DNA of 64,000 nt from Candidatus Pacearchaeota archaeon (GTDB lineage: Archaea; Nanobdellota; Nanobdellia; Pacearchaeales; GW2011-AR1), in contig JAGVWX010000018.1 in assembly GCA_018304105.1 (NCBI GenBank), positions 13,336 through 77,335 on the forward strand, written 5' to 3'. Both the position numbers and the translations under genes were made by a program. The notes under the pieces are model-generated. The model made no database searches, was not told the origin of the DNA, and saw only the letters and a list, made by a program, of their open reading frames with translations. Positions within the stretch are counted from its first letter, which is position 1. The number at the start of each line of letters is the position of its first letter. Positions 1-64,000 of this stretch are shown one piece after another.

Positions 1-1
1 T

Positions 2-2494
2 ACTTTCGCGGCTACTGCGCATTGGGAATGCAAGGCGGGATGCAATTGCGTAGACGGGACTCCTCCGAAAGGCGCGAAGGGAGAATGGACTAATGTTTAT
101 CCGTCGCAAAAACTTGCGCAACAGTCGCAGGACATTTGCGTGAGCTTAGGAGATTGCGGGAAGAAAGCAAACTACAAAGGTGAGGGAGGAATTTCATTTA
201 ATTCTGGATACAAATTCAAGATAAACGCTTATGACGGAATGCCAAAAGAAGAGCCGGAAAAAAAGCCGAGGGAAGTTTCAAGACCGATACTTTTTGGAGT
301 TGATGATTCAAAGCCAATTCCAGGAAAATATATTGACGCAGATTATGGGGGTTTGTTTGGTGAAGTTACTGACGGAGATTCTGGCGGAGGCGGAGATGAA
401 GGAGAAGAAAGCGGGGGAGTTGGACCTGGAGCCCCAAGCTTCAAGCCTGCTGACACAATGACTGCTTCGCTTGCATTGGGCGGGGTTACTGGAGCGACTG
501 CACTTGGTATGGGTATTGCGATGAAAGCTGGAGCGTTTACTACAACAACCACAACCACAATCCCTGGTGCTGGAACGATCGCTCCAACTTATGTTCAAAT
601 AGAAGGCTCATGGTTGGTAGATAAAAGTGGGGTAGCTGCTACTCAACCAGCTACGACTACCACTACTTCTGTATCTCCAACGGCTGTTGCGTTTCAAGCA
701 GCATCAATGGGCGCAGCAATTGGAGCAGCAGTTGTCTTACTCCTTGTGGGAATTTCTGGAATTGGGGCAGGTGTTGGAACTGGAGGAACAATTGCTTATG
801 GGGCTGGGGGAGCAATTGGTGGTGCAATGATTGGAACGACTTGGGCAGCTAGCTCTGCAGCATCAGCAGTTGCCACACAGGCTGCTGGACAAGGAACAGC
901 AACGGCTTCACAAATAGCAATGAATACTTTTGCGTCCGCACACCCAGCATTTATGGGGGCTATAAAAGTATTGGGCCCTGTTGTCATGATAATCGTCATC
1001 GCAGACATAATCGTGCAATGGATGGCGGGAGTTGGGGACATTAAAACAGTCGAAGCGGTGTTTGAATGTGGGTTATGGCAGCCGCCGAAAGGAAGCGAGA
1101 CATCATGCGATAAGTGCGGGGAAGATGGATTGCCTTGCAGTAGATACTCATGCGAGAGCCTTGGGAAAGATTGCGAGTTTGCAGGAGAAAGCGAAGGAGT
1201 TCAGGGAGAAGAAGGAACTAATTTATGCATTTACAATCCAAGAAATGACGTAAGCGGGCCGATAATAACTAATATTACAAAAGAAGCTTTGACAAATGGT
1301 TTTGAATATGCTAACGAGGAACTGGGAAAGGCAAGCTCGAGTTTTGAAATAGAAAAGAAAGATGCTGATGGAAAATGTGTAAATCAAATGGAATCTTTCG
1401 GATTCGGGTTTGAAATTAACGAGCACGGCGAATGCAAATATTCGTATGAGCAAGACAAGAACTTTAGCGAGATGACTCAGTTCGGAAACAACCTTCTTTC
1501 CAAAAAGCATTCGGATGTCTTTTCCATGACAGAAGTTCCTTTTGAAGGAGATGAAAAGAAAGACGTTACGATGTACATAAGATGCAGAGATTACAGTTCG
1601 GGGGAAGAAGGAGGAAATATCGGAGCAGAGAATTTCGTGAAGTTCTGCATTGACCCTGTTGACTTGACTCCGCCAGTTGTTGTGAGCAGTGACGATGGAA
1701 GGCTGCTAAAACACGGAATTAAGAATTATACAATAAGAGTTGAGTTTAACGAAGATGTCAGCGAGGCGCGGCTAGGATTTACAGACGCACCTTACGATGA
1801 ATTAGAATATGCAATGACATGCAGCGGAAAGGTCTGTTCTGTTGATGTGCCTCTAAATCCTGGAACGAACAATTACTACGTTAAGGCAAAGGACTTGAAA
1901 GGAAATGTAAATGAGCAAGGCACAAAAATAACAATTGTAGAGAGCGCACAAAAGTTGGTGATTTCATCGGTTTCACCTGATAATGAAACAATAGAAACTG
2001 GAGATGCAGCGACTTCAGTAGATATGGAAATTACAACCGAAGGAGGTTATGATGGAACGGCAAGCTGCACATTTTCAATTAATAACGGATTAAGTGAATT
2101 TTTCAAAGAAACTGGGGGGGAAACACATAAACAAACATTTAGCAGATTAACTCCTGGAACTTATAATTTTGAATTTTTGTGCGTTGATAAGGCTAGCAAT
2201 GAAGCGAGTGAAAAGACAAAATTAGTTATCAAAAGAGATTCTGTCTATCCTGAAATTACAAGAGTTTATGATGAGTCGGGGACCTTGACGGTTATAACAA
2301 AAGAAGACGCGACATGCAGTTACACGAACGCAAATTGCAACTTTAACTCTGATGAAAGCAGTTTAATGGATGGAAGCGGAGCGATTCACACAACTTCCTT
2401 GGATTATGATGTTGAATATTTCATTAAATGCAGAGATAAGCATGGAAACGAGCCAGGCGAGTGCAGCATTGTAGTTAAAGGAAGTGAATTTTGA
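2..2494 (+). CDS. Large Cys-rich / Gly-zipper TM / Ig-like surface protein, 5'-partial. Appears to be an in-frame fusion of a paralog of the 3693..5636 family with a paralog of 6305..8740
   Basis: Frame 2 is open from base 2, so the track start at 140 is an internal GTG. The first ~60 residues (HWECKAGCNC...ICVSLGDCGKKANYKGEGG...GYKF) align with the C-terminus of the 3693..5636 product (DWKCIKNCEC...LCMAIGDCGPKVNIAGQSG...GYKI). The rest is colinear with 6305..8740: Gly/Ala/Thr-rich TM block, FECGLWQPP...PCSRYSCESLGKDCE motif and a conserved C-terminal domain. Confidence 0.6.
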   Translation, partial: TFAATAHWECKAGCNCVDGTPPKGAKGEWTNVYPSQKLAQQSQDICVSLGDCGKKANYKGEGGISFNSGYKFKINAYDGMPKEEPEKKPREVSRPILFGVDDSKPIPGKYIDADYGGLFGEVTDGDSGGGGDEGEESGGVGPGAPSFKPADTMTASLALGGVTGATALGMGIAMKAGAFTTTTTTTIPGAGTIAPTYVQIEGSWLVDKSGVAATQPATTTTTSVSPTAVAFQAASMGAAIGAAVVLLLVGISGIGAGVGTGGTIAYGAGGAIGGAMIGTTWAASSAASAVATQAAGQGTATASQIAMNTFASAHPAFMGAIKVLGPVVMIIVIADIIVQWMAGVGDIKTVEAVFECGLWQPPKGSETSCDKCGEDGLPCSRYSCESLGKDCEFAGESEGVQGEEGTNLCIYNPRNDVSGPIITNITKEALTNGFEYANEELGKASSSFEIEKKDADGKCVNQMESFGFGFEINEHGECKYSYEQDKNFSEMTQFGNNLLSKKHSDVFSMTEVPFEGDEKKDVTMYIRCRDYSSGEEGGNIGAENFVKFCIDPVDLTPPVVVSSDDGRLLKHGIKNYTIRVEFNEDVSEARLGFTDAPYDELEYAMTCSGKVCSVDVPLNPGTNNYYVKAKDLKGNVNEQGTKITIVESAQKLVISSVSPDNETIETGDAATSVDMEITTEGGYDGTASCTFSINNGLSEFFKETGGETHKQTFSRLTPGTYNFEFLCVDKASNEASEKTKLVIKRDSVYPEITRVYDESGTLTVITKEDATCSYTNANCNFNSDESSLMDGSGAIHTTSLDYDVEYFIKCRDKHGNEPGECSIVVKGSEF

Positions 2495-2535
2495 GCAACA
2501 AAAACAATTATAAACAAATATCTCATAAGGAGAAT

Positions 2536-3360
2536 ATGAAAAAGAGGAGAACAGAAGTTCCCACGATTTCCATTTCAATGAACATGGCTGAAATGAAAAA
2601 AGGAGGGCAGATAACTGCTTACATTATTGTGGCAATTGTTATTGTGGTTTTCGGAGTGCTAATCTACTTTTTGTATCCGAAAATAAGCGAGATAATTGCG
2701 GGAGATACGGAACCTAGCGATTATATGCGGACGTGCATTCAGCCTGAATTGGACAGAGGACTTGAGCTAATTTCAAAGCAAGGAGGTTACATCAATCCAG
2801 AAGGGTATATTGAGTATCGGAGCGTTCCGATAAAATATCTTTGTTACACTTCGAGATATTATGTTCCCTGCTATGTACAGCAGCCGCTTTTGGTTGCGCA
2901 TGTTGAAAAAGAACTCCAAGATTTGTTGAAGAGCAAAGCAGAAGAATGCGCTGGAGAATTGAAAGATTACTATCAAACCAGAGGATATCAAGTTACTGGA
3001 GGAAATAGCGCGGATGTCGAGGTTTCGATTGCGCCGAAAAGAATTGATGTTCAAATTGATTCGCCTATGACGTTCACGAAGGAAACGACCCAAGAGTTTC
3101 AGACATTTAGGTTTGCTAAGTCAAGCGAGCTCTACACTTTGCTGATGACTGCAATGAGCATAATTGATTTTGAATCGACTTATGGGGACTCGGAAGTTAC
3201 TATTTATATGCAGTACTATCCAGAGCTGCAGCTTAGGAAGATGAAGTTGATGGACGGCTCTAAAATCTACAGTATAAAAAACGTTAAAACCTCTGAAACT
3301 TTCACTTTTGCGTCAAGAAGTTTGGCGTGGCCCGGAGGACTTGGACTGAAAGCAACATGA
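2536..3360 (+). CDS. Secreted/anchored protein with a class III (prepilin-like) signal; start ambiguous (2491 TTG, 2536, 2578-2593 ATGs)
   Basis: aaggag precedes the ATG at 2536. The internal MAEMKKGG-QITAYIIVAIVIVVFGVLIYF resembles an archaeal type IV pilin leader: short basic leader, Gly, then a hydrophobic helix. It lies between the two surface-module copies. Confidence 0.55.
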   Translation: MKKRRTEVPTISISMNMAEMKKGGQITAYIIVAIVIVVFGVLIYFLYPKISEIIAGDTEPSDYMRTCIQPELDRGLELISKQGGYINPEGYIEYRSVPIKYLCYTSRYYVPCYVQQPLLVAHVEKELQDLLKSKAEECAGELKDYYQTRGYQVTGGNSADVEVSIAPKRIDVQIDSPMTFTKETTQEFQTFRFAKSSELYTLLMTAMSIIDFESTYGDSEVTIYMQYYPELQLRKMKLMDGSKIYSIKNVKTSETFTFASRSLAWPGGLGLKAT

Positions 3361-3430
3361 AAGAGACAAACACGGTAAATAAGGAAAAGAGATACGATGG
3401 ATTTGCGATTGCGAGTTTTGTGCGAGTTTT

Positions 3431-3691
3431 GTGCTCGGACTGATATCTATTGCTCTGGTTTTAGGTATTTTTATTAATTTTAGGATGCTGTCAGGAGTTA
3501 TTTTATTCTCGCCAATTTCAGCTTTATTATCACTAATATTTGGAATTATTGCTTTAGTGAGAATTAAAAGAAATGAAAATAAGAAAGGAATGCTATTTGC
3601 TATCTTCGGCATGTTATTATCTATTTTTATCTTTTCTGTGGTTTTTGTGGTTCTTGTGATATTAAATTCATTGAGCGGTATAATTAGTTAA
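3431..3691 (+). CDS. Small multi-pass membrane protein (DUF4190-like)
   Basis: GTG start; hydrophobic helices with IFGIIALVRIKRNENKKG between them; an 11-nt tandem duplication overlaps the start. Confidence 0.45.
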   Translation: MLGLISIALVLGIFINFRMLSGVILFSPISALLSLIFGIIALVRIKRNENKKGMLFAIFGMLLSIFIFSVVFVVLVILNSLSGIIS

Positions 3692-3692
3692 C

Positions 3693-5636
3693 ATGAAAAA
3701 CAACAAAAAAATCAGCTCTGGGATTGGTTTGTTAGTCTTGACTTTAATGACAGTTGTTGTTTTTTCTGGGGCTGTTTATGCTGGAGAAAAAGTTGGGACA
3801 ACTGATGTGACTGTTTGCTGCCAGAAGACAAACTCGGGGTTGAATTGCCAGGATGTTTTGGAAGAAGAGTGCGCGAGCGAGTCTGAATTCGCGCTGCCGA
3901 CCGCATGCTCGTCAACAGGTCCTTGCGACCCTGGATATTGCTATGACGATGATGAAGGAACTTGCTTAGATAATGTTCCGAAAATGGTTTGCAATGAAGA
4001 AGGAGGAATATGGTCTTCTGAAAAGCCCGCTGCTTGCGGGTTGGGGTGCTGCATTCTTGGAGACCAAGCGTCATTTGTAACGCTTGTTAGATGCAAGAGA
4101 CTTTCGAGTTATTACGGGCTTAATATAAATTACAATCCAGATATTCAGAACGAAGCGCAGTGCATTCTTGCAGCGAAATCTGATGAAAGAGGAGCATGCG
4201 TGTTTGAAGAAGAGTTTGAACAGACATGCAAGATGACGACAAGGTCGCAATGCACTGCCGATATTGTTTCTGATACAACAACTTCTGATACAACAACTTC
4301 TGATACAACAACTTCTGATACAACAACTTCTGATACGACAACGACTGCTACAACAACTAGCACAGCAACGGCTACAACAACTGAAGGCACATCAGGAACC
4401 ACAACATCTCAGACGAGCACCGAAACGGACAGCACTGGAATATTGCAAAGTCCCGATGGATGCACAGTTATAGATGATAAAATAAAGTTCTGCCCGAAGA
4501 TGCTGTGTTCCGCGCCCGAGCTTGACACGAACTGCGGGAAGAGCGAGGATACAACTTGCATAGAAGGAAAAGAAGAAGTTTATTTCAAAGACACATGCGG
4601 AAATCCTGCTAATGTTTATGATGCTGCAAAAATAAGGGACGACAATTATTGGACTTATTTGGTTGATAAGGCAGAAGCGTGCAGAGCGGGAGACGCGAAT
4701 ATTAATTCGCAGACTTGCGGAAATTGCAATTATCTTCTTGGAAGTTTCTGCTCGGCAACTAATTCTGAGACAACTAAGCCAACTTACGGCGATAATATCT
4801 GCATAGATTTGAATTGCCCTGCTTCGGACATGACTAATGGGGAGGCAAAGCTCCATGGGGAAAGCTGGTGCGGATTTGACACGAACAGGGATTTTACTTT
4901 CCAGGAGACGACGCAGGATGCATTCACGCAGTTATTTGATGAGGCGCTGAGAAATGTCAAGTCAAAAGTTCCGATAAATTCAAATTTTCTTGGAGGAGAT
5001 GTTCCTGTTGGAAGCAAGTTTTATAGATACATCTGTTCGCATGGAGAAGTAATTGTTGAACCGTGCGCAGATTTCAGGCAGGAAGAATGCATTGAGAATA
5101 ACGTTGCAGGATACAGCGAGGCGGCGTGCAGAGTAAACAGATGGCAGGACTGCACTTCGATATTTAAGAAATTAGATTGCGAGAACTCTGACAGGAGAGA
5201 TTGCATTTGGATGGATGGAATTGAATATACATTAATGGGAGGAATTGCGAACGGCTCCACGATTGATAAAACATCTTTGAGCGCGGCGAAAGGAGAACTG
5301 GCGAAGATTAAGACTGGAGAAAGAGAGCTTGGAGCGTGCGTTCCGAAGATTCCTCCTGGATTGAAATTCTGGGGAACTGAAGAAGGAGATAATGCTGAAG
5401 CATCTGGAATTTGCTCGCAAGCGAATGCTGTATGCCCGGTAACTTACGAGAAAGGGTTGACTGGGGGAGATTGGAAGTGCATAAAGAATTGTGAATGCTT
5501 GGACCAGGCAAACCAGCTGAAGAGAGTGCAATTGTGCATGGCTATCGGAGATTGCGGGCCAAAAGTTAACATTGCCGGCCAATCCGGAAGAAAAGCAGGA
5601 TATAAGATTTTTGAAGAGGAATTGAAGAAGAAGTAA
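3693..5636 (+). CDS. Secreted Cys-rich protein with a Thr-rich mucin-like linker
   Basis: Signal peptide MKNNKKISSGIGLLVLTLMTVVVFSGAVYA, dozens of Cys, SDTTT x5 linker. The C-terminal GDCG...GYK module is shared with the first residues of the window. Confidence 0.8.
   Translation: MKNNKKISSGIGLLVLTLMTVVVFSGAVYAGEKVGTTDVTVCCQKTNSGLNCQDVLEEECASESEFALPTACSSTGPCDPGYCYDDDEGTCLDNVPKMVCNEEGGIWSSEKPAACGLGCCILGDQASFVTLVRCKRLSSYYGLNINYNPDIQNEAQCILAAKSDERGACVFEEEFEQTCKMTTRSQCTADIVSDTTTSDTTTSDTTTSDTTTSDTTTTATTTSTATATTTEGTSGTTTSQTSTETDSTGILQSPDGCTVIDDKIKFCPKMLCSAPELDTNCGKSEDTTCIEGKEEVYFKDTCGNPANVYDAAKIRDDNYWTYLVDKAEACRAGDANINSQTCGNCNYLLGSFCSATNSETTKPTYGDNICIDLNCPASDMTNGEAKLHGESWCGFDTNRDFTFQETTQDAFTQLFDEALRNVKSKVPINSNFLGGDVPVGSKFYRYICSHGEVIVEPCADFRQEECIENNVAGYSEAACRVNRWQDCTSIFKKLDCENSDRRDCIWMDGIEYTLMGGIANGSTIDKTSLSAAKGELAKIKTGERELGACVPKIPPGLKFWGTEEGDNAEASGICSQANAVCPVTYEKGLTGGDWKCIKNCECLDQANQLKRVQLCMAIGDCGPKVNIAGQSGRKAGYKIFEEELKKK
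4269..4343 (+). repeat. 15-nt tandem repeat (tctgatacaacaact x4 plus one variant) encoding (SDTTT)5
   Basis: Direct reading of lines 4261-4340. Confidence 0.9.
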
Positions 5637-5637
5637 A

Positions 5638-6012
5638 ATGAAAGATGAAACAAAAAAATGGATTGAACAAGCAGAAGCGGACTTGAAGACCGCGAGAAAT
5701 AGTCTAGCAAGCAAGGATTTCTATGCTTCGAGTTTTTGGGCTCAGCAGGCCGTTGAGAAAATTTTAAAAGCGTTCATCATGAAGAAAGAAAATAAGCTAA
5801 TCAAGATGCATGATTTAGTTATTCTGGGAAGAAAAGCTAAATTGCCAATTGAACTTTTATCAAAGTGCGAAAGGCTTTCAAAAGCGTACATTGAATCAAG
5901 ATATGGCCTTTTGGGAGGAGAAATTCCTGCCGAAAAATTCAAACAGGCAGATGCTGAAAATTTTTTAAACATAGCGGAGGAAATTACCATATGGCTAAAA
6001 AAGAAGATTTGA
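5638..6012 (+). CDS. HEPN domain protein (toxin-like partner of MNT)
   Basis: ~120-aa all-helical protein, KWIEQAEADLKTA...AQQAVEKILKA...ESRYG, overlapping a minimal nucleotidyltransferase gene. Confidence 0.7.
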   Translation: MKDETKKWIEQAEADLKTARNSLASKDFYASSFWAQQAVEKILKAFIMKKENKLIKMHDLVILGRKAKLPIELLSKCERLSKAYIESRYGLLGGEIPAEKFKQADAENFLNIAEEITIWLKKKI

Positions 6013-6308
6013 AAATAGTGAAAGAATTCAAGAAGAAAATATCTGAAAAGATACCTGTAAAAAAAGTAATTTTATTTGGCAGTAGAGCTACAGGAAAGAC
6101 TCATGAATGGAGCGATTATGATATTATTGTGGTAAGTGATGAATTTGAAGGGGAAAAAACATTTGAGCGAGGCATAGGATTTTATGATTACTGGGAGCAT
6201 GATTATCCTGTTGATTTTCTATGCTACACGATTGCGGAGTTTAATAGATTGAAAAAGAAGGCGACAATTGTAAAAGAAGCGATGAAAGAAGGTATTGAAA
6301 TAAAATGA
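5991..6308 (+). CDS. Minimal nucleotidyltransferase (MNT) antitoxin-like protein
   Basis: ILFGSRATGKTHEWSDYDIIVV matches the GSx(n)DxD NTase motif; 22-nt overlap with the HEPN gene. Confidence 0.75.
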   Translation: MAKKEDLKIVKEFKKKISEKIPVKKVILFGSRATGKTHEWSDYDIIVVSDEFEGEKTFERGIGFYDYWEHDYPVDFLCYTIAEFNRLKKKATIVKEAMKEGIEIK

Positions 6309-8740
6309 AACAAGGAAAAAGAAAATTAATTGCGTTTGGAGAAATGTTTTTGTTAGTGAGCATGAGCTTTGCGGTGGCGTTTATGCTGAGCGAAAGTATT
6401 GGGGGAAGAGTGGACGCTGACGCTATGTCTGACGCATTTGCGGCTAGCGCACAAACGGGAGGAGGACCGCCTGTCCAAACTGGTGGCGGAGGACTTGTTG
6501 GTAATTTTAATCCTAACCTTCCTACTCAAAATGCTCTTGCGCCTCCGCCTGCGACGCTGACTCCTGCAGGTGCGGGGACTTTTGGTGGGGCGCCCGGCGG
6601 CGTTGCTCCTCCTGATGGACCTCTTAGTATCGGCACTACTGTTGGAGGCGCATCGGTTGTGCCTGCCGGAACACAAATAGTTGCTGGTTCAGTAATTGGA
6701 CCGGGTTCTGTCTTGCAGAGCGGTACAGCAACATTATCAAATGGTGTGGTGCTTCAGGCTGGACAGGCCGTCCCAAATGGCATGACTGCTACTCTTGCTT
6801 CTAATGGTGTGATGGGTGGAAGTGGGGGGTCTGTGAGTGGCGCTGGTTCGACTTTACAAACATTTACTGGTGGACCTGCTGCGGGCGGTGGTGCAGGCGC
6901 GGACTTAATGGGTTCAATATTTGGGGGAAAAGCATTTGGGGCAGGGGTTGGTGGGGCATTATTCTCGGGATTGGTTTGGGGGGCGATTGCTGGGGGAATT
7001 GCATATTTTGTTGCAGGAATGTTTGGGCAGACTAAGAAACAAGCAGAGTCTATTGGACTGGGCGTCGGGGCTGGAGCATTTGTTGGCTCGAGCTTGTATC
7101 TTTATGGGTCGAATTATGTGCTTGCGTATCCTGGAGCCCAGCTTGCGTTTTACAATACTGCGTTCGGGGCTGCGATTATAGGAATTGGAGTTGCTGCTGT
7201 CATAATCATTATGACTTACAAGAAAGAAAAGAAAGAATTAGTGAGATTTGAGTGCCAAGCGTGGGAGCCGCCGACTGGAGGTTCGAGATGTGATGACTGC
7301 AACAATAATCCATTGCTGCCTTGCTCGGAATACAGATGCAGAAGCCTTGGACAGGCTTGCGAGATTGCCAACCCCGGAACAACGGAAGAGAAATGTTTTT
7401 GGAAAAGCAAAGGAGATACTTCAGCTCCGCATATGGTTCCTTGGGATGAAGCGCTTAGCCCCGATGGATTAAAATATTATCCTGATGCTGAAATCAGTCC
7501 GCCGAACAGAGGTTTTGTGATTAAGGATAGCGCCGGAAGTGATACATGTTTGCCCGCTTTCAGCAATCTTGAATTTGGCGTGAAGACGGACGAGCCGGCT
7601 CAATGCAGAGTTGATTACAGCGCGAAGAACACGTATAGTGAAATGCAGTTTTTGCTTGGGGAGTCAGGCTTATTCCTTGAGGAACACACACAAAGATTGA
7701 AAGTCCCGAACACTCAGCAAGAAGGGGATGTGATTCCAGAGATAGGAGTTGATGGAACATTCAAGTTGTGGGTGAGATGCATTGACTCGAATGGAAATGG
7801 AGAAGACAGTGCGGCAGTTGCTTTCAGTTTCTGTGTTGACAAAGGTCCTGACACGACGCAACCAACTATTGAAGGAAGCTCGATTGAATCTGGAATGCCT
7901 GTGCAGTTTGATGTGGATGCTGTGCCGATTGAAATTTATGTAAACGAGCCGAGCGAATGCAAGTGGAGCAGACTTGACAAGGTGTACAGCGATATGGAAA
8001 ACGTAATGGAATGCGGAACAGATAATTATCAGATTAACGCTGACTTGAATTATGTTTGCAATTCTCAATTAACTGGAGTTGTGAACAGGCAGGACAACTG
8101 GTTTTATTTCAGATGCGAGGACACTGCGGGGAATGTTATGGTAACGAGCTATCCTCTGCTGTTGAAAGGAACTGAAGAATTAGTAATCACGAAGACCGGA
8201 CCGACTGGAGAATTTACCGGAAGCACGAACGTAATCCCTGTAACATTAGAAGTTGAAACTGCTCATGGCGCGAATAATGGGGTGGCTGCATGTTCGTTCT
8301 CTAACAGCGAGAATGGAAGATTTATCATAATGGATAATACAGAAAATAGTTACATACATAACCAGACTCTTGACTTGAGCGCAGGACAGCAGGCTTATTA
8401 CTTCAGGTGCATTGATGCTGGAGGAAATCTTGCGACAAGCAACACGAGCTTCAAAGTTACAACAGACACAACCGACCCATTGGTAACGAGAGTTTTCAAA
8501 GATGGAAATTCACTGAAGGTAATAACAAGCGAAGAAGCGAAGTGCTATTACTCGAATACGAATTGCGATTACAATCTTGCAGATGGCCTTGTAATGCTTT
8601 ATGAAGATGCAACAAAGAGAAACGTTCACACGGTAGAATGGAGCAAGACAGCCACATATTACATAAAGTGCGAGGACCTTCGAGGAAATCAGCCAAGTCC
8701 GAATGAATGCCAGATTGTTGCGAAAGCGAGCGAGATGTAA
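6305..8740 (+). CDS. Large surface protein: signal anchor, Gly/Ala/Pro low-complexity region, glycine-zipper TM bundle, juxtamembrane Cys motif, Ig-like domains
   Basis: Paralog of 140..2494: FECQAWEPPTGGSRCDDCNNNPLLPCSEYRCRSLGQACE versus FECGLWQPPKGSETSCDKCGEDGLPCSRYSCESLGKDCE. The C-terminal ...YYIKCEDLRGNQPSPNEC matches ...YFIKCRDKHGNEPGEC. Confidence 0.8.
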   Translation: MKQGKRKLIAFGEMFLLVSMSFAVAFMLSESIGGRVDADAMSDAFAASAQTGGGPPVQTGGGGLVGNFNPNLPTQNALAPPPATLTPAGAGTFGGAPGGVAPPDGPLSIGTTVGGASVVPAGTQIVAGSVIGPGSVLQSGTATLSNGVVLQAGQAVPNGMTATLASNGVMGGSGGSVSGAGSTLQTFTGGPAAGGGAGADLMGSIFGGKAFGAGVGGALFSGLVWGAIAGGIAYFVAGMFGQTKKQAESIGLGVGAGAFVGSSLYLYGSNYVLAYPGAQLAFYNTAFGAAIIGIGVAAVIIIMTYKKEKKELVRFECQAWEPPTGGSRCDDCNNNPLLPCSEYRCRSLGQACEIANPGTTEEKCFWKSKGDTSAPHMVPWDEALSPDGLKYYPDAEISPPNRGFVIKDSAGSDTCLPAFSNLEFGVKTDEPAQCRVDYSAKNTYSEMQFLLGESGLFLEEHTQRLKVPNTQQEGDVIPEIGVDGTFKLWVRCIDSNGNGEDSAAVAFSFCVDKGPDTTQPTIEGSSIESGMPVQFDVDAVPIEIYVNEPSECKWSRLDKVYSDMENVMECGTDNYQINADLNYVCNSQLTGVVNRQDNWFYFRCEDTAGNVMVTSYPLLLKGTEELVITKTGPTGEFTGSTNVIPVTLEVETAHGANNGVAACSFSNSENGRFIIMDNTENSYIHNQTLDLSAGQQAYYFRCIDAGGNLATSNTSFKVTTDTTDPLVTRVFKDGNSLKVITSEEAKCYYSNTNCDYNLADGLVMLYEDATKRNVHTVEWSKTATYYIKCEDLRGNQPSPNECQIVAKASEM

Positions 8741-8773
8741 AGTTGTATAATATCAAGCAATGAGAACCGTTGT

Positions 8774-9514
8774 CTATTTTCCAGCGGTTTCCTTATGAAG
8801 ATTATCCTTCTGGGTTTTAACCGATGTATCTAATGTTCTGGGAGTTACAGTGATTGGAGTATAATTAAGTATTACGCCTCTTACGTGCCAGAACCCCGTA
8901 TAAGAACCCTCTTCCAATGTGCCGATATTTACTGCATGTGAATACGGGCCGTTGATTGGGCTGGATGTCTGGATATTTGGGTCTAGTGTTATTTGAGAGC
9001 CATCTGAATAGTAAAGCCGAAAGCGGAGAAGTTCCCCTTGATAATTAAGTACCGTTGAAACGAACTCAATATCTTCTCCAACAGAGAAAGAAGATTTCCT
9101 TCCAGTAACTTCTGTTGGTTCTGCAAGCCCATTGTTATTTGAATCAATCCATTGATTGCAAGCAAAAAATGCATTTCCTAAAGACTGTCCAGAATTATTC
9201 TGATAAACGGTTTCATCGTTTGGGCGAGAATTCATTTGGTCAATCTGCCTTTGAGTATTCAACCTGTATTGCTCGTTTTGCCTTCTTTGCTGCTCGCTAG
9301 ATGCATGGCTTCCCATTCCCTGCATTGCTAATCCAAAAAGACCCCCGTTTAACATTCCGAGGACTTGTACAGTCTTGCCTGGGTCGTCAACTCTTCTTTC
9401 TCCAATGTATCTTCCTTGAGAATCGTATGCTGGAGCGAAAGTTGTGCAACCGTTCATTGTTGGAGCTACAGCCATTAATCCCGTTAGGCCTAGTGTTGTT
9501 AATCTTCTTCCCAT
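8774..9514 (-). CDS. Putative lipoprotein, function unknown
   Basis: N-terminus MGRRLTTLGLTGLMAVAPTMNGC is lipobox-like; Gln/Asn-rich linker followed by a beta-rich domain. Confidence 0.55.
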   Translation of the reverse strand: MGRRLTTLGLTGLMAVAPTMNGCTTFAPAYDSQGRYIGERRVDDPGKTVQVLGMLNGGLFGLAMQGMGSHASSEQQRRQNEQYRLNTQRQIDQMNSRPNDETVYQNNSGQSLGNAFFACNQWIDSNNNGLAEPTEVTGRKSSFSVGEDIEFVSTVLNYQGELLRFRLYYSDGSQITLDPNIQTSSPINGPYSHAVNIGTLEEGSYTGFWHVRGVILNYTPITVTPRTLDTSVKTQKDNLHKETAGK

Positions 9515-9565
9515 AGAAAAATAAGACTTCTAAACGTTTTTAAACTTTGCTATCACTTTACGATA

Positions 9566-10180
9566 ATGAGAGAATTTATTTATTATTCGAGAACTGCACC
9601 GACGGCTGGAAATTATATTAAGGAAAATTTGCAAGAATCCGGAAGGATTGATATTGCGATTCATACCGTTATTTCGACTTTCTTTTTGAGCCATGCTATT
9701 AGAACAGATGCGACGCTGCATCTGTGCTTTGCCGGGCCTCCGACGCCGCCGAGACATATTGAAATAAAACCTGTTACTGAAGGGCAGACGGGAGTTGACA
9801 AAATTTATCTGGCGAAGACGAATGTTTCTGCGGTGATAAAAAAGTTGTTGTACAAATACAAAGAAGGAGAAAAGAATGAAGTGTTCCCCGGATTTTGGAT
9901 TGAGAAAAAAGGTTTTCTTGAACTTGCGAACGACCTTGCCGAAGAAGGAAGAAATATTTATGCGCTTGACCAGAAAGGAGAGGACATTAGAACAGTTGAG
10001 ATAAAAGAAAATCCGATTTTTATTCTTGGTGACCACAAAGGCCTGCCTGGAAAGGAACTGAAGAGGCTGAAAAAATTGTACACTCCGGTTTCAATCGGGC
10101 CGAGAACTTATTTTGCCTCGCAGACCATTGCGATTGTGAATAATGAGCTTGACAGAAGAGAAGCCGAAGGACGACTTTAG
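9566..10180 (+). CDS. trmY: tRNA (pseudouridine54-N1)-methyltransferase TrmY (SPOUT, DUF358)
   Basis: MREFIYYSRTAPT...ESGRIDIAIHTVISTFFLSHAIRTD...FAGPPTPPRHIE matches the TrmY N-terminal and SPOUT core pattern. Confidence 0.7.
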   Translation: MREFIYYSRTAPTAGNYIKENLQESGRIDIAIHTVISTFFLSHAIRTDATLHLCFAGPPTPPRHIEIKPVTEGQTGVDKIYLAKTNVSAVIKKLLYKYKEGEKNEVFPGFWIEKKGFLELANDLAEEGRNIYALDQKGEDIRTVEIKENPIFILGDHKGLPGKELKRLKKLYTPVSIGPRTYFASQTIAIVNNELDRREAEGRL

Positions 10181-10371
10181 TTTTAGTCTTGTTTAAAACT
10201 TTAAAGCGGTTAAACAATAGCCAAGCAAGTTATAATAATGAAGATAATTAATAATAAACCAGACACTACTGCAAATTAATTACTGTTTACGAGCAGCCTA
10301 TAACTTATGACTGTAAATTAAAGAGCTCTCCAGTTAAGAAACTTTAAAAATATGAAAACCTTGTTTAATGA

Positions 10372-11163
10372 ATGAAAAAGTGGTGGTATTTAGTTTTTGT
10401 ATTTATAATTTTGGCTGTTGCGATTTTTGCGGTAGCTGGATTTCTGAACAAAGAACCGATTCAAAAACTTCAAGGGGGAATTATCATAGTTACTTCTACT
10501 TATTCTGGAAACACTTCTTTGTATTCGCTTCCGAGCAGTCCGGCGCCGAGTGGAAAAGAAGCAAAGTCTAACGATAGTGGGAACAGCATTGCCGATCAGA
10601 TAATTACCTCTTCACCTAGATGTTGGCAGTGCCCTTATGGGGGAATAATAATGAACATTCGCATTGAAAACATCACTAATGAAATGGTACAAGATATGAC
10701 AAATTGCACGAACTTGAATGAAGTTGTTTTAATTGAATGCCCGACGACGGTAATCCAAACTAACCAGACAAATGAAACTGTTAATACCGACTGCGTTTCG
10801 GGTAATTGCAATATAAATGAAACGGTTAATAATACCTCGGTGAACAATGTAAGTTTGTCTCCTGCTGAAAATAATTCTGTAATTCCTGATGAAGTCATGG
10901 AGCAGGAAATTGCGGAAGATGAGAAAAATATTAACACCGAAGTGAGTGAAGATGAACCTGAAGTCAATTTTTATTACAGGTGGAATTATGACCATAGCAA
11001 ATGTGTAAGATTAGTTGACAAAGATGGAATGGGCATAAGCGATTGTAATCCGAAAAACCCTGAAGAAGATTTATCCTGGAACAGTGAGGAAAAACCAAAG
11101 TTCAGTCCGGCAACCGATTCCATTCTGGAACAGTTAATTAAGAGGATGTTTGGCCTGCCTTAG
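10372..11163 (+). CDS. Secreted/anchored Asn- and Thr-rich protein with many NxS/T sequons
   Basis: N-terminal TM helix MKKWWYLVFVFIILAVAIFAVAG and repeated NETVN / NxT sequons. Confidence 0.6.
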   Translation: MKKWWYLVFVFIILAVAIFAVAGFLNKEPIQKLQGGIIIVTSTYSGNTSLYSLPSSPAPSGKEAKSNDSGNSIADQIITSSPRCWQCPYGGIIMNIRIENITNEMVQDMTNCTNLNEVVLIECPTTVIQTNQTNETVNTDCVSGNCNINETVNNTSVNNVSLSPAENNSVIPDEVMEQEIAEDEKNINTEVSEDEPEVNFYYRWNYDHSKCVRLVDKDGMGISDCNPKNPEEDLSWNSEEKPKFSPATDSILEQLIKRMFGLP

Positions 11164-11226
11164 TGCTGATTAAATAGCTTATTAAAGAATAATAATAATT
11201 AAAAACTCTCTAAACCGAGAAATCTG

Positions 11227-11997
11227 ATGGTTTCAGAAGTAAAGGGCGCATCAATGAAGTTTAAGTCTTATGAAAAGACTGTTCCTGAGCTTCTTGGCAT
11301 CCTGAAGCTGCAAAGAGAACTGAAGAAGTATGATAAGATTGTCTTGAAGCCGTTTCTATCCGGTCAGCTGCAAGAATCTACGCCAAGAGAATTTGTTGAA
11401 AATGTCCTGAAGTTTGTTCTGGAGAATAAGAATCCTGTTGCAGAAGTGTTTATTGCCGAAGGAGCTGATGGAGAAAACACGCAGGAACTGTTCGAAGTTT
11501 TAGGTTACGACAAACTTGCGGAAAGATACGACATAAGCCTTGTTGATTTAAACAAGACAGAAACTCAGACCGTTCAAAATATGGAATTCTTGAAATTTGA
11601 TGAGATTTATTACCCAAAGCTCTTGCTGGAAAGTTTTGTTATTTCATTGCCGAAACTGGCACCTCATCCGGAGACTGGGATGATTGCCTCATTGTCAAAT
11701 ATGCTTGGTGCTTTTTCTGCGGAGCATTACAAAGGATTCTTTTCAAGAGGCAAAAGCAAGATAAGGAAATGGCCGATAAAGTATTCTGTCCATGATATTA
11801 TAAAATGCAAGCTCCCGAATTTTTCTATTATTGATGGCGCGGAGCAGAGCGTAATCCTCGCGGGCCTTCCTCTGGAGATAGACAAACAGGGCGCAAAACT
11901 TTTAGGCAAAGAGTGGAAGGAAATTTCGTATCTTAGGTTGATAGACGAAAGCCTTGCTGAGAAGAAGGAAAAGAAAGAAGAAATGAGTTATGTATAG
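11227..11997 (+). CDS. DUF362-like protein
   Basis: KIVLKPFLSG...VFIAEGADGENTQELFEVLGYDKLAERYDISLVDLNK resembles the DUF362 core; weak by-eye call. Confidence 0.45.
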   Translation: MVSEVKGASMKFKSYEKTVPELLGILKLQRELKKYDKIVLKPFLSGQLQESTPREFVENVLKFVLENKNPVAEVFIAEGADGENTQELFEVLGYDKLAERYDISLVDLNKTETQTVQNMEFLKFDEIYYPKLLLESFVISLPKLAPHPETGMIASLSNMLGAFSAEHYKGFFSRGKSKIRKWPIKYSVHDIIKCKLPNFSIIDGAEQSVILAGLPLEIDKQGAKLLGKEWKEISYLRLIDESLAEKKEKKEEMSYV

Positions 11998-12031
11998 TAA
12001 ACTATATTAAGCGAGGGCTTTTACTGTTTTT

Positions 12032-12307
12032 ATGAAGAAATCATCGAGGTTGACCTTGACGGGGGGCGTTCAGAGCATGTTTTTTGAGCAGTTCATACTT
12101 GAGAATGCGAAAAGGTTTGATGTCAGAGGATATATGAGGAAATTGGAAGACGGGAGAATGGAGATTTTTTTAGAGGGCGACAAGAGCAAAGTCGATGAGA
12201 TGGCTGCTATCTGCAAACGAGGAACGCAACATACTCTAATCAGGAAGGTTGAAGAAAAGGAAGAAAGGTTTCAGGATTTCAAGGATTTTAAGGTTGTAAA
12301 AATATAA
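12032..12307 (+). CDS. Acylphosphatase-like protein
   Basis: LTGGVQSMFF...VRGYMRKLEDGRMEIFLEGDKSKVDEM resembles V.G.VQGV.FR...G.V.N..DG.VE...G; ~90 aa. Confidence 0.5.
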   Translation: MKKSSRLTLTGGVQSMFFEQFILENAKRFDVRGYMRKLEDGRMEIFLEGDKSKVDEMAAICKRGTQHTLIRKVEEKEERFQDFKDFKVVKI

Positions 12308-12328
12308 AGAAAATAGACGATTATTTGT

Positions 12329-12496
12329 CTATTTGTTTTCTTCTGAGTCTTTTACTTTTTCGGAGTCTTCTTCATCTGATTCTTCGACTTCTTCATCGGG
12401 GTCGTCGGAGTCTTCTTCATCAGGGTCGTCTTCATCTGATTCTTCTTCGGATTCCTCAGAGTCAATTTCTTTCTCCTCTTTCATTATTTCCTCCAT
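12329..12496 (-). CDS. 55-aa highly acidic protein (MEEIMKEEKEIDSEESEEESDEDDPDEED...)
   Basis: ATG-initiated ORF translated by hand, below the track cutoff. It is antisense to the TTG-initiated Ser-rich track ORF 12333..12524; only one of the two can be real. Confidence 0.35.
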   Translation of the reverse strand: MEEIMKEEKEIDSEESEEESDEDDPDEEDSDDPDEEVEESDEEDSEKVKDSEENK

Positions 12497-12586
12497 TTTA
12501 AAAACAAGAAACTGTATTATTTAAAATTTAGGGTTGGAGCGAATCGGCTAAATAAAGCTTATAAACGCGTTGTTTCTATAAAGAAT

Positions 12587-14098
12587 ATGGGCCGAGAAGA
12601 ACAAATTGTAAGCGAGAGATTGAAGAAAGTGAATGAACTTAAGAAAATTGGAGTGAACCCTTATCCTTACAAATTCGATGTAAAAAACTATGCAAAAGAG
12701 CTGCAGAAGAAATATGAAAAACTTAAGCCAGAAGAAAGGAAAAAAGATGCTGTGAAGATTGCAGGAAGGCTGATGTCATCGCGAGACCTTGGAAAGATTG
12801 CTTTTGGAGTACTAAGAGATAATACTGGAAACATTCAGTTGTTATTGCAAGATGGAGAGACAGACAAAAAGATTGTCGAGTTTTATAAAAAATATACTGA
12901 TATCGGAGATTTTGTGGGAGTTGAAGGAACGATTTTTAGAACAAAGCGGGGGGAACTTTCTGTTTTGGTAAAAAAACTAGAAATGTTGTCTAAGTCTATA
13001 TTGCCTTTGCCTGAGAAGTGGCATGGGTTGCAGGACAAGGAAGAAAGATACAGAAAGAGATATCTTGATTTGATTATGAATCCTGATGTAAAGGAAGTTT
13101 TTGAAAAGCGCGAAAAAATCTTAGATATCTTACGCGAGTTTATGAAAGACAAAGCGTTTAGAGAAGTAGAAACCCCTTTGTTGCAGCCACTTTATGGCGG
13201 AGCTGAAGCACAACCATTTATTACGAAGCTGAATGCGCTGAACATGACTCTTTACATGTCTATTTCTCCAGAGATTTATCTGAAGAAATTGTTAGTTGGA
13301 GGAATGGAAAGAGTATTTACGATTTGCAAGAATTTCAGGAACGAAGGCATAGACCGAAGCCACAATCCAGAGTTTACTATGATGGAAGCGTACGCGTCTT
13401 ATTGGGATTACAACGATGTAATGAAAATGACTGAGCAATTGCTAGAAACACTTACCAAAAAGCTGAATGGAAACACTAAGATAAGTTATCAAGGAAAGGA
13501 TATAGACTTTAAGGCGCCGTTTAAAGTAATGAGAATTGAAGAAGCCATAAAGAAATATGCTGGTTTAGACCCTTGTGATATTAGTGCTTTGAAAAGAGAA
13601 ACGCAAAAGATTGGATTTAGCGGGACAAAGGATGAAATGGTTCAGTTTTTGTTTGATGAAAAAGTTGAGGAGCATCTGATTCAGCCAACGTTTATTATAG
13701 ATTATCCAAAATCAATCTGCCCTTTGACAAAAGAACATAGAAAAAATGAAGAAGAGGTTGAGAGATTTGAATTATTTGTCAATGGAATGGAACTAGCCAA
13801 TGCATATTCTGAGCTGAATAATCCGGTTGAACAGGAGAAGAGATTGAGAGAACAAATCAAAGAGCGTGAAAAATCTGGAAAGTTCCTTGCGCACTTAGAA
13901 GCGAACGAACTTGATGAAGATTTTGTTAATGCAATGAAGCATGGAATGCCTCCGGCTGGGGGAATTGGAGTTGGCGTTGACAGACTGGTAATGCTTCTCA
14001 CAGATTCCGCTTCTATCCGAGATGTGATTTTATTTCCATTCATGAAACCGTTGGATGCTAAGAAAGAGAAAATGGAGGTAAAGAGAAATAATGGCTGA
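12587..14098 (+). CDS. lysS: Lysyl-tRNA synthetase, class II
   Basis: OB-fold N-domain plus class II motifs FRNEGIDRSHNPEFTMMEAY and GMPPAGGIGVGVDRLVMLL. Confidence 0.9.
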   Translation: MGREEQIVSERLKKVNELKKIGVNPYPYKFDVKNYAKELQKKYEKLKPEERKKDAVKIAGRLMSSRDLGKIAFGVLRDNTGNIQLLLQDGETDKKIVEFYKKYTDIGDFVGVEGTIFRTKRGELSVLVKKLEMLSKSILPLPEKWHGLQDKEERYRKRYLDLIMNPDVKEVFEKREKILDILREFMKDKAFREVETPLLQPLYGGAEAQPFITKLNALNMTLYMSISPEIYLKKLLVGGMERVFTICKNFRNEGIDRSHNPEFTMMEAYASYWDYNDVMKMTEQLLETLTKKLNGNTKISYQGKDIDFKAPFKVMRIEEAIKKYAGLDPCDISALKRETQKIGFSGTKDEMVQFLFDEKVEEHLIQPTFIIDYPKSICPLTKEHRKNEEEVERFELFVNGMELANAYSELNNPVEQEKRLREQIKEREKSGKFLAHLEANELDEDFVNAMKHGMPPAGGIGVGVDRLVMLLTDSASIRDVILFPFMKPLDAKKEKMEVKRNNG

Positions 14099-14444
14099 GC
14101 TAATTGTAAGAAGCAAGATAAAGGAAGTTGCAAAAGAGTTTAACGTTGCGGGGGATTTTGCTGATGCGTTAGATAAAATGGCTGTTGAACAGGTAAACCT
14201 CGCTGTTGGACGCGCTAGTGCGAATGGCAGAAGAACCGTTCAGGCAAAAGATGTATATCCCGGAAAGGGCACCGCAAAAGAAATGCTTATTGTCAAGTCC
14301 AGAGTAAAGGATGTCGCGAAGACTCATAACGTCGCGGGAGATTTTGCTGAAGCATTAAATGAAATGATTGTTTGGAGCGTGATGCAAGCAGGCGAAAGGG
14401 CTAAAGCAAACGGTCGGCGCACTATACAAGCGAGGGATTTGTAA
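14091..14444 (+). CDS. Histone-fold (DUF1931-like) protein, tandem doublet
   Basis: Two ~55-aa repeats: IVRSKIKEVAKEFNVAGDFADALDKM...ANGRRTVQAKDV and IVKSRVKDVAKTHNVAGDFAEALNEM...ANGRRTIQARDL. 8-nt overlap with lysS. Confidence 0.55.
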   Translation: MAELIVRSKIKEVAKEFNVAGDFADALDKMAVEQVNLAVGRASANGRRTVQAKDVYPGKGTAKEMLIVKSRVKDVAKTHNVAGDFAEALNEMIVWSVMQAGERAKANGRRTIQARDL

Positions 14445-14479
14445 AGAGAGGTTTTTGTTTTTTGGTTTTTATTGTACAT

Positions 14480-14647
14480 ATGAAAAAAAGAAGATTTCCA
14501 ACCTTGGCGGTTATCCTGTTAGTGGTTGCGATAAGTTGGCTGCTCTCAGATTTGGGTTATTTGAATGTGGATATTCCTTGGATTCCGGTAATTTTGATTA
14601 TTATCGCAATAGGCTGGATAATTAATAGGTATGCAAGTAGGTTTTAG
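14480..14647 (+). CDS. Small membrane protein
   Basis: MKKRRFPTLAVILLVVAISWLL plus a second helix; the ATG at 14480 is preferred over the upstream alternative start. Confidence 0.45.
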   Translation: MKKRRFPTLAVILLVVAISWLLSDLGYLNVDIPWIPVILIIIAIGWIINRYASRF

Positions 14648-14987
14648 GAAGATTTATAATTCTGATTTGGCAGATCCGTTGATGAGGAAAGTGGTTTTTA
14701 TTGCTGTGGCTGTTTTGGCTTTAGTTTTGTCTATCCCTATAGCATATAATTTTGTATTTGCTGAGAGGCAAGTTGGCTTATTAGAGGAAGTCGCGTGGAT
14801 TGTTGCAGGAATTTTTATTTTCATTGTACCCTTAGCTTCATTAATTTTTATAAAAAAGATTGATTTCTCAAGGTCAAAATTAATTTGGATATTGCTTACT
14901 TTGAATTTAGCAATCATTTTAGTTTGTGCTTTTTTACTTTATGTAGAAATAAAAAGTTCGTTGGGTAAAGCTGAGCTGTTTTACTAA
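14631..14987 (+). CDS. Membrane protein (3-4 TM)
   Basis: Hydrophobic helices throughout; no other motif. Confidence 0.45.
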   Translation: MQVGFRKIYNSDLADPLMRKVVFIAVAVLALVLSIPIAYNFVFAERQVGLLEEVAWIVAGIFIFIVPLASLIFIKKIDFSRSKLIWILLTLNLAIILVCAFLLYVEIKSSLGKAELFY

Positions 14988-14994
14988 GGATAAA

Positions 14995-15486
14995 ATGTCA
15001 AAAGTTGAAATTTTAGAATCAAAAATCGAGGAGAAAAAAGAGGCGAACGGAAAGTCGGTTATGGGGAAGAGGAGCAGGGCGGCGGGGGCGAGGTTCGAGT
15101 TGAAAGTGAGAAAGGACCTGGAAGAAAAAGGATGGATAACTGACAAATGGACAAAAAATGTTGACCTCGAGACCAGAAAAACAATCCCAGCAAAAAGAAA
15201 GTTCAATCCGTTTAAAAAAGTGCTTGGAATCGGAACAGGTTTTCCAGATTTTATTGCGTTTCGACCAGTTGTAGACCCAACTGAAAAGAAGAGATTTCAT
15301 AATTATAATGTTATTGGGGTTGAATCAAAAATGAGGGGGATATTAGATAAGAAAGAAAAAGAGAAATGTCGGATTTTACTTGAAAATAATACTTTCAAAG
15401 ATATCTACCTTGCCAGAAAGGGTGAAAAACTGGGAGAAATTGAATATATTAATTTTTTAACTAAAGAAAAAGATTCTTTGTTTTAA
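14995..15486 (+). CDS. PD-(D/E)xK nuclease, Holliday junction resolvase (Hjc)-like
   Basis: GARFELKVRKDLEEKGW...FPDFIAF...VIGVESKMRG fits the E...D...ExK arrangement of Hjc, with an extra insert. Confidence 0.45.
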   Translation: MSKVEILESKIEEKKEANGKSVMGKRSRAAGARFELKVRKDLEEKGWITDKWTKNVDLETRKTIPAKRKFNPFKKVLGIGTGFPDFIAFRPVVDPTEKKRFHNYNVIGVESKMRGILDKKEKEKCRILLENNTFKDIYLARKGEKLGEIEYINFLTKEKDSLF

Positions 15487-16325
15487 TTAAACACAAACTC
15501 TGCCTTTGCAATGATGTCGCCTTCATCGACTTTATGATATATGCCTAGAAATTTATCATCTTGGAATAACGCAAAGGTTTCTTCTTGGGGAATTGAATCT
15601 ATGTCAGTTTTGAAGAGAGGTTTTCCTGTGAGTATTTGCTTGAGATTTGCTTTTTCAGAAAGTTGTGTTGTTGGAAGAACTTTCTTTATTGCTTGCTCGG
15701 CTGGAACAAGAATTTCTCTTAATGGAAGTTCGTTGCCTTCTAAATATTCTTTAGCTGCTTTTTCAAAATCGTAAAGGTTGACGAAATTGTCGTCGTTTTC
15801 TGTAAAGATTGATGCTTTAACTCTGCGGAGCTCTAGCATGTGCGCGCCGCCAATTTTTTCTCCGAGGTCTGAGCAGATTTTTCGGATGTAAGTGCCGGCT
15901 TCAACATTTGCAATGAATAAAACATCTTTGCCTTGCTTTTCAAGAATTTCAAACTGCTTGACTTCTCTTTCGCGGAAGTCTCGTTTTACCCGCGAGCGAA
16001 CCGGAGGAAGCTGGGTAATTTTTCCAGTAAACGCGGACATTTCTTTTTTTAATTTTTCAAGAGAAATGTCTTCGTGAACGCGCATTATTCCGACGTATTT
16101 TTTGTCTTTGTGCATGAAGTAATCGGATAGCTTGCACGCTCTTCCTAGGGTTATGGGCAAGACTCCTGTGACTTGCGGGTCGAGAGTTCCCATGTGGGAT
16201 GTCTTGGAAATTTTTAACGCATACTTTACGAATTGCGAAACTTGAAAGCTCGTCGGGCCTGCTGGCTTGTCTAAGTTAATCAAAGAGAATTGGATTAATT
16301 CGGAGATTGGTTTTTCGAGAGCCAT
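15483..16325 (-). CDS. cbf5: H/ACA RNP pseudouridine synthase Cbf5 (TruB family with PUA domain)
   Basis: DKPAGPTSFQV...HMGTLDPQVTGVLPI...; C-terminal PUA-like region. Start moved to MALEK (16325) to avoid running into vapC. Confidence 0.85.
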   Translation of the reverse strand: MALEKPISELIQFSLINLDKPAGPTSFQVSQFVKYALKISKTSHMGTLDPQVTGVLPITLGRACKLSDYFMHKDKKYVGIMRVHEDISLEKLKKEMSAFTGKITQLPPVRSRVKRDFREREVKQFEILEKQGKDVLFIANVEAGTYIRKICSDLGEKIGGAHMLELRRVKASIFTENDDNFVNLYDFEKAAKEYLEGNELPLREILVPAEQAIKKVLPTTQLSEKANLKQILTGKPLFKTDIDSIPQEETFALFQDDKFLGIYHKVDEGDIIAKAEFVFN

Positions 16326-16332
16326 AGCGTTA

Positions 16333-16713
16333 TCACAAAATCCTTGCTTCCTTAAAAGATTTGAAATGATTATCTGTTGTAAGAATTTTTGCATTAAGTG
16401 CTCGGGCTGAACAGATAATTAAAGAATCCACAAGAGGAAAACTTCCATATTTATCTTTCATTGTTGCATGTAAAATACCTGCTTCTTTGGCAATTTTTGG
16501 AGAAATATCAAATATTCTTGAATTCTTTATTACTGATTCATAAGCTAATTCTACATTACTTTTGCTTCTCCTAACTTTGCTTGTTACTTCAGAGATTATT
16601 ACAGCCAGCGAATATATTTCATCATCTGAATTAATAATTTTATTAACCTCTTCTCCGGCGCGGCTGCCAGAAAGATATTCAATCCAAAGGGAGGAATCAA
16701 TTAGATAATTCAT
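16333..16713 (-). CDS. vapC: PIN-domain toxin VapC
   Basis: MNYLIDSSLWIEYL...LTTDNHFKSF; ~126 aa; 4-nt overlap with the upstream antitoxin. Confidence 0.8.
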   Translation of the reverse strand: MNYLIDSSLWIEYLSGSRAGEEVNKIINSDDEIYSLAVIISEVTSKVRRSKSNVELAYESVIKNSRIFDISPKIAKEAGILHATMKDKYGSFPLVDSLIICSARALNAKILTTDNHFKSFKEARIL

Positions 16714-16907
16714 TCTCGATCTTCCATTCTATCTTTTTGAGCGAATTTGCCTAGATCTCTTAATGCACCAAAATAATCTTTCTTGTGTTTCTTTATTTCT
16801 ATTTCTACGATTTCATCTTCCTTAAGATTTTTTTCTCTGACTAATTCTATCGGTATGGTCACCGCCAAAGAACCGCCCAATGCTCGAATCCTCGTTATTG
16901 CTGCCAT
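16710..16907 (-). CDS. vapB: AbrB/SpoVT-type antitoxin VapB
   Basis: RALGGSLAVTIPIELVREKNLKEDEIVEIEI is a swapped-hairpin AbrB-like motif. Confidence 0.75.
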   Translation of the reverse strand: MAAITRIRALGGSLAVTIPIELVREKNLKEDEIVEIEIKKHKKDYFGALRDLGKFAQKDRMEDRE

Positions 16908-16931
16908 AAAAAGTATAACATTAAGTTATAT

Positions 16932-17630
16932 TTAAAGATTTCCTTTTAGATATGCCTGACGTTTTTCTTCGGGAAATTTCTCAATAGCGTAACGAAGCAT
17001 TGTTCTCGGCATTTTTTTGTAATTCGGAATTAGGAATGTCTCAAGAACTTGGGGGTTTTTCTTTCCGATTTCTCTTAACGTCCAGCCGACTGCTTTATGG
17101 AGCAGGTCGTGTTTTTCGGTTAACAGAATTTCTGAGAGCTTTATTGCATCTTCGAATTGATTGTTAATTATAAATGCGAGAGTCGAAATAATTGCAATTC
17201 TTTTTTCCCAGATGCTGTCAGAACGAGCAAGTTTGTAGAGAATGTTCTTAGGTTTGTCGAGGAGATAGTCTCCTAAAATTCTAGGCGCAGTTAAGTCGAC
17301 CAGGTCCCAATTGTTTATGAACTGAGTGTTTGCGAGATAAAAGTCTACGATTTTCTTGTTTGGATTTTTTTGATAATTATGAACTAACAATAAAAGTGCT
17401 GTAAGACGTTCTTCATGAATCTTTGACTTCAGGAGTTCTGCGAGTTCATTAAGCGATAAATCGGAATGCTTCTTTGCTATTGCCCTGCATTCGGGAACTT
17501 TAACTCCAAGAAAGATGTCGCCTTCGCCATATTGGCCTTTCCCTGTTTTAAAAAAACCTTGCAGGAGCTTTGCTTTTTCTGGATTTGAAAGTTTGTGAAG
17601 GTCTGCTTTTAGAGATTGCAATTTACCCAT
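16932..17630 (-). CDS. DNA alkylation repair protein (AlkD-like HEAT repeat family)
   Basis: NPEKAKLLQGFFKTGKGQYGEGDIFLGVKVPECRAIAKKH...NNWDLVD...HKAVGWTLREIGKK. Confidence 0.7.
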   Translation of the reverse strand: MGKLQSLKADLHKLSNPEKAKLLQGFFKTGKGQYGEGDIFLGVKVPECRAIAKKHSDLSLNELAELLKSKIHEERLTALLLLVHNYQKNPNKKIVDFYLANTQFINNWDLVDLTAPRILGDYLLDKPKNILYKLARSDSIWEKRIAIISTLAFIINNQFEDAIKLSEILLTEKHDLLHKAVGWTLREIGKKNPQVLETFLIPNYKKMPRTMLRYAIEKFPEEKRQAYLKGNL

Positions 17631-17663
17631 GAAGTTAATTAGATGAAGAGGTTATAATATTTT

Positions 17664-18092
17664 CTACCATGTCCTGTTCTTTACATACCAGAATTTAGTC
17701 TTTAAGGTATTCTTTGTATAATCTATCAGCTCTTTGGATGCTTTAATTTTCTTTAGAAATTTAACCTGCTCTGCAACACATAAGGTTTCGTGTTTTGCCA
17801 TATTCCCTTTTCTCCAAGGCAGATTCTTTATTGTGTGCAAATAATAGTGATGGATGTCATGAACTATCGCACTTGCATACCATTCCAATGAATTGAAAGC
17901 GTTTTTATTGCTTACATCGAACTGGGCCTTCTCGAGTATCATGCCCGAGATTTGTGCAGATTTTATTTTCCTTAAGTATTTTTTAATTTTGTTGAAATCG
18001 TTTTTACTTTTCCCTTTGATTAAATCTAAGGCTTTTACTGTTTGTTCTTGAAATTTTTTAGAACCTATGATGTTAATGTTATTGTATCTCAT
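17664..18092 (-). CDS. Hypothetical protein (HDIHHYYLH motif)
   Basis: ORF only; a possible metal-binding His cluster. Confidence 0.4.
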   Translation of the reverse strand: MRYNNINIIGSKKFQEQTVKALDLIKGKSKNDFNKIKKYLRKIKSAQISGMILEKAQFDVSNKNAFNSLEWYASAIVHDIHHYYLHTIKNLPWRKGNMAKHETLCVAEQVKFLKKIKASKELIDYTKNTLKTKFWYVKNRTW

Positions 18093-18121
18093 TGATATCT
18101 GAAAGAGAAGAAGGTTATAAA

Positions 18122-18673
18122 TTATTTCTTTAGAGCCATTCTGTGGAAGCCCGGATCTTTGGCTTTTGTCAGGTGCTTCTGTGATTTTGATTCTTGCTTG
18201 GCTTCTCTTTCTCTGAAATCTGCGACGGATTGCTCTTTTTCTTTTTCGTCTTTCTTTTGTTCTTCTGTTTTTTCTTCTTTTTTTTCAACTTCTTCTTTCT
18301 TTTCTTCGACTTTTGGTTTTTCAGAAGGCTTGTTTAGTCTTTCTTTCTTTGCTTTTTCGAACTTAACAAATTCCGGAAGTTCGGCGAGCTCGACTCTTAC
18401 CATTCCATTTGATTCTTTAATTGCTCTGACTTTTATTCTGGCTGGAGGTTTTTTCTTTCCTTTGAACCAGACTTCCTGATTTAGCCATTGGTCTAGTTTG
18501 ACTTTAGAAACGTCTCTGTCTGAAACTTTCATGTGCTTAGCGATAAATTTCTTAATTGTCTTTATTGCCTTGCCAGCTCGTTCGTAGTTCGCTCCTTTTC
18601 TCCATTCGTTTCTTAATGGAATTATGTATTCTCTTTCGAGTTCAACTTTTGTTGTAACTGTTTTTTCTGCCAT
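18122..18673 (-). CDS. rpl31e: Ribosomal protein eL31 with a ~90-aa Lys/Glu-rich C-terminal extension
   Basis: EREYIIPLRNEWRKGANYERAGKAIKTIKKFIAKHMK...LNQEVWFKGKKKPPARIKVRA. Confidence 0.85.
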   Translation of the reverse strand: MAEKTVTTKVELEREYIIPLRNEWRKGANYERAGKAIKTIKKFIAKHMKVSDRDVSKVKLDQWLNQEVWFKGKKKPPARIKVRAIKESNGMVRVELAELPEFVKFEKAKKERLNKPSEKPKVEEKKEEVEKKEEKTEEQKKDEKEKEQSVADFREREAKQESKSQKHLTKAKDPGFHRMALKK

Positions 18674-18978
18674 TATCTTACTTCCTCAAAGACTAGTTTA
18701 GGTTCTGCTACTTCAGCTATGGTCTTGGTTGCCGCGTCTCTTGCAGCATCGGTTCCGAAAACTTCAAGTTGATAATCTGCTCTTGAACCATAATGATTTA
18801 ATGTGGTATCTTGAAAATGAAAAACGCGGCTAGACTCACTTCTTATAGAGTTATAGGCGTCTGTTACAGCCACAATATTTGCTACGGTTAAAAGGCGCGA
18901 ACCTAATTTATCGTTAAGCTTTTGTCTTTCTTGGTCTGAGGCTGCTTGAATTCTGTATTTTGCTACTTGTTGTGCCAT
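18673..18978 (-). CDS. Orphan 101-aa protein wedged between eL39 and eL31
   Basis: Fills the gap exactly: its stop shares a base with the eL31 start, and it starts 1 nt after the eL39 stop. No recognisable motif. Confidence 0.5.
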   Translation of the reverse strand: MAQQVAKYRIQAASDQERQKLNDKLGSRLLTVANIVAVTDAYNSIRSESSRVFHFQDTTLNHYGSRADYQLEVFGTDAARDAATKTIAEVAEPKLVFEEVR

Positions 18979-18979
18979 T

Positions 18980-19180
18980 TTATCCTAGATGCTCCTTCTT
19001 TGCCTTTCTTGGAAGGATTTTTAGTTTGGTTCGCCTCCAGTGGCGCCTTTGTTTTGTGATTGCGCTCGGGTGAGACCTATGACCGGAGCCGAATTTTCTG
19101 ATTACTGCCCAAAATGGCGCCCATTTTGTTCTTCGAGTTGCGACAGCAAGCTTTGTTTTTTTCTGAGTTGTTTCCGGCAT
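18980..19180 (-). CDS. rpl39e: Ribosomal protein eL39
   Basis: RRTKWAPFWAVIRKF...HPSAITKQRRHWRRTKLKI; start taken at MPETTQKK. Confidence 0.8.
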   Translation of the reverse strand: MPETTQKKTKLAVATRRTKWAPFWAVIRKFGSGHRSHPSAITKQRRHWRRTKLKILPRKAKKEHLG

Positions 19181-19181
19181 T

Positions 19182-19604
19182 TTATTTGCCTCCTCTTGAT
19201 GCAACACTTTCTAAGAATGCCTTGCCTGTTTCAGTCAATTGCCTGCCAGACTTCTTTGGAGTTTTAACTTTTTCAACAAAGCCCGCTTTTTCCGCTTGCT
19301 GCAAACTCAACCGAATCATTTTTCCTGCGCCTTTCCTGAATTCTGGAGGTCTTTGGCCTCTGTCTTTTCTTCCGCCGTATCTAGTTCGAAGCCTTTCAAC
19401 ACCGACTATTCCTTTGATATAAATTTGTCTTAAAATGCTTGCAGAACGCTTATACCAGAAGTCTTCTTCTACAGTTGAACGAGTTTTATGAACTGATGTT
19501 TTAACAAAGTCTACCCATTCCGGTTTTTCAAATTCTTTAATTGATTTCAATGCTTCGGCTAATGCTTTGTTGTATTTCTCTGATTGAATCTCTCTGATGT
19601 CCAT
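19182..19604 (-). CDS. rps19e: Ribosomal protein eS19
   Basis: PEWVDFVKTSVHK...DFWYKRSASILRQIYIKGIVGVERLRTRYGGRKDRGQRP. Confidence 0.85.
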   Translation of the reverse strand: MDIREIQSEKYNKALAEALKSIKEFEKPEWVDFVKTSVHKTRSTVEEDFWYKRSASILRQIYIKGIVGVERLRTRYGGRKDRGQRPPEFRKGAGKMIRLSLQQAEKAGFVEKVKTPKKSGRQLTETGKAFLESVASRGGK

Positions 19605-19699
19605 TTTGAAGTAACGTGAAACTAGGTAAAAAGATTGCCTTATAAATATTGTTATTTAGTTGTTCAATTGTAGTATACGAAAATTAGTTCACTGGATGA

Positions 19700-19933
19700 T
19701 TATCTTTCTTTTGCAACAACTTCTGCTAACTTACCTTCTTTAAAATCGAAAACGTTTCGGGCAGCTTTTATCGGTGCGATTAACATATCGTCACCTAATG
19801 TTGGTATTGTTTCTCCTTTGAAATATGCTCTCCAAATATAAGGGGGATTAGTCTCTGTCCGTATGGCTACATGTGTAACTCCTTCTTGATTTGGATTCCA
19901 TCCTTCATAAATTACTTGTATTTTATTTGCCAT
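19700..19933 (-). CDS. Hypothetical 77-aa protein
   Basis: ORF only. Confidence 0.4.
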   Translation of the reverse strand: MANKIQVIYEGWNPNQEGVTHVAIRTETNPPYIWRAYFKGETIPTLGDDMLIAPIKAARNVFDFKEGKLAEVVAKER

Positions 19934-19991
19934 GATATTTTCTTAAAGAATCTCTATTTAAACTTTTCTTTCTTGTCCTTATAATATACGA

Positions 19992-20222
19992 TTATTTAAT
20001 TAAAATAATCGTATAACCCAAGATTCTATAATTTTTTACTGGCAAGCTTTCTTTTAATTTGACGGCCATCTTGCTGAGCTCTTCGCGGTTTCGACACGCA
20101 GATTTGAGAACTGATACCCTAACTTGCTTGTGGTACTTTAAGTCCTGGGAAAGGGATTGTAAGACTCCTTCTGTGAGACCGTTCTTACCGATTTGAAATT
20201 TTGATAGTGTTGGATTAGGCAT
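19992..20222 (-). CDS. CRS1/YhbY-type RNA-binding protein
   Basis: FQIGKNGLTEGVLQSLSQDLKYHKQVRVSVLKS fits the iGK.Glt...L...elvKv pattern. Confidence 0.55.
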   Translation of the reverse strand: MPNPTLSKFQIGKNGLTEGVLQSLSQDLKYHKQVRVSVLKSACRNREELSKMAVKLKESLPVKNYRILGYTIILIK

Positions 20223-20802
20223 TTTTGCTCACAATTGAAATTCCTCCGGGCGGAAGCGCGGACAATAGTTCTTCTTGAGAGAAATTTTTGTCCAGAAGAA
20301 CATGAAACTTTGGAAGCATTTCTGTTTTGTCAATTTTTCCCGGTTTGATTTTGAGAAGGACGTCTTTTTTGTTTTTTACTGAAAGTTCCGGAACTGCTCT
20401 CAAGATTTTTTCCTGAATTGCCAAGACGAGTTCTAACTGAACGGTCATTTGTTTAGCTTTTCCTTTGACGCCCCAGGTACCGGATTTCATTGATTTGGAT
20501 TTGTATAAATCAGAAAGTGAGAAAATGTTAACATTTGCTTTTTTGTTTTGCTCACGCCATTTTCTGCTAAAGCAACCTGTGAAAACCGTTGCTTCTTCGA
20601 TGTCTCTTTCAGATACTTCAGAAGGGTCTGACAAAATGACTGAAAATGGGCTTCCTGGAGAAGAAGTGTGCATGACAATGTAATTCTTTCTTGTTTTTTT
20701 TAGTTTTATCAAGAGTTCATCGTTTTGCGTCGAGGATTTACCGCCAACTACTAGCTTTCCAGACAAAGTGTAAAACCAACGATATTTTTTATAATCTTCC
20801 AT
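20215..20802 (-). CDS. NFACT-R (DUF814) domain protein
   Basis: YTLSGKLVVGGKSSTQNDELL...YIVMHTSSPGSPFSVIL fits the DUF814 core. Confidence 0.55.
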   Translation of the reverse strand: MEDYKKYRWFYTLSGKLVVGGKSSTQNDELLIKLKKTRKNYIVMHTSSPGSPFSVILSDPSEVSERDIEEATVFTGCFSRKWREQNKKANVNIFSLSDLYKSKSMKSGTWGVKGKAKQMTVQLELVLAIQEKILRAVPELSVKNKKDVLLKIKPGKIDKTEMLPKFHVLLDKNFSQEELLSALPPGGISIVSKNA

Positions 20803-20836
20803 AGAACGAAAAAACGAGGGGAGTTTTTAAGGTTAA

Positions 20837-21466
20837 CTAATTCGAGAAAATTCCACCGCTGATTATTTGAACTCTGAAACTAGCAGAGGCTATTTCATTA
20901 GAACCTGTGTGATCCATGTCGTAAGTATGAATTTTGTATTTTTGTGTACATGGCGGAGCATCTTCGGCTGCTTCAAAAAATAAAATACTCATTCCGTCTG
21001 GACCCTCTTCGTCATCAAATGATGATGGCGTAGTCCACTTATTTCCATTTTGGTTAAACTGGAAACCTTCAATAGATAGGCCTATGCACTCTACCGAACT
21101 CGTTTTCTCTAAAGCGAATGTCAATCTTCTTGTTGAAGCACTTGCTGTTGGAGCTCCCGGGGCCGGTTCTGTCTTTCCACCAATTCCTATGCCTACCTTG
21201 TCTCCTTGTTTAATCTTAGCTAATTTGTCTGCACCCAGCCTTACCGCGATTTTTGAACCTTCTTCCGAAAACAAACTCGTTATCTCGCCCTTTACTTTAT
21301 CATTCAAAGTATCTACGCTGCTAGTTGCGCCACTAAAAATATTTCTAACAAGAACTACCCCCATAATCAGCATGGTCATTGCCAGAACAATTATTACGAC
21401 TGTTCCGATTGAAAGCTCGATTGCTGCTTTTTTGTTTTTCATTGGGGAAAATTTATTGAGAGCCAT
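20837..21466 (-). CDS. Type IV pilin-like protein (class III signal peptide)
   Basis: MKNKKAAIELSIGTVVIIVLAMTMLIMGVVLV: short basic leader, small residue, then a hydrophobic helix with Glu. The ATG at 21442 is likely the true start. Confidence 0.55.
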   Translation of the reverse strand: MALNKFSPMKNKKAAIELSIGTVVIIVLAMTMLIMGVVLVRNIFSGATSSVDTLNDKVKGEITSLFSEEGSKIAVRLGADKLAKIKQGDKVGIGIGGKTEPAPGAPTASASTRRLTFALEKTSSVECIGLSIEGFQFNQNGNKWTTPSSFDDEEGPDGMSILFFEAAEDAPPCTQKYKIHTYDMDHTGSNEIASASFRVQIISGGIFSN

Positions 21467-21761
21467 AGAGTCCTCCGTATTGAGACAGATATTCTGGATT
21501 TTTCATTAACCATGCAAAGAATATCCATGTTAAGATATTCAAAATTATGTCTAAGATTCCAAGAATTTTGCCGGCTTTGCTCCATCCGTTTTTCCAAACT
21601 TTATTTTGCTTGTTAGCAAAGACAAGAGCGATAATTCCAGAAATTATTCCGTATAATGGAATTGGAGATAAGAGTCCAACGATGCCTAATACCGCAGACG
21701 CAACACCATAACTATTATGGTTGGCTTTAGAATTTTCTTCTTTCTTTACCTCTTTTGCCAT
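21453..21761 (-). CDS. Small membrane protein (DUF4190-like)
   Basis: SAVLGIVGLLSPIPLYGIISGIIALVFANKQNK. Confidence 0.5.
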   Translation of the reverse strand: MAKEVKKEENSKANHNSYGVASAVLGIVGLLSPIPLYGIISGIIALVFANKQNKVWKNGWSKAGKILGILDIILNILTWIFFAWLMKNPEYLSQYGGLYGSQ

Positions 21762-21795
21762 AGTGGATTTAAGAAAGAGTCTTTTATAAAACTTT

Positions 21796-22101
21796 TTATT
21801 TCACGCCAAACGTGCTTGCGTGTTCGAACCGGTGTTTTAGGTCGGCTCTTTTTCTAAGATGACGGTAAAAACCATAAAGCAATATCGTAACGCTGAAGAA
21901 TGCGATTGCGAGGTTGTATTTCAAAGCCAGAATCAACGGAATGAAAGAAAGCAAGATGTAAATAATTGTGTCCGTATCTGAACGAAGCAGAACTATTTGA
22001 TGTAACAGTTTGAGTTCGGGAGAGAGCATTTGATATTTTGTTAAAAAATCCCAGTCATCAATTTTTTTAGGCTCTTCTTTAGAAAGTTCTCTTTTGGGCA
22101 T
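21796..22101 (-). CDS. Small membrane protein
   Basis: Two hydrophobic helices. Confidence 0.45.
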   Translation of the reverse strand: MPKRELSKEEPKKIDDWDFLTKYQMLSPELKLLHQIVLLRSDTDTIIYILLSFIPLILALKYNLAIAFFSVTILLYGFYRHLRKRADLKHRFEHASTFGVK

Positions 22102-22203
22102 GAAAATTATTTGTTTAGGATGTTTTTAAGGATATATGAAGTTGAAAGGATATTCGTTTCTTGATGATTTATGGTGTTCGGTTCTCTGAACCTGCATAGG
22201 GAA

Positions 22204-22283
22204 ATATAAAATCGGAACGTTGATTTTACATAGGAGTTCGTTCATTGAACTCATATAAAATCGGAACGTTGATTTTACATAGG
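22204..22283 (+). repeat. Perfect 31-bp direct repeat (atataaaatcggaacgttgattttacatagg) at 22204-22234 and 22253-22283
   Basis: Read directly. The second copy carries a TATA-like box and runs into the first 2 nt of tRNA-Phe. Confidence 0.9.
22253..22260 (+). promoter_or_regulatory. Candidate TATA box for tRNA-Phe
   Basis: atataaaa lies about 22 bp upstream of the mature tRNA 5' end. Confidence 0.35.
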
Positions 22284-22353
22284 GAAGGTAGCTCAGTGGG
22301 AGAGCACACGACTGAAGCTCGTGGTGTCGGGGGTTCGATTCCCTCTCTTCCCA
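22282..22353 (+). tRNA. tRNA-Phe (GAA), no encoded CCA
   Basis: Cloverleaf folded by hand: acceptor gggaagg/tcttccc, D gctc/gagc, anticodon stem cacga/tcgtg with loop ctGAAgc, T arm ggggg-ttcgatt-ccctc. Confidence 0.9.
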
Positions 22354-22412
22354 TCAAAAAGATTTAAGGGGGAATAGAGAATCTAACCCCGATACTCACT
22401 CTGTTCGCATAA

Positions 22413-22484
22413 GGGTTCGATTCCCTCGGATGCAAACTTGTTTGCGTTCGAATGAGAAATCTTGGATTTCGCTTTCTCTTCCCA
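22413..22484 (+). pseudogene. Split duplicate of the tRNA-Phe 3' end
   Basis: gggttcgattccctc (22413-22427) is followed by a ~48-nt spacer, then tctcttccca (22475-22484). The first piece is 15/15 identical to the T arm of the tRNA and the second matches its 3' acceptor strand. No matching 5' half could be folded. Confidence 0.5.
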
Positions 22485-22505
22485 TTTCGGGAATCGAACG
22501 AGAAA

Positions 22506-22763
22506 TTAAAAACTAACTTGCGTGCTATCTAATAATAATTGCATCCAACACTCCCTGTAATGCCCTCTTTCTTTGTCGGTTCTTGCTGTTCTGTATTCCA
22601 TTGTCGCGAGAGTTGCACGCAGAATCATTTCAGAATCGTCAGCTTCACCAGTTATTCTTCTTATCGTTGAACATACTGGATTTTCTTCATTAGATAAATA
22701 TCCTCTTCCGTTTGTTACTGCAGATTCAACGTGTCGCTGTACTTGTGTTTGTCTTCTATTCAT
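22506..22763 (-). CDS. Hypothetical 85-aa protein
   Basis: ORF only; starts 10 nt from the RNase P RNA 3' end. Confidence 0.3.
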   Translation of the reverse strand: MNRRQTQVQRHVESAVTNGRGYLSNEENPVCSTIRRITGEADDSEMILRATLATMEYRTARTDKERGHYRECWMQLLLDSTQVSF

Positions 22764-22772
22764 GGATTGAAA

Positions 22773-23078
22773 GTGTGAGTCAGAAATAGGCCAGGTTCTG
22801 TCGAATCTCGTTCTCTTGCGAGACGAACGATTCGTGCTAGCATCTGTCTAAGCCCGCGGCTTTGGCGGTTGCTTCATCCTGTCTTGCTCTTCTTCGATTC
22901 CCGCATGGTTCATTTCTCGGAGCAAGCGGTGGCGTTTCTGTTCCAGAGCTGTGCCTCGCGACACTCGGCCTTTCGACCGATCGCTTCTTGTGATGCCCGG
23001 ACCTTCCTCAGAACGAAAACTTATAAGAGTCTTCGTCAATTTAATGACACGTTCCGAAGCCAGCTATCTGACTCACGA
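22773..23078 (-). ncRNA. rnpB: RNase P RNA
   Basis: The minus strand reads GAGGAAGGUCCGGGC (CR-I), GGAACAGAAACGCC, UAGACAGAUGCUAGC and CGACAGAACCUGGCCUAU (CR-V). The terminal helix P1 is GUGAGUCAGA (5') pairing with UCUGACUCAC (3'). Confidence 0.85.
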
Positions 23079-23135
23079 TAGAACTGATTTGTTGAGGTTT
23101 TTAAGGCTTTTGATTTTGGAAAAGTCAAGAACATT

Positions 23136-23897
23136 TCACCTATAAAAAATCCAAAACCCGCTCAATATTATTAGAGGCAACACGACCTGAATTAGTAAAT
23201 AAACTATCAAAATCCAAACCCAGATGCTTAGTCCTTTCCTTTGCGCTTTGCCTGTTTGTGTTCCTCCGGCAAGGACATTCTGCTCTTGGGGATGCTTGTG
23301 CGTGTAAAGTTTGTAGAATATAATTACTAAGATACTCAAGGTTCCATCAATAATTCCGACGGCTCCTAGAATCCGATAATAAAGCTCTCCGATAACCATG
23401 AGGGAATCGGTTATGTAAATTACGGGCAGCAGCATTAATACGACAAGCCCTATAAACACATAGTTAAGATATATCATTACATCCAGATAGTTTTCTTTAT
23501 CCAATGCTTTAGACAAAATATTGGAATGGAGCGAGGCGAAACCGATGACGAAGTAGGTTTGGTATAAATTCCAGACCGTATGGGTGGGAATTAACTTCCA
23601 TATTCCAAGAATGGAAGTAATAAAACTCAAAACGATAATCAGAAACAAGACGTTAGTAAAGAAGGTTAGTCGTTCGAAGGTGTCCTGCCTGGAGTCGTCC
23701 CATATGAAAGCTAGACTGATTAGAGAATGAACGATGACCATCAAAAGAGTGAACAGCGTCCTCATGGCTGTCTGATTAAACTCTCCAATAAGAACAGTAA
23801 TTATGGCAACTACAGCAGAAATAATTAAAGCCCCAATCAGATTAAGGAGAAAGAATCTTTTGAATTCTTTAAAGTACACCATGGTGAATAGGGTCAT
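23136..23897 (-). CDS. Multi-pass membrane protein
   Basis: Seven or more hydrophobic helices. Confidence 0.6.
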   Translation of the reverse strand: MTLFTMVYFKEFKRFFLLNLIGALIISAVVAIITVLIGEFNQTAMRTLFTLLMVIVHSLISLAFIWDDSRQDTFERLTFFTNVLFLIIVLSFITSILGIWKLIPTHTVWNLYQTYFVIGFASLHSNILSKALDKENYLDVMIYLNYVFIGLVVLMLLPVIYITDSLMVIGELYYRILGAVGIIDGTLSILVIIFYKLYTHKHPQEQNVLAGGTQTGKAQRKGLSIWVWILIVYLLIQVVLPLIILSGFWIFYR

Positions 23898-24021
23898 TGA
23901 AGATTGTTTAAATATTTATCTGAATCGACGAACATGGCAAACCTCTTCGAAGCTGATATCGCTGCTGGATTGACTACCGAACAGAAACTATAAAAAGGAG
24001 AATTCTTTTAATATTTAGAAG

Positions 24022-25062
24022 ATGGTGAATCAAGATATAGTTAAATATCTGGAAGAAGGAAAGAGAAGAGGGTTTTCTATACAATTATTGAAAAGAAAGC
24101 TTTTGGAGGGCGGGTTTCAGGAAAGAGATGTTGACGATGCGATTGGCGCGATGAACGTTCCGCAAGTAGTTGTCTCGGACAAGATTGACCTCTTTGATAA
24201 ATCGCAAGATGATAAATATTCTAATCAGCCGCAAACTTCGATGCAACAGCCATCTAATCAAACTCAAATAGTTACAAAGCCATTGCAGGGAATTCAGCAA
24301 AAGAAAGAAGTTGATCTGAGCGAAAAAAAAAGTTACGTGAGAAATGGCACCGAAGGAAAGTGGATGAAAATAGGGGGAATACTTGGAATCGTAACTTTGC
24401 TGGTTCTCGTTGTTTTTGTTGCCATTAATTTTTTGGCAAATGAGTTTCTTATGAATTTGATAAAAAACAATTTAACTGTTTTGATTTTAGCGACCGTGCT
24501 TGTGTTAGTTTTCTCTATCTATAAATATTCATTTGTCGTCGCTGGGAAAAGAACTAACCAGGGTGCCTTGGTTCTGGGCTCGTGGCTTTCCATAATTTCG
24601 TGGGTACTTTATTTAGCGCTTGCTGTCATCGCAGGCTTATTTGTTTATGAACAGGCGATTAATTTCTTCAGTGGAACTGACGATGGTGGTTCATATAAGA
24701 TTGTGTTCTTAATTTTAGCGATATTATGGGTTGTTGCCTTGCTGTTGCATGTTGTAGGAATGATTCTTAGTTCGATTGGAATGACTAAAGCTGGAAGGGG
24801 AATTAGATTTTTGAATGTCGCTGGAATAGTTAACATTTTAGTATTCATTTGCGGACTTGGCTTCCTGGCAGGGATTATAATTTTTGATTATAACGTACTT
24901 AATGCATTTTCGACCACCAGCGCCGGCTTAAGCGGAGAAAATTCGATAATGGGCACTGCAACCATTGCAATATACTCTTTGATTGGATTGGTTGCTCTGA
25001 AAGCTATCGCGATGATATTTGAGATTGTTGGGTTGTTTGATGCGAGTAGGAAGTTTGAGTAA
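24022..25062 (+). CDS. Membrane protein with a soluble N-terminal helical domain
   Basis: N-terminus DIVKYLEEGKRRGFSIQLLKRKLLEGGFQERDVDDAI, then a Gln-rich linker and 6 or more TM helices. Confidence 0.6.
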   Translation: MVNQDIVKYLEEGKRRGFSIQLLKRKLLEGGFQERDVDDAIGAMNVPQVVVSDKIDLFDKSQDDKYSNQPQTSMQQPSNQTQIVTKPLQGIQQKKEVDLSEKKSYVRNGTEGKWMKIGGILGIVTLLVLVVFVAINFLANEFLMNLIKNNLTVLILATVLVLVFSIYKYSFVVAGKRTNQGALVLGSWLSIISWVLYLALAVIAGLFVYEQAINFFSGTDDGGSYKIVFLILAILWVVALLLHVVGMILSSIGMTKAGRGIRFLNVAGIVNILVFICGLGFLAGIIIFDYNVLNAFSTTSAGLSGENSIMGTATIAIYSLIGLVALKAIAMIFEIVGLFDASRKFE

Positions 25063-25071
25063 AATTTAAAA

Positions 25072-25305
25072 TTATCTTTTCTTTTGGAATAAACTCCAGA
25101 TGGTATAAACTAAAATTATTGTCAAAATATTGACCGTCCAAAAAGCCAATTGATTGAGGGAATAAAACGCTTCAAACTGATTGCTAGCTTTAATTAAAAA
25201 TAAATCTGGAAATGAATTAGCTAAAAACATATTAAGTAAAAATCCGAGGATAAATCCCAAAACAATGGACAAAGGGGTTTTCAACCAAGTTGGTTTAAAA
25301 TTCAT
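25072..25305 (-). CDS. Small membrane protein
   Basis: Two or three TM helices. Confidence 0.4.
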   Translation of the reverse strand: MNFKPTWLKTPLSIVLGFILGFLLNMFLANSFPDLFLIKASNQFEAFYSLNQLAFWTVNILTIILVYTIWSLFQKKR

Positions 25306-25867
25306 ATTGAATTTAAGTTTTTATTTGATATAAATCTTGCGATGACTTCAAATCTGTTAGAAAAGATAAAAATCAAAATAAAGCGATTGCGTAACAATTT
25401 CATAATTCCACTTTTGCTGCGGCAAAATCAAAATAAAGCAAGTAGGAGAGAAAAGCAGAGCTTTTCATTCGACCGCCAATAAATTGTCAGTCGAAAGGCA
25501 ATCGTCTCCGGAATTGGAAGCGATTTTATTTTTAATTAAGGCTTTTAGTAGTTGAGTGCTTAAATTCTCGTTGCCTTGAATCTTACACACCAACTCTATC
25601 AACGTCATCTTCTATGACGGCCTTAGTTGTCTCGTTTTGCGGACGGCTTCGTTCTTAGATGCTTTCAGAACTTATCCGCTCACTGCGTAGCTACCCGGCC
25701 TGCTCATAACAACCGGTACACCAGAGGCAGCCAACCCCCGTTCCTCTCGTACTAAAGGGTCGTTCCACTCAGACAACAGCACTCCTAGTAGATATCATAC
25801 AAACTGTCTCACGTACTTGACCTCTATCTTTCGATAAAGAGTGGACTATACCTTCATCCTTTCTTGT

Positions 25868-25985
25868 AAATTGCCTAAATTATCATACGCTCGCTCCGCT
25901 CGCTTAAAATTATTTAACCAACTTTTGAAAGTTAAGTTATGATAACTTAGCGAATGAAATGAGCTACAATAATATTGGCTATTTT
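25868..25985. repeat. Intron-borne repeat module, copy 1
   Basis: aaattgcctaaattatcatacgctcgctccgctcgct...ttttgaaagttaagttatgataacttagcgaatgaaatgagc...ttggctatttt; contains internal inverted repeats. Confidence 0.85.
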
Positions 25986-26215
25986 ACGAAAGGAGATCGG
26001 CGTGTTAACATTATTTCTAACGTTCTCGGATTTTTCACATAATCTGCTTTGGGTTATTTTTATTATGCGCCTTGATTTTAATCAAGGATTCGAAGTCTCT
26101 ACGGGGATAACAGTTAATTGGAAGAAGGTTTCACCGATATGAGCCGATTTTATTTTTCGTAAAATTACTTTTACGCAACGCCGTGTTTTCTGGTAATGTT
26201 TGTTTTACAATTTAA

Positions 26216-26329
26216 AAATTGCCTAAATTATCTGCTCGCTCCGCTCGATTTAATATTATCTAACCAACCTTTTCAGATTAAGTTATGATAATTAAGCGAA
26301 TGAAATGAGCTTAACAACTTGGCTATTTT
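26216..26329. repeat. Intron-borne repeat module, copy 2
   Basis: aaattgcctaaattatctgctcgctccgctcga...ttttcagattaagttatgataattaagcgaatgaaatgagc...ttggctatttt; roughly 85% identical to copy 1 by eye. Confidence 0.85.
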
Positions 26330-26999
26330 TCTCTGTAATTTTTATGCGCCGTCTAAAGAATCGCTGCTATTTGACGTTCTTAACCCAGCTAACGATCCCT
26401 TTTAATGCGTGAACTCCGACACCCTTGGTACCTTGTGCAGTACCAGGATAGGAAGAGCCGACAGCGACGCACCAAACCGCGCCGTCAATATGGACTATCG
26501 GGCGCGACCAGCCAATTATCCTTGGGGTACCTTTTCTGTCACGTGGGGTCGCTGAACCAGACTTTCATCTCTGCGTTCTTTGCTGTGCGAAACACAGTCA
26601 GTTAAGCTTTTGCTTCTGCACTCAACGTTAGATTTCCAACCTAACTGAGCTTAACTTTGGGCCCTCCAGATATCTTTTCTGGAGGGTGCCGCCCCAGCCA
26701 AACTGCCCGCCTGATGCTGTCCCCTCTAAGAGAGTGAGCAATGTTCAACGGAATGGGTAGTATTACAAGATCGCTCCGTCTTCGCCTAAGCTAGACATCG
26801 ATGCTCCTACCTATGCTATGCATTTCACTAAACACCGCAACAACAAGTTGCAGTAAAGGTCCACAAGGTCTCAGCTTCCCACTAGGAGTCACCGGCTTGT
26901 TCACCGGTAAAGTGAGTTCAGAAGGTTCTGGCTAGGGACAGTGACTACCTCGTTAAACCATTCATGCACGTCGCCATTCAGACGACAAGGCATTACGCT

Positions 27000-27463
27000 C
27001 ATTTTTGTTAACTTCATATCGCTATGAAGATCGGACTTTATCTTAATAATTAATTAAAATTATTTCGAGCATGAAGTCTCTGAGGGTTTTTCTTTTTCAA
27101 GAAATCTTCCCTGCTGATTGTCCGCACCGAACGAATTTTTACTAACGATAAATTGCTTAAATAATTTGCTCCGCATCTGTCTTTGACAAGATGCTCCGCA
27201 TAACTAAAATTATCTCGACTAACTTTGAAAGTTAAGTTTGGATAATTAGCGAGCGAAGCGAGCAATATCAATTTCGGCTATTTTATTTATCATTGAGTAT
27301 CGTCGGATTCCCGGATGTTCCAGCATATAGCTCGATTTTCTCTATTGGTTTAACTTTTAACTTCAACATTATTGTTACTGTTTATTTCTTTTTTCCTAAC
27401 TTGTGACTTAGAGCGTTACTCATCTTGCGACGAATACCGTAAGGCAGTTTAGTTGACTATTCA
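27000..27463 (-). other. 23S rRNA intron 2 (~460 nt, no credible ORF)
   Basis: The conserved ...CUAACUAUGAGGCUCUUAAGGU is separated from (A)GCGUAAUGCCUUGUCG..., which is contiguous in other 23S rRNAs. Confidence 0.7.
27203..27295. repeat. Intron-borne repeat module, copy 3 (left arm diverged or absent)
   Basis: ctaaaattatc...aactttgaaagttaagtttggataattagcgagcgaagcgagc...tttcggctatttt. Confidence 0.7.
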
Positions 27464-29546
27464 ACCTTAAGAGCCTCATAGTTAGGCCCGCCGTTTTACG
27501 GGGCTTAGGTCCATTGAACTGAACTTTGACACACCGCAACTGGGCAGGTCTCACTGAGTATACTAGTCCTTTAGGATTTGCACTCAGCTACGTTTTTGAT
27601 AAACAGTCGGGCAGTCCTTGTTACTGCGATCTACGAACGCGCTTAATGAATCAAACACGTCTATAGACACCCCTTATACCGAAGATACGGGGCCAATATG
27701 CCGAGTTCCCTTAACCAGTTTATCCTTACACGCCTTAGCCTTCTCAGCTAGAGCACCTGTGTCGGTTCTAGGTACGGCTGCTGCAATCCATAAAGCACAT
27801 ACTTTTCATGGGCTCCTGGAGTCAGCAAATTCATCAAGCATTCTTGCGCATCTATGCATTACGCTCAACGCCTTTCTACTTGATTGGAGCTCTCGCCCCT
27901 CTACTTATCCGAAAGCGATATGTGCGGAAAATTGCAACAGTTCTGGAATATTAACCAGAAATCCATTCGCCACAGCCAGTTAAGGTGTGACTTAGGTGCC
28001 GACTAACCCTTGGTTAAACGATAGTGCCAAGGAAACCTTGCTCTTTCGGCGTTGCCCGTTCTCAGGGCAATTAGATCTTACTTACACCACGATTCTCGTT
28101 GGATCCCGCTCCATGCACTCTCTCGAGAACACTTCTGCGCAGAATCCACGCCTGCCTACCAGAACACTCTTTCGAGTGCCTCTAAAGTATCGGTAATATG
28201 CTTAGCCCCGTCCATTTTCCCCGCCTCAAACCTCAATAGGTGAGCTGTTACGCTTTCTTTGAATGATGGCTGCTTCTGGGCCTACATCCCTAGTGTCTCA
28301 GGTTTAAGACTTAGTTTGTTACACTTAGCATATCTTTTGGGACCTTAACTTTAGTCTCGCTTGTTCGCGTCTCGGAACAGAACCTTACGCCCTGCCCCCC
28401 ATTCCTACTGTATACAGCCAACAGGTTCTGAGTTGGAAGAAGTCCCGTAATCTTGCGATCCTGCGGACCTTATCCGTACTTTACCCCGCTGGCAAGCACA
28501 GTAAGACTATACTACGGCATATTTCGACAGGAACCAGCCATTGCCGAATTAGATTGGCTTTTCACCCCTATTCCCAAATCATCCAAGCACATGCACATAG
28601 CACTGGTTCGGTCCTCCATTCTCCTTTCGAAAAACTTCGACCTGCTCAGGAATAGATCATCCGGCTTCGGGTCGTATCCATGTGACTAGCGCCCTTTCAG
28701 ACTCGCTTTCGCTATGGCTTCAATTTAACCTCGCCACATAGATACACTCCGTGGCCCATTTTTCAAAACGTACGTTACAACACCGTAATGCCGTAACCAT
28801 ATGTAACTGATAGATTTCAAGTCTTTTAACCCCCTATTATGGGTACTTTTCAGCTTTCCCTCGCGGTACTAAGTTCGCTATCGGACTTGGATTAATATTT
28901 AGGGTTGGCAGTTAATCCTGCCGTATTCAGACATCCATTCTAGGAAGCCCTACTCTGTCGGAGCATGCCATATTGTCTTCGAGTACGGGGCTATCACCCT
29001 TTGAAGCGTGACGTTCCAGTCAACTTCCCCTCGACAACTTAGGCTCAACTCCACCACATCTCTAACTTCCTTTCGAAAGCAGATTCGGTTTGCCCTATTC
29101 CCGTTTCGCTCGCTGCTATTCAGGGAATCTCTATTGATTTCTTTTCCTACCGGTACTAAGATGTTTCAATTCCCGGCGTGTGTCTCCCTCTCGGGATTTT
29201 CAAAGAACACGTTTTCGCATTCGGAGATCCTTGGTTCAAAGCTCGCATGCAGCTCCCCAAGGCTTATCGCAGCTTGCCACGTCCTTCATCACAATCCAAA
29301 CCAAGCTATCCATCTAACAGCTTAAATAAAATAAAATCTTGATAAAAAACTGATTTAGTTTTTTTCCTTCCGATTCCTAATTGTGGAAACTATTGCCTTT
29401 CCTACTTGCTTCATTGAATATAACCTCTGCATGATATTCTACCGTCGGTAAAACACCATTATCACTAAATAAGTGAAAATGATTTATGACATTATGATTT
29501 ACGATTTTGGTTTCCTCCGAAGAGTAAATTGTTAGATTAACGAGGG

Positions 29547-29554
29547 TATTTAAA
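29547..29554 (-). promoter_or_regulatory. Candidate TATA box (TTTAAATA on the minus strand) upstream of the 23S rRNA
   Basis: Matches the archaeal TTTAWATA consensus, preceded by AAAACG (BRE-like), about 220 nt upstream of the mature 5' end. Confidence 0.3.
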
Positions 29555-29566
29555 CGTTTTGGGAAG

Positions 29567-30349
29567 TTAAGGCTGTTGAACTTGCAGATTTTTCTTCTTA
29601 ACAAGTAAACTAATGGAAAAAAGAATTAAACCTATTGAAAAAAGAATTGCGAAGCCAGCAACCATGACGAGAAGGAAGGTTGAGATTAAAGAAGTTATTC
29701 CGTCTAAGACGGTTGATTGGGAAAGAGGCGTTAAAATTTCCGGAGGAATTGAATTCTGAATTTGGTGTTGAACCTTTTCTAAAATGAAAGGTTTTGAAAT
29801 AAGCAAAGCTATGAAAGGTGAGCCGACGATTATGCCAACCATGCCGAATGTTCTGAACGGAAATCCCCAAGAAATTAAAATAATTGCTATGACTAGAACG
29901 AATGAAATGATTATTGAAATCCAAATAGCAGGAGTTACATATTTTAGAGGTTTTGTTGATTCCTCTAGAGATTCCGAAATAAAATTCATGACGTAATCTT
30001 TTATCGTGCCTTTCATTTTTACAAGAAATTGTTCGGGAGTTGCGCTTCGGACTTCGTCGCAGTTCATGTAAATTTTGTTCTCGTCCTGGCTGGCTATTTC
30101 ATAAACATTGTTTGTTTTGCAAACCTCTAATGCATATTTGTGCGCTGCTTCTGTTTTTTCTGCCGTATAATCTGTAAAGGACTGGTCGACTTTTGCCCCG
30201 ACAAATGGCTCGATATTTTCATTAACGGTTGCGTTGAGGGTGCGCTCGTTAATCGTGGTGGCGAATGACAAAGAGATTACAGATATGGACAGAAAGAGAA
30301 TTAGAAGAAAATTAAGAATCCAGATGAATAAATTTTTTATAAGACTCAT
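29567..30349 (-). CDS. Membrane protein
   Basis: N-terminal signal anchor, extracellular domain and 3-4 C-terminal TM helices. Confidence 0.6.
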   Translation of the reverse strand: MSLIKNLFIWILNFLLILFLSISVISLSFATTINERTLNATVNENIEPFVGAKVDQSFTDYTAEKTEAAHKYALEVCKTNNVYEIASQDENKIYMNCDEVRSATPEQFLVKMKGTIKDYVMNFISESLEESTKPLKYVTPAIWISIIISFVLVIAIILISWGFPFRTFGMVGIIVGSPFIALLISKPFILEKVQHQIQNSIPPEILTPLSQSTVLDGITSLISTFLLVMVAGFAILFSIGLILFSISLLVKKKNLQVQQP

Positions 30350-30384
30350 GACTAAAAGAAAATGAGAGATTTAAAAAATGTTTG

Positions 30385-30753
30385 CTAGGCGAAAAGGTCT
30401 GGATTTACTTCTGTGCGCGGCTTGGGTGGAGGGGTTTCTCGTGAATAAATTATGACATCGATTGGAAAATAATCTGGCGAGTATCTTAATGAGGCAACCT
30501 TGCCATTGAAAGAATTTCCTATTGCTTCATCTAATGCCCTAGCTTCTCCAGGTGTTAATTCGCATTTAATTCTACTCAGTTCAACACCGTTCGCAGTAAT
30601 TCTTCCAGTTGCGTGATAAACAATTTTTCTTTTTGTAACCATTAAAATTGGTTGAATATTTTGTTTAAAGAGTTGTATATGGGACTTTGTGGAACAAAAT
30701 GGACTCATCAAGTCTGAACGAAGTTCAGACATTCGAACGTCGCTACGCGCCAT
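30385..30753 (-). CDS. Hypothetical protein (true start probably MVTKRK at 30642)
   Basis: ORF only; the long form would almost abut the tRNA-Ala 3' end. Confidence 0.4.
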   Translation of the reverse strand: MARSDVRMSELRSDLMSPFCSTKSHIQLFKQNIQPILMVTKRKIVYHATGRITANGVELSRIKCELTPGEARALDEAIGNSFNGKVASLRYSPDYFPIDVIIYSRETPPPKPRTEVNPDLFA

Positions 30754-30777
30754 TCGAGGGTAAACCCGATTCGTCTA

Positions 30778-30848
30778 TGGACTCATCGGGAATCGAACCC
30801 GAATCTCCTCAGTGCAAGTGAGGTATCCTACCATTGAACTATGAGCCC
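30778..30848 (-). tRNA. tRNA-Ala (UGC)
   Basis: Minus strand GGGCUCAUAGUUCAAUGGUAGGAUACCUCACUUGCACUGAGGAGAUUCGGGUUCGAUUCCCGAUGAGUCCA. Anticodon loop cuUGCac; the G3:U70 alanine identity pair is present. Confidence 0.9.
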
Positions 30849-30940
30849 ATTGTAATTCTGATTAGTTGGGAAAAGAAGAGTGGTTTTTAAGTTTTTAGTT
30901 TATTGAAAAATTTTATTAATGATAAAGCATAATTAATTTA

Positions 30941-31429
30941 ATGAAATTAGAGATTGAATTAGTACCAAAAAGCTCATGGTATAGAAATTTGAGAAGCGGT
31001 TTATCAAGAGATGAATGGAATAACATAAGAAAAGAAGTTTACAAAAAGGCAGGCCATAAGTGCGAAATCTGCAAATTACAAGGGAAATTGTTTTGCCATG
31101 AGCTTTGGAATTACGATGAAACAAGAGATATGCAAAAACTTATGGGGTTCCAAGCATTATGTGAAAAATGTCATTATATAAAACATTTAGGATTAGTAAA
31201 CGTAAAAATTGCTTCTTGTGAACTGCCTAATAATTTTATAGATATTTTGACCGATCATTTTTGTAAAGTGAATAATTGCAGTAAAGAAGATTTCAAAGCG
31301 CACGAAGAAAGTTCATATAAGAAATGGATTAATATGTCAAAAAAGAACTGGACGGTAGAACTTACCGCATGGAAAAATAGAATGCACAACAAACAGAAGA
31401 CCTTGGAGAATTTTTATGAAGATAAATGA
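30941..31429 (+). CDS. Zn-binding HNH-like protein
   Basis: HKCEICKLQGKLFCHELWNYDE...ALCEKCHYIKHLG gives a CxxC...H...CxxCH arrangement. Confidence 0.5.
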   Translation: MKLEIELVPKSSWYRNLRSGLSRDEWNNIRKEVYKKAGHKCEICKLQGKLFCHELWNYDETRDMQKLMGFQALCEKCHYIKHLGLVNVKIASCELPNNFIDILTDHFCKVNNCSKEDFKAHEESSYKKWINMSKKNWTVELTAWKNRMHNKQKTLENFYEDK

Positions 31430-32996
31430 TTCTTTTATAAAAAGAAAGTTTGGAAAGGAAATTGCAAAAAGGGGATATGATTATTACAAAGAAAGAAGTA
31501 TCTCAAATTTGATAAAAGAAGGCAATAAGTTTTCTGCAACCGTTTTGGGTTCTGATGATTATACGACGGAAATAGAGATAGGAGAAAACTCAATACGAGT
31601 AGGCTGTGATTGTCCATATGAAGGAGAATTCTGTAAACACGGCGCTGCTGTACTTTACGCTGCCATAAACGAAAAAATAAAAGAGCCGAGGTTTAAAGAA
31701 GTCTTAGAAGGCAAAACAAAAGAAGAGCTGATAGAATATTTATTATTTATTCTGAAAGAAGAACCAAAGTTTGCGTCTAGAATTAACTTAAGAAAATCTA
31801 ATTTACAAAAGGAGATTGAAAAGTTGACATTTGGTTATCATGATTATCATGAAACAAGGGCAGCTGTAAAGGAACTGAAAGGAATACTGCGCGGGGTAGA
31901 GTTTGCAAGCAAAAACGATGTTTCTAGCAGTGATATGATAAAGAAAATGGAATTGTGTATAAAGATTTTGCTTAAAGGAATTGAATCTTTTGATGATTCG
32001 GATGGCCTTTATGGAGAGTTTATTGGAAGTTGGGTGAAGCTATACTCTGAACTTTTCAAAAAATCTGACTTGTCTAGTAATAAAGAAAAAAGAGAAGAAT
32101 TCGTTGAAACAATATTGAATTATGGCATTAAGAACGATTATGGGCTTGAAGACTATTTCTACGATGCGATTTTAGAATTTATTGACGAAAGCGATCTGGA
32201 TTTTGCAGAAGCAAAAATTCGTGGTAGAATAGATTCTACAAAAGATAAATATGACAAAGATACACTAATCAATCTACTTCTTGAGATTTACAGTAAATTT
32301 AACTTGAATGATGAATTTATTCATTTGGCTAAGGCATATGGGCAAGCTGAAGAGTTAATTGAGAAGTTAATAGAACTTAACAATCTAGATGAAGCCCTCA
32401 GGCTATGCGACAATCAAATCAAAAATCTGAATGGGGATGAAGAATTTAAAAAAAATGATCTACTCAAATTAAAAAGTAAGATTTTAGAGAAAGTCGGAGA
32501 CGATATTCCAGCAATAGAAAATCTTTTTTACTATGTAACAGAAAATCCTACAGAATATGAATCAATAAAAAAATTGAAACAGCTTTGTCTTGCCAAAAAT
32601 ATTTGGGTAGAATGGAAAGAAAAATTGATTGATTATCTCGACAGAGATGGTGACAAGTACCCCTTAGTTAAATTCTGTCTTTTTGAAAAAGAATATTTGA
32701 AAGCTTATGAAACTGCAATGTTTATGTGTCAAGAACATCCTCGTGCTGTTGAAAAGACAGCAATTGTGATCGAAAAAGATTATCCGAATGAATCTGCTGA
32801 CTTATATCAAAGATTAGCTAAACAGGTAATAAGCTATGCTGCTGGAAGAGACTCGTATAGGAGTGCAGTAGAATGTTTGAAAAAAGCTCTTATACTTTCC
32901 GATAACAAAAATAAAGTTATCAAATTGATTAGTAGTATTAGGAAAGCAAATCCGAAAAAATATGCTTTGCTGGAAGAATTAGGAAGGATAAAATAA
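31416..32996 (+). CDS. SWIM zinc-finger protein with a long helical C-terminal region
   Basis: VGCDCPYEGEFCKHGAAV matches the CxCx(n)CxH SWIM motif; 14-nt overlap with the upstream gene. Confidence 0.65.
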   Translation: MKINDSFIKRKFGKEIAKRGYDYYKERSISNLIKEGNKFSATVLGSDDYTTEIEIGENSIRVGCDCPYEGEFCKHGAAVLYAAINEKIKEPRFKEVLEGKTKEELIEYLLFILKEEPKFASRINLRKSNLQKEIEKLTFGYHDYHETRAAVKELKGILRGVEFASKNDVSSSDMIKKMELCIKILLKGIESFDDSDGLYGEFIGSWVKLYSELFKKSDLSSNKEKREEFVETILNYGIKNDYGLEDYFYDAILEFIDESDLDFAEAKIRGRIDSTKDKYDKDTLINLLLEIYSKFNLNDEFIHLAKAYGQAEELIEKLIELNNLDEALRLCDNQIKNLNGDEEFKKNDLLKLKSKILEKVGDDIPAIENLFYYVTENPTEYESIKKLKQLCLAKNIWVEWKEKLIDYLDRDGDKYPLVKFCLFEKEYLKAYETAMFMCQEHPRAVEKTAIVIEKDYPNESADLYQRLAKQVISYAAGRDSYRSAVECLKKALILSDNKNKVIKLISSIRKANPKKYALLEELGRIK

Positions 32997-33437
32997 ATGA
33001 AAGATGAGCCTGATGAAAAATTAATAGAAAAGTATAACAAAATTTATAAGTCCAAATGCGAGTTATATAAACTTCTGAAGGGGGTTGGAAAATCTACGAA
33101 GTTGGGAAGATTTTTGCATAACGATGACGATTACTACAGCATTAATTTCGGTGGTGCAGAGGTTAGTTCTTCTTTGGAATATGGACATGTAAGATTTACT
33201 GTATGTATTGAAGCACCTCACAAGTGGAGGGAATACGAATTCGATGACGATTTAGAGATGATCCTTGGTTTAACAAAGGAAATAAAGATTCGATTTAAGG
33301 AGTTTCAGGTGAAAAGGGGCAAGAATAAATTTGAATATGCAAAAGCAAAGAAGAAATTTGCTAAGGAAATTTTTGATAAGCTAGCCACTCCTTTCTTGAA
33401 TGGAAAATTTATAGATTCAGAAATGAAAATTGTGTAG
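32997..33437 (+). CDS. Hypothetical 146-aa protein, third gene of the SWIM operon
   Basis: The ATG directly abuts the SWIM gene stop. Confidence 0.5.
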   Translation: MKDEPDEKLIEKYNKIYKSKCELYKLLKGVGKSTKLGRFLHNDDDYYSINFGGAEVSSSLEYGHVRFTVCIEAPHKWREYEFDDDLEMILGLTKEIKIRFKEFQVKRGKNKFEYAKAKKKFAKEIFDKLATPFLNGKFIDSEMKIV

Positions 33438-33485
33438 GGGCAGATTTTTGTTTTGTTAAATTGTTTTAAGATTTTGCATATCGAA

Positions 33486-33794
33486 TTAAAATTCTAAACT
33501 GGAGTCTGCAATGTTTCTTCCTTCTTTATCTGTGTGGTAAGAAAAGCTTTCTGGCTTAATTTTTCCGTTGGAATATGAAAGTCCGAAGATTTCGGTTTGT
33601 CTTCTTCTTTGAAATGAAACGCCTAGTGCGTAACCTTGGTCAATGCGACCGCAAGCGAAAGTCCAGGAAGGCCAGCCAGATTCTCTTAGATTTGCTTCAG
33701 GAATAAAATGCTTATTCACGTCTCTGTTTGCTAAGCATCCTGCGAAAAGAAGTGGCAGTGCAAGATAAATTATTTTTTTCTTAACTTTTCCCAT
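33486..33794 (-). CDS. Small lipoprotein
   Basis: Lipobox MGKVKKKIIYLALPLLFAGC. Confidence 0.55.
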   Translation of the reverse strand: MGKVKKKIIYLALPLLFAGCLANRDVNKHFIPEANLRESGWPSWTFACGRIDQGYALGVSFQRRRQTEIFGLSYSNGKIKPESFSYHTDKEGRNIADSSLEF

Positions 33795-33845
33795 GATAAT
33801 TAGACTATGGGCGAGGATTTAAGGCTTGCGATTGGCTGTTTGACG

Positions 33846-34397
33846 CTACCCGGTTACGAGATTGTTGTCAGAAAAAGCCAGCAGATATTTTTCTAAACTG
33901 GAAAAAAGAAGATAAAAGATTCCAGATAGTAGTGTTACAATAAAAAATATGACTATTATCAAGTACATAAGAGCTGCATTGGACGCTTCGAACTTGCTTC
34001 CAAGAATAAATGATAAGAAAGCTATCGCATAAACAACGGTGATGAAAACTACAAGAAGGATAATCTTTCTTTTGGCAGTTTCTCTTGTTTTATTTGGAGG
34101 TGTTTTTGAAAATTTCGACCAGATTATTTTACCAAGTGTAGGAATTAGTGCAATAAATGAAAATATCTTCAATATATCACCAAAATTGATTGAAAATTTC
34201 TCTTCGGTGGTTTTAGGAACAATGAATGAAAATAATCTAAAGAACTGCACAGAAAAATCTTGCAAGCCAAGGTTAATTAGTATCACAAAGAATACTGCAA
34301 CTGTCCCAAAAATTAAGCCTGTGAGAAAAAAGTAGGAGATGTAGCTCATGACAACTGATACAATCAACTTGAAAAATAAAAAACGAGACTCTTCCAT
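33846..34397 (-). CDS. Membrane protein (4-5 TM)
   Basis: Hydrophobic helices. Confidence 0.55.
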   Translation of the reverse strand: MEESRFLFFKLIVSVVMSYISYFFLTGLIFGTVAVFFVILINLGLQDFSVQFFRLFSFIVPKTTEEKFSINFGDILKIFSFIALIPTLGKIIWSKFSKTPPNKTRETAKRKIILLVVFITVVYAIAFLSFILGSKFEASNAALMYLIIVIFFIVTLLSGIFYLLFSSLEKYLLAFSDNNLVTG

Positions 34398-34432
34398 TGT
34401 TTGTTCAGGATTTCTTTGATTTTAAATTCTTC

Positions 34433-34478
34433 TAGAAAACACAAAAATGTTAACTTCCATTTCTCTTTTGAAAAAAAT
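34433..34478. repeat. ~45-bp direct repeat, left copy (tagaaaacacaaaaatgttaacttccatttctcttttgaaaaa)
   Basis: Matches 35566-35610 with 2 substitutions and 1 indel. Confidence 0.85.
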
Positions 34479-34495
34479 AAATTTTATTTGATCTC

Positions 34496-35218
34496 CTATT
34501 TTGCCCGAAAAATAGAAAGAAACCATTTGACTGGGAGAAAGAGTCTCTTCATTTTATTATAAAATTCCATCTTTGCCGTGTAAAGTTTTGGATGCACTAC
34601 GTTGATAAATTCGGCTTGCTGGAATTTATTATTATTCTTGACATAAAGGAGCATGTTTTGAGAATACCAGAAGGCCACTTCAGGGTTGTTCCATATCTTG
34701 CTTCTTATATAATCCATTGGAACATACCCTTCTTTTTTAAACAAATTCGCCCAATAATCTTGCCATTGCTCATTGAGATGGCTAGTTCCCCCTTGGAATG
34801 GAATAGCCGCAGAAAATAAAATGTTATCCCCCAGCTTTGTAAGTTGTTTAACAAACATTTTCGACTTTTCTGGTCTGAGGTGTTCTGCAACTTCTAAAGA
34901 AATAACTAAGTCAAATTTGCGATTGAGATTTAATGATTCTTCTAAATTGTGCATCCTGAAATTCTTTTCGGGGATTTCTAATCGGGTTTTATCCACCCAA
35001 GGCCCGTCTATTCCAATAAAATCTCTCACTCCTAATTCGCTAAAGACTTTTAGAAATTCTCCTTCGCCACAGCCAACATCAACGATGCTTTTGGACTTTA
35101 AAATGTCTAACACAATGGGCGCAATTACCTTAGCTGACTTGATTGTGGCTCCTTTTTTCTCACGGAAAAACTCTCCTCCATAGCTTTCAGTTAATTTATT
35201 CTTGCTATTTTGCTTCAT
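34496..35218 (-). CDS. Class I SAM-dependent methyltransferase
   Basis: Motif I IVDVGCGEGEF and motif II DLVISLEVAEHL. Confidence 0.75.
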   Translation of the reverse strand: MKQNSKNKLTESYGGEFFREKKGATIKSAKVIAPIVLDILKSKSIVDVGCGEGEFLKVFSELGVRDFIGIDGPWVDKTRLEIPEKNFRMHNLEESLNLNRKFDLVISLEVAEHLRPEKSKMFVKQLTKLGDNILFSAAIPFQGGTSHLNEQWQDYWANLFKKEGYVPMDYIRSKIWNNPEVAFWYSQNMLLYVKNNNKFQQAEFINVVHPKLYTAKMEFYNKMKRLFLPVKWFLSIFRAK

Positions 35219-35295
35219 GTTTTATTTATCAATTATTTACATTACACCAATATTAGTTTGCTAAATTCTTATATAAATCTTACCAAAGTTGGTGT

Positions 35296-35568
35296 ATGCA
35301 TAGAACTCTACCTTTAAAGAATCAGAAAATTTTTGAGAAGATTTGTGAGTTATCAAACATAAGCAAATTTAAGATTGTAGAGTTGACTCAAGATAAGGAA
35401 ATGAGTATAACAATTCTTTCCAAAGAAGCAAATTTGGCTTTCAATAAGTGTTCTAATTATTGTTCTTCACTTGAAAATTTTGGATTGGTTACAAAGCACA
35501 AAGAAGGAAAAGAAGTTTTTGTAAAAAGCAACCTGAATTTAGACAAACTCTTTATGCTATTAATTTAG
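35296..35568 (+). CDS. Winged-helix (ArsR-like) DNA-binding protein
   Basis: KFKIVELTQDKEMSITILSKEANLAFNKCSNYCSSLENFGLVTKHKEGKEVF. Confidence 0.45.
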   Translation: MHRTLPLKNQKIFEKICELSNISKFKIVELTQDKEMSITILSKEANLAFNKCSNYCSSLENFGLVTKHKEGKEVFVKSNLNLDKLFMLLI

Positions 35569-35610
35569 AAAACACAAAAATGTTAACTTTCATTTCTTTT
35601 TGAAAAATAC
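35566..35610. repeat. ~45-bp direct repeat, right copy
   Basis: tagaaaacacaaaaatgttaactttcatttctttttgaaaaa; overlaps the wHTH stop codon. Confidence 0.85.
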
Positions 35611-35848
35611 TTTTCGCGCTTATCTTTTCAGATAAAGCGCTCATCTTTCAGATGAGCTAGAGAAATGGGTATGCAAGCATCTCATTGAAATAATTATAAT
35701 GTCATCTTCAACAACAGAATTTTAATTTAAAAATTTTCTTACGAAAATTTTAGGAGGTGATCCATCTGCAGGTTCCCCTACAGATACCTTGTGACGACTT
35801 AACCTACCTTGTCTAACGAAGGTTCGTCCCTAACGGGCCTCGCCAAGG

Positions 35849-36154
35849 CTAAACTCGGTTGGTTTGACGGGCATTTCCTTTTTCACTCTTGCGAGTTACT
35901 TGGTTCCCCACCGCACGGACGGTTTTCCCGTATACGGCGAGCCCGAAAACAGAAACAAGAGTTTCAAGAACTATATCCCCAAATCTGACGAGGTCGATAT
36001 TTGGAATTGCTTCCCTTATACCTGCCTTTCTTATTCTTTCTGCTTCAGTTTGGGTTATCTGTGTGATATATTGTCTTGGATTTTCCAAGACCATTCTATC
36101 AGACACTGCTATTCCTTTTCCATCCTCATAAACAGCGTAATGCTCTTTAATCAT
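35849..36154 (-). CDS. Intron-located 101-aa ORF on the same strand as the rRNA, function unknown
   Basis: ATG at 36154. It runs 24 nt into the 3' exon and has no LAGLIDADG, HNH or GIY-YIG motif. Confidence 0.3.
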   Translation of the reverse strand: MIKEHYAVYEDGKGIAVSDRMVLENPRQYITQITQTEAERIRKAGIREAIPNIDLVRFGDIVLETLVSVFGLAVYGKTVRAVGNQVTRKSEKGNARQTNRV

Positions 36155-36548
36155 AGAAATTTCTTTATCTCTTACTATTTAAACTTTATTATACTTCGGT
36201 TGATTCCCTTCGCCAATTTAATTAAAAATTAGTTTACTATGAAATCAGCTGACTTCCTTCTTTCAATAATTATTGAAAGTTAGGATCTCCTTGGGTCACT
36301 TTATTTTCTTTTCCATCCATCCAATTAACGTTTTAGTTAGCTTCTTCATGTCACCGACCCATGCATGAATCGCTAACAATTAACTCTTACGAGCACGCCT
36401 CTCGACGTAGAGGCTGGATTTTGCTTTCGGCCCTTCAGCGTTCTTGTTACCAAGATATTTACGCCTGCCTTCTGCTACACTCTTCTAGTCAAGAAGAGGG
36501 ACAGATTTTAACTGCCTAGATAATAAAGCTGCCAAGCACATTTATTTC
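35873..36548 (-). other. 16S rRNA intron inside the ...CUCACCG / CCCGUCAAACC... (1400-region) sequence
   Basis: The conserved ACACCGCCCGUCA equivalent is split: ...GCUCUCACCG ends at about 36549 and (G)CCCGUCAAACC resumes at about 35872. Confidence 0.75.
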
Positions 36549-38224
36549 GGTGAGAGCACGGGACATTGACTTATTCACTGGTCTCTGATAAAAACCAATT
36601 ACTACCAATTCCAGCGTCATGTGGCTGAGTTGCAAGCCACAATCTGAACTAAGCTGCAGTTTATGAGATTAGCTTCACCTTTCGGTGTTGCGGCCCTTTG
36701 AATGCAGCATTGCCGCGCGCGTGTAGCCCAGGGTATTTGGGATGTACTCACCTAACGTAGCCCGCACCTTCCTCCCCCTTACGAGGGCGGTCTGCATATT
36801 GTTCGTGCAAATATGCACGCGGGTCTCGCCTGTTAACTGATTTAACAGATCATCTCACGACACAGGCTGACGTTGGCCATGCATCTCCTCTCAGCGTGTC
36901 AGGTAAGCCCTTCAGACTGACCTTCATTCTGCTGTCGATCCTGGTGAGGTTCACGGTGTAGAATCTAATTGAACTAATTGAACCGCACGCGTCACTGGTT
37001 GTAGTATCCCGCCGCCTATTCCTTTAAGTTTCGGTCTTGCGACTATACTTCCCAGGTAGCACACTCTCCGACTTCTCTACAGCACCGATACCTCTCGAGG
37101 AGGTACCGATGTTTAGTGTGCAGTGTTTACTGCTAGGACTACATGGGTATCTAATCCACTTTGCGCCCCTAGCCTTCATCCCTCACTGTCAGACCCGTTC
37201 TCGTGAAGTGCCTTCGCTATCGTTAGTCTAGTAAGGATCAACGCATTTTACCGCTACCCAAACTGTACTCTTCACGTCTCCCGGTCTCTAGCAACGCAGT
37301 ATCTCATGCACGCCCGACCCTTAAGAGGCCGGATTTCACATGAGACTTACGAAGCAAGCTACGGATGTTTTAGACCCAATAAACGCGGCTGCTACTTGGA
37401 CCGCTGGGATTACCGCGGCGGCTGGCACCAGTCTTGCCCAGTCCTTATTCATGCGACTTTTTACATCGCATAAAAGCGTTTCAATTATAGAAACGCACTC
37501 TGGCTTGCTCTGTCACACTTTCGTGTATTGCAGAAGTTTCCCGACTGCTGCACCCCGTAGGGCTGGGAATAGTGTCTCAGATTCCCTCTCAGGGCTTCTC
37601 CGCTAAGAGCCCTTACTGATCGACGCCTTGGTGGGCTATTACCCCGCCAACAAGCTAATCAGCCGCAGCCCCATCCTAACTTGAGAGACAGGACATTCCA
37701 GTCACCGTCTCCTATTGGATATTAGGGTCAGTTTCCCGACGTTATCCCCAATGTTAGGGCAGGTTAGCTACGTGTTACTGAGCAGTTCGCCCTTCATTTC
37801 TTGCGAAACAAAAAAGACTTGCATGTCTAATTGCAAACCAGATAGCAGCAGCCCCCAGCAGGATCAACTGGATTTCTCCTGACTCATACTTCGGCAAGAA
37901 GATACTGAATCTTGATCCTAACGTGATTATGTTTGATCTGTCGTGCGCTCGATCCCTCTCGGAACTCGAGGACTCGCTGAGACAGACAAACAGCTCTGCT
38001 CCTCCGTTTATTGTTATTAAAGTTTTAGACTTTAGAATTATTACTCGACGATTGCATACCTCATACCTTAATATGCAATTGGTCGGATTCTATTATGATT
38101 GTGAATCGTAACTTTTCCGACGGAAACCATTAAGGCACTCATTAAAGTTAACATAGTGTTGAGTTGTTGAGAAAAAATTGGTATATAAATGTTGTGGAGA
38201 TTTTCATTTGTGGATGAAGAGGTC

Positions 38225-39064
38225 TCACCGTTCAACATAGAAATTATAATCATAATCGCAATAAATTGGTTTTGTATTCATTGTCTTGCATTTGTCACAA
38301 AGCCAGGTTGGATCCGCACAGAAAGTCGAATCGGGGTTATAAATCTTGGAAGAATTATTTGTTAATTTGCCGATTGAAGTTATACAATTTGAAATAGCAA
38401 TTGAATTTTCTGCGTTTAATGATTTTGTGCTTATGTTATAGCAATAAGATAAATTATGAGTTTTGATCGCTGCAAATGTCCAACATTCCATCGTTGGATC
38501 AGCCGAATATTTATCTAATTCAAGATTCTTTCCAATTTCTGCACAATATGAATAGTTATTTGTCTTATAAGCTAACCAAAAATAACAGTTATCTTTTGTG
38601 TTTTGGGATTGATGATTTCTATCGTCGTATTTTTGAGTTTTCCAATGGTCAAAAAGGTCTTCGCAATATTTAGGATTATTTTCGGCTATTGCTTCTTGGA
38701 TAAGGCTCGTTGTTAGCTTTTCAGATTGTTTAAAGTTAGAGATACTAATTTGGGATATTAAATGAAGAACAAAATAAATTATAACTATTGGCGTAAGAAA
38801 TCCTAAGAAAGACCAGAACGCAGCACTTAGCTTAATTCCCTTGGGCGCTTTTATTGCAGCTATTAGTGGAAAAAGAATTGCAAGAATTAGAAGTATGAAA
38901 AATAAGAAAAATAAATATATCACTCCCCCAAGTAAGTCGCCAAATGGGAAAAAACCTCCTGAAAATGAAGATATAAAACTACTAGGAAGTATGAAAAATA
39001 AGAAAACTGAGAAAATGGAAGAAATAACTAGAGAAGTTAGATAATATTTAAGCTTATAATTCAT
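38225..39064 (-). CDS. Membrane protein with a Cys-rich extracellular C-terminal domain
   Basis: Four TM helices, then a domain with about 12 Cys (CYFWLAYKTNNYSYCAE, CWTFAAIKTHNLSYCYN repeats). Confidence 0.6.
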   Translation of the reverse strand: MNYKLKYYLTSLVISSIFSVFLFFILPSSFISSFSGGFFPFGDLLGGVIYLFFLFFILLILAILFPLIAAIKAPKGIKLSAAFWSFLGFLTPIVIIYFVLHLISQISISNFKQSEKLTTSLIQEAIAENNPKYCEDLFDHWKTQKYDDRNHQSQNTKDNCYFWLAYKTNNYSYCAEIGKNLELDKYSADPTMECWTFAAIKTHNLSYCYNISTKSLNAENSIAISNCITSIGKLTNNSSKIYNPDSTFCADPTWLCDKCKTMNTKPIYCDYDYNFYVER

Positions 39065-39122
39065 ATTTTAATACAAGAAATAGTTTATTTAAACTTTGCT
39101 AGAATTTTTTAATTACGCAATT

Positions 39123-39929
39123 TTATTTCGGCGGCGTCAGCGTGTCCCAGTTTTCTACCCATTGAGAAACTTCTGGAATCTTGACATCCATTTTTCTTTT
39201 TTTCACGTAGACTGTTGCAAGAAGATAGAAAATGAAGCCGAGGGACTTTGCTGACTTGTTGTTTCCAGGAATGACTTTGTCAATGTTCATTGTGTAGTTG
39301 TTCGTGTCGCAGATGGCCATGACTGGCATCTTTATTCTTTTTGCGTCGGCGAGCGCTGACTTGTCAGTCCATGGGTCGCAGATGAACAATAATTCTTTCT
39401 CCATGAAGACGTCAAGATTTGGATTTGTAAGAATTCCTGCAGGATATTTCTTTATGAAAGATTTTATACCTGTAACTTCTGAAAATAATTCTACTGCTTT
39501 TCCTCCGGCTTCTCTTTTACATACAACGACAATTTCTTCCGGCGCATAACCTGCAAGGTATTCTCCGGCTTCCTTGAGTTTGTCGTCGAGAAGTTCTGTG
39601 TTGAAAACAGCCAATGAATCTGCTCTTCGCTTATAGACATAAGGTTTCATGTCTGGTGTAATTGCTCTAGTTCCAAGGTGAATAGAACTCTTCAAATAGT
39701 CTTCAATTGGAGCAAGCGCGCCAGGCTTTTGTTCTTTTTTCATTTCTTTGGAAACATCGATTTCCTTTGTTTCCATTTTTCCAGCGAGAGCTTCTGCCTT
39801 TGCTTTCAGCTTTGCTAACTTGTCTTCCTTTTCTGTTAGTGAAACCTTTTCTTCTGCCGCTTCTTTCTTAGAAGTCTTCTTCTTAATTGTTTTCTTCTCA
39901 GATTCTTCAGATTTTTTCTTTACGGGCAT
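39123..39929 (-). CDS. rps2: Ribosomal protein uS2 with a Lys/Glu-rich N-terminal extension
   Basis: YLKSSIHLGTRAITPDMKPYVYKRRADSLAVFNTELL...ICDTNN. Confidence 0.85.
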   Translation of the reverse strand: MPVKKKSEESEKKTIKKKTSKKEAAEEKVSLTEKEDKLAKLKAKAEALAGKMETKEIDVSKEMKKEQKPGALAPIEDYLKSSIHLGTRAITPDMKPYVYKRRADSLAVFNTELLDDKLKEAGEYLAGYAPEEIVVVCKREAGGKAVELFSEVTGIKSFIKKYPAGILTNPNLDVFMEKELLFICDPWTDKSALADAKRIKMPVMAICDTNNYTMNIDKVIPGNNKSAKSLGFIFYLLATVYVKKRKMDVKIPEVSQWVENWDTLTPPK

Positions 39930-40039
39930 GAATGCTTGAGAAATTGTGGGTTTTTAAGACTTACTGTCAGCAAGTCCTATTAAGTCTCGCTAACGCTCGA
40001 ACTAAAAGACTTTTTGGGATTGATAAAATGATAGAATAA

Positions 40040-40300
40040 CTATCTGGAAGAAGCCATTTGTTCTGAACGCTTAACTGAAACTTTAACATTTGGAACCCGA
40101 ACTTCTTCAACACGCAGTTCGTTATGAGCATAGGCATCAAGAAGGTATGTTCGTTGAATGGAAGGTTTTCTTGCTCTTACGTCCTGAACATATTCTAATA
40201 ATGCGCTTTCTTCATCTATTCCTATGGTGTGTTCACAACTTCCACCATGAACAACCATTCGCACGTTATATAATTTTAATTCTTCACCCACAGTAATCAT
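40040..40300 (-). CDS. Orphan 86-aa protein between eno and rps2
   Basis: ORF only. Confidence 0.4.
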   Translation of the reverse strand: MITVGEELKLYNVRMVVHGGSCEHTIGIDEESALLEYVQDVRARKPSIQRTYLLDAYAHNELRVEEVRVPNVKVSVKRSEQMASSR

Positions 40301-40394
40301 TTTAATCTTAACTATTTAAGTTTTATTGCACCTTAGTTGATTTAGTTTATTCTAGATAAATTGGTTCGCCAAATCATGGCAGTAAAAAATATAA

Positions 40395-41534
40395 TTAAAT
40401 CTTCTTAACTATCTTCTCAATCTCAACCAGCCTCTTGAGCTTGGCTTCTCGCCATTTTGTTGAGACGCCGCACTTTATGAAGTCTGCCTGGAAGCCAACG
40501 GCGTAGTCTGCGAGAGCGTCGTCTAAAGTTTCTCCAGAACGATGGGACAGAATTGTTTTTATGCTGTGCTTTTTACAGAGCTTGAAAATTTTTGCTAGCT
40601 CGATTAAAGAGCCGTTTTGGTTTGGCTTTATTATCATTGCATTTATTGATTTGAGTTTGATTGCTTTTTTTAAACGGTCAATGTGAGTAACGGTTAAATC
40701 GTCTCCAACGACGAGATGACTATCTGAGCGATGAATCTTGCTGAAGCCTTTGAAGTCTTCTTCATCCAACGGGTCCTCGCAATAAAAGATATTGAAGTCT
40801 TTAATTAAAGAATTTGTATAATAAATTTGTGTTTCTCTATCGAGAATTTTATTTTTATATTCGTAGTTTCCATTGCAGAAAAAAGAGGATGCCGCAACGT
40901 CTGTTCCTATTCGAAAGTTTTTGAATTTTGAAAGATGTTCGAAGACCTGTTCGTTGTCTATTGAAACTTCCCAGGCGCCTTCGTCTGTTTTTTTATTTGA
41001 GCTTAGAATTGATTTTAATTTTGCATGCGCTTCTTTTAGCGATTTAAAATTTATCTTTGGAGAAGTTGTTTTTGGGATAAGAAGAAACTCTTGAAAAACC
41101 GGATGATTTTCTTTGTGGGCGTGCAGACCGCCTTCGATTACATTGCCAACAGGAATAGGAAATTTCTTTGGTTTAAAATTGAGCAATTGAAATAATTCAA
41201 TGCCTTCTTCTTTTGCAAGTGCCTTAAGAATTGCTGACTCGAGAGCGAAAAGTGCGTTAGCTCCGAATTGTTTTGCGTCTTTTAATTTTGCTTTCTTTTT
41301 TATGAAAGATTCCACTTTCTTTAAGTCTTGGAACTCATGGATTTCTAAATTGAATGTTGAAGTGTTGAGAAATTTTATGTTCCATTCGAGAGAACTGTGA
41401 AATGGGGGAGTTTCATATTTGCCTTTTGATTTTCCAGAGGGGGATGAAGCATTTATATTTCCGATGGATATTTCTATGGTAGGTTCTTTTCTTGAGTCGA
41501 GAATTTTTCTAGCATGCACTTCTTTTAGGAACAT
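40395..41534 (-). CDS. eno: Enolase-like protein, short (379 aa)
   Basis: N-terminus VHARKILDSRKEPTIEISI and C-terminal LSHRSGETLDDALADYAVG (enolase signature). About 50 aa shorter than typical enolases. Confidence 0.75.
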   Translation of the reverse strand: MFLKEVHARKILDSRKEPTIEISIGNINASSPSGKSKGKYETPPFHSSLEWNIKFLNTSTFNLEIHEFQDLKKVESFIKKKAKLKDAKQFGANALFALESAILKALAKEEGIELFQLLNFKPKKFPIPVGNVIEGGLHAHKENHPVFQEFLLIPKTTSPKINFKSLKEAHAKLKSILSSNKKTDEGAWEVSIDNEQVFEHLSKFKNFRIGTDVAASSFFCNGNYEYKNKILDRETQIYYTNSLIKDFNIFYCEDPLDEEDFKGFSKIHRSDSHLVVGDDLTVTHIDRLKKAIKLKSINAMIIKPNQNGSLIELAKIFKLCKKHSIKTILSHRSGETLDDALADYAVGFQADFIKCGVSTKWREAKLKRLVEIEKIVKKI

Positions 41535-41572
41535 GGAAAGATAAAGAGAGGAAAGGATTTAAGGGTTTTGGA

Positions 41573-42226
41573 TTATAAGGGACTAAACAAGAGTCCTTGT
41601 CTGTTAACACGTTCTACTGCATGCCTGAATTCTTGATATGCGTTTCTTCTGAATAAAACAACATGGGGGAGACCTTGAGATTCTTCACGCTGCAGTTTTT
41701 GGTCAAGACATTCGGAAAAAGAATAAATTATGTGTATTGGCCTTGCTCCTTCAAATTCTGCTCTTAGATTTGGCGCCCCATAATTTACGTCTTTTATTCT
41801 GAGTACAGATTGGCCGTGTTGTGCGCGATATTCTGGAGGCACGCCCAAATAAGAAACTCTTGACGTACATCTATCGGCTTGCCTTTCAAATTTGATTCCT
41901 TTCTGCTCTAAAATTTCTGCAACAGCTTCGTTGATTTCTGGTTCAGGGATAACGTAACCACAATTTTCGCTGCAGAGTTGAATGTCAATGTCTTCTCCCC
42001 TTCTTTGAACAAAATCTAATTTCTCCGGGTCTTTACCCCTTAAATCTCTTTCAAGTTTTAACCAATATTCGTAAGGATAGGTTGTTGTTCCGACGGCCAA
42101 TGCTCCGAATGTGCCTAACCGACTTAGTCTATCTGCAAATAACAGTTTCAGAAATTCAGCCAAAGCGGTTCTTTCTTGTTTTGGTAAAGATGTTAAATAA
42201 GTATTTCTTTCCATTAAAATCAGCAA
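41573..42226 (-). CDS. Orphan 217-aa protein between rpoK and eno
   Basis: ORF only; Arg/Gln/Glu-rich, with no motif recognised. Confidence 0.5.
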   Translation of the reverse strand: MLILMERNTYLTSLPKQERTALAEFLKLLFADRLSRLGTFGALAVGTTTYPYEYWLKLERDLRGKDPEKLDFVQRRGEDIDIQLCSENCGYVIPEPEINEAVAEILEQKGIKFERQADRCTSRVSYLGVPPEYRAQHGQSVLRIKDVNYGAPNLRAEFEGARPIHIIYSFSECLDQKLQREESQGLPHVVLFRRNAYQEFRHAVERVNRQGLLFSPL

Positions 42227-42242
42227 AATTCAAAGTATAAAA

Positions 42243-42623
42243 TTATTTCTCTTCAGAAGAATCGTCTTCGGCTTCTACAGGCTCTTCATCGGCGTCAGCC
42301 TCATTCACGAAACCGATTTCTTTTGCGTCTTCTACTATTTCTTTTTCAACTTCCTGGGCTTTTGCAATTAGCTCTTCATCTGAAAGCTGCTCTTCTTTTA
42401 TTGCACCCAATCTGTCCTTGCTCTTTCTTGGAGAAGGCCGATGAATTGTGATTGGCAAGACTCCTTCATTGAGCTCGTATTCTGCGATTCTCAAAGCGTC
42501 GAATCTCATTTCTTTTAATTCTTCTTTGGTTAGCTTGACCAATAAGGGAGCGTCCATTGCTATCTGTAATGCTCTTGCTCCGATGATGCGGGCCGTTTCA
42601 TACTTGGTAAATTTGTTTTCCAT
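42243..42623 (-). CDS. rpoK: RNA polymerase subunit K (Rpo6) with an acidic C-terminal extension
   Basis: FTKYETARIIGARALQIAMDAPLLV. Confidence 0.8.
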   Translation of the reverse strand: MENKFTKYETARIIGARALQIAMDAPLLVKLTKEELKEMRFDALRIAEYELNEGVLPITIHRPSPRKSKDRLGAIKEEQLSDEELIAKAQEVEKEIVEDAKEIGFVNEADADEEPVEAEDDSSEEK

Positions 42624-42634
42624 TTATAAGAATT

Positions 42635-43450
42635 TTATAGGAAGTTTTTAAGCTTTTTGCTTATCTCTCCGAACTTCTCGGGAAGGATTTCCATTATTTT
42701 TTCGACTTCTGCCTGAGTCAATGGGAGCTCTCCTTTTTTCTGACAAGAGTTTAACATTATTTGCCCGTTCCATTGCGAGATTCCGAAAGTGATTCTTGTG
42801 TCGCAGGCTTCTTCCTCTTCTCTTGTTGGGTCTAAGATTAACGAATCTCCAAGCTTGAAGAAGCTGAAAGAAAGGGGCAATGTTTCCTTAGAAAGAGGAA
42901 GCTTGTTTTTTGTTTTCTTCTCATAGTCTATTTTTCCTTTTTCATCAATTTCAGGCATTAACGTATTGTGAAGCGCGGCGATAGCTCCGATGCTTGATGC
43001 GTCAATCATATTACCGTCGTCATTTATTGGATAAACATCTATAATAACTGTCCAGACTAATTCCCCTTCTTTTATGCAGAGTTTTTTTAATTCTATCATG
43101 TCAGAACCCCTTATCGCTCTGTCAACTAATCTTGGCAACTCGACTGCGTTAAATCCTGGAGGGCCAGATTCATATCTTGGGGAAGCTAAAGGCAACAAGT
43201 CTCCCGATACCATTAAGTTTCCTTTGTCCTGAGAATCTGGATAAGGCGCTCCGGTCTGAAGCTTTACTCCGACAACGACTTCGGTCTTGCCTATTCTAAC
43301 TCTTGCGGAACCTTCTGCCTTGTTTGAAACTCCATACTCGACGCTTATGTCTCTAAAATCTATTAAGCCTCGCCCATCAAACCTTTTTCCTTCTGAAAAC
43401 ATCTTTCTTAGAGTTTCTTTTGTCAAGTTTGATACATCCATACTACTCAT
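42635..43450 (-). CDS. rrp42: Exosome subunit Rrp42 (inactive RNase PH)
   Basis: GKRFDGRGLIDFRDISVEYGVSNKAEGSARVRIGKTEVVVGVK. Confidence 0.85.
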   Translation of the reverse strand: MSSMDVSNLTKETLRKMFSEGKRFDGRGLIDFRDISVEYGVSNKAEGSARVRIGKTEVVVGVKLQTGAPYPDSQDKGNLMVSGDLLPLASPRYESGPPGFNAVELPRLVDRAIRGSDMIELKKLCIKEGELVWTVIIDVYPINDDGNMIDASSIGAIAALHNTLMPEIDEKGKIDYEKKTKNKLPLSKETLPLSFSFFKLGDSLILDPTREEEEACDTRITFGISQWNGQIMLNSCQKKGELPLTQAEVEKIMEILPEKFGEISKKLKNFL

Positions 43451-44189
43451 TTTGATTCTCCTCCAATGAGCCACTGGAATTTTCCACTACGGCTTTCAGG
43501 GCTTTGGTTTGAATTTCACAGATTTCTGAACAAGCTTTGTTAGCCATTTCTAAAAGTTCTTTTACTTTTTCGGGTTGAATTTTTCCGTCCATTTGCATCA
43601 GGGTGAATTCGTCATGGTTTGCTAATTTAGCGATTGCAAAGTCTGTCGCGCCTTCGCCTTCATGGTAGTCTTCTTCTTCTTTTGTCAAGTCAACTATTAA
43701 TGTTTGGTCTGTTTTGCCGAGAGCTACCGAACAGATTAAATCTTTCATTGGAATTCCTGCGTGAGCAAGGGCCATTGAAGCAGCATTTATTCCGGCTGTT
43801 CTTGTTCCAGCATCAGCTTGGAGAATGTAAATCTGGACATCTACGACTGTATTTGGAAAGGCGCTTAGGTCTATTGCAGGAAGCAAAGCCCATTCGGTTA
43901 CTTTTGAAATTTCCTGACTTCTACGAGATGGGCCGGGTTTTTTTCTATCGTAAACCGAGAAGCTTAACAAATCGTAGTTGCATCTTAAGATTCCTGTTGA
44001 TGGGTCCTGCATATGCTGGGGATGGAGTTGCCTTGGACCGTAGACTGCTGCGATTGCGACAGTGTCGCCGAATGAGAACATTGCTGAGCCGTCCGCGTTT
44101 GGAATGACTCCGACTTTCGCGACTATTTTTCTTAACTCATCAACTCTTCTTCCATCAGGCCTTTTGAAATCTGATTTCTTTGACGTCAT
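43443..44189 (-). CDS. rrp41: Exosome subunit Rrp41 (RNase PH)
   Basis: RPDGRRVDELRKI...NADGSAMFSFGDTVAIAAVYGPR...DADGGTRTA-like ADAGTRTAGINA. Confidence 0.85.
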   Translation of the reverse strand: MTSKKSDFKRPDGRRVDELRKIVAKVGVIPNADGSAMFSFGDTVAIAAVYGPRQLHPQHMQDPSTGILRCNYDLLSFSVYDRKKPGPSRRSQEISKVTEWALLPAIDLSAFPNTVVDVQIYILQADAGTRTAGINAASMALAHAGIPMKDLICSVALGKTDQTLIVDLTKEEEDYHEGEGATDFAIAKLANHDEFTLMQMDGKIQPEKVKELLEMANKACSEICEIQTKALKAVVENSSGSLEENQNE

Positions 44190-44482
44190 TATTGCCATCC
44201 TCCGCAATTAATTAATGCATCTTTTAATTCACAATATTTTGGATCTTGAAGCCTAATAGAAATTAAAGATCCTCCACAAATATGAATTCTATCACCAGAT
44301 TCTACTGTTTGATTTATTGATACTGTATTTAACGTAATACCTTCATGTTTTGGAGATGTTCTGTAGGCGTAGGTTGATTTCCCCCCTATTTCTGCATCAG
44401 AATTTCCAACCCACAAGCCAACCCTATCAACTAATTGTTCTCCTTCTTCAAATAAGCGTAGGTTAACTTTTCTATCTATCAT
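44189..44482 (-). CDS. Orphan 97-aa protein wedged between rrp4 and rrp41
   Basis: 4-nt overlap with the rrp4 stop, and its stop abuts the rrp41 start. No motif recognised. Confidence 0.5.
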   Translation of the reverse strand: MIDRKVNLRLFEEGEQLVDRVGLWVGNSDAEIGGKSTYAYRTSPKHEGITLNTVSINQTVESGDRIHICGGSLISIRLQDPKYCELKDALINCGGWQ

Positions 44483-45222
44483 CTTCCATCTTCCCCTTCA
44501 AACCAAGATTCGACTTTGTCGGTTAAACCATTTATGTGAACTTTATCTGCGACAAATTCAACTGCTCTTCGCGCTTTGATTTCAGCGTCGGTTGACGGGC
44601 CTTTTATCCAAATCCATCCGTTTTGTCCGACAGTAATCTGGCATCCAGTTCTTTCTTTGATGAGATTTACCATTGAACCTTCTCTACCAATTATTCTTGG
44701 AACTCTGCTTGGAATTATTCTGAATATGAAACCGTCTTCTAGTTTGCCCAGGCCTTTTCCTTTTAGTGTCAAGTCGATGCTTTTTCCTTTGACTGTCCAG
44801 ATTTTTGCTGAGATGACGTCACCGATTGCGAGAAATTGGTCCATTTCATTTCGGTTTATGAATCTTGGAGATTCGTCGATAGGCAAAAATGCAGATGATG
44901 CTGAGTCAATATCAATTAACCATCCAGAATATGTCAAGTCAACAACTCTTCCGATGATGACGTTGTTTCTTCTTGGAATGAACGCGCCGAAAATTGGAAT
45001 TAATTTGACAACGCGGCCTGCTTCTTCTGCAAGACCGAATTTGCTCGCGACGATTTTAGAACCTTCTCTTCTTGTTCCTTCTCCTGGCAAGAAATCTTCG
45101 CCCTCAACAATCACTTCTCCAGGAACAACAATTTTTCTTTTAGCGTCAGAACTATAACCTGAATCCTCAACGGCTTCGTGTGCCTCATTAATCTCATTTC
45201 TCATTGTAATTGTAATAAACAA
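44479..45222 (-). CDS. rrp4: Exosome subunit Rrp4 (S1 + KH)
   Basis: VVPGEVI...IGRVVDLTYSGWLIDIDS (S1) and RIIGREGSMVNLIKERTGCQITVGQNGWIWI (KH). Confidence 0.85.
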   Translation of the reverse strand: MFITITMRNEINEAHEAVEDSGYSSDAKRKIVVPGEVIVEGEDFLPGEGTRREGSKIVASKFGLAEEAGRVVKLIPIFGAFIPRRNNVIIGRVVDLTYSGWLIDIDSASSAFLPIDESPRFINRNEMDQFLAIGDVISAKIWTVKGKSIDLTLKGKGLGKLEDGFIFRIIPSRVPRIIGREGSMVNLIKERTGCQITVGQNGWIWIKGPSTDAEIKARRAVEFVADKVHINGLTDKVESWFEGEDGR

Positions 45223-45333
45223 CAGAATAATAGTAATTTATTCCTTGCTTTCGGAAAAGTCTAGAAATTGAGGTTTAAAAAGGTTTTGGAAGATTTGGAG
45301 ATTATGGAAAAAGCCATTTAACAAACGGAGGCT

Positions 45334-45726
45334 TCAGTATATCGACCTTTTAAATTCTCTTTCTTCTCTAAGAACCTCAGCACACTTTTTAGTCCATTCC
45401 ATGTAATCTTGGTTTCTATTTGCGATTTCTTTTTCTATCGTGTATATCCTAAAAGCTACAATTACTCTTAAAACTATTAATGCAACTGCGATAACTAACA
45501 GAGGATTAAATAATAATCCTGCAATTACAAAAAAGATTCCTAAATAGTAAAAATATCTATAAATGGAAAGCCAAAACCATCCTAATTTATATCTTACATA
45601 TCCTTTTTCTATTCGTTCCCATGGTGGCCTTCCTTCTGCTTGTGCCGTATGCCTATGTTCATAGCAATACTTTCTTCCCGTTACTATTCTTCTATCACAT
45701 TCGGGATATTGGCAGATTTTAGTCAT
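45334..45726 (-). CDS. Zn-ribbon + 2-TM protein (paralog of 45723..46064)
   Basis: CQYPECDRRIVTGRKYCYEHRH followed by two TM helices. Confidence 0.5.
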   Translation of the reverse strand: MTKICQYPECDRRIVTGRKYCYEHRHTAQAEGRPPWERIEKGYVRYKLGWFWLSIYRYFYYLGIFFVIAGLLFNPLLVIAVALIVLRVIVAFRIYTIEKEIANRNQDYMEWTKKCAEVLREEREFKRSIY

Positions 45727-46064
45727 TTAAACAGCGCCCCTTCCTTTTTGCTTTTTAATTTTCCATAAGTATATTTTACACCATAGACTACTCCTGCAAT
45801 TATAAGCGCCCAGAGTAATAGCGAGAATAATAACAAACCAACTGCTTCCGTGTTTTTATAAGCTAAAAAAACAATAGCCCCTATAAACTTTATCGCAACA
45901 ATTAGAAAAATCACGGCCATCGCTCCAAGAAGAAGATATAGTGTAAGTTTCCCATTAGGTTTATTCGTATTAGCCGGAGAGCCATACCCAGAATTTCTAT
46001 GTCGCCAACAGTATTTTCTTCCTGTTCTTATAGGGGTATCGCAAACCTCACAGAATTTAGGCAT
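45723..46064 (-). CDS. Zn-ribbon + 2-TM protein (paralog of 45334..45726)
   Basis: CEVCDTPIRTGRKYCWRHRN followed by two TM helices; 4-nt overlap with its paralog. Confidence 0.5.
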   Translation of the reverse strand: MPKFCEVCDTPIRTGRKYCWRHRNSGYGSPANTNKPNGKLTLYLLLGAMAVIFLIVAIKFIGAIVFLAYKNTEAVGLLLFSLLLWALIIAGVVYGVKYTYGKLKSKKEGALFK

Positions 46065-46181
46065 TCTAAAAACAACAAACCCTATTTTAAATAATTAACG
46101 TAAATAGCCTTTGGGGTCATAATGCTTTGTTTTCTGTCACTTAAAATTCCTTCTCTTCCTCGCAATTTCCCGAATTTACTT

Positions 46182-46385
46182 TTATTTACCAACCTTCTTC
46201 GTCCTTGTAATGGCCTCAAGGATTTTTACTGCGGTGTGGCTGGCGTCAAGGATTTCTATTTCTATTGGCAAGCCGTCTTTTGTGTAATGTGTTATTATGT
46301 TTTCTCTCTGCTCTCCGAAGTCTGGTGTTTCGACTCCGAGAGTTATTACTAGTACATCTGTTTCGGGGTCATATTTATATTTCAT
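46182..46385 (-). CDS. DUF2283 family protein
   Basis: MKYKYDPETDVLVITL...GLPIEIEILDAS. Confidence 0.6.
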   Translation of the reverse strand: MKYKYDPETDVLVITLGVETPDFGEQRENIITHYTKDGLPIEIEILDASHTAVKILEAITRTKKVGK

Positions 46386-46525
46386 ATCGTTTTCTCCTCG
46401 TTTTGTAGCAGGTCACCACAATATTTATGTCTTTCTTATATTATTCAGAAATAAGGTTACCCCGATAGCTTGCAGGCAATAAACATGGGAGATACTTTTA
46501 AAAACAAATAACCCGTAGAAGATTG

Positions 46526-46690
46526 ATGGGGAAAAAGAGAGGATTCAGAGATTTCCTTATTGTGGCTCTTGCTCTTGTCGGAACGATGTTAATAATTTTT
46601 GGGATGGGTACGACTCCTTTGGTTGTAATGGGGACGTTGTCAATCCTTTTGTCCATTATTATTAGCCTCTCAAGATTTTTACTGAAATAG
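46526..46690 (+). CDS. 54-aa membrane protein (MGKKRGFRDFLIVALALVGTMLIIFG...)
   Basis: Hand-translated; below the track cutoff. Same strand as, and 9 nt upstream of, 46700..47059. More plausible than the antisense track ORF 46498..46698. Confidence 0.4.
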   Translation: MGKKRGFRDFLIVALALVGTMLIIFGMGTTPLVVMGTLSILLSIIISLSRFLLK

Positions 46691-46699
46691 GATCTCAAA

Positions 46700-47059
46700 A
46701 TGAATGGGTTTGGAGAAATACCAAGGTATGTTAGATATGATTTCTTAATTACATTTATTGCGCTTGTTTTAATGAGTTCTGCGTGGTATTTTAGTAGCGT
46801 GAATAATATTCCAAGGGAAGATACAAATATTTTCTACCTTGTAGGCATCCCTTTGGCCATCTGGGGATTTGGAGAAATGTATAACAATTATCGTGAAGGG
46901 AGGGATTTAAGACAGCTCCAAATAATTATGGAAAAGAAAGAAATATTTGATGAACTGACTAAACATAAAATCTTAGACGCTGACAAAAAAGTCTTTTTTA
47001 TAGAAGAGCTCAGGAAAGAGATTGATGAGATTATTGAAAAGAAGAATCAGAAAGATTGA
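46700..47059 (+). CDS. Membrane-anchored hypothetical protein
   Basis: Two TM helices followed by a charged helix. Confidence 0.5.
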   Translation: MNGFGEIPRYVRYDFLITFIALVLMSSAWYFSSVNNIPREDTNIFYLVGIPLAIWGFGEMYNNYREGRDLRQLQIIMEKKEIFDELTKHKILDADKKVFFIEELRKEIDEIIEKKNQKD

Positions 47060-47104
47060 GACATTTGTCGATTTGTTTATTTGTGCAGATTAATCTAAGA
47101 AATC

Positions 47105-47782
47105 TTACTCGACCTTCTTGAGTTCTTCGCTTTGAATTGAGCCGTGAGTTATATGATTGAGCTTGTCGAAGAAATCCATGAGGAGGCCTGCCGGAATATC
47201 CAGGACGACCTGGAGGTTTCCGTTTGAGAGCCATTCCTCACTTTCTTTGTATTCCTGGACTAGACCGTATGTGTGACCTGTGTATTGGGCAGGAATTGTA
47301 AGCTTGATTCTTTTTGTTTCAATCTTAATAGGAATTATTTCTTTTAATTTGGACATGACATCCGGAAGCTGCCTTTCTGCGGGACGAGAGTCGAAGCTGT
47401 AGTGCGCGTCTTCGATGGCGGTTCTTATTCTGTCTTCTGTATATGGACGGCCGTGCTGGTCTGTGGCGTTCTTAATTATTAACTGTATGACTTGCTTAAC
47501 CTTCTTGTCTCTTTCTTCATCGCGGAATTCCTGAGTCTTTTGGACTTCACCTTTTTGCATTATCTGCTTTGCTATTTCATAAATGTCGGTTGTACCGAAT
47601 GCATCCTGCAAGTCTTCCTTTGAAACGCGGGTTGCTTTTTTGATGTCGTGATAAACTTCAGCAGACTGCAATGCGGAAGCCACGTCGCCCTGGCCGTTTC
47701 TAACTTTTAGCGCTTCGTCCAAATCGACAGAGATTTCATAATGCTTGCCCTTAACTTTCATTCTTGCTTCTACATTTGACAT
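47105..47782 (-). CDS. SBDS family ribosome maturation protein
   Basis: ARMKVKGKHYEISVDLDEALKVRNG...YHDIKKATRVSKEDLQDAFGTTDIYEIAKQIMQKGEVQ. Confidence 0.85.
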   Translation of the reverse strand: MSNVEARMKVKGKHYEISVDLDEALKVRNGQGDVASALQSAEVYHDIKKATRVSKEDLQDAFGTTDIYEIAKQIMQKGEVQKTQEFRDEERDKKVKQVIQLIIKNATDQHGRPYTEDRIRTAIEDAHYSFDSRPAERQLPDVMSKLKEIIPIKIETKRIKLTIPAQYTGHTYGLVQEYKESEEWLSNGNLQVVLDIPAGLLMDFFDKLNHITHGSIQSEELKKVE

Positions 47783-47824
47783 GTGTCTTTGTAAGGAGAA
47801 GAGGTTTTTAAGTATTATTGTTAA

Positions 47825-48064
47825 TCATCTGTAATCTAAAATATCTGTAACAACTTTGGACAAACATTCTGGCGGCGTGTAATTATCTGGAAGAGATGCT
47901 TTGTAAGAGTCCCCGACTTCCCGGATTACTTCGAGAAGTTCATCGTCTGAAAGATCCAAAGAATCTAATCTGCTGTCTTCGGTTCCGTCTTCTTCTGGAT
48001 CGAGGTCAAGTACATTGGCCAGGTCTTGTAAAATTTGTTGTCTTAATAGTCCGTTTGTTGACAT
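47825..48064 (-). CDS. Acyl-carrier-protein-like small acidic protein (divergent)
   Basis: LRQQILQDLANVLDL...RLDSLDLSDDELLEVIREV shows ACP-like helix spacing around DSLD. Confidence 0.4.
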   Translation of the reverse strand: MSTNGLLRQQILQDLANVLDLDPEEDGTEDSRLDSLDLSDDELLEVIREVGDSYKASLPDNYTPPECLSKVVTDILDYR

Positions 48065-48107
48065 TTTATGAGTTGATTATCCGAGAATTAATAAACATTG
48101 TTATTGC

Positions 48108-48425
48108 TTACTTGCTTTGCTCGTCGGCTATGCGCTTAGAAATGTATGAACAGAACTCTCCAAGGTTTCTTGGCTCTGGTTCGATGCTATCGGGTATTGT
48201 AAACTTTGCGAGATGATATCTTTTCTCCACCGCCTCTTCGGTATTCATAACGGTTTCTGCTATGTCAAGACTGTCTGCATTATAATCATTAACTAAAGAT
48301 TTTCCTCTTTCTACCTTTACTGGTTCAATACCTAGTTGGTTTGCTACTACTGGAACGATTATCTCCTGCCATACCTCATCATCTAGAGCCATGAGCGTGT
48401 TAAAATTATTTTGGTTAATAAACAT
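48108..48425 (-). CDS. Acyl-carrier-protein-like (PP-binding) protein
   Basis: IIVPVVANQLGIEPVKVERGKSLVNDYNADSLDIAETVMNTEEAV...IPD aligns with the E. coli ACP segment [41 protein letters not shown]..IPD. Confidence 0.55.
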   Translation of the reverse strand: MFINQNNFNTLMALDDEVWQEIIVPVVANQLGIEPVKVERGKSLVNDYNADSLDIAETVMNTEEAVEKRYHLAKFTIPDSIEPEPRNLGEFCSYISKRIADEQSK

Positions 48426-48496
48426 TATTGTAATGCTGTTTCAGTAAAGCTTAAAAACGGTTGAGTTATTGTAGAGTTATATTTTCTAGGTGAAAA

Positions 48497-49222
48497 ATGG
48501 ATATGCCATCAGAAATGCAGCATCAGGTAATGGGCTACGATAGGGCCGCGACTATGTTTTCGCCAGATGGACATCTCCTGCAGGTTGAGTATGCAGAGAA
48601 AACTGTAAGGCTTGGAAGCGCCAGCATAGGAATTGTATGCAAAGACGGAGTTGTAATAGTCGCTGATAAAAGAATCAGAGACAAATTAATTTCATCTGAA
48701 TCGGCCCATAAGATTTTTGAAGTAGATTACCACGTGATGGCATCTTTTGCAGGCATGCTGGCTGACGCAAGAACTTTGATGGACAGCGCACAAGTTGTTG
48801 CGCAGCAAAACAGAGTCACATACGGCAGTCCTGCCGAGCCGATGGCAATAATAAGAATGATTGCAGACAAACAACAGGCATTTACACAATATGGCGGAGC
48901 AAGGCCATTTGGAATTTCAGTGATGCTTGCCGGAGTGAACAAAGGAAAGTCGCATTTGTATACTTCAGACGTAACTGGAAATTATTTTGGTTACAAGGCG
49001 AATGCAATCGGAGAAAATGATGAAAAAATTAAAGAAATTCTGAGGAAGGATTTAAAAGAAGACATTATGATTGAAGAAGGAATAAAGTTTGGCTTGAAAG
49101 TCTTCAAAGATATTCTTGAGAAAAATTTTGACCTTAACAGATTTGAAGTTGGTTATATCAAAATTGCAGACGAAAAATTAGAAAGATTGCAAGGCGAACA
49201 GTTAAAGAAATATGTAAAGTAG
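48497..49222 (+). CDS. psmA: Proteasome subunit alpha
   Basis: YDRAATMFSPDGHLLQVEYAEKTVRLGSASIGIVCKDGVVIVADKR. Confidence 0.9.
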   Translation: MDMPSEMQHQVMGYDRAATMFSPDGHLLQVEYAEKTVRLGSASIGIVCKDGVVIVADKRIRDKLISSESAHKIFEVDYHVMASFAGMLADARTLMDSAQVVAQQNRVTYGSPAEPMAIIRMIADKQQAFTQYGGARPFGISVMLAGVNKGKSHLYTSDVTGNYFGYKANAIGENDEKIKEILRKDLKEDIMIEEGIKFGLKVFKDILEKNFDLNRFEVGYIKIADEKLERLQGEQLKKYVK

Positions 49223-49293
49223 GAATTCGTCTGAAGAATTTAATTTGATGTTAGGTATTTGTTATAACATATACTTTAAGATTAAAACACTGC

Positions 49294-49818
49294 TTAAGCG
49301 ACGTTGAAAACTTTTCTAAATATTGATGTGAAAATTATGCTTAAGATTAAGTAAGCCCAAATCCAGCCAAGGAAACCAAATATTTTTACAGGGTTTGCTG
49401 CAAAGTAGTCGTTGAACCATCTGAAAAACAAAATTATCGGAACAGATGTGTAAACTATCGGGCGGAGCGTGATGTCCATTGTCTTAGGCCAAAGTTCAAG
49501 TTGTTTTTTGTTGAGCTCGAGAAACTTTTGCTGGTCGTTTTTGTATTTCTTTATTTCTTCCTGGAGAAGCTTTTGTTCTTTCTTTATTTCTCTGAGAGTT
49601 TTTTGATCGGTCGTATATTTTTGAACAAGAATGATTATCAAACCAATAACTGCTGCGATAATAACCATTCCGATATCCACGTTCCAGTTGAGAAGCGCAC
49701 CTATGCTTGGGTCGAAGGCTGCATGTATTGGATTTTTGATAAAGGCAAGTTTATCCCAGTAAAACGCTATGGCTAGGCTTAACGCCATAACAATAAGCAG
49801 TTTGTTCGTAGATTTCAT
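49294..49818 (-). CDS. DUF106 / EMC3-YidC-like membrane insertase homolog
   Basis: Three TM helices with a charged coiled region KKEQKLLQEEIKKYKNDQQKF. This is the position normally taken by DUF106 next to secY in archaea. Confidence 0.6.
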   Translation of the reverse strand: MKSTNKLLIVMALSLAIAFYWDKLAFIKNPIHAAFDPSIGALLNWNVDIGMVIIAAVIGLIIILVQKYTTDQKTLREIKKEQKLLQEEIKKYKNDQQKFLELNKKQLELWPKTMDITLRPIVYTSVPIILFFRWFNDYFAANPVKIFGFLGWIWAYLILSIIFTSIFRKVFNVA

Positions 49819-49869
49819 TTTTTCATCTCTTAACTAAAATTATGAATCGGGTTATTTAAAGTTTGGGAA

Positions 49870-51227
49870 TTATCCCATGAATTTTCTTAATGCGGGGTGC
49901 ATGTCTACTGCGTGCTGCTGGGCAATGCTTGTGTAAAGCTGATACATTATCATAACCGCGAGAAGAATTGAAGTTCCCCCCGTCATTGCTCCTATGATGT
50001 TTGCGATTGAACCCAGGAACCCGATGGCAAGGCCACCCATGATTGTCGGTCTTTTCTGAAGCCGGGAATTTGCAATCCGGAAGAAAGAATGTTTTTAGCC
50101 TGGCTTGCTTCGTCCATGCCTGAAGTTTTAACCCAGAACATTGCAAATAAAGCCGCGAAGGCCATATAGAACAAAACATGAATTAATGTCTGCCAGATGA
50201 AAGATGTCTGGAAGCTTCCCCTGATTACTGCTTCAACAATATTTGTGCTGCCTATCCAGAAAGACAATCCTGAAATTGGACGGCCATCTATAAATTCTCC
50301 GAGGATTGTCGGATGGCCAAGCCAATTTTGCAGGAGGTTTCCGAATAATTGAATATTTGCCGCAAGCGCCGCGACCAAGATAACAGGAATGACGCTGGAA
50401 TAGAAGAAAGCTAAAGGCCATTTGACGCTGTAACCCCTTATTCTTTCATAAGAAAGAGGAATTTCAACTTTCAATGCCTGTGCCCAGACAACGCCGAAGA
50501 AGATTAACGCTGTCGCGATGATTGCTGCAATAGCAGAAAGGGCGTCTCTTGGCGCGCCGTTAATCACTGATTGAATTATTACTAAAACGTTTCCGACACA
50601 AGGAGTGCCGGAGAAGTCTGCGAGGCAATTTGCGCCGGCAGCGTCAATGAATTGGAATAGGCCATTAAACAAGCTCCATGCAACGCCCGCCACAATAAAG
50701 AGCGAGACGCCTGAGCCGAAGCCCCATTTTTGCACGACTTCGTCCATGAACATAACTGCAAGACCGCCAAGGATTAATTGGAAGATAAGAATCTGCGCGC
50801 CCCAGGCAAGAGCAGGAGAAGCTTGCAAACCACCCATAGCCACATAAATTACAGATTCAAATACTATGAAGAAAATAACGCCTATTTTTTGAAGGCCTTG
50901 AAAATATCTCTTTCCTTCTTCGGTTTTCGTGTCTATGCCCAAGATTCCTGAACCGACAAGAAGCTGCAAGATAATTGAGGAAGTGACTATCGGACCGATG
51001 CCTAAACTCATTATTGTACCGAACTGAGACGCGAGTATGACCTGCAGAAATTCTAAATTTCCGAGAGAGTTAGTGGACAATCCATAAAGGTCTATATTCG
51101 CTAAAACGAAAAACGCAGCCAGAATAATTAGCGTCCATTTTAATTTAACGTTGAAACTAAGTTTTTTTTCAGTTGGTCGCCTAACCTCGGGGAGGTTGTA
51201 TAGTATACTTTTTAACGAGAGGGCCAT
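49870..51227 (-). CDS. secY: Preprotein translocase SecY, with an apparent 1-nt frameshift near 50052-50055
   Basis: The 411-aa ORF ends ...GLQIPGFRKD and then runs into out-of-frame residues. The genuine C-terminus (PTIMGGLAIGFLGSIANIIGAMTGGTSILLAVMIMYQLY...HPALRKFMG) is in the -1 frame and ends at 49870. Confidence 0.8.
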
Positions 51228-51230
51228 TGT

Positions 51231-51626
51231 TTACGCCTTTTTTACCATTATATCTCCGCCGGCTTTTTTAACTTTGCCTATTGCGGATTCTGAAGCGGCA
51301 TCTGCAGTTATAGTAATTTTTTCTTTTAATTCTCCTTCACCAAGGATTTTGAATCCTTTGAGAACGACTTCTTTTTTTCCCGCAAACTTCTCGGAAATTT
51401 GAGAAAGGTTGATGACTTTTAATTTAATTTTCTTTTTTCTTCTCAGCGTTTTATCTTTGCCTGGTGGGAAGTTGATTAAATCTTTTTTTTGGTCTGCTTT
51501 CTTCCCGCTTCCTGCGCGACCGACTCCGCCACGATTACCCGAGCCACGGGCTTTTTTCTTAGCGCCCCTGCCATGAGTATGAGTTCCTCTGAACCTTGTT
51601 ACTTTTTTCCTTTTTTTGTTTACCAT
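51231..51626 (-). CDS. rpl15: Ribosomal protein uL15
   Basis: RFRGTHTHGRGAKKKARGSGNRGGVGRAGSGKK. Confidence 0.85.
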   Translation of the reverse strand: MVNKKRKKVTRFRGTHTHGRGAKKKARGSGNRGGVGRAGSGKKADQKKDLINFPPGKDKTLRRKKKIKLKVINLSQISEKFAGKKEVVLKGFKILGEGELKEKITITADAASESAIGKVKKAGGDIMVKKA

Positions 51627-51809
51627 TTAATTTTCCTCCTCGGCTGTTCTTTTTGCCAGAACGTTTTCTGCTTCGCGCTCTTCAATTTCATCGTCTGGGA
51701 CCTTGATAAAACTGTCGACTGCTTCGCATTCAGAACATTCTGCTGGAGGGTATGCACCGTACTCGATGTTTCCGCATTCGCATTCCCAGACAATTCCTTT
51801 TCCAGCCAT
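51627..51809 (-). CDS. 60-aa Zn-ribbon protein wedged before rpl15
   Basis: WECECGNIEYGAYPPAECSECEA has a CxC...CxxC arrangement; its stop abuts the rpl15 start. Confidence 0.5.
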   Translation of the reverse strand: MAGKGIVWECECGNIEYGAYPPAECSECEAVDSFIKVPDDEIEEREAENVLAKRTAEEEN

Positions 51810-51843
51810 TATTCTGACTCTCCTGATTCTTTTCTTTTGAGTT

Positions 51844-52266
51844 TCATTTTAGGTTTAAAATATATTCTTTTAGCTTAGGATGAAAAGAGGTCGTGAAATA
51901 CTTCTCTATTTCTATTGGATTTACCCACCTTATCTCGACAAATTTCTCTCCTGCCCTTTCCTTACCGCCAATAACCTCGCATAAATAATAAATCGTTAAA
52001 AACTCTCGCTTTTCTGGATAGGTTTTTGCAAAGACAGGCCCAAGACTCTCTACTTTGAGGCCTGTTTTCTTCATTATTTCTCTTTTAAGATAGTCTTCTA
52101 ATTCATCAGTATAGCTAGGCCTTCCTCCTGGAAAACACCATGTTAATTTTTTAATGTAAGTATCATTTTCTCTTCTTCCAATCAAAATCTTTCTTGTTTT
52201 CGTATCGAATACAATTCCTAAAACGTTCACCAGAAAAACTCCCCTGTCAGATTCTTTCCAATTCAT
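51844..52266 (-). CDS. NUDIX hydrolase
   Basis: GGRPSYTDELEDYLKREIMKKTGL approximates the Nudix box Gx5Ex7REUxEExGU. Starts 1 nt after the rpl30 stop. Confidence 0.65.
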   Translation of the reverse strand: MNWKESDRGVFLVNVLGIVFDTKTRKILIGRRENDTYIKKLTWCFPGGRPSYTDELEDYLKREIMKKTGLKVESLGPVFAKTYPEKREFLTIYYLCEVIGGKERAGEKFVEIRWVNPIEIEKYFTTSFHPKLKEYILNLK

Positions 52267-52267
52267 T

Positions 52268-52687
52268 TTATAACATCCTCTCTACTAGCTCATTTATTTT
52301 TTTATTTTCTCCGAGAACGCCTTTGCCTGTTTCTCCAGCGTGCTTCTTTGATTCTATACCTTTTCTAGGAGGATGAAGCCTGAAAAAAGGTTTCAATCCT
52401 AATTCCCCGAGGGATTTCTTTTCTAACTCAGACATGACTTTCTTTGCGTCTATTTTTGCGCCCGCCTTAATTGGCTGTCCTCTTTCGGCTAAAAGTTTGG
52501 CAAGAGTTTCGGTATTGATTTTGCCGTAGGAAACGAAGTTTCTAATCTTCATTAATAACTTAAATGTGTTTTCAGATTCTGGAAGCAAGACTGCTGAATA
52601 TTTTCTATGAGTGTGTATTCTGTTTAAAGTTTCTTTAATATCCCCTGATAAATTCACTTTTCCGGCAATTCTTATTACGACTATCAT
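52268..52687 (-). CDS. rpl30: Ribosomal protein uL30
   Basis: MIVVIRIAGKVNLSGDIKETLNRIHTHRKYSAVLL. Confidence 0.8.
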   Translation of the reverse strand: MIVVIRIAGKVNLSGDIKETLNRIHTHRKYSAVLLPESENTFKLLMKIRNFVSYGKINTETLAKLLAERGQPIKAGAKIDAKKVMSELEKKSLGELGLKPFFRLHPPRKGIESKKHAGETGKGVLGENKKINELVERML

Positions 52688-53478
52688 TGCAACCTCATCT
52701 TTGTTGTTTTTTCTAAAGCGTTAACGCAAGCCTTGGCGACGTTGAAGGTTGTTTTTGTGTGGCCTGTCGCACGAGTGTAAGCGTCTTTTACGCCAGCTAG
52801 ATGAAGAATTTTTTTGACTTCTGAGCCTGCGACGAGACCTGTTCCTCTTGGCGCCGGCCAGAGAACAATCCGAACGCTTCCGCATTTGCCTTCGACCTTG
52901 AATGGAACTGTGTGGGGCTTGGTCTTGTCTTTTTCTTCTTCTGGAGATTCGAAACCCAACATTACCTTCAAAAGATTTAACTTTGCATTCCTTAACGATT
53001 TTTCTCTTGCGGGAAGAGTTTCAGAAGCTTTTCCAAAACCTAAACCTATGTGGCCGTCTTTATCGCCGACGACTGCCATTGCTGAGAAGGACAGAACGTT
53101 TCCTTCTTTTGTTTTCTTTTGAGTCTGTCTCCAAGCTCTTCTTTTACCGCCGCCAAATTTTCCTTTTGCCTGGCCGATAGCTATCAAGTCGGATTCTAAA
53201 GGCAAGAGCTTGTCAACTATTTCAGATTCAAGAATCTTTTTTCCAGACTTGAGTATTTTGTCTATGTCTTTTTCCTTTCCCTCTTTGACCAGTTTTCCAA
53301 GCCTTGTTTTTGGAGCCCAGGAAGCAACGGCGTCTTGAGATCTGTCTTGGCGATCCAATCTTTTAATTTCCTCCGTTACTTCTTTTTCTGCGACTACTTC
53401 TATCTCAATCTTTTCTAATTCTTCTGGAACTGCTTCAATGAGATCCTTCGGTTCGTTTTTTGTTTCTTTTTCTGCCAT
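52684..53478 (-). CDS. rps5: Ribosomal protein uS5 with an acidic N-terminal extension
   Basis: WAPKTRLGKLVKEGK...VVGDKDGHIGLGFGKASETLPAREKSLRNAKLNL... Confidence 0.85.
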   Translation of the reverse strand: MAEKETKNEPKDLIEAVPEELEKIEIEVVAEKEVTEEIKRLDRQDRSQDAVASWAPKTRLGKLVKEGKEKDIDKILKSGKKILESEIVDKLLPLESDLIAIGQAKGKFGGGKRRAWRQTQKKTKEGNVLSFSAMAVVGDKDGHIGLGFGKASETLPAREKSLRNAKLNLLKVMLGFESPEEEKDKTKPHTVPFKVEGKCGSVRIVLWPAPRGTGLVAGSEVKKILHLAGVKDAYTRATGHTKTTFNVAKACVNALEKTTKMRLQ

Positions 53479-53955
53479 TTACAAAGCTCCTTTTACCTTT
53501 TCGAAAGTTGATTTAAGTTTTTCGTTTCGGGTTATCATTTTTATGTCTGGAAGCGCTTCAGGATTATGTGAAACTTTCAGGCCTGCGTCGACAGCGCCTT
53601 TCAGGACGGCATAAAGTCTTGAGCCATGAACATTTCTCTGCAAACCAATATCTAAGATAACTTCTCCGATTTTGGTCTTCAGGCTTTTTACCAATAGAAA
53701 TCCTGTAAGGTAAGCTGCTGGAAGAGACTTTAAAGAGCCTTGCTTTTCTTTTGGCCAGCCTTTTGATAAAAGGTTTTTCGAACTTGTTTCAGCGATTACT
53801 TTATCCTGTGCTATGTCCGAATCTATAATTTGAACTAAAATATACCTGTTTGTTTTTCTAACTACAAGTCTTGGTTTTTCTGATTTAAGGAGACTGAATC
53901 TAGCCTTATAATCAGTTTTTCTTTCTCGTCTTCTTCGCCTTAGTGTTTTTGGCAT
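53479..53955 (-). CDS. rpl18: Ribosomal protein uL18
   Basis: RRRRRERKTDYKARFSLLKSEKPRLVVRKTNRYILVQII. Confidence 0.85.
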   Translation of the reverse strand: MPKTLRRRRRERKTDYKARFSLLKSEKPRLVVRKTNRYILVQIIDSDIAQDKVIAETSSKNLLSKGWPKEKQGSLKSLPAAYLTGFLLVKSLKTKIGEVILDIGLQRNVHGSRLYAVLKGAVDAGLKVSHNPEALPDIKMITRNEKLKSTFEKVKGAL

Positions 53956-54382
53956 TTTTTACTCCCTTGATTTTGAGCGTTCCGAATTGCAAGATTCTTT
54001 CTTTCATATGAGCTAAACTTCTGAACATGCTTGCCCGAATTTCTTTCCTAAGCGTTAAATAGTTTTCCTTTGGAATTTGTTTGGTCTTTTTTAGATACGC
54101 CAGATAAGACCTGAGCTTTCGGGTTATTATGACGTATTTTCTTTTTCCGCCTCTGACTTTCTTTCTAAAACTACCGAATCTCTTTCTTGTTTTTCTTTTC
54201 TTCTGAGTTTTTCTTCCCCGTATTTCTTTTATGTGAATTGCTCCGGCTTCTTTCAAATCGCGTATGTCCTGCTTTGTGATTGCTTCTTTCAGTTCGCTAA
54301 GACGAGCTGTGTTAAAGATGATTCTATTCTTGCCGACTTTTAACGCGCGAGCAACGAGGTTTCTTTTAGTTTCTAGTTTCAT
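53912..54382 (-). CDS. rpl19e: Ribosomal protein eL19
   Basis: KRNLVARALKVGKNRIIFNTARLSELKEAITKQDIRDL... Confidence 0.8.
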   Translation of the reverse strand: MKLETKRNLVARALKVGKNRIIFNTARLSELKEAITKQDIRDLKEAGAIHIKEIRGRKTQKKRKTRKRFGSFRKKVRGGKRKYVIITRKLRSYLAYLKKTKQIPKENYLTLRKEIRASMFRSLAHMKERILQFGTLKIKGVKNAKNTKAKKTRKKN

Positions 54383-54740
54383 TTTTATCTCCCTGAACAT
54401 TTCGAACATTTAGTATCTTTATCTTTTTTTCTTCTGCGAATTTGATTATTTCCAATTTCTTTTTTGCTCCGACTTTTGCTAAAATGGCAACGTTATCGCT
54501 TCCAAGTTTTCCTAAATCTTTGATGTTGTAAACCAATACTGGAATCTGGCCATTTATTCTTCCGTGTTCCTTTCTTGGCGAGCTGTATCCAACTGAAACT
54601 GTAGCAGGATAACTCTTTCTCTTTAGCCTCATTTTGTTGTCTCTTCCCTTTGGCCTTTTCCATCTTTGAAGCTTCTTTCTGTTCTTTCCGAGCTTGGAAA
54701 ATCTCTTCATGTTTCTTCTGACGAAAGTTTTATTTGACAT
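54366..54740 (-). CDS. rpl32e: Ribosomal protein eL32
   Basis: FVRRNMKRFSKLGKNRKKLQRWKRPKGRDNKMRLKRK...VGYSSPRKEHG. Confidence 0.8.
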   Translation of the reverse strand: MSNKTFVRRNMKRFSKLGKNRKKLQRWKRPKGRDNKMRLKRKSYPATVSVGYSSPRKEHGRINGQIPVLVYNIKDLGKLGSDNVAILAKVGAKKKLEIIKFAEEKKIKILNVRNVQGDKNETRN

Positions 54741-55293
54741 TAGGACGAACCTCCCCAACTCTGGCCGGCTTTTCAGTTATGTAAATACCGTCCTGGAAAA
54801 TTCTTCGGTCTCTGCCACGAAGTTTTGTTGCCTTTTCAAGATTGGCGGCAGTCTGGCCTGCAGCTTCGCGATAATTTGATGAGACTGTGATTTGCGGGCC
54901 ATTTATCTTGACTTCTACTCCTGGAAGAATTTTTGCTTCTCTTGGAACTTTTTCCCCCAAGAAATTATTTATTACAACTTTTCCGGATTCAAGTTTTAGA
55001 GTCATGGGAAAATGAACATTGCAAGACTCAAGCTTGTAGACGAAGACGTTCTGCAGGCCGGCAAATAAGTTTTTTATATGAGCAATCATAGACATAACTT
55101 TCGTGAAGTTTTTTTTGTTTCCTTTCTTGCATTCGAGAATTATCTCGTTGTTGTGAACTTTGATTTCGGTAGATGAAATTAAAATTTTTCTTTCTGATGT
55201 TGTTGAGCCGCCTGTGCATTTCAGAATTCCATGAGAATATTCGCAGGAGATTCCTTCGGGAACCGGAAGTTTTTCTAATATATGATGTTTCAT
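54730..55293 (-). CDS. rpl6: Ribosomal protein uL6
   Basis: Position between uS8 and eL32, with the two-domain uL6 pattern (...FAGLQNVFVYKLESCNVHFPMTL...IFQDGIYITEK). Confidence 0.8.
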   Translation of the reverse strand: MKHHILEKLPVPEGISCEYSHGILKCTGGSTTSERKILISSTEIKVHNNEIILECKKGNKKNFTKVMSMIAHIKNLFAGLQNVFVYKLESCNVHFPMTLKLESGKVVINNFLGEKVPREAKILPGVEVKINGPQITVSSNYREAAGQTAANLEKATKLRGRDRRIFQDGIYITEKPARVGEVRPNVK

Positions 55294-55294
55294 G

Positions 55295-55675
55295 TTAAAA
55301 GAAATAAGCAATTAAGCTTCCTCCGAGATTTTTTTCCAGAGCAGTCTGATGGGTAACGAGGCCTTGCGATGTTGAAATTATTAAGATGCCGAGATTTCTT
55401 GCGGGCAAGTATCTTTTGGTGTATTTTTCTATATCATCTTTCTTTACTATAAATCTTGGCTTTATCGCGTTGCAGCCGTTTAGTTTGCCGAGTTTAATTT
55501 TCAAGAGCTTGGTGTTTGAATCTATATGATATGATTCGACATAACCTTTGAGTTTTGCTATTGCTAGAACGCTCAGAAGGAATTTAGAATGTGTTTTTAC
55601 TGTTAGCTCTGGCTTTCTTGCTCTCAAAGCGTTCATCATCCTATTCAATGTATCAGCGACTGTATCTTGTGACAT
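55295..55675 (-). CDS. rps8: Ribosomal protein uS8
   Basis: DTVADTLNRMMNALRARKPEL...LKGYVESY...ILIISTSQGLVTHQTALEKNLGGSLIAYFF. Confidence 0.85.
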   Translation of the reverse strand: MSQDTVADTLNRMMNALRARKPELTVKTHSKFLLSVLAIAKLKGYVESYHIDSNTKLLKIKLGKLNGCNAIKPRFIVKKDDIEKYTKRYLPARNLGILIISTSQGLVTHQTALEKNLGGSLIAYFF

Positions 55676-55682
55676 TTTTCTC

Positions 55683-55913
55683 CTAACTATATTTCTTGAA
55701 ACCTATTTCTTCTGCGATTTCTCTGAAGCAGTGCCTGCAGATGTGAAGGTTGTATTGGTTTAAGTGTGCCCCGAAACGACCGCAGCGCTCGCACTTTTGT
55801 GCCGCGACGCCCTGCTTTCTGTCTTTTGGCTTGTTGTGTCTCAGGAATTTTTGCATTACTGCGGGCTTGCTTCTTAATTGCTTCGTTATTTTTTTCCAAT
55901 CGCTTGCTGTCAT
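55683..55913 (-). CDS. rps14: Ribosomal protein uS14 (zinc type) with an N-terminal extension
   Basis: KCERCGRFGAHLNQYNLHICRHCFREIAEEIGFKKY. Confidence 0.8.
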   Translation of the reverse strand: MTASDWKKITKQLRSKPAVMQKFLRHNKPKDRKQGVAAQKCERCGRFGAHLNQYNLHICRHCFREIAEEIGFKKYS

Positions 55914-56308
55914 ATTGCTTGTGCTCCGTTAATTCTTGAATGTTCATAAGGCTCTTGAAAAATATTTTTCTTTCTCTCCCTTATTACGAAATGAGCCGCT
56001 ACACCTGGATGCTCTTGCGCGAATTTTTCAAGAGGGCAGGATTCTTCTCTTAATGACGCGCCTGAAATTTCGACTGTATGATTGATATGCACAGCTCTAA
56101 TCTCCGAAGCAGGAACAGTACAGAAATTTATATTTAACGTTCCATCAGCGCCAGATGTTGTTGTATATGCAAATCTACAATTACCTGCAGGAGTAGTTTC
56201 AACATATCTTCCAATGACTACACTCACTCCGTCTCTTGCTAATGAATAATTCACTCCCGATGATAATTTCGGTTGTGCTATTGTTTGTGTTGCTGTTTCA
56301 GTTATCAT
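55910..56308 (-). CDS. Orphan 132-aa protein wedged between rpl5 and rps14
   Basis: 4-nt overlaps at both ends; no motif recognised. Confidence 0.55.
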   Translation of the reverse strand: MITETATQTIAQPKLSSGVNYSLARDGVSVVIGRYVETTPAGNCRFAYTTTSGADGTLNINFCTVPASEIRAVHINHTVEISGASLREESCPLEKFAQEHPGVAAHFVIRERKKNIFQEPYEHSRINGAQAI

Positions 56309-56823
56309 TTTCCGTATATCTCCGTTTTGAAATTTTCTTTCATGAATTCGATGATTTCTGCAGGCTTAACATACTGCCTTTGGGGCATTCTTCCAGCTTT
56401 TATTTTTTTCCTTTTTACTCTGACGCCTGCTCGAATAAAAGAAGCTGTGACATTCAATCCGCGGATTCCGATTTCCCTTTTGTATTCGACTCCGGGAATT
56501 TCAATATATTCGTGAATGCCAAATGAAAATCCGTTCTTTGCTATCTGCCTTTTCTTGATTCTGTTGTCAATTGCACCCAATAATTGATTTAATATTTTAA
56601 TTGCTTCCTGGTTTCTTAATGTGATTGATGTGCCGAGGGGCATGTCTGGCTTGACGTTGAAGTTAGGAATTCTTGTGCTTGGACCGGATTGAGTGATTTG
56701 AGCTTTTCTTCCGGTAAGAAGTTCAAGAAGTTTTCTCGCTTTTTCCAAATCGGGGCCGGTAGCACCACAACTAAGCACGACCTTTTCAAGTTTTATTTTT
56801 CGCATTGGGTTTTTTTCGTTCAT
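56305..56823 (-). CDS. rpl5: Ribosomal protein uL5
   Basis: NPMRKIKLEKVVLSCGATG...FSFGIHEYIEIPGVEYKREIGIRGLNV. Confidence 0.85.
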   Translation of the reverse strand: MNEKNPMRKIKLEKVVLSCGATGPDLEKARKLLELLTGRKAQITQSGPSTRIPNFNVKPDMPLGTSITLRNQEAIKILNQLLGAIDNRIKKRQIAKNGFSFGIHEYIEIPGVEYKREIGIRGLNVTASFIRAGVRVKRKKIKAGRMPQRQYVKPAEIIEFMKENFKTEIYGK

Positions 56824-57056
56824 CTTCTGTTGTCTCCTTCATAAATGACTGGTTGTGATTCGGAATAATTAGACGTTGGCCGATAAAATGCTGTCTGAGT
56901 AGTTGGCGGAAGAGTTTGCTTATGGGCTTCAGAATGATTAAGTGCTATCGGAATAATTATTGACATAGCTGCTCCGGCAATTACTACTCCTGCTAAAACA
57001 TCTAAGGTGGACTGGTGGTCTCTTGCTTTTTTGATTAGAGTATTGAATGTGTTCAT
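56820..57056 (-). CDS. Orphan 78-aa single-TM protein wedged between rps4e and rpl5
   Basis: TM helix LDVLAGVVIAGAAMSIIIPIAL; 4-nt overlaps at both ends. Confidence 0.5.
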   Translation of the reverse strand: MNTFNTLIKKARDHQSTLDVLAGVVIAGAAMSIIIPIALNHSEAHKQTLPPTTQTAFYRPTSNYSESQPVIYEGDNRR

Positions 57057-57679
57057 AATACAATTACCCCGTTTTTCTCGAGTTTAACTTCTACATTTTT
57101 TTCTTTAACTTTGACTGTGACTTTGCCTTCTTCGATGTTTTCAATTTTGCCTTTGTGGCCAAGCAACTTTCCCTTTGTAATTATGCAGTCTTTTCCGTGG
57201 CTGAACTCGACATGCTTCTTGATTTTGCCTTCCGTGTCGAGATAAATCGTGTCATAGGTTTTGATTTTGCTGTCGCTTGAAAGAATGTTTGAACCATCGT
57301 GAAAATTAATCTGGATTTTTTTGCCGTCAAGAATTTTTTTGCCAATCACTTTGCAGGGCCTTTCCTTCTGCTTGGTTTCTTCAAGGACAAATTTTCCTTG
57401 AGGGGTTAAAGAAAGAATGTAAGTTTTGTCTGCTTCAAAAAGATTAAACATTCTGATAGAATCCCTGTAATCCTTGACTTCTTTGCCGTTGATTTTTAAG
57501 GATTTTTGCTTTATCATGTGCTTGACTTCTTTTGCAGTCTTTGCAAGCTTGAGCATATCTCTCACGGCAATGACAACTGGAACAGAATTCTCCAAGTCCA
57601 TGAGCGACCTGGCTACATATTGCGTGCCCTTTCTTGGAACTGGAATTTTTTTATTTACCTGTGCTCTTGTCTGATGCAT
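57053..57679 (-). CDS. rps4e: Ribosomal protein eS4
   Basis: Position, plus the S4-like/KOW architecture (VVIAVRDMLKLAKTAKEVKHMIKQKSLKINGKEVKDYRDSI...). Confidence 0.8.
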   Translation of the reverse strand: MHQTRAQVNKKIPVPRKGTQYVARSLMDLENSVPVVIAVRDMLKLAKTAKEVKHMIKQKSLKINGKEVKDYRDSIRMFNLFEADKTYILSLTPQGKFVLEETKQKERPCKVIGKKILDGKKIQINFHDGSNILSSDSKIKTYDTIYLDTEGKIKKHVEFSHGKDCIITKGKLLGHKGKIENIEEGKVTVKVKEKNVEVKLEKNGVIVL

Positions 57680-58100
57680 TTTTTTTATCTCCCGAATTAG
57701 ATTTTGAATCTGTGCTTGTTTTTCCGCGCCCTAATGCTTCAATTCTTTTTTTGTCGTCCAAGGCTAAGACTTGAATCTGGAGCGCGCTTGGGTGGAACCA
57801 GACGTTTACTTTTGTTCCGTCTTTCTTTGCTCTTTGAATGCTTTCTAAAGCGAGGCGGGTTCTTTTCAAATCGACAACTGAGACTTTTGCTTTTTTCTTT
57901 CTGAACGAACCGCGCATGACAAGCGCTTCGTCGCCTTTCCTTATCGGAAGACTTCTCTTGCCATACTTCTTACGCAATTCTTTTGAAAGATTCGCGCTTA
58001 AAAATTTATGTTTAAGATGAAGCGGCGCGTTTGCCGAAAACTTTCTTTGCTTTCGAGGCTGGCTCGAGGATTGCCAAGCGGTTGAGAATGTGGATTTCAT
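57651..58100 (-). CDS. rpl24: Ribosomal protein uL24 with a C-terminal extension
   Basis: SQPRKQRKFSANAPLHLKHKFLSANLSKELRKKYGKRSLPIRKGDEALVMRGSFRKKKAKV; start taken at MKSTF (58100). Confidence 0.8.
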   Translation of the reverse strand: MKSTFSTAWQSSSQPRKQRKFSANAPLHLKHKFLSANLSKELRKKYGKRSLPIRKGDEALVMRGSFRKKKAKVSVVDLKRTRLALESIQRAKKDGTKVNVWFHPSALQIQVLALDDKKRIEALGRGKTSTDSKSNSGDKKNASDKSTGK

Positions 58101-58101
58101 G

Positions 58102-58380
58102 TTAATTGCTAGGATAAGTAGCCCTCCGGTTTGTTTCATCGACAAGTTGATTAACTCTTGCCAATAATTCTTCATCTCCTTTTACTAATCGGTCTTCGCT
58201 TATTCCTTTATTTTTGAGGGCGCTTCTATGACATCGATATACGGCCATAGTTATTTCCATTTCATCTGGTCTTCTCAAAAGTGCTTGGGCAGCACTTTCA
58301 ATATTCCATTTATAATGTTCTTCTGGCGTCTTGCCTGCAGAAATATCAATTCTGATTTCGGGTGCATTAGTGTTTGCCAT
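58102..58380 (-). CDS. Orphan ~92-aa protein wedged between rpl14 and rpl24
   Basis: The MANTNAPE start is 1 nt after the rpl14 stop, and its stop is 1 nt before the rpl24 start. Confidence 0.5.
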   Translation of the reverse strand: MANTNAPEIRIDISAGKTPEEHYKWNIESAAQALLRRPDEMEITMAVYRCHRSALKNKGISEDRLVKGDEELLARVNQLVDETNRRATYPSN

Positions 58381-58381
58381 G

Positions 58382-58810
58382 TTACAAAACATATTGGGCT
58401 ATCTTAGCCACGGATGGCCAACGCTCCTGAACCTCCCTTGCTACTGGTCCTTTAATCTGAGTGCCTTTTGGATTTCCTTTATCATCTTTCATCAACGCGA
58501 CAGCGTTGTCTTCAAAACAAACTCTTTCTCCTGTGAATCTTCTGTAAGGTTTTTTCTGGCGGATTACAACAGCGTCAAAAACCTGGCCTTTCATGTCTGG
58601 CTTGCCTTTTCTTACTGAGACTTTTACCCAGTCGCCGAGCTTTGCGTATTGCTGTCTTTTCTTTCTAACTTTTCCGTGCTTGACTCCGGTGATTCTTACA
58701 ATCTGAGCTCCAGAGTTGTCGCTGGCTATTACCATGCTTCCGATGTTAAGACCGCGTGTTGCTCTTGCGCTTATTGCTTTTCCCGAGATGATTGATGATT
58801 TGTTTGCCAT
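58382..58810 (-). CDS. rpl14: Ribosomal protein uL14
   Basis: GLNIGSMVIASDNSGAQIVRITGVK...FEDNAVALMKDDKGNPKGTQIKGPVAREV. Confidence 0.88.
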   Translation of the reverse strand: MANKSSIISGKAISARATRGLNIGSMVIASDNSGAQIVRITGVKHGKVRKKRQQYAKLGDWVKVSVRKGKPDMKGQVFDAVVIRQKKPYRRFTGERVCFEDNAVALMKDDKGNPKGTQIKGPVAREVQERWPSVAKIAQYVL

Positions 58811-59037
58811 TATTCATTTCCTCCGCGAGCATTTACAAAAAGTATAGGACAGGTTGAGTATCTTTCTTGTCGTGAACAAATCCTCTCAAATTGGGTCAGA
58901 TTTATCGAGAGTGGACAACTTTCATATGCCTTTGGACAAATATTATTATAACCTATCGGAGTTGTAACTCTATTGAGAGATTCTAACACTTCTTCATCAA
59001 GCAATTCCATGCTGATTCCTTTTGTAAGATTTATCAT
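58810..59037 (-). CDS. Orphan 75-aa Cys-containing protein wedged between rps17 and rpl14
   Basis: 4-nt overlap with rps17 and 1-nt overlap with rpl14. Four Cys (ICPKAYESCP...ICSRQERYSTCP). Confidence 0.5.
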   Translation of the reverse strand: MINLTKGISMELLDEEVLESLNRVTTPIGYNNICPKAYESCPLSINLTQFERICSRQERYSTCPILFVNARGGNE

Positions 59038-59441
59038 TTCAGTTCCTCCAAAATTTCTTTTTCCTTGTCTTTGCTGTTGTTATTTTCTGAGTCTGCGTCG
59101 CGGACTTTTTCAACGACAATGAAGTGAATTAGCTTGCTCAATGGGCGACATTCCTGAACTCTGATTAGGTCTCCCATGTTGATTTGGTCTGCAAATTCGT
59201 CAGGAAGTCTTGCGTGAATTCGTGTTCTTTTTTTCATGAATCTTTCGAACTTTTGGAGCTTGACTGTGCGTTCAAATTCAATTGTTATTCTTTTGTGAAA
59301 TTTTCTTATTACGTTTCCTTGGAAAACTCTTCCTCTTGCAGAAATTCCTAAAGTTCTAACTATTTCTCTGAAGTTGTTTTCTTTTCTGTTCTCTTCGCGG
59401 ACAGCCGCTACTGGCTGTTTCTTTTCTTTCTTCTCTGCCAT
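59034..59441 (-). CDS. rps17: Ribosomal protein uS17
   Basis: RGRVFQGNVIRKFHKRITIEFERTVKLQKFERFMKKRTRIHARLP...GDLIRVQECRPLSK. Confidence 0.85.
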   Translation of the reverse strand: MAEKKEKKQPVAAVREENRKENNFREIVRTLGISARGRVFQGNVIRKFHKRITIEFERTVKLQKFERFMKKRTRIHARLPDEFADQINMGDLIRVQECRPLSKLIHFIVVEKVRDADSENNNSKDKEKEILEELK

Positions 59442-59463
59442 TTTATCTAACCTTGGTTTGAGA

Positions 59464-59760
59464 TTAATCGCTTATGGAATCCTCGGCAAATCCGAGTTTC
59501 ACAAGAATAGGCCTAACCTTTTTCCTGTGGTCTCCTTGAAGTTCTACAACGTTGTCCTTTGCTGTTCCGCCGCAAGCGAGCCCTTCTTTCAGGCTCTTTG
59601 CCACGGACTTGACATCCACGTGCTTGTCAAAACCCTCGACGAGTGTTATTTTTTTCCCGTATCTCCTCGTCTGGGTTGTCACTTTTATCTGCTGTTCGCT
59701 TTTCGCGATTTCTTCAAACACATCGGTTTCACTTGGTAAGCCGAATTCGTTTGAATCCAT
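59464..59760 (-). CDS. Translation initiation factor aIF1 / SUI1
   Basis: KVTTQTRRYGKKITLVEGFD...VKSVAKSLKEGLACGGTAKDNVVELQGDHRKKV. Confidence 0.8.
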   Translation of the reverse strand: MDSNEFGLPSETDVFEEIAKSEQQIKVTTQTRRYGKKITLVEGFDKHVDVKSVAKSLKEGLACGGTAKDNVVELQGDHRKKVRPILVKLGFAEDSISD

Positions 59761-59997
59761 TTATTTCTTCAGCTCCTTTTTTTGGGAGGAACCGAGTTTG
59801 CTTTGTGACTTTGATTGTTTTTGCGAGTTAATCATTGTTAATATCCTTGAAATTGCCCTTTTAAGTTCTTTGGTCTTGGCACGAGGCTTGTTTGCTGTAA
59901 CATTTGCTCTTACTAATTCCATTTTCAAATCCTGCAGCTTGTCTGCCATTTCTTTATCGTTCATTTTTCTGACTTCGGAATTTTTTAAGATGGGCAT
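59761..59997 (-). CDS. rpl29: Ribosomal protein uL29
   Basis: LKNSEVRKMNDKEMADKLQDLKMELVRANV... Confidence 0.8.
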   Translation of the reverse strand: MPILKNSEVRKMNDKEMADKLQDLKMELVRANVTANKPRAKTKELKRAISRILTMINSQKQSKSQSKLGSSQKKELKK

Positions 59998-60743
59998 TAT
60001 TCTTTTTCCTCCATGGTTTTCTCAGTCGATTTTTTTGTTGGCATGGATTTTTTGACTGTTTTCTTTTTGGGCTTGGTCTCTTTTATTTCTTTGATTTCTT
60101 CTTTAACTGTGTCTAGTTCAGCAACAGTCATTTTAATTTTCTGCCTTAGTGTTTCATCGACTTTGATTTGGTCGCTTAGGGCGACTTCTGGGCGGAGGAT
60201 TGCCACTGAAACTCCGACGACACCAGCAATGGTTGTTGCCTGCGACTGAGCTCGGTCTACAAGTTTTGCAGGCTCGCCTGTCTTTTTCAGATAGCCGTGG
60301 CTGAATCGCCAAGTTCTTGCTCTGTCGCTCGGCAGCTTTCCAGCGAGAGTGATTTCAGTGCCTTGAGCGCCAGCCTTGATTATCTGCTGCAACATCTTGT
60401 AGGCGATGACTTTGAATTTCAAAGAACCTTTTCTTTCGAGCATTATCGCGATTTCGTCTGCGACTAACTGCGCGTCAAGAAGCGGCTGCATGATTTCAAC
60501 AATTTCTATGTGGGGATTGTCGAGCTTGAATCTTTTTTTCAAGACTCTTGTCAGTTCATCAATCTTTTCTCCTTTTCTTCCAATCACAAGACCTGGCCTG
60601 GAAGTTGAAACTTTTATTTTTTCTCCGACTGGAGTGTATTCTATTATTACTGCGCTGATTCTTCCTTTGCCGAGGGCGTTCTTTATGTATTCTCTAACTC
60701 TGAATTCATCTTTCTTGAAGCTTACAAATTTTTTCTCTTCCAT
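59997..60743 (-). CDS. rps3: Ribosomal protein uS3 with a Lys-rich C-terminal tail
   Basis: KH domain (VSTSRPGLVIGRKGEKIDELTRVLKKRF) plus the uS3 C-domain. Confidence 0.88.
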   Translation of the reverse strand: MEEKKFVSFKKDEFRVREYIKNALGKGRISAVIIEYTPVGEKIKVSTSRPGLVIGRKGEKIDELTRVLKKRFKLDNPHIEIVEIMQPLLDAQLVADEIAIMLERKGSLKFKVIAYKMLQQIIKAGAQGTEITLAGKLPSDRARTWRFSHGYLKKTGEPAKLVDRAQSQATTIAGVVGVSVAILRPEVALSDQIKVDETLRQKIKMTVAELDTVKEEIKEIKETKPKKKTVKKSMPTKKSTEKTMEEKE

Positions 60744-61378
60744 TATTTCTTGCTCTCCTTATTTGTCTTTTTGTTTATTTCATGAAATTCTTTCGCCTTG
60801 ATTATGATGTTTGTTCTTTTTCCTCGCACGCCGCCACGCCTTTGCGGACGAGTTGCCCAGGACGGAGAAACAAGATAAATTCTTGTTTCGTCTAGTTCCA
60901 TCTGGTTTGTTATAACATTGCCTTTCAGTCCTTTCAATAAATTAATGAAATATTTTGCAGCGTTGACTGGATAACGGCCTCGTTCCATGTTTCCTTTTCT
61001 GTGAGGAATTTCTCCTTTGTATGGAACCGCTTTCTTTAGCTTAATGACCTTTTCTAAATCTGCTATCGCGTCATCAATTTTTTTATTTTTGATGAAACTG
61101 CCGATGTACATTGAATGTTTTTTTGAAATCGGAAGGGAAACCCCCATAGCGATGGCTTCATCTTTCTTTTTCAGCTCTACTTTGACTTTTGGTTTTTCTG
61201 ATTCTTTCTTCTCTTGGGTTTTTTCTTGAGCTTTTTCTTCATCCGGCTCGGTCTCTTGCTTTTCTTTTTTCATTTGCGCTTCTATCTCTCTGGCTTTTTC
61301 CTTGTCCACCGGAAGAGGTTTTGCAACTATCGGTTTCATTTCTTTCTTCTCTTGTTTGATTTTATTTTCTTCTGCCAT
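60743..61378 (-). CDS. rpl22: Ribosomal protein uL22 with a ~75-aa Lys/Glu-rich N-terminal extension
   Basis: ISKKHSMYIGSFIKNKKIDDAIADLEKVI...GRYPVNAAKYFINLLKGLKGN. Confidence 0.85.
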   Translation of the reverse strand: MAEENKIKQEKKEMKPIVAKPLPVDKEKAREIEAQMKKEKQETEPDEEKAQEKTQEKKESEKPKVKVELKKKDEAIAMGVSLPISKKHSMYIGSFIKNKKIDDAIADLEKVIKLKKAVPYKGEIPHRKGNMERGRYPVNAAKYFINLLKGLKGNVITNQMELDETRIYLVSPSWATRPQRRGGVRGKRTNIIIKAKEFHEINKKTNKESKK

Positions 61379-61380
61379 GT

Positions 61381-61791
61381 TTACTTCTTCTGAGTGCGAG
61401 ATGATTTAGTTGCTCCGAGCCCTGCTGCTCCGTGGTTCACTTTTCCTCTGGACATTGCGAACTCGCCGAGCCTGTGGCCTATCATTTCAACAGTGGTTGT
61501 AATTTCCTGGAATGCTTTTCCGTTGTGGATTCCGATAGTCATGCCGACTAACTTTGGAACTATAATAATGTCTCTTAAATGAGTTCTGATTCTTTTGTTT
61601 CTTTCGAGTTTCTTTTCGCAGCGCTTTACAAACTTCTGGATTACGTCAAAGTTTCTTAAGACGGAACGCCTTGAACGGGAAGGCATGAACTTTGCTGATT
61701 CCCTGACGTCGAGTTCTTTAAGCTCTTCAAGAGATTTGCCCCGGTAATTTTGTTCTTTCTTTCTTACCTGTACTTCTTCATGTTCTGCCAT
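61381..61791 (-). CDS. rps19: Ribosomal protein uS19
   Basis: IIVPKLVGMTIGIHNGKAFQEITTTVEMIGHRLGEFAMSR. Confidence 0.88.
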   Translation of the reverse strand: MAEHEEVQVRKKEQNYRGKSLEELKELDVRESAKFMPSRSRRSVLRNFDVIQKFVKRCEKKLERNKRIRTHLRDIIIVPKLVGMTIGIHNGKAFQEITTTVEMIGHRLGEFAMSRGKVNHGAAGLGATKSSRTQKK

Positions 61792-61792
61792 T

Positions 61793-62041
61793 TTAATTAA
61801 GTAACCCTTCCCTTGTGAAAACTGTTCTTGTTGATTGCGGAATAGTGTTTGGCCTTCCGTCCAGAGTTCTGTCGGTTACTAATTTAAATCCTCGTTGTAC
61901 TAAGGCTTTTATTTGGCCTATTAATAATTCAGATTTTCCATATCCCGCCATTAATTTTCCGTCATCGTCTATACAACAGTATCCTATTGAGTCAGTGTCA
62001 AATATTTCTCTAGCAGTTATGTAAATTTGTCTTGGTTCCAT
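61793..62041 (-). CDS. Orphan 82-aa protein wedged between rpl2 and rps19
   Basis: 1-nt gaps at both ends; no motif recognised. Confidence 0.5.
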   Translation of the reverse strand: MEPRQIYITAREIFDTDSIGYCCIDDDGKLMAGYGKSELLIGQIKALVQRGFKLVTDRTLDGRPNTIPQSTRTVFTREGLLN

Positions 62042-62042
62042 T

Positions 62043-62744
62043 TTATCCGTGGTATCCTGTCTGTCGCGGCCTTACGTGCCCGACTCTCTTTCCTGCAGGA
62101 GCGTTTCGTTTAGCAATTTTTTGCTTGATTCTCTTGCCCCTGCCAGAGCCGAATGGATGGTCGACTGCGTTGACTTTGACTGCGGAAGTGCGTGGCCATA
62201 ATTTGTTTTTGGCTTTCATCTTGTAATGCATTTTTCCTGCTGTGACGAAAGGCTTGAGTATTCTTCCGTCGCCTGCGATTCTTCCTATTGTAGCCCTGCA
62301 GTTTTCATTGAGCGTGATTGTTTTTTTATTTGGCATTGTGATTAATATAGAATTGTTTTCAAGTTTCTTTGTGAGAGTTGCGAAAGAGCCCGCTGTCCGA
62401 ATCATTTTTCCACCATCGCCAGGATTTCTTTCAAGATTATATACCTGTGTTCCGAGCGGAATTTTTCCAACCGAAAGAATGTTTCCTTCTTTGGCTTCAC
62501 CATTTAAGAATATCTTCTGGCCAACATACGCTCCATTGAAAGCCGGATTATAAAATGTCTGCTCGTTGATTGAAATTTTTATTAATGGGGCGGAATGAGC
62601 TGCGGAATGAACTAAAGCGATTATTTCTGCCTCGCCTTTTTTGTCTGAAGAAGGATAACCAATTGTTTTATTGTATGCTTGTTTTCTGACTCTGTAAGTT
62701 AAGCTTCCCTTTCCTCTTGCTTGTGAAATTATTCTCTTTCCCAT
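62043..62744 (-). CDS. rpl2: Ribosomal protein uL2
   Basis: GNILSVGKIPLGTQVYNLE...NAVDHPFGSGRGKR... Confidence 0.9.
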   Translation of the reverse strand: MGKRIISQARGKGSLTYRVRKQAYNKTIGYPSSDKKGEAEIIALVHSAAHSAPLIKISINEQTFYNPAFNGAYVGQKIFLNGEAKEGNILSVGKIPLGTQVYNLERNPGDGGKMIRTAGSFATLTKKLENNSILITMPNKKTITLNENCRATIGRIAGDGRILKPFVTAGKMHYKMKAKNKLWPRTSAVKVNAVDHPFGSGRGKRIKQKIAKRNAPAGKRVGHVRPRQTGYHG

Positions 62745-62986
62745 TAAATCATCCCCAACTTAGTTGCGACATCAATCGCGGGGTTCTCCTTTTTGAGTTT
62801 TACGAATGCAACTTTTTTGTTGTTTTGAATTAAAGTTCTGACTTTTTCCACTTTGACTTTGAATATTTTTTCAACTTCTGCCTTTATTGTTCCTTTTCTT
62901 TCTTTCTTTTCGACTTCGAAGATTAATGTGTTTTCGATGTCTATTAGCTTGACTGCTTTTTCTGAAGTTACTGGCTTGAGAATCAT
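62744..62986 (-). CDS. rpl23: Ribosomal protein uL23
   Basis: ILKPVTSEKAVKLIDIENTLIFEVEKKERKGTIKAEVEKIFKVKVEKV. Confidence 0.85.
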   Translation of the reverse strand: MILKPVTSEKAVKLIDIENTLIFEVEKKERKGTIKAEVEKIFKVKVEKVRTLIQNNKKVAFVKLKKENPAIDVATKLGMI

Positions 62987-63783
62987 TTTTTACTCTCCTT
63001 AATTTTATTTTGTTCTTTACCTTCTTTGCTTAATTCATCGAGAGCTTTTTGGGTGTAGATTGTCAGCCTGCCGAGAGGATAAAAGTCTGCTATTGAGATT
63101 TCGCTGACTGGCTTGATATCGAAGCCGGAGAACTTTGCTTTTTCTTCGTTTCCTGTCAGGATTAAAACGCCAGCGTTTGATTTGTATTTTCTTCCTCTCA
63201 TCGAGCCTCTGCCGGCGCGGAGTTCTCTGTTTCTGAAAGCGAGGTTTGAGGTTTCTCCGAAGATATTTTGGATTAATTCCTTGAGAGATTTTGTTTTTTC
63301 TGGAAGTGATTCAATTATGAACGGAACGTGCTCGATTTTATCTAAACTTGAATATCTCTTTATGACTAGTTCTTTGTTTGCTGTTGCGGCTATTGCTGAA
63401 TTTATTGCAATCTGGATTTCTTTCTGGTTTATTTTCTTTTCTTTTCCTATGCCTTTTGGAGGATGAGACTGACGACCGCCTCTTGCTCCCGGAACGTTTG
63501 CGCCAACCCAAAAGAACTGGGTTCCCCGACGCCACATTGTTTTTCTTGGAATTCTTGAAATACCTTTTCCGTAATGTCCTTTCCAATCATGCCTTTGGTG
63601 GGAGATTGTTCCAGAAGCACTTTGCCTAAGGCCTGCGGTAATGAATGGCGAGTAAGGCTGAATGAATTTGTCTGCTTCGTAATATTTCTTGACAATGTCT
63701 TCTCTAACCCTGACTGAGAAAACTTTTGGCAATTCGACTTGAGATTTCTTCTCGCCTTTTGAAGAATAGAGTTGAGCTTTCAT
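62983..63783 (-). CDS. rpl4: Ribosomal protein uL4
   Basis: GKGISRIPRK...VPGARGGRQSHPPKGIGKEKKINQKEIQIAINSAIAAT. Confidence 0.88.
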   Translation of the reverse strand: MKAQLYSSKGEKKSQVELPKVFSVRVREDIVKKYYEADKFIQPYSPFITAGLRQSASGTISHQRHDWKGHYGKGISRIPRKTMWRRGTQFFWVGANVPGARGGRQSHPPKGIGKEKKINQKEIQIAINSAIAATANKELVIKRYSSLDKIEHVPFIIESLPEKTKSLKELIQNIFGETSNLAFRNRELRAGRGSMRGRKYKSNAGVLILTGNEEKAKFSGFDIKPVSEISIADFYPLGRLTIYTQKALDELSKEGKEQNKIKESKK

Positions 63784-64000
63784 AATCCTAACTCCTCAAA
63801 TATTCTATTCACACCATAACCAAAAATCGGTGCGGAGCAATGGCCGCCAGGCATTATACGGCCTTGGAAATTAAATCCTACCTTTTCTGAATCATAAACT
63901 CTTTGCTCGGGAGTTCCAGCAGCATTTCTACGTGCTAAATAGATTTGTCTTTCATCTGGAGAATTACCTACGAAAACCGTAATATCATTATCTGGCGTAA
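63780..64000 (-). CDS. 3' end of an unidentified gene upstream of rpl4 (5'-partial at the window edge); not uL3-like
   Basis: Hand translation gives ...TPDNDITVFVGNSPDERQIYLARRNAAGTPEQRVYDSEKVGFNFQGRIMPGGHCSAPIFGYGVNRIFEELGL*. The stop overlaps the rpl4 ATG (ATGA). Confidence 0.45.
   Translation of the reverse strand, partial: TPDNDITVFVGNSPDERQIYLARRNAAGTPEQRVYDSEKVGFNFQGRIMPGGHCSAPIFGYGVNRIFEELGL

What the first reader, a model, noticed from the sequence alone, without database searches (positions are those of the whole stretch)
1..8740. Duplicated two-family Cys-rich surface module, fused into one reading frame in copy 1
Two protein families occur twice in the same order.

- Family A (3693..5636) has a signal peptide, more than 40 Cys, a mucin-like Thr linker and a C-terminal W.C...C.C...GDCG.K.N..G..G...GYK module.
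- Family B (6305..8740 and 140..2494) has a Gly/Ala/Pro low-complexity stretch, a glycine-zipper-like TM bundle, a juxtamembrane Cys motif and several Ig-like domains with conserved Cys pairs and a conserved C-terminal domain.

At the left edge of the window the family-A C-terminal module reads straight through, with no stop, into the family-B paralog. The frame is open from base 2, and the GTG at 140 lies inside the A module. Copy 1 has no signal anchor of its own after the junction, whereas copy 2 of family B does. A natural fusion of this kind argues that A and B act together.

A pilin-like gene and a small membrane gene sit between the copies. No enzymatic motif is visible in either family. 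In a small-genome archaeon of this type, the set could be a cell-surface attachment, host-contact or pore apparatus; that interpretation is inference.
Basis: partly seen in the sequence, partly recalled or inferred. Interest (0 to 1): 0.8.

Follow-up and report, generated by a model that had tools for sequence, protein, structure and literature searches.

The report
Duplicated pilin–Cys-rich–Ig-stalk surface module
A tiny-genome (DPANN) archaeon carries two ancient tandem copies of an undescribed three-gene cell-surface module, and the fusion of two of its proteins into one in the first copy is real and conserved in dozens of related genomes, marking a core envelope or contact structure whose function is unknown.

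Summary

**Fusion is real.** Window 2..2494 is the last 830 codons of a 1,379-aa gene. An independent, 99.2 %-identical contig (L001) supplies the missing 5' end with its own signal anchor. The same A–B fusion occurs in 39 of 40 related genomes where the junction is visible.

**The unit has three genes, not two.**
- P: a ~255-aa protein with a type-IV-pilin-like signal.
- A: a secreted protein with 45 Cys and no fold or sequence relatives.
- B: a Gly-rich membrane hairpin, a 7-Cys knot and four disulfide-type Ig-like domains.

The order P1–A1B1–P2–A2–B2 is conserved across Pacearchaeota and Woesearchaeota. The duplication predates their radiation.

- Fused homologues with no transmembrane segment show that the A and B ectodomains both face outward.
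- The proteins are about as conserved as aspartyl-tRNA synthetase and lie in core chromosome.

**Function** is inferred only. It is most likely a constitutive membrane-tethered surface contact or attachment complex. An S-layer or envelope scaffold is the main rival. A pore or fusogen has no support. No Pfam, NCBIfam or PDB family matches.

The parts
2..2494 (+). 3' part (codons 550-1379) of the copy-1 fused gene A1B1; the gene starts 1,646 nt upstream of the window
   Evidence: The frame has no stop. L001 is 99.2 % identical and gives the full 1,379-aa ORF with the signal anchor MERRMKKFSVLFEIFLVISIVIITPY.
2..226 (+). C-terminal module of family A (W.C...C.C...GDCG...GYK) inside the fused gene
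   Evidence: Aligns to the A2 C-terminus. The whole A1 part matches A2.
683..1045 (+). Gly/Ala-rich hydrophobic helices of copy 1 (membrane hairpin)
   Evidence: Aligned to the B2 helices; coordinates.
1058..2491 (+). B1 ectodomain: Cys knot plus four Ig-like domains
   Evidence: HMM famB 506 bits.
2506..2518 (+). Conserved TATA-box-like element (AATTATAAACAAA), promoter of copy 2
   Evidence: Invariant in an 8-genome alignment. The exact ATTATAAA lies upstream of P2 in 23 of 51 loci, against a background of 0.018, and 17 of those sit exactly 21 nt before the ATG.
2536..3360 (+). P2, pilin-like protein (class III-type signal ...MKKGGQ|ITAYIIVAIVIVV). The start at 2536 is inferred from promoter geometry; the later ATGs at 2578, 2584 and 2593 are possible.
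   Evidence: Family alignment with invariant G-Q and a hydrophobic helix. A FlaFind-type motif is present in 71 of 91 family members against 8 of 769 controls. Paralog of P1.
3357..3691 (+). Small DUF4190-like membrane gene, frameshifted here by an 11-bp tandem duplication at 3410-3431. It is lineage-specific and not part of the core module.
   Evidence: Intact in L001. Absent between P2 and A2 in most loci.
3693..5636 (+). A2: secreted or anchored 647-aa protein with 45 Cys, two well-predicted domains and a Thr-rich linker
4268..4358 (+). 15-nt tandem repeat encoding the TSDTT linker of A2
5638..6012 (+). HEPN-domain protein (toxin half of a HEPN-MNT pair), an insertion between A2 and B2
   Evidence: Pfam PF05168, E 1.6e-24.
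5991..6308 (+). Minimal nucleotidyltransferase (MNT, antitoxin half); its stop overlaps the B2 start (ATGA)
   Evidence: Pfam PF01909, E 8.4e-16. PADLOC PDC-S09, E 3.5e-10. Junction bases.
6305..8740 (+). B2: 811-aa membrane-anchored stalk protein
6950..7225 (+). B2 Gly-zipper-like helices (aa 215-304), read as a membrane hairpin
   Evidence: AF2 helices 215-239, 244-274 and 286-304. Conservation. Topology argument.
7244..8737 (+). B2 ectodomain: 7-Cys knot (aa 317-364) and four Ig-like domains (about aa 375-515, 518-625, 626-722 and 725-811)
   Evidence: pLDDT above 90. Foldseek matches to Ig/Fn3 arrays, E 1e-13 to 1e-8. 17 of 21 Cys are invariant and the other 4 near-invariant in 119 homologues; C552 and C604 are lost together.
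8774..9514 (-). Lipoprotein-like gene whose homologues lie in the A2-B2 gap in other genomes (loosely associated)

Best explanation
**Shown**
- The region holds two ancient paralogous copies of a three-gene envelope module that is specific to Pacearchaeota and Woesearchaeota-type DPANN archaea.
- Each unit encodes three proteins:
  - P, a ~255-aa globular protein with a type-IV-pilin-like (class III) signal.
  - A, a ~550-aa exported domain with about 45 Cys and no detectable fold relatives.
  - B, with a variable Gly/Ala/Pro tether, a Gly-rich membrane hairpin, a 7-Cys knot and four Ig-like domains that carry B-strand/F-strand Cys pairs.
- In copy 1, A and B are one polypeptide: signal anchor, A, linker, hairpin, B ectodomain.
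- In copy 2 they are separate genes, and B2 has acquired its own N-terminal anchor.

**Inferred**
- A and the B ectodomain both lie outside the cell and form one complex. B is a membrane-tethered stalk of about 4 Ig domains, A is the disulfide-knotted head, and P joins through its pilin-type N-terminal helix.
- The two paralogous complexes are both needed.
- The assembly is a constitutive surface contact or attachment structure that binds a conserved ligand on a partner cell or surface. It is operationally comparable to a minor-pilin-plus-large-tip-protein module, but it is permanently tethered to the membrane.
For: **The fusion is real and old**
- L001 reads through the junction.
- 39 loci hold a single A+B ORF.
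- About 60 of the best 150 family-A cluster representatives exceed 1,000 aa.
- Ten full-length fused homologues were read directly.

**The triplet was duplicated as a whole**
- In 31 complete loci, every P1, A1 and B1 best-hits the same paralog in another genome, and so does every copy-2 protein.
- Some contigs carry three units.

**P is pilin-like**
- [KR]GQ plus a hydrophobic helix is invariant in the alignment.
- The motif test is met by 71 of 91 family members against 8 of 769 controls.

**Both ectodomains face outward**
- Fused homologues L057, P0308, P0310, P0323, P0304 and P0075 have an N-terminal signal peptide and no other hydrophobic segment.
- The fused protein in L064 has exactly two transmembrane segments.
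- 17 of 21 Cys are invariant and 4 near-invariant, arranged as Ig B/F-strand pairs, and C552 and C604 are lost together in 5 of 5 cases.
- Cys makes up 3.8 % of B and 8.2 % of A, against 0.86 % in cytoplasmic controls. N-glycosylation sequons are depleted: observed/expected is 0.34 for A, 0.40 for P, 0.77 for B and 1.08 for controls.

**Fold**
- The B ectodomain matches Ig/Fn3 arrays of adhesion molecules.

**Operon structure**
- Start and stop codons overlap or abut.
- Copy 2 has its own conserved TATA element.

**Envelope neighbourhood in other genomes**
- B2 is followed by four small genes with a [KR]G-plus-hydrophobic-helix N-terminus and then by an S_layer_C protein.
Against: - No experiment bears on function, and there is no homology to any characterised adhesin.
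- The module is conserved at housekeeping level. Median identity between genomes is 55 % for A2 and 48 % for B2, against 48.5 % for AspRS in the same genome pairs. Host-specific adhesins normally diverge faster.
- No pilus ATPase, platform protein or prepilin peptidase was seen in the window or within 10 kb in the related loci.
- The window's own P2 has KGGQ, which deviates from the canonical motif.
- The positive-inside rule alone would place the B ectodomain in the cytoplasm, because KKEKKE follows the last helix.
- Simple hydropathy counts of transmembrane segments are inconsistent.
Confidence: 0.4

Rival explanations
1. Envelope scaffold. B and AB are the membrane-anchored pillars, and A the distal part, that hold or space the S-layer. 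This would be a SlaB/SlaA-like two-component arrangement, a structural part of the cell's own wall rather than a device for contacting other cells.
For: - Conservation is at housekeeping level and inheritance is vertical, in core chromosome.
- The module is found throughout the lineage.
- Four tandem Ig domains would span roughly an archaeal pseudoperiplasm.
- In 16 related loci an S_layer_C (PF05124) protein is encoded about 3 kb downstream of B2.
- Foldseek hits include the Bacillus Sap S-layer.
Against: - There is no sequence or specific fold match to SlaA/SlaB or to S_layer_N/C.
- Sequons are depleted rather than enriched, unlike typical heavily glycosylated archaeal wall proteins.
- The pilin-like partner P has no counterpart in known S-layer systems.
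- The S-layer-type gene is absent from this 64-kb window.
Confidence: 0.25
2. Bindosome-like capture complex. P (and A) act as surface binding proteins delivered by the class III signal pathway and held at the membrane by B, to scavenge a conserved nutrient such as lipid, nucleotide or cell-wall fragment.
For: - In Sulfolobales, class III signals are used on globular extracellular binding proteins (established knowledge).
- P has a ~220-aa globular domain.
- Strong conservation fits a chemically constant ligand.
- DPANN genomes lack many biosynthetic pathways (PMC8204110).
Against: - No ABC transporter or permease genes are linked.
- There is no similarity to substrate-binding protein folds or families.
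- This reading gives no explanation for the Ig stalk.
Confidence: 0.1
3. Pore, fusogen or cytoplasmic-bridge apparatus. The glycine-zipper helices oligomerise into a channel, or A acts as a fusexin-like fusogen, to exchange material with a host cell.
For: - The Gly-rich helices carry conserved small-xxx-small motifs.
- A Cys-rich ectodomain followed by transmembrane helices is superficially fusexin-like.
- The organism has a DPANN lifestyle.
Against: - The A model (pLDDT 77, domains above 90) has no match to Fsx1, HAP2 or class II fusion proteins, or to anything else, in PDB or BFVD; all E values are at least 0.7.
- Several copy-1 homologues have lost the transmembrane hairpin entirely.
- The module is in core chromosome, not on a mobile element.
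Confidence: 0.06
4. Artefact. The copy-1 fusion is an assembly or sequencing error (a missing stop or indel), or a decaying pseudogene.
For: - The window is cut inside the gene, so the fusion cannot be judged from the window alone.
- One related genome (UBA73, L002/L004) has copy 1 in two overlapping ORFs.
Against: - An independent assembly has the same uninterrupted frame.
- The fusion is conserved in 39 loci from different studies and assemblers.
- Fused proteins make up a large share of family-A representatives.
- The linker carries conserved motifs.
Confidence: 0.01

Closest known systems
Bacterial type IV pilus minor-pilin plus tip-protein modules (fimU-pilVWXY1E; PilY1/PilC)
   Same: - Pilin-type signal proteins are encoded next to a large non-pilin surface protein.
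- In about a quarter of related genomes, four small pilin-like genes follow B2 in fixed order.
   Different: - No sequence or fold homology.
- The signal is of the archaeal class III type.
- B and AB are integral membrane proteins with a hairpin anchor.
- No assembly ATPase or platform gene is nearby.
- The module occurs in two or three paralogous copies.
Sulfolobales S-layer pair SlaA/SlaB
   Same: Adjacent genes for a large outer protein and a membrane-anchored beta-sandwich stalk, forming a constitutive envelope component.
   Different: - No homology.
- Cys-rich and depleted in sequons.
- SlaB is anchored by a single C-terminal transmembrane segment, whereas here a central hairpin or N-terminal anchor is used.
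- A distinct S_layer_C-type gene exists in related genomes.
Archaeal fusexin Fsx1 / HAP2-type class II fusogens
   Same: An archaeal, Cys-rich exported ectodomain followed by transmembrane helices.
   Different: - Foldseek finds no similarity for A.
- The module is not on an integrated mobile element.
- Conservation is universal and vertical.
Ig-array surface adhesins (Pfam Big_13; GhpA 'grappling hook'; cadherin or IgSF ectodomains)
   Same: - The B ectodomain is a string of four Ig-like beta-sandwiches.
- There is a sub-threshold Big_13 match.
   Different: - Big_13 scores are below the Pfam cut-off (18-20 bits against 27).
- Each domain carries its own conserved Cys pairs.
- The array is preceded by a unique 7-Cys knot and a Gly-rich membrane hairpin.
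'Module 98' of Castelle et al. 2021 (PMC8204110): 51 protein families shared only by Pacearchaeota and Woesearchaeota, mostly of unknown function and predicted membrane-bound or extracellular
   Same: Same taxonomic distribution and the same kind of protein. P, A and B are probably among these families (inference; family identifiers were not checked).
   Different: That study lists families only. The main-text passages I read and two full-text literature searches turned up no description of the gene order, the duplication, the fusion, the pilin-like partner or the topology.

Membership tests
Archaeal type IV pilin-like proteins (class III signal peptide), tested for P | A short basic N-terminus, a [KR]-[GA] cleavage motif, then a hydrophobic helix of about 20 residues (FlaFind pattern) | tested here: met
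   G and Q are invariant and the helix is conserved. 71 of 91 P ORFs match against 8 of 769 control ORFs. The window's own P2 has KGGQ, which is slightly off-pattern.
Archaeal type IV pilin-like proteins (class III signal peptide), tested for P | Match to a curated pilin or archaellin family model, or to a solved pilin | tested here: not met
   No Pfam or NCBIfam hit. The best PDB profile hit to a pilin has E 1.3.
Archaeal type IV pilin-like proteins (class III signal peptide), tested for P | Processing by a prepilin peptidase (PibD/FlaK/EppA) and assembly by a PilB/PilC-type machine | not testable with these tools
   No such genes occur in the 64-kb window or within 10 kb in related loci. Whole genomes were not available.
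Archaeal S-layer proteins (S_layer_N/S_layer_C; SlaA/SlaB) | Sequence or fold membership | tested here: not met
   No Pfam hit for A or B and no PDB sequence hit. A has no fold hit. A different neighbouring protein in 16 loci does reach the S_layer_C threshold.
Fusexins / class II fusion proteins | Three-domain beta-rich class II fold | tested here: not met
   Foldseek of the A model against PDB (which I expect to hold solved fusexin/HAP2 and class II fusion structures; not checked here) and against BFVD gives no match with E below 0.7.
Bacterial Ig-like domain Big_13 (PF19077) | Score at or above the Pfam gathering threshold (27 bits) | tested here: not met
   19.8 and 18.2 bits. The fold class (Ig-like sandwich) is met. 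Some homologues carry a precomputed PF19077 hit.
HEPN-MNT type II toxin-antitoxin pair (the inserted genes at 5638..6308) | Adjacent or overlapping small genes with a HEPN domain and a minimal nucleotidyltransferase domain | tested here: met
   PF05168, E 1.6e-24; PF01909, E 8.4e-16; 22-nt overlap. Toxicity and neutralisation were not tested.
Rosetta-stone (fusion-linked) interacting pair, tested for A and B | The same two families occur both as separate neighbouring genes and as one polypeptide in many genomes | tested here: met

The most novel reading that the evidence does not exclude
P–A–B is the conserved cell–cell contact organelle of Pacearchaeota and Woesearchaeota. It would be a previously unknown kind of archaeal surface machine: a pilin-primed, disulfide-knotted head of novel fold on an Ig stalk, held by a glycine-zipper membrane hairpin and built from two or three obligatorily co-existing paralogous complexes. 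Through it these ultra-small archaea would attach to, and possibly draw material from, their partners.
Probability: 0.15. Interest if true: 0.85.

Novelty: new variant of a known kind. Interest (0 to 1): 0.6.

Why it matters
- Pacearchaeota and Woesearchaeota are among the most abundant uncultured archaea. How they hold on to partners or build their envelope is unknown.
- This module is lineage-wide. Family A alone has more than 1,400 clusters at 50 % identity.
- It is as conserved as a tRNA synthetase, clearly extracellular and genetically compact.
- These properties make it a concrete target for antibodies, cryo-ET, metaproteomics and heterologous expression.
- The A domain (pLDDT above 90 in two domains) has no relative in PDB or BFVD and is a candidate new fold.
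- The conserved split-versus-fused paralog pair is a clean natural experiment on protein-complex evolution.

Tried and rejected
1. **Fusexin or viral fusion-protein fold for A.** Foldseek against PDB and BFVD gave nothing.
2. **Sequence families.** Pfam, NCBIfam and PDB profile searches for P, A and B gave no significant hit. A 0.88 E-value hit to Hbl L1 is treated as chance.
3. **Cytoplasmic location of the B Ig-array.** Three AF2 helices and the K/R-rich segment after the last helix suggested it. It was rejected because six fused homologues have no transmembrane segment and one has two, and because of the Ig-type Cys pairs.
4. **Counting transmembrane segments.** Kyte-Doolittle and Hessa-type sums were threshold-dependent and inconsistent for the Gly-rich helices. 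I did not rely on them.
5. **Sequon density as a topology marker.** Sequons turned out depleted, not enriched, in the clearly exported A and P. The result is informative only as a shared trend.
6. **Pilus machinery or the downstream pilin-like and S-layer genes in the window.** None was found.
7. **The four small downstream genes of other genomes.** They mostly fail the strict FlaFind-type test, so I call them pilin-like only tentatively.
8. **Literature searches.** They found no description of this cluster.
Full report
**What is in the window**

Every gene described in this section lies on the + strand; an associated lipoprotein-like gene on the - strand is noted under "Noticed in passing".

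| Window position | Feature | Evidence |
|---|---|---|
| 2..2494 | Open frame that enters the window already open | |
| about 2536..3360 | Pilin-like gene P2 | |
| 3357..3691 | Small DUF4190-like membrane gene | |
| 3693..5636 | A2, 647 aa, 45 Cys | |
| 5638..6012 | HEPN gene, Pfam E 1.6e-24 | |
| 5991..6308 | Minimal nucleotidyltransferase gene, E 8.4e-16 | |
| 6305..8740 | B2, 811 aa | |

Starts and stops abut or overlap: the A2 stop is followed by the HEPN ATG two bases later, and the MNT stop and B2 start share ATGA.

The window is archaeal core chromosome. It carries unlinked 16S and 23S rRNA genes, a ribosomal-protein operon, SecY, the exosome, the proteasome and AspRS.

**Checking the observation**

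- The first 75 codons of the open frame reproduce the C-terminal motif of A2, W.C...C.C...GDCG...GYK (E 3e-4).
- The rest of the frame is a paralog of B2: 27 % identity over 638 aa, E 1e-54.
- The GTG at 140 lies inside the A motif, so it is an ORF-finder artefact.
- A protein 98 % identical to A2 led to contig L001 (ENA, 13.8 kb). L001 is 99.2 % identical to window 1..6958 and extends 6.3 kb upstream.
- In L001 the fused gene is complete at 1,379 aa. It has its own N-terminal signal anchor, a full A domain homologous to A2 (E 3e-36 and 3e-16) and the B part.
- The window therefore holds codons 550-1379 of this gene.
- The gene just upstream in L001 is a 255-aa paralog of P2 (31 % identity, E 2e-38).
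- The repeated unit is therefore P–A–B, not A–B.

**How general it is**

- Family B gave 76 relatives and family A at least 788 in the word-indexed search. All are 'hypothetical' proteins from Nanoarchaeota, Pacearchaeota or Woesearchaeota MAGs.
- A full HMM scan of 1.84 billion representatives found 1,615 family-A clusters, 1,423 of them at E ≤ 1e-10. About 60 of the best 150 exceed 1,000 aa and are therefore fused.
- A scan of species-representative genomes found 333 loci. The 80 that were fetched all have Pacearchaeota, Woesearchaeota, Nanoarchaeota or unclassified 'archaeon' titles.

Profile scanning of the 80 loci gave this breakdown:

| Pattern | Loci |
|---|---|
| Complete P-AB-P-A-B | 31 |
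| The same pattern truncated by the locus edge | 15 |
| Copy 2 also fused (L074, L083) | 2 |
| An extra unit upstream (L053, L064) | 2 |
| Only B2 within reach | 26 |

- L084, a contig fetched separately and not one of the 80, also carries three units.
- Copy 1 is a single ORF in 39 of the 40 loci where the junction is visible. The exception, UBA73, has two overlapping ORFs.
- In the 31 complete loci, every P1, A1 and B1 best-hits the same paralog in another genome, and likewise for copy 2. Median identity is 42-46 % within a paralog type between genomes and 30-34 % between the two types within a genome.
- The triplet was therefore duplicated before these lineages diverged, and both copies have been kept.

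**Anatomy: P**

- P has an invariant G-Q preceded by K/R and followed by a hydrophobic helix.
- A FlaFind-type test is met by 71 of 91 family members against 8 of 769 control ORFs.
- No pilin Pfam model matches.

**Anatomy: A**

- The AF2 model has mean pLDDT 77. Two domains (aa 41-190 and 258-400) score above 90, and the Thr linker between them is disordered.
- It has no structural neighbour in PDB or BFVD; the best E values are 1.0 and 0.7.
- It has no PDB sequence relative.

**Anatomy: B**

- The AF2 model has mean pLDDT 79. It shows an anchor helix, a disordered Gly/Ala/Pro region, three Gly-rich helices, a small Cys-stabilised module and four beta-sandwich domains with pLDDT above 90.
- Foldseek returns only generic Ig/Fn3 arrays: PTP-delta, GhpA, NCAM, cadherins and the Sap S-layer.
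- Of the 21 Cys of the ectodomain, 17 are invariant and 4 nearly invariant in 119 homologues.
- The Cys residues fall on the B-strand (..C[KRS][WVFY]S) and the F-strand (Y[YF][FI][RK]C.D..GN) of each domain. C552 and C604 are lost together in 5 of 5 cases.

**Topology**

Two lines of evidence first suggested a cytoplasmic Ig array: the three predicted helices and the K/R-rich stretch after the last one. The following evidence argues against that.

- Six distinct fused homologues (L057 copy 1, P0308, P0310, P0323, P0304, P0075) have an N-terminal signal peptide and no other hydrophobic segment.
- The fused protein of L064 has exactly two transmembrane segments separated by a polar loop.
- A is clearly exported (signal peptide, 8 % Cys), so the B ectodomain must be on the same, outer side, and the Gly-rich helices form a hairpin.
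- High Cys content and a shared depletion of N-glycosylation sequons point the same way. Observed/expected is 0.34 for A, 0.40 for P, 0.77 for B and 1.08 for cytoplasmic controls.

This conclusion is an inference from homologues, not a measurement.

**Surroundings and regulation**

- A TATA-like element (AATTATAAACAAA, 2506-2518) follows the AB1 stop directly and lies 21 nt before the ATG at 2536.
- The 8-mer ATTATAAA occurs upstream of P2 in 23 of 51 loci, against a background of 0.018. In 17 of those it is at exactly this spacing.
- Copy 2 therefore has its own promoter and probably a leaderless mRNA.
- The distance between A2 and B2 varies from overlap to more than 7 kb, with a median of 1.6 kb. 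The gap holds different cargo in different genomes: HEPN-MNT pairs in six loci, a polyprenyl-phosphate glycosyltransferase-like membrane protein in six, and lipoproteins related to window 8774..9514(-).
- In about 20 loci, B2 is followed at 0-25 bp by four small genes in fixed order, each with a [KR]G-plus-hydrophobic-helix N-terminus. In 16 loci an 875-aa protein that passes the Pfam S_layer_C threshold comes next. None of these is in the window.
- Flanking genes are housekeeping and syntenic, so this is not a mobile island.

**Conservation**

In the same genome pairs, median identities are:

| Protein | Median identity |
|---|---|
| A2 | 55 % |
| P2 | 48.5 % |
| B2 | 48 % |
| P1 | 44 % |
| A1 | 43 % |
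| B1 | 37 % |
| AspRS | 48.5 % |

This is housekeeping-level constraint.

**Interpretation**

Shown:
- A lineage-specific, vertically inherited three-gene module that has been duplicated.
- Its A and B parts are linked by conserved fusion.
- Its products are exported and membrane-tethered.

Inferred:
- A, B and P form one extracellular complex: Ig stalk, Cys-knotted head and pilin-type subunit.
- Both paralogous complexes are required.

I commit to a constitutive surface contact or attachment structure that binds a conserved ligand (confidence about 0.4). The grounds are the Ig-array-plus-head architecture, the pilin-like partner and the DPANN lifestyle.

The rivals, in order:
- An envelope scaffold or S-layer anchor (0.25). 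It is favoured by the high conservation and the nearby S-layer-type gene in relatives.
- A bindosome-like capture complex (0.1).
- A pore or fusogen (0.06). It is disfavoured by the lack of any fusogen fold and by homologues that have dropped the hairpin.
- An assembly artefact. This is effectively excluded.

**Comparison with what is known**

- No curated family (Pfam, NCBIfam) and no solved structure covers P or A. B reaches only sub-threshold Big_13 scores.
- The closest published mention I found is the statement that 51 mostly uncharacterised families ('Module 98') are shared specifically by Pacearchaeota and Woesearchaeota and are often membrane-bound or extracellular (PMC8204110).
- The passages I read there, and two full-text literature searches, turned up no description of the gene order, triplet duplication, conserved fusion, pilin-like partner or outward topology.
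- I rate it a new variant of a known kind, namely membrane-tethered Ig-stalk or pilin-associated surface complexes. There is a modest chance that it is a new kind of machine.

**Noticed in passing**

- The small membrane gene is frameshifted by an 11-bp duplication that is absent from L001.
- A HEPN-MNT pair is inserted between A2 and B2.
- The 23S rRNA gene contains a group I intron.
- Sequon depletion in the exported proteins is unexplained.

Noticed in passing
window 5638-6308: A HEPN plus minimal-nucleotidyltransferase (toxin-antitoxin type) gene pair is packed exactly between A2 and B2, sharing ATGA with the B2 start. The A2-B2 gap is a recurrent insertion site in related genomes, holding TA pairs, a glycosyltransferase-like membrane protein and lipoproteins. 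Gap length ranges from overlap to more than 7 kb.
   Followed up: partly
window 3410-3431 (gene 3357-3691): An 11-bp tandem duplication (TGCGAGTTTTG) is absent from the 99 %-identical contig L001. It frameshifts the small DUF4190-like membrane gene, so this is either a strain-level pseudogene or a sequencing error.
   Followed up: yes
window 2506-2518 and ATG 2536: A conserved TATA-box-like element lies directly after the copy-1 stop, 21 nt before the first ATG of P2, and is conserved at the same spacing in many genomes. This implies a leaderless transcript. The window's P2 start region looks duplicated: MKKRR..., then 19 aa, then MKKGGQ.
   Followed up: partly
window 25525-29337 (-) and 36491-37874 (-): The 23S rRNA gene carries a group I intron (27012-27386) with no endonuclease ORF of at least 90 aa. 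The 16S and 23S genes are about 7 kb apart, with protein genes and tRNA-Ala between them.
   Followed up: partly
window 4268-4358: A 15-nt x 6.1 tandem repeat encodes the TSDTT units of the mucin-like linker in A2. Its length probably varies between strains.
   Followed up: no
window 8774-9514 (-): This lipoprotein-like gene (N-terminal ...NGC) has homologues in the A2-B2 gap, on the + strand, in other genomes. The association with B2 is loose but recurrent.
   Followed up: partly
families A, P and B across loci L004-L083: N-glycosylation sequons (N-x-S/T) are strongly depleted in the exported proteins. Observed/expected is 0.34 for A, 0.40 for P and 0.77 for B, against 1.08 for cytoplasmic controls. 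This is the opposite of typical archaeal surface proteins and is unexplained.
   Followed up: partly
L046 12876-18193 and about 20 other loci (downstream of B2): Four small genes in fixed order, each with a [KR]G-plus-hydrophobic-helix N-terminus, are followed by an 875-aa protein that passes the Pfam S_layer_C threshold. This looks like an envelope gene island in relatives. It is absent from this window.
   Followed up: partly
L057 3405-6749; proteins P0308, P0310, P0323, P0304, P0075: Variants of the fused copy-1 protein have lost the membrane hairpin and keep only an N-terminal signal peptide. The hairpin is therefore dispensable for at least one paralog.
   Followed up: yes
L084 (whole contig), L053, L064: Some lineages carry three tandem P-A-B units rather than two.
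   Followed up: partly
L002/L004 7257-8737 (-): In Pacearchaeota UBA73, a radical-SAM/SPASM gene and a methyltransferase gene sit on the opposite strand between A2 and B2. Copy 1 is split there into two overlapping ORFs.
   Followed up: no

Follow-up and report, generated by a model that had tools for sequence, protein, structure and literature searches.

Introduction

Integron cassettes are promoterless, mostly orphan single-ORF units that rely on an upstream promoter, are gained and lost and draw on a very diverse cargo pool, and archaeal integrons have been reported in Nanoarchaeota. In T4-like phages, optional small genes, namely hyperplastic small ORFs and free-standing homing endonuclease genes, are found between the conserved genes; they often have ATGA overlaps, are patchy in close relatives and can spread through homologous flanks. 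ORFan genes within or adjoining native operons use the native promoter, as in sdhCDAB-b0725-sucABCD, and the mechanism of their insertion into operons has been termed 'unclear' (Price, Arkin and Alm 2006, PLoS Genet, PMC1480536). In the parts of the coupling literature considered here, spacings of -4, -1 and +1 are linked to tight coupling in both archaea and bacteria (Huber et al. 2019, PMC6728339; PMC10666635).

Here we analysed a 64,000-nucleotide stretch of a contig (the window) from a tiny groundwater archaeon of the Pacearchaeota (DPANN), whose ribosomal-protein cluster is interrupted by small extra ORFs. Like the ORFans (PMC1480536), these are homolog-less genes placed in or beside a native operon. 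Their target, however, has the most strongly conserved gene order of any operon known; a genome may have as many as 10 junctions occupied, each insert fits precisely into the stop-start overlap at its two ends, and turnover can be seen in comparisons of species about 90% identical. They share with integron cassettes their diversity, their gain and loss and their mostly orphan, apparently promoterless single ORFs; however, the ORFs leave 0-4 nt of each gap unfilled, too little to accommodate attC, integrase and attI are absent from the locus, and the inserts are scattered across many junctions instead of being stacked in one array. Both integron cassettes and MITEs were rejected in our best reading. 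Resembling the optional genes of T4-like phages, the inserts are small, patchy and often joined by ATGA overlaps to conserved essential genes on either side, although the genome is cellular. Homing endonucleases were likewise rejected; no window orphan has a GIY-YIG, HNH or LAGLIDADG motif, and there is no known cleavage site. The junction spacings equal those of termination-reinitiation at ATGA and TAATG in the native gene pairs described in PMC6728339 and PMC10666635, whereas here the coupling architecture is remade on both sides of new genes.

Extra ORFs in the ribosomal-protein cluster

Eight extra ORFs, all on the minus strand, lie at seven junctions of the uL3..uL15-SecY cluster. An earlier note on this DNA had listed the same eight ORFs, and we confirmed their strand and coordinates, although it had counted six occupied positions. 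The canonical gene order that it described held: on contigs identical to the window, Pfam matched uL3, uL4, uL23, uL2, uS19, uS3, SUI1, uS17, uL14, uL24, eS4, uL5, uS14, uS8, uL6, eL32, eL19, uL18, uS5, uL15 and SecY, while uL22, uL29 and uL30, lacking a Pfam match there, were assigned by position and tblastn conservation in relatives. Compared with other assemblies, the window SecY has a gap of 43 nt, and the record thus contains some error. Near-exact filling of the junctions was also borne out, the only wide spacer among the cluster insert junctions being 34 nt and the others -4, -1, 0 or +1.

The ORF directly upstream of uL4 enters the window as its 3' part (72 codons, 63780..64000), and its stop and the uL4 start run together in an ATGA (-4). 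The earlier note took it as an edge ORF; in the identical contig L161 (4287-4601) it is a complete 104-aa gene lying between uL3 and uL4 and overlapping uL3 by 4 nt. It has no Pfam match at E<0.01, and no relatives were found in a search less thorough than for other window ORFs. The orphan cassette orfA (82 aa, 61793..62041), between uL2 and uS19 with +1 spacing on both sides, has no match in Pfam, NCBIfam or PHROGs and no relative among 160 related loci, again in a less thorough search; it is a singleton 90% cluster found on 51 contigs, and its AF2 model (pLDDT 50) is uninformative. Between uS17 and uL14 lies orfB (75 aa, 4 Cys, 58810..59037; -4 and -1), an orphan cassette with weak positional homologs in L003 (E 3e-8) and L017 (E 3e-6). 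The cassette between uL14 and uL24, orfC (58102..58380; +1 and +1), encodes 92 aa, or 96 aa from an alternative start at 58392; homologs 35-46% identical occupy the same junction in L039, L052, L112 and L015, and a search of 5.8 billion proteins returned only a self-match. Between eS4 and uL5, orfD (78 aa, 56820..57056; -4 on both sides) encodes one hydrophobic helix (Kyte-Doolittle 19-residue maximum 2.45), in agreement with the transmembrane helix proposed earlier; it has no family match in Pfam, NCBIfam or PHROGs and, in a search of the same reduced depth, no relative among the 160 loci.

The junction between uL30 and uL15 holds two genes. The Nudix-fold gene (140 aa, 51844..52266), separated by +1 from uL30 and by +34 from its neighbour, is the sole cluster insert with a clear family match (PF00293, 48 bits), as had been noted, and its Nudix box reads REIMKK in place of REUxEE. 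L109 and L020 carry a homolog 78% identical at this same junction, and family members lie at another junction, between uL4 and uL23, in L010 and L037; by these sequence comparisons the gene behaves like cassette cargo. Its neighbour, a Zn-ribbon gene with a rubredoxin-like CxC...CxxC pattern and an acidic tail (60 aa, 51627..51809), abuts uL15 with 0 spacing and has a weak rubredoxin-like match in NCBIfam and no relative in the PDB. About 30 relatives, the closest (L171, L174 and L007) among them, have homologs at this junction, and the gene is the only extra cluster gene that is vertically inherited and lineage-conserved.

The class is not confined to ribosomal-protein genes but also occurs in the exosome and eL39-eL31 operons: a 97-aa orphan lies between Rrp4 and Rrp41 (44189..44482, minus strand); its junctions are ATGA and TAATG, and its GC3 is 0.18. 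An orphan of 101 aa, whose junctions are TAAaATG and TAATG, separates the eL39-like gene from eL31 (18673..18978, minus strand).

Coding potential and the orfE allele pair

When each insert was base-shuffled, the open frame survived in 0 to 0.7% of 20,000 trials, and by host codon usage the annotated frame was the best of six for all six cluster orphans. Among gaps of 180-700 nt in 160 relatives, 192 of 256 had a same-strand ORF covering at least 70%, against 33 on the opposite strand. Every family pair had dN/dS below 1, with values of 0.3-0.8 for inserts and 0.1-0.3 for enzymes at the same sites. These comparisons indicate that the cassettes encode genuine proteins subject to moderate purifying selection; for orfA, orfD and the ORF between uL3 and uL4, it is the open-frame and codon statistics that suggest coding.

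Orphan GC3 is 0.22-0.28, compared with 0.28-0.55 (median about 0.38) for ribosomal-protein genes, but low GC3 tracks each host's own composition and is therefore by itself no sign of foreign origin. The orphans contain 3-5% Lys and are near neutral in charge, not basic, consistent with the earlier remark that they are not Lys-rich in the manner of ribosomal proteins. An SD-like GGAG stretch lies within the last codons of each window cassette.

Big_13 (PF19077) is a bacterial Ig-like domain of giant surface proteins. The product of the cassette orfE (132 aa, 55910..56308, between uL5 and uS14, -4 on both sides) probably folds into an independent Ig-like beta-sandwich that carries a disordered, basic tail: its AF2 model has a seven-stranded, all-beta core (residues 11-105, pLDDT 71-85), and each Big_13 repeat of the protein P0004 matches its residues 2-86 at 33% identity. 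Unlike those repeats, it is a single free domain with a basic tail and no signal peptide; the Pfam Big_13 model fails to reach E<1, and a PDB fold search, run on orfE only, gave no significant match. A sister strain carries an allele (P0003) at the same junction with 66.8% ORF identity, while the flanks are identical at 161/162 and 116/119 positions. The pair has a dN/dS of 0.40, the length of each of its five indels is a multiple of three, and motifs are conserved despite many synonymous changes. Divergence limited to the cassette was examined in this one strain-level pair, in which orfE and its flanks appear to have had independent histories.

Turnover among relatives

At least one junction was occupied in 58 of 81 non-redundant related clusters, patchily, with a maximum of 10. 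The 361 distinct inserted ORFs comprise 224 singletons and 39 small families. Inserts in Pacearchaeota have a median length of 106 aa and mostly lack known relatives; only about 8 of 150 in relatives matched Pfam (RNase_T, DUF5680, MazG and, weakly, YhaV), and four of the 150 are DEDDh exonucleases. Some families are spread over 2-4 different junctions, and families persist between species differing by 50-65% in protein sequence. Turnover is fast, as judged from these alignments: pairs about 88-90% identical in nucleotide sequence differ in insert presence at 3-6 junctions, and L038 and L130, with uL14 98% identical, still differ by a 324-nt insert. In the nearest relatives (L171, L174 and L007) the window can be aligned except at orfA-E and the Nudix gene, and in L081 (uL14 94% identical) an unrelated ORF occupies the orfC site. 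Plain repeated DNA elements occupy the same junction gaps in L149/L151, L084 and L051.

Pacearchaeota draw upon a highly varied stock of small protein-coding genes that fill stop-start junctions of the ribosomal-protein superoperon and other conserved information-processing operons.

Junction copying and a model for movement

Cassettes reach from the upstream stop to the downstream start, to the base or nearly so. Of 237 inserts, about 80% are spaced at -4, -1 or +1 from the neighbouring gene at each end, and the junction type of an insert reproduces that of the empty site (chi-square p=3e-6). Occupied sites often show a 6-12 nt direct repeat of the junction. The 8-nt repeat TAAAATGG stands on both sides of orfA (left copy 62038-62045, right copy 61788..61795, minus strand) and once at the empty site in L007 and L001; orfB is flanked by the 12-nt repeat GGAGGAA(C/A)TGAA (59038-59049 and 58813-58824), orfC by TAACATG and orfD by ATGAAC at both junctions, and in L038 TAAAATGA lies on both sides of the insert against a single TAAGATGA in L130. 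The repeats exceed a same-type null in length, with 10 nt or more in 13.8% versus 5.3% (p=0.0015), a modest excess for which functional convergence may account in part, because coupling requires a stop, a start and an SD at each gene.

We read orfA-E, the ORF between uL3 and uL4 and the Nudix gene as fast-turnover, translationally coupled accessory single-gene cassettes rather than ribosome components (probability about 0.6); the window inserts are best regarded as exchangeable, with heterogeneous functions. Of the three readings in the earlier note, ribosome-associated or assembly factors, selfish genes and regulators of translation, selfish genes at a locus that cannot be silenced came closest (lineage-wide, patchy, mostly singletons, some families at different junctions, missing in nearest relatives), once its addiction-type element is set aside. 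Needing no promoter of its own, a cassette would share the operon transcript, its translation would proceed by termination-reinitiation, and the downstream ribosomal gene would stay coupled. Insertion and precise excision may proceed by short-homology recombination at similar SD-stop-start motifs, and strains may exchange cassettes via the conserved flanking genes. No recombinase, nuclease or other mobility gene was linked to the cassettes, no donor copy was found for any window cassette, and a scan of IMG/VR viral contigs, sensitive to close relatives only, returned none.

Alternative explanations

A possible but rather doubtful alternative is that the inserts are translated spacers: DNA landing in a coupled operon would survive only as an open frame joining stop to start, so that an open frame and a non-toxic, foldable product, not an activity, are selected. 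Their extreme diversity and turnover, GC3 near each genome's mutational baseline (unlike highly expressed ribosomal genes), dN/dS above that of enzymes at the same sites, and the repeated elements, which show that non-genic DNA enters these gaps, would fit. However, the orfE pair keeps its motifs, in-frame indels and dN/dS of 0.40, the predicted fold is moderately confident and resembles Ig-like domains, some cargo is clearly enzymatic (Nudix, MazG, DEDDh exonuclease), and families endure across distant species; these points speak against translated spacers.

Frequency-dependent selection on genes for addiction or defence, whether for toxins, antitoxins, immunity or anti-virus proteins, would yield divergent alleles between nearly identical flanks, as at orfE, and agrees with the patchy distribution, the weak YhaV-toxin match, the four exonucleases, and Nudix and MazG cargo also common in viruses. 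We consider it unlikely. The inserts are single genes, not pairs, and the window orphans match no model for toxins, antitoxins or defence proteins, on which grounds toxin-antitoxin pairs were rejected; among the 150 ORFs of relatives the exonuclease family alone matches such models, and the viral scan, which detects close relatives, found none.

Still less probable are lineage-specific ribosome-associated or assembly proteins, co-expressed with ribosomal proteins because they act together with them. Embedding and coupling in the operon agree with this, as does retention of the Zn-ribbon gene, the one insert for which such a role is possible, although its product is acidic in the tail and lacks a PDB relative. 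For orfA-E and the ORF between uL3 and uL4 the proposal falls because they are absent from close relatives, even though they appear to be coding: unrelated ORFs take their place elsewhere, neither presence, position nor sequence is conserved, the proteins are not basic, the fold search (orfE only) found no relative of solved structure, and the same class occurs in the exosome operon. Nor is their identity as diverged RNase P subunits supported: no Pfam or NCBIfam model matches and no ORF occupies the position between uL29 and uS17.

An artefact (chimeric assembly, miscalled ORFs or extensions of adjoining ribosomal proteins), for which the SecY gap might speak, is very improbable, as all inserts are identical in independent assemblies (L161 and L162 at 100% across 10.8-14 kb, L163 at 99.8%), which refutes chimerism, the orphan proteins are present on 42-52 contigs, the ribosomal proteins begin and end where their orthologs do, and 58 of 81 independent genomes show the same phenomenon.

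Extra ORFs at seven junctions of the ribosomal-protein cluster

The ribosomal-protein cluster lies on the minus strand at 49.9–64.0 kb of the window, in the order uL4-uL23-uL2-uS19-uL22-uS3-uL29-SUI1-uS17-uL14-uL24-eS4-uL5-uS14-uS8-uL6-eL32-eL19-uL18-uS5-uL30-uL15-SecY. Its source is a DPANN archaeon (Pacearchaeota/Nanoarchaeota) from aquifer groundwater; the window uL14 shares 92% identity with the Pacearchaeota UBA73 protein, and contigs identical to the window stem from groundwater assemblies. An earlier note had reported eight extra ORFs at six positions. The count of eight was correct, the occupied junctions are seven, and the observation itself proved understated. All on the minus strand, the extra genes are a 104-aa ORF between uL3 and uL4 (last 72 codons in the window, 63780–64000), orfA at uL2|uS19 (61793–62041), orfB at uS17|uL14 (58810–59037), orfC at uL14|uL24 (58102–58380), orfD at eS4|uL5 (56820–57056), orfE at uL5|uS14 (55910–56308), and a Nudix gene (51844–52266) and a Zn-ribbon gene (51627–51809) at uL30|uL15. 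They fill their gaps almost exactly, as had been described, with boundaries of -4 (ATGA), -1 (TAATG), 0 or +1 nt and a 34-nt Nudix|Zn-ribbon spacer as the sole exception.

SecY (49870–51227) is split into two frames joined near 50047, with 43 nt missing and no direct repeat at the ends of the deletion. The identical contigs L161 and L162 keep these 43 nt and encode an intact 466-aa SecY, and the gap in the window record probably reflects an assembly or variant artefact. Past the right end of the window, upstream of uL3, L161 (1–2984) carries a restriction-modification cluster directly before the ribosomal genes (two N6/N4 methyltransferases and a BsaWI-like endonuclease), a position held in the relatives L171 and L172 by PCNA, a Holliday-junction endonuclease and a weak primase-like match.

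When the bases of each insert were shuffled, the frame stayed open in 0–0.7% of 20,000 trials. Host codon usage placed the annotated frame top of six for all six cluster orphans, orfA–orfE and the uL3|uL4 ORF, and the order GC1 > GC2 > GC3 is that typical of genuine genes. Five contigs from other assemblies (L161, L162, L163, L167 and L169) are 99.8–100% identical to the window across all inserts and 42–52 contigs carry the orphan proteins, so the chimeric contig that the earlier note had considered is excluded. The long contigs with the exact orphan proteins, sought for strain polymorphism (pN/pS), all represent one strain (99.6–100% identical). The dN/dS check proposed in that note gave values always below 1 in cassette family pairs, which argues weakly for selection on the protein, dS being saturated and detection biased towards conserved pairs.

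Gain and loss of inserts among relatives

Along the whole cluster the window shares about 74–76% nucleotide identity with its nearest long relatives (L171, L174 and L007), and the alignments break exactly at orfA, orfB, orfC, orfD, orfE and the Nudix gene. L174 and L007 have, of the extra genes, the Zn-ribbon gene only, and L171 has the Zn-ribbon gene together with unrelated ORFs at uS17|uL14 and uS8|uL6. At closer range, a contig with a 94% identical uL14 (L081) holds an unrelated ORF at the orfC site, and two contigs whose uL14 genes are 98% identical (L038 and L130) nonetheless differ by a 324-nt insert. Between species with ribosomal-gene DNA 88–90% identical, presence or absence differs at three to six junctions.

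We fetched 160 related clusters and mapped the ribosomal genes in each. A same-strand ORF covers at least 70% of the gap in 192 of 256 gaps of 180–700 nt, compared with 33 of 256 for an opposite-strand ORF. Counted over 81 non-redundant near-complete clusters, at all sites but that of the Zn-ribbon gene, at least one junction is occupied in 58 clusters, at least three in 33 and at least six in 9, with a maximum of ten. The favoured junctions are uL14|uL24, uL23|uL2, uS17|uL14, uL2|uS19, uL22|uS3, uL4|uL23 and uL5|uS14, while uL29|SUI1 and uS5|uL30 are never occupied; the high count at uS19|uL22 appears mostly to reflect a variable N-terminal extension of uL22 rather than inserts. The 361 distinct inserted ORFs (median 106 aa) comprise 224 singletons and 39 small families, several of which are present at two to four different junctions. 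A shared superfamily was not supported: when the two largest multi-junction families were compared profile against profile, no similarity emerged (probability 0.2%). Among the 160 clusters, orfB and orfC have 2–4 distant homologs, and orfA, orfD, orfE and the uL3|uL4 ORF have none. The Zn-ribbon gene, kept at uL30|uL15 in about 30 genomes, is the sole extra gene conserved in presence and position.

Other features emerged from these clusters. A conserved gene of about 250 aa lies within the cluster in the intervals L019 9343–11242, L025 10997–13353 and L008 10797–13868; in L019 and L025 it sits at uL24|eS4 and is followed, in these two alone, by an ORF resembling a reverse transcriptase by eye, possibly a diversity-generating retroelement. 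Apparent 6-kb gaps in L056 and L060 turned out to be rearrangements and not large inserts with mobility genes: uS3 and SUI1 follow uS5 rather than uL22, and uL29 probably shifted along with the pair. Segments of 45–200 nt (82–99% identity) recur in different junction gaps of one genome in L149/L151, L084, L051, L072, L010 and L033, resembling a small repeated mobile element; the window has none.

Junction anatomy and a possible route of insertion

In 237 single-ORF inserts, boundaries of -4, -1 or +1 account for about 80% of the upstream and about 80% of the downstream sides, and the boundary type on both sides matches that of the same junction when empty (chi-square p=3e-6). Short repeats flank orfA–orfE. 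orfA has TAAAATGG on both flanks, present as a single copy in L007; orfB is bounded by the 12-nt GGAGGAA(C/A)TGAA, orfC by TAACATG, orfD by ATGAAC and orfE by ATGA. The insert that distinguishes L038 has TAAAATGA on both flanks, and L130 has TAAGATGA once. Against a null of same-type junctions paired from different genomes, flanking repeats are longer (mean 6.64 vs 5.75 nt, Mann-Whitney p=0.0015), and repeats of at least 10 nt are found at 13.8% of inserts vs 5.3% in the null. The ends of the window inserts bear no terminal inverted repeats, neither an attC-sized spacer nor a linked recombinase was found at the loci (20 kb for the integrase), and neither the 64-kb window nor the related loci contain any window insert a second time. 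From the copying of junction type, the flanking repeats and the lack of inverted repeats, attC spacer and recombinase, we infer that ORFs are inserted and excised by short homology. Such exchange would take place between similar SD-stop-start motifs, with inserts that break coupling selected against.

On one scaffold from the same ENA sample series (L175, 1–992), a family-2 glycosyltransferase is fused in frame, after its first 98 codons, to a complete orfB, with about 7 nt shared at the join. Its orfB plus 14 nt of uL14 are 100% identical to window 58796–59040. Either a chimeric read or a second genomic context of the orfB cassette could account for this scaffold.

Divergent orfE alleles between nearly identical flanks

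A sister-strain allele of orfE, P0003, is likewise placed at uL5|uS14, on two short contigs of other samples (ERZ27254728 and ERZ27254845). Its flanks match the window at 161/162 and 116/119 positions, with zero amino-acid changes and dS of 0.03 and 0.15, whereas identity of the cassette itself is only 66.8% for DNA and 48% for protein (dN 0.36, dS 0.90), with five indels that are all multiples of three. Divergence begins 18 nt past the ATG and stops at the uS14 ATGA. At 33% divergence its transition/transversion ratio is 2.2; clade insert pairs at 25–35% divergence have a median ratio of 0.85 and reach 1.37 at most. Mutagenesis of the kind caused by diversity-generating retroelements was considered and rejected: the mismatches (A 36, G 34, T 32, C 24) show no adenine bias and are spread with the indels over the whole ORF, and orfE has no internal or nearby repeat that could serve as template. 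Either alleles were swapped with near-exact boundaries, or, in this one pair, the orfE cassette is evolving several times faster than adjacent neutral sites. The combination of flanks about 99% identical, a cassette 67% identical and an unsaturated, transition-rich spectrum suggests allele exchange or diversification independent of the flanks.

Properties of the products

The Nudix gene alone among the window's extra ORFs matches a curated family (Pfam, NCBIfam). With 48.1 bits for PF00293, where the cut-off is 21.1, its fold and family are clearly assigned. In the Nudix box as read from sequence (G-RPSYT-D-ELEDYLK-RE-I-M-KK-T-G-L; consensus GX5EX7REUXEEXGU) Lys-Lys stands where the catalytic Glu-Glu is expected, so activity is uncertain and the protein may be inactive or atypical. 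The orphans, several of which were described earlier as not Lys-rich in the manner of typical ribosomal proteins, contain 1–5% Lys with a net charge of -2 to +1, and their GC3 is 0.22–0.28 vs 0.28–0.55 in the ribosomal genes (median about 0.38).

A search of 5.8 billion proteins with orfC retrieved only itself. HMMER, run exhaustively with orfE against 1.84 billion representatives, yielded one full-length relative, P0003, and repeated weaker matches to Big_13 Ig-like repeats of giant proteins. An AlphaFold model of orfE from a two-sequence alignment predicts a seven-strand all-beta core (pLDDT 71–85) with a basic disordered tail, for which Foldseek gave no significant neighbour and no match with TM above 0.3 in the PDB; the single-sequence model of orfA was uninformative. 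For the Zn-ribbon protein, the PDB contains no sequence relative. About 8 of 150 relatives' inserts match any Pfam family (DEDDh/RNase_T exonuclease, DUF5680, MazG and a weak YhaV). The best-supported statement concerns the kind of genetic object, not protein activity.

A candidate gene-cassette system and its alternatives

We regard it as a tentative reading, with roughly one chance in five of being right, that Pacearchaeota have a previously undescribed gene-cassette system targeting stop-start junctions, in which promoterless ORFs are inserted, excised and swapped base-precisely and alleles are exchanged or diversified independently of their flanks. We infer that the cassettes are expressed from the operon promoter; they would need none of their own because coupling is borrowed from the operon. 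If so, those operons that a minimal cell expresses most strongly and never silences would act as a rack on which a hypervariable accessory proteome is displayed. The ribosomal-protein superoperon is a marker of gene-order conservation and a phylogenetic marker set, and this textbook invariant is broken here, its internal junctions being a hot spot of orphan gain and loss across a whole archaeal lineage. The pattern bears on how new genes gain expression in streamlined genomes and on how hypothetical proteins, which make up a very large fraction in DPANN archaea, arise and turn over. Hundreds of natural occupied/empty site pairs make gene entry into operons testable, and such inserts should be anticipated in operon prediction, marker-gene binning and synteny-based annotation.

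The closest described concept is the insertion of ORFan genes into native operons (Price et al. 2006; PMC1480536), which fits in that the inserts are without homologs beyond close relatives and lie on the same strand inside a conserved operon, at positions where relatives lack them. We found no description of such a pattern in DPANN ribosomal operons in the full-text literature, although absence is not thereby proven. Of the three readings offered by the earlier note (ribosome-associated or assembly factors, small selfish or addiction-type genes, and translation regulators), selfish genes in a locus that cannot be silenced fit best, but there was no sign of the addiction part. A type II toxin-antitoxin would be at odds with single genes between ribosomal genes, and no window orphan matched a toxin or antitoxin family in Pfam, NCBIfam or PHROGs; among the 150 relatives' inserts the weak YhaV hit in Pfam is the sole match of this type. 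The ribosome-factor reading survives for the Zn-ribbon gene only; orfA–orfE and the uL3|uL4 ORF have no conserved presence or position and are not basic, and the fold search with orfE was blank.

A viral origin found no support: PHROGs gave zero matches for the window orphans and, for relatives' inserts, only an exonuclease, a polymerase, MazG and one uncharacterised family, and IMG/VR scans with single orphans as queries, which detect close relatives only, returned nothing. Integron cassettes were rejected, since an attC site does not fit into spacers of -4 to +1 nt, the 20-kb loci contain no integrase gene and the insert ends lack inverted repeats. The absence of terminal inverted repeats and of a second copy in the window or related loci also speaks against a MITE or IS element. 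No GIY-YIG, HNH, LAGLIDADG or His-Cys box homing endonuclease matched in Pfam, NCBIfam or PHROGs among the window orphans and 150 relatives' inserts, and for defence genes PADLOC matched nothing but the DEDDh exonuclease family in those 150 inserts. The possibility that the orphans are diverged RNase P subunits (Rpp29/Pop4 and others) fell away, as none matched at E<1 in Pfam or NCBIfam and none lies between uL29 and uS17, an interval holding SUI1 only in the window. Non-coding RNA is dismissed by the absence of any Rfam family within the cluster.

Similar ORFs elsewhere in the window

Orphans outside the ribosomal-protein cluster are likewise small, low in GC3 and Lys, and set within other conserved operons. 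A 97-aa orphan of this class lies on the minus strand at Rrp4|Rrp41 (44189–44482; GC3 0.18) with ATGA and TAATG junctions, and another, also on the minus strand, between an eL39-like gene and eL31 (18673–18978) with TAAaATG and TAATG junctions. Spacing is less tight for the orphans at YhbY|eS19 (19700–19933) and between enolase and uS2 (40040–40300); a further small orphan, low in GC3 and Lys, is wedged into a conserved operon at 22506–22763. Two adjacent overlapping ORFs of 130 and 113 aa (45334–45726 and 45723–46064) are weak paralogs (E 5e-4), each with an N-terminal CxxC...CxxH-type motif and a hydrophobic stretch. The 23S rRNA gene (25525–29337) extends over 3.8 kb, where the model has 2,987 positions, and is interrupted by a group I intron at 27012–27386. 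The 16S gene (36491–37874) lies about 7 kb from the 23S gene, with protein genes and a low-GC island (30.9–33.4 kb) in between.
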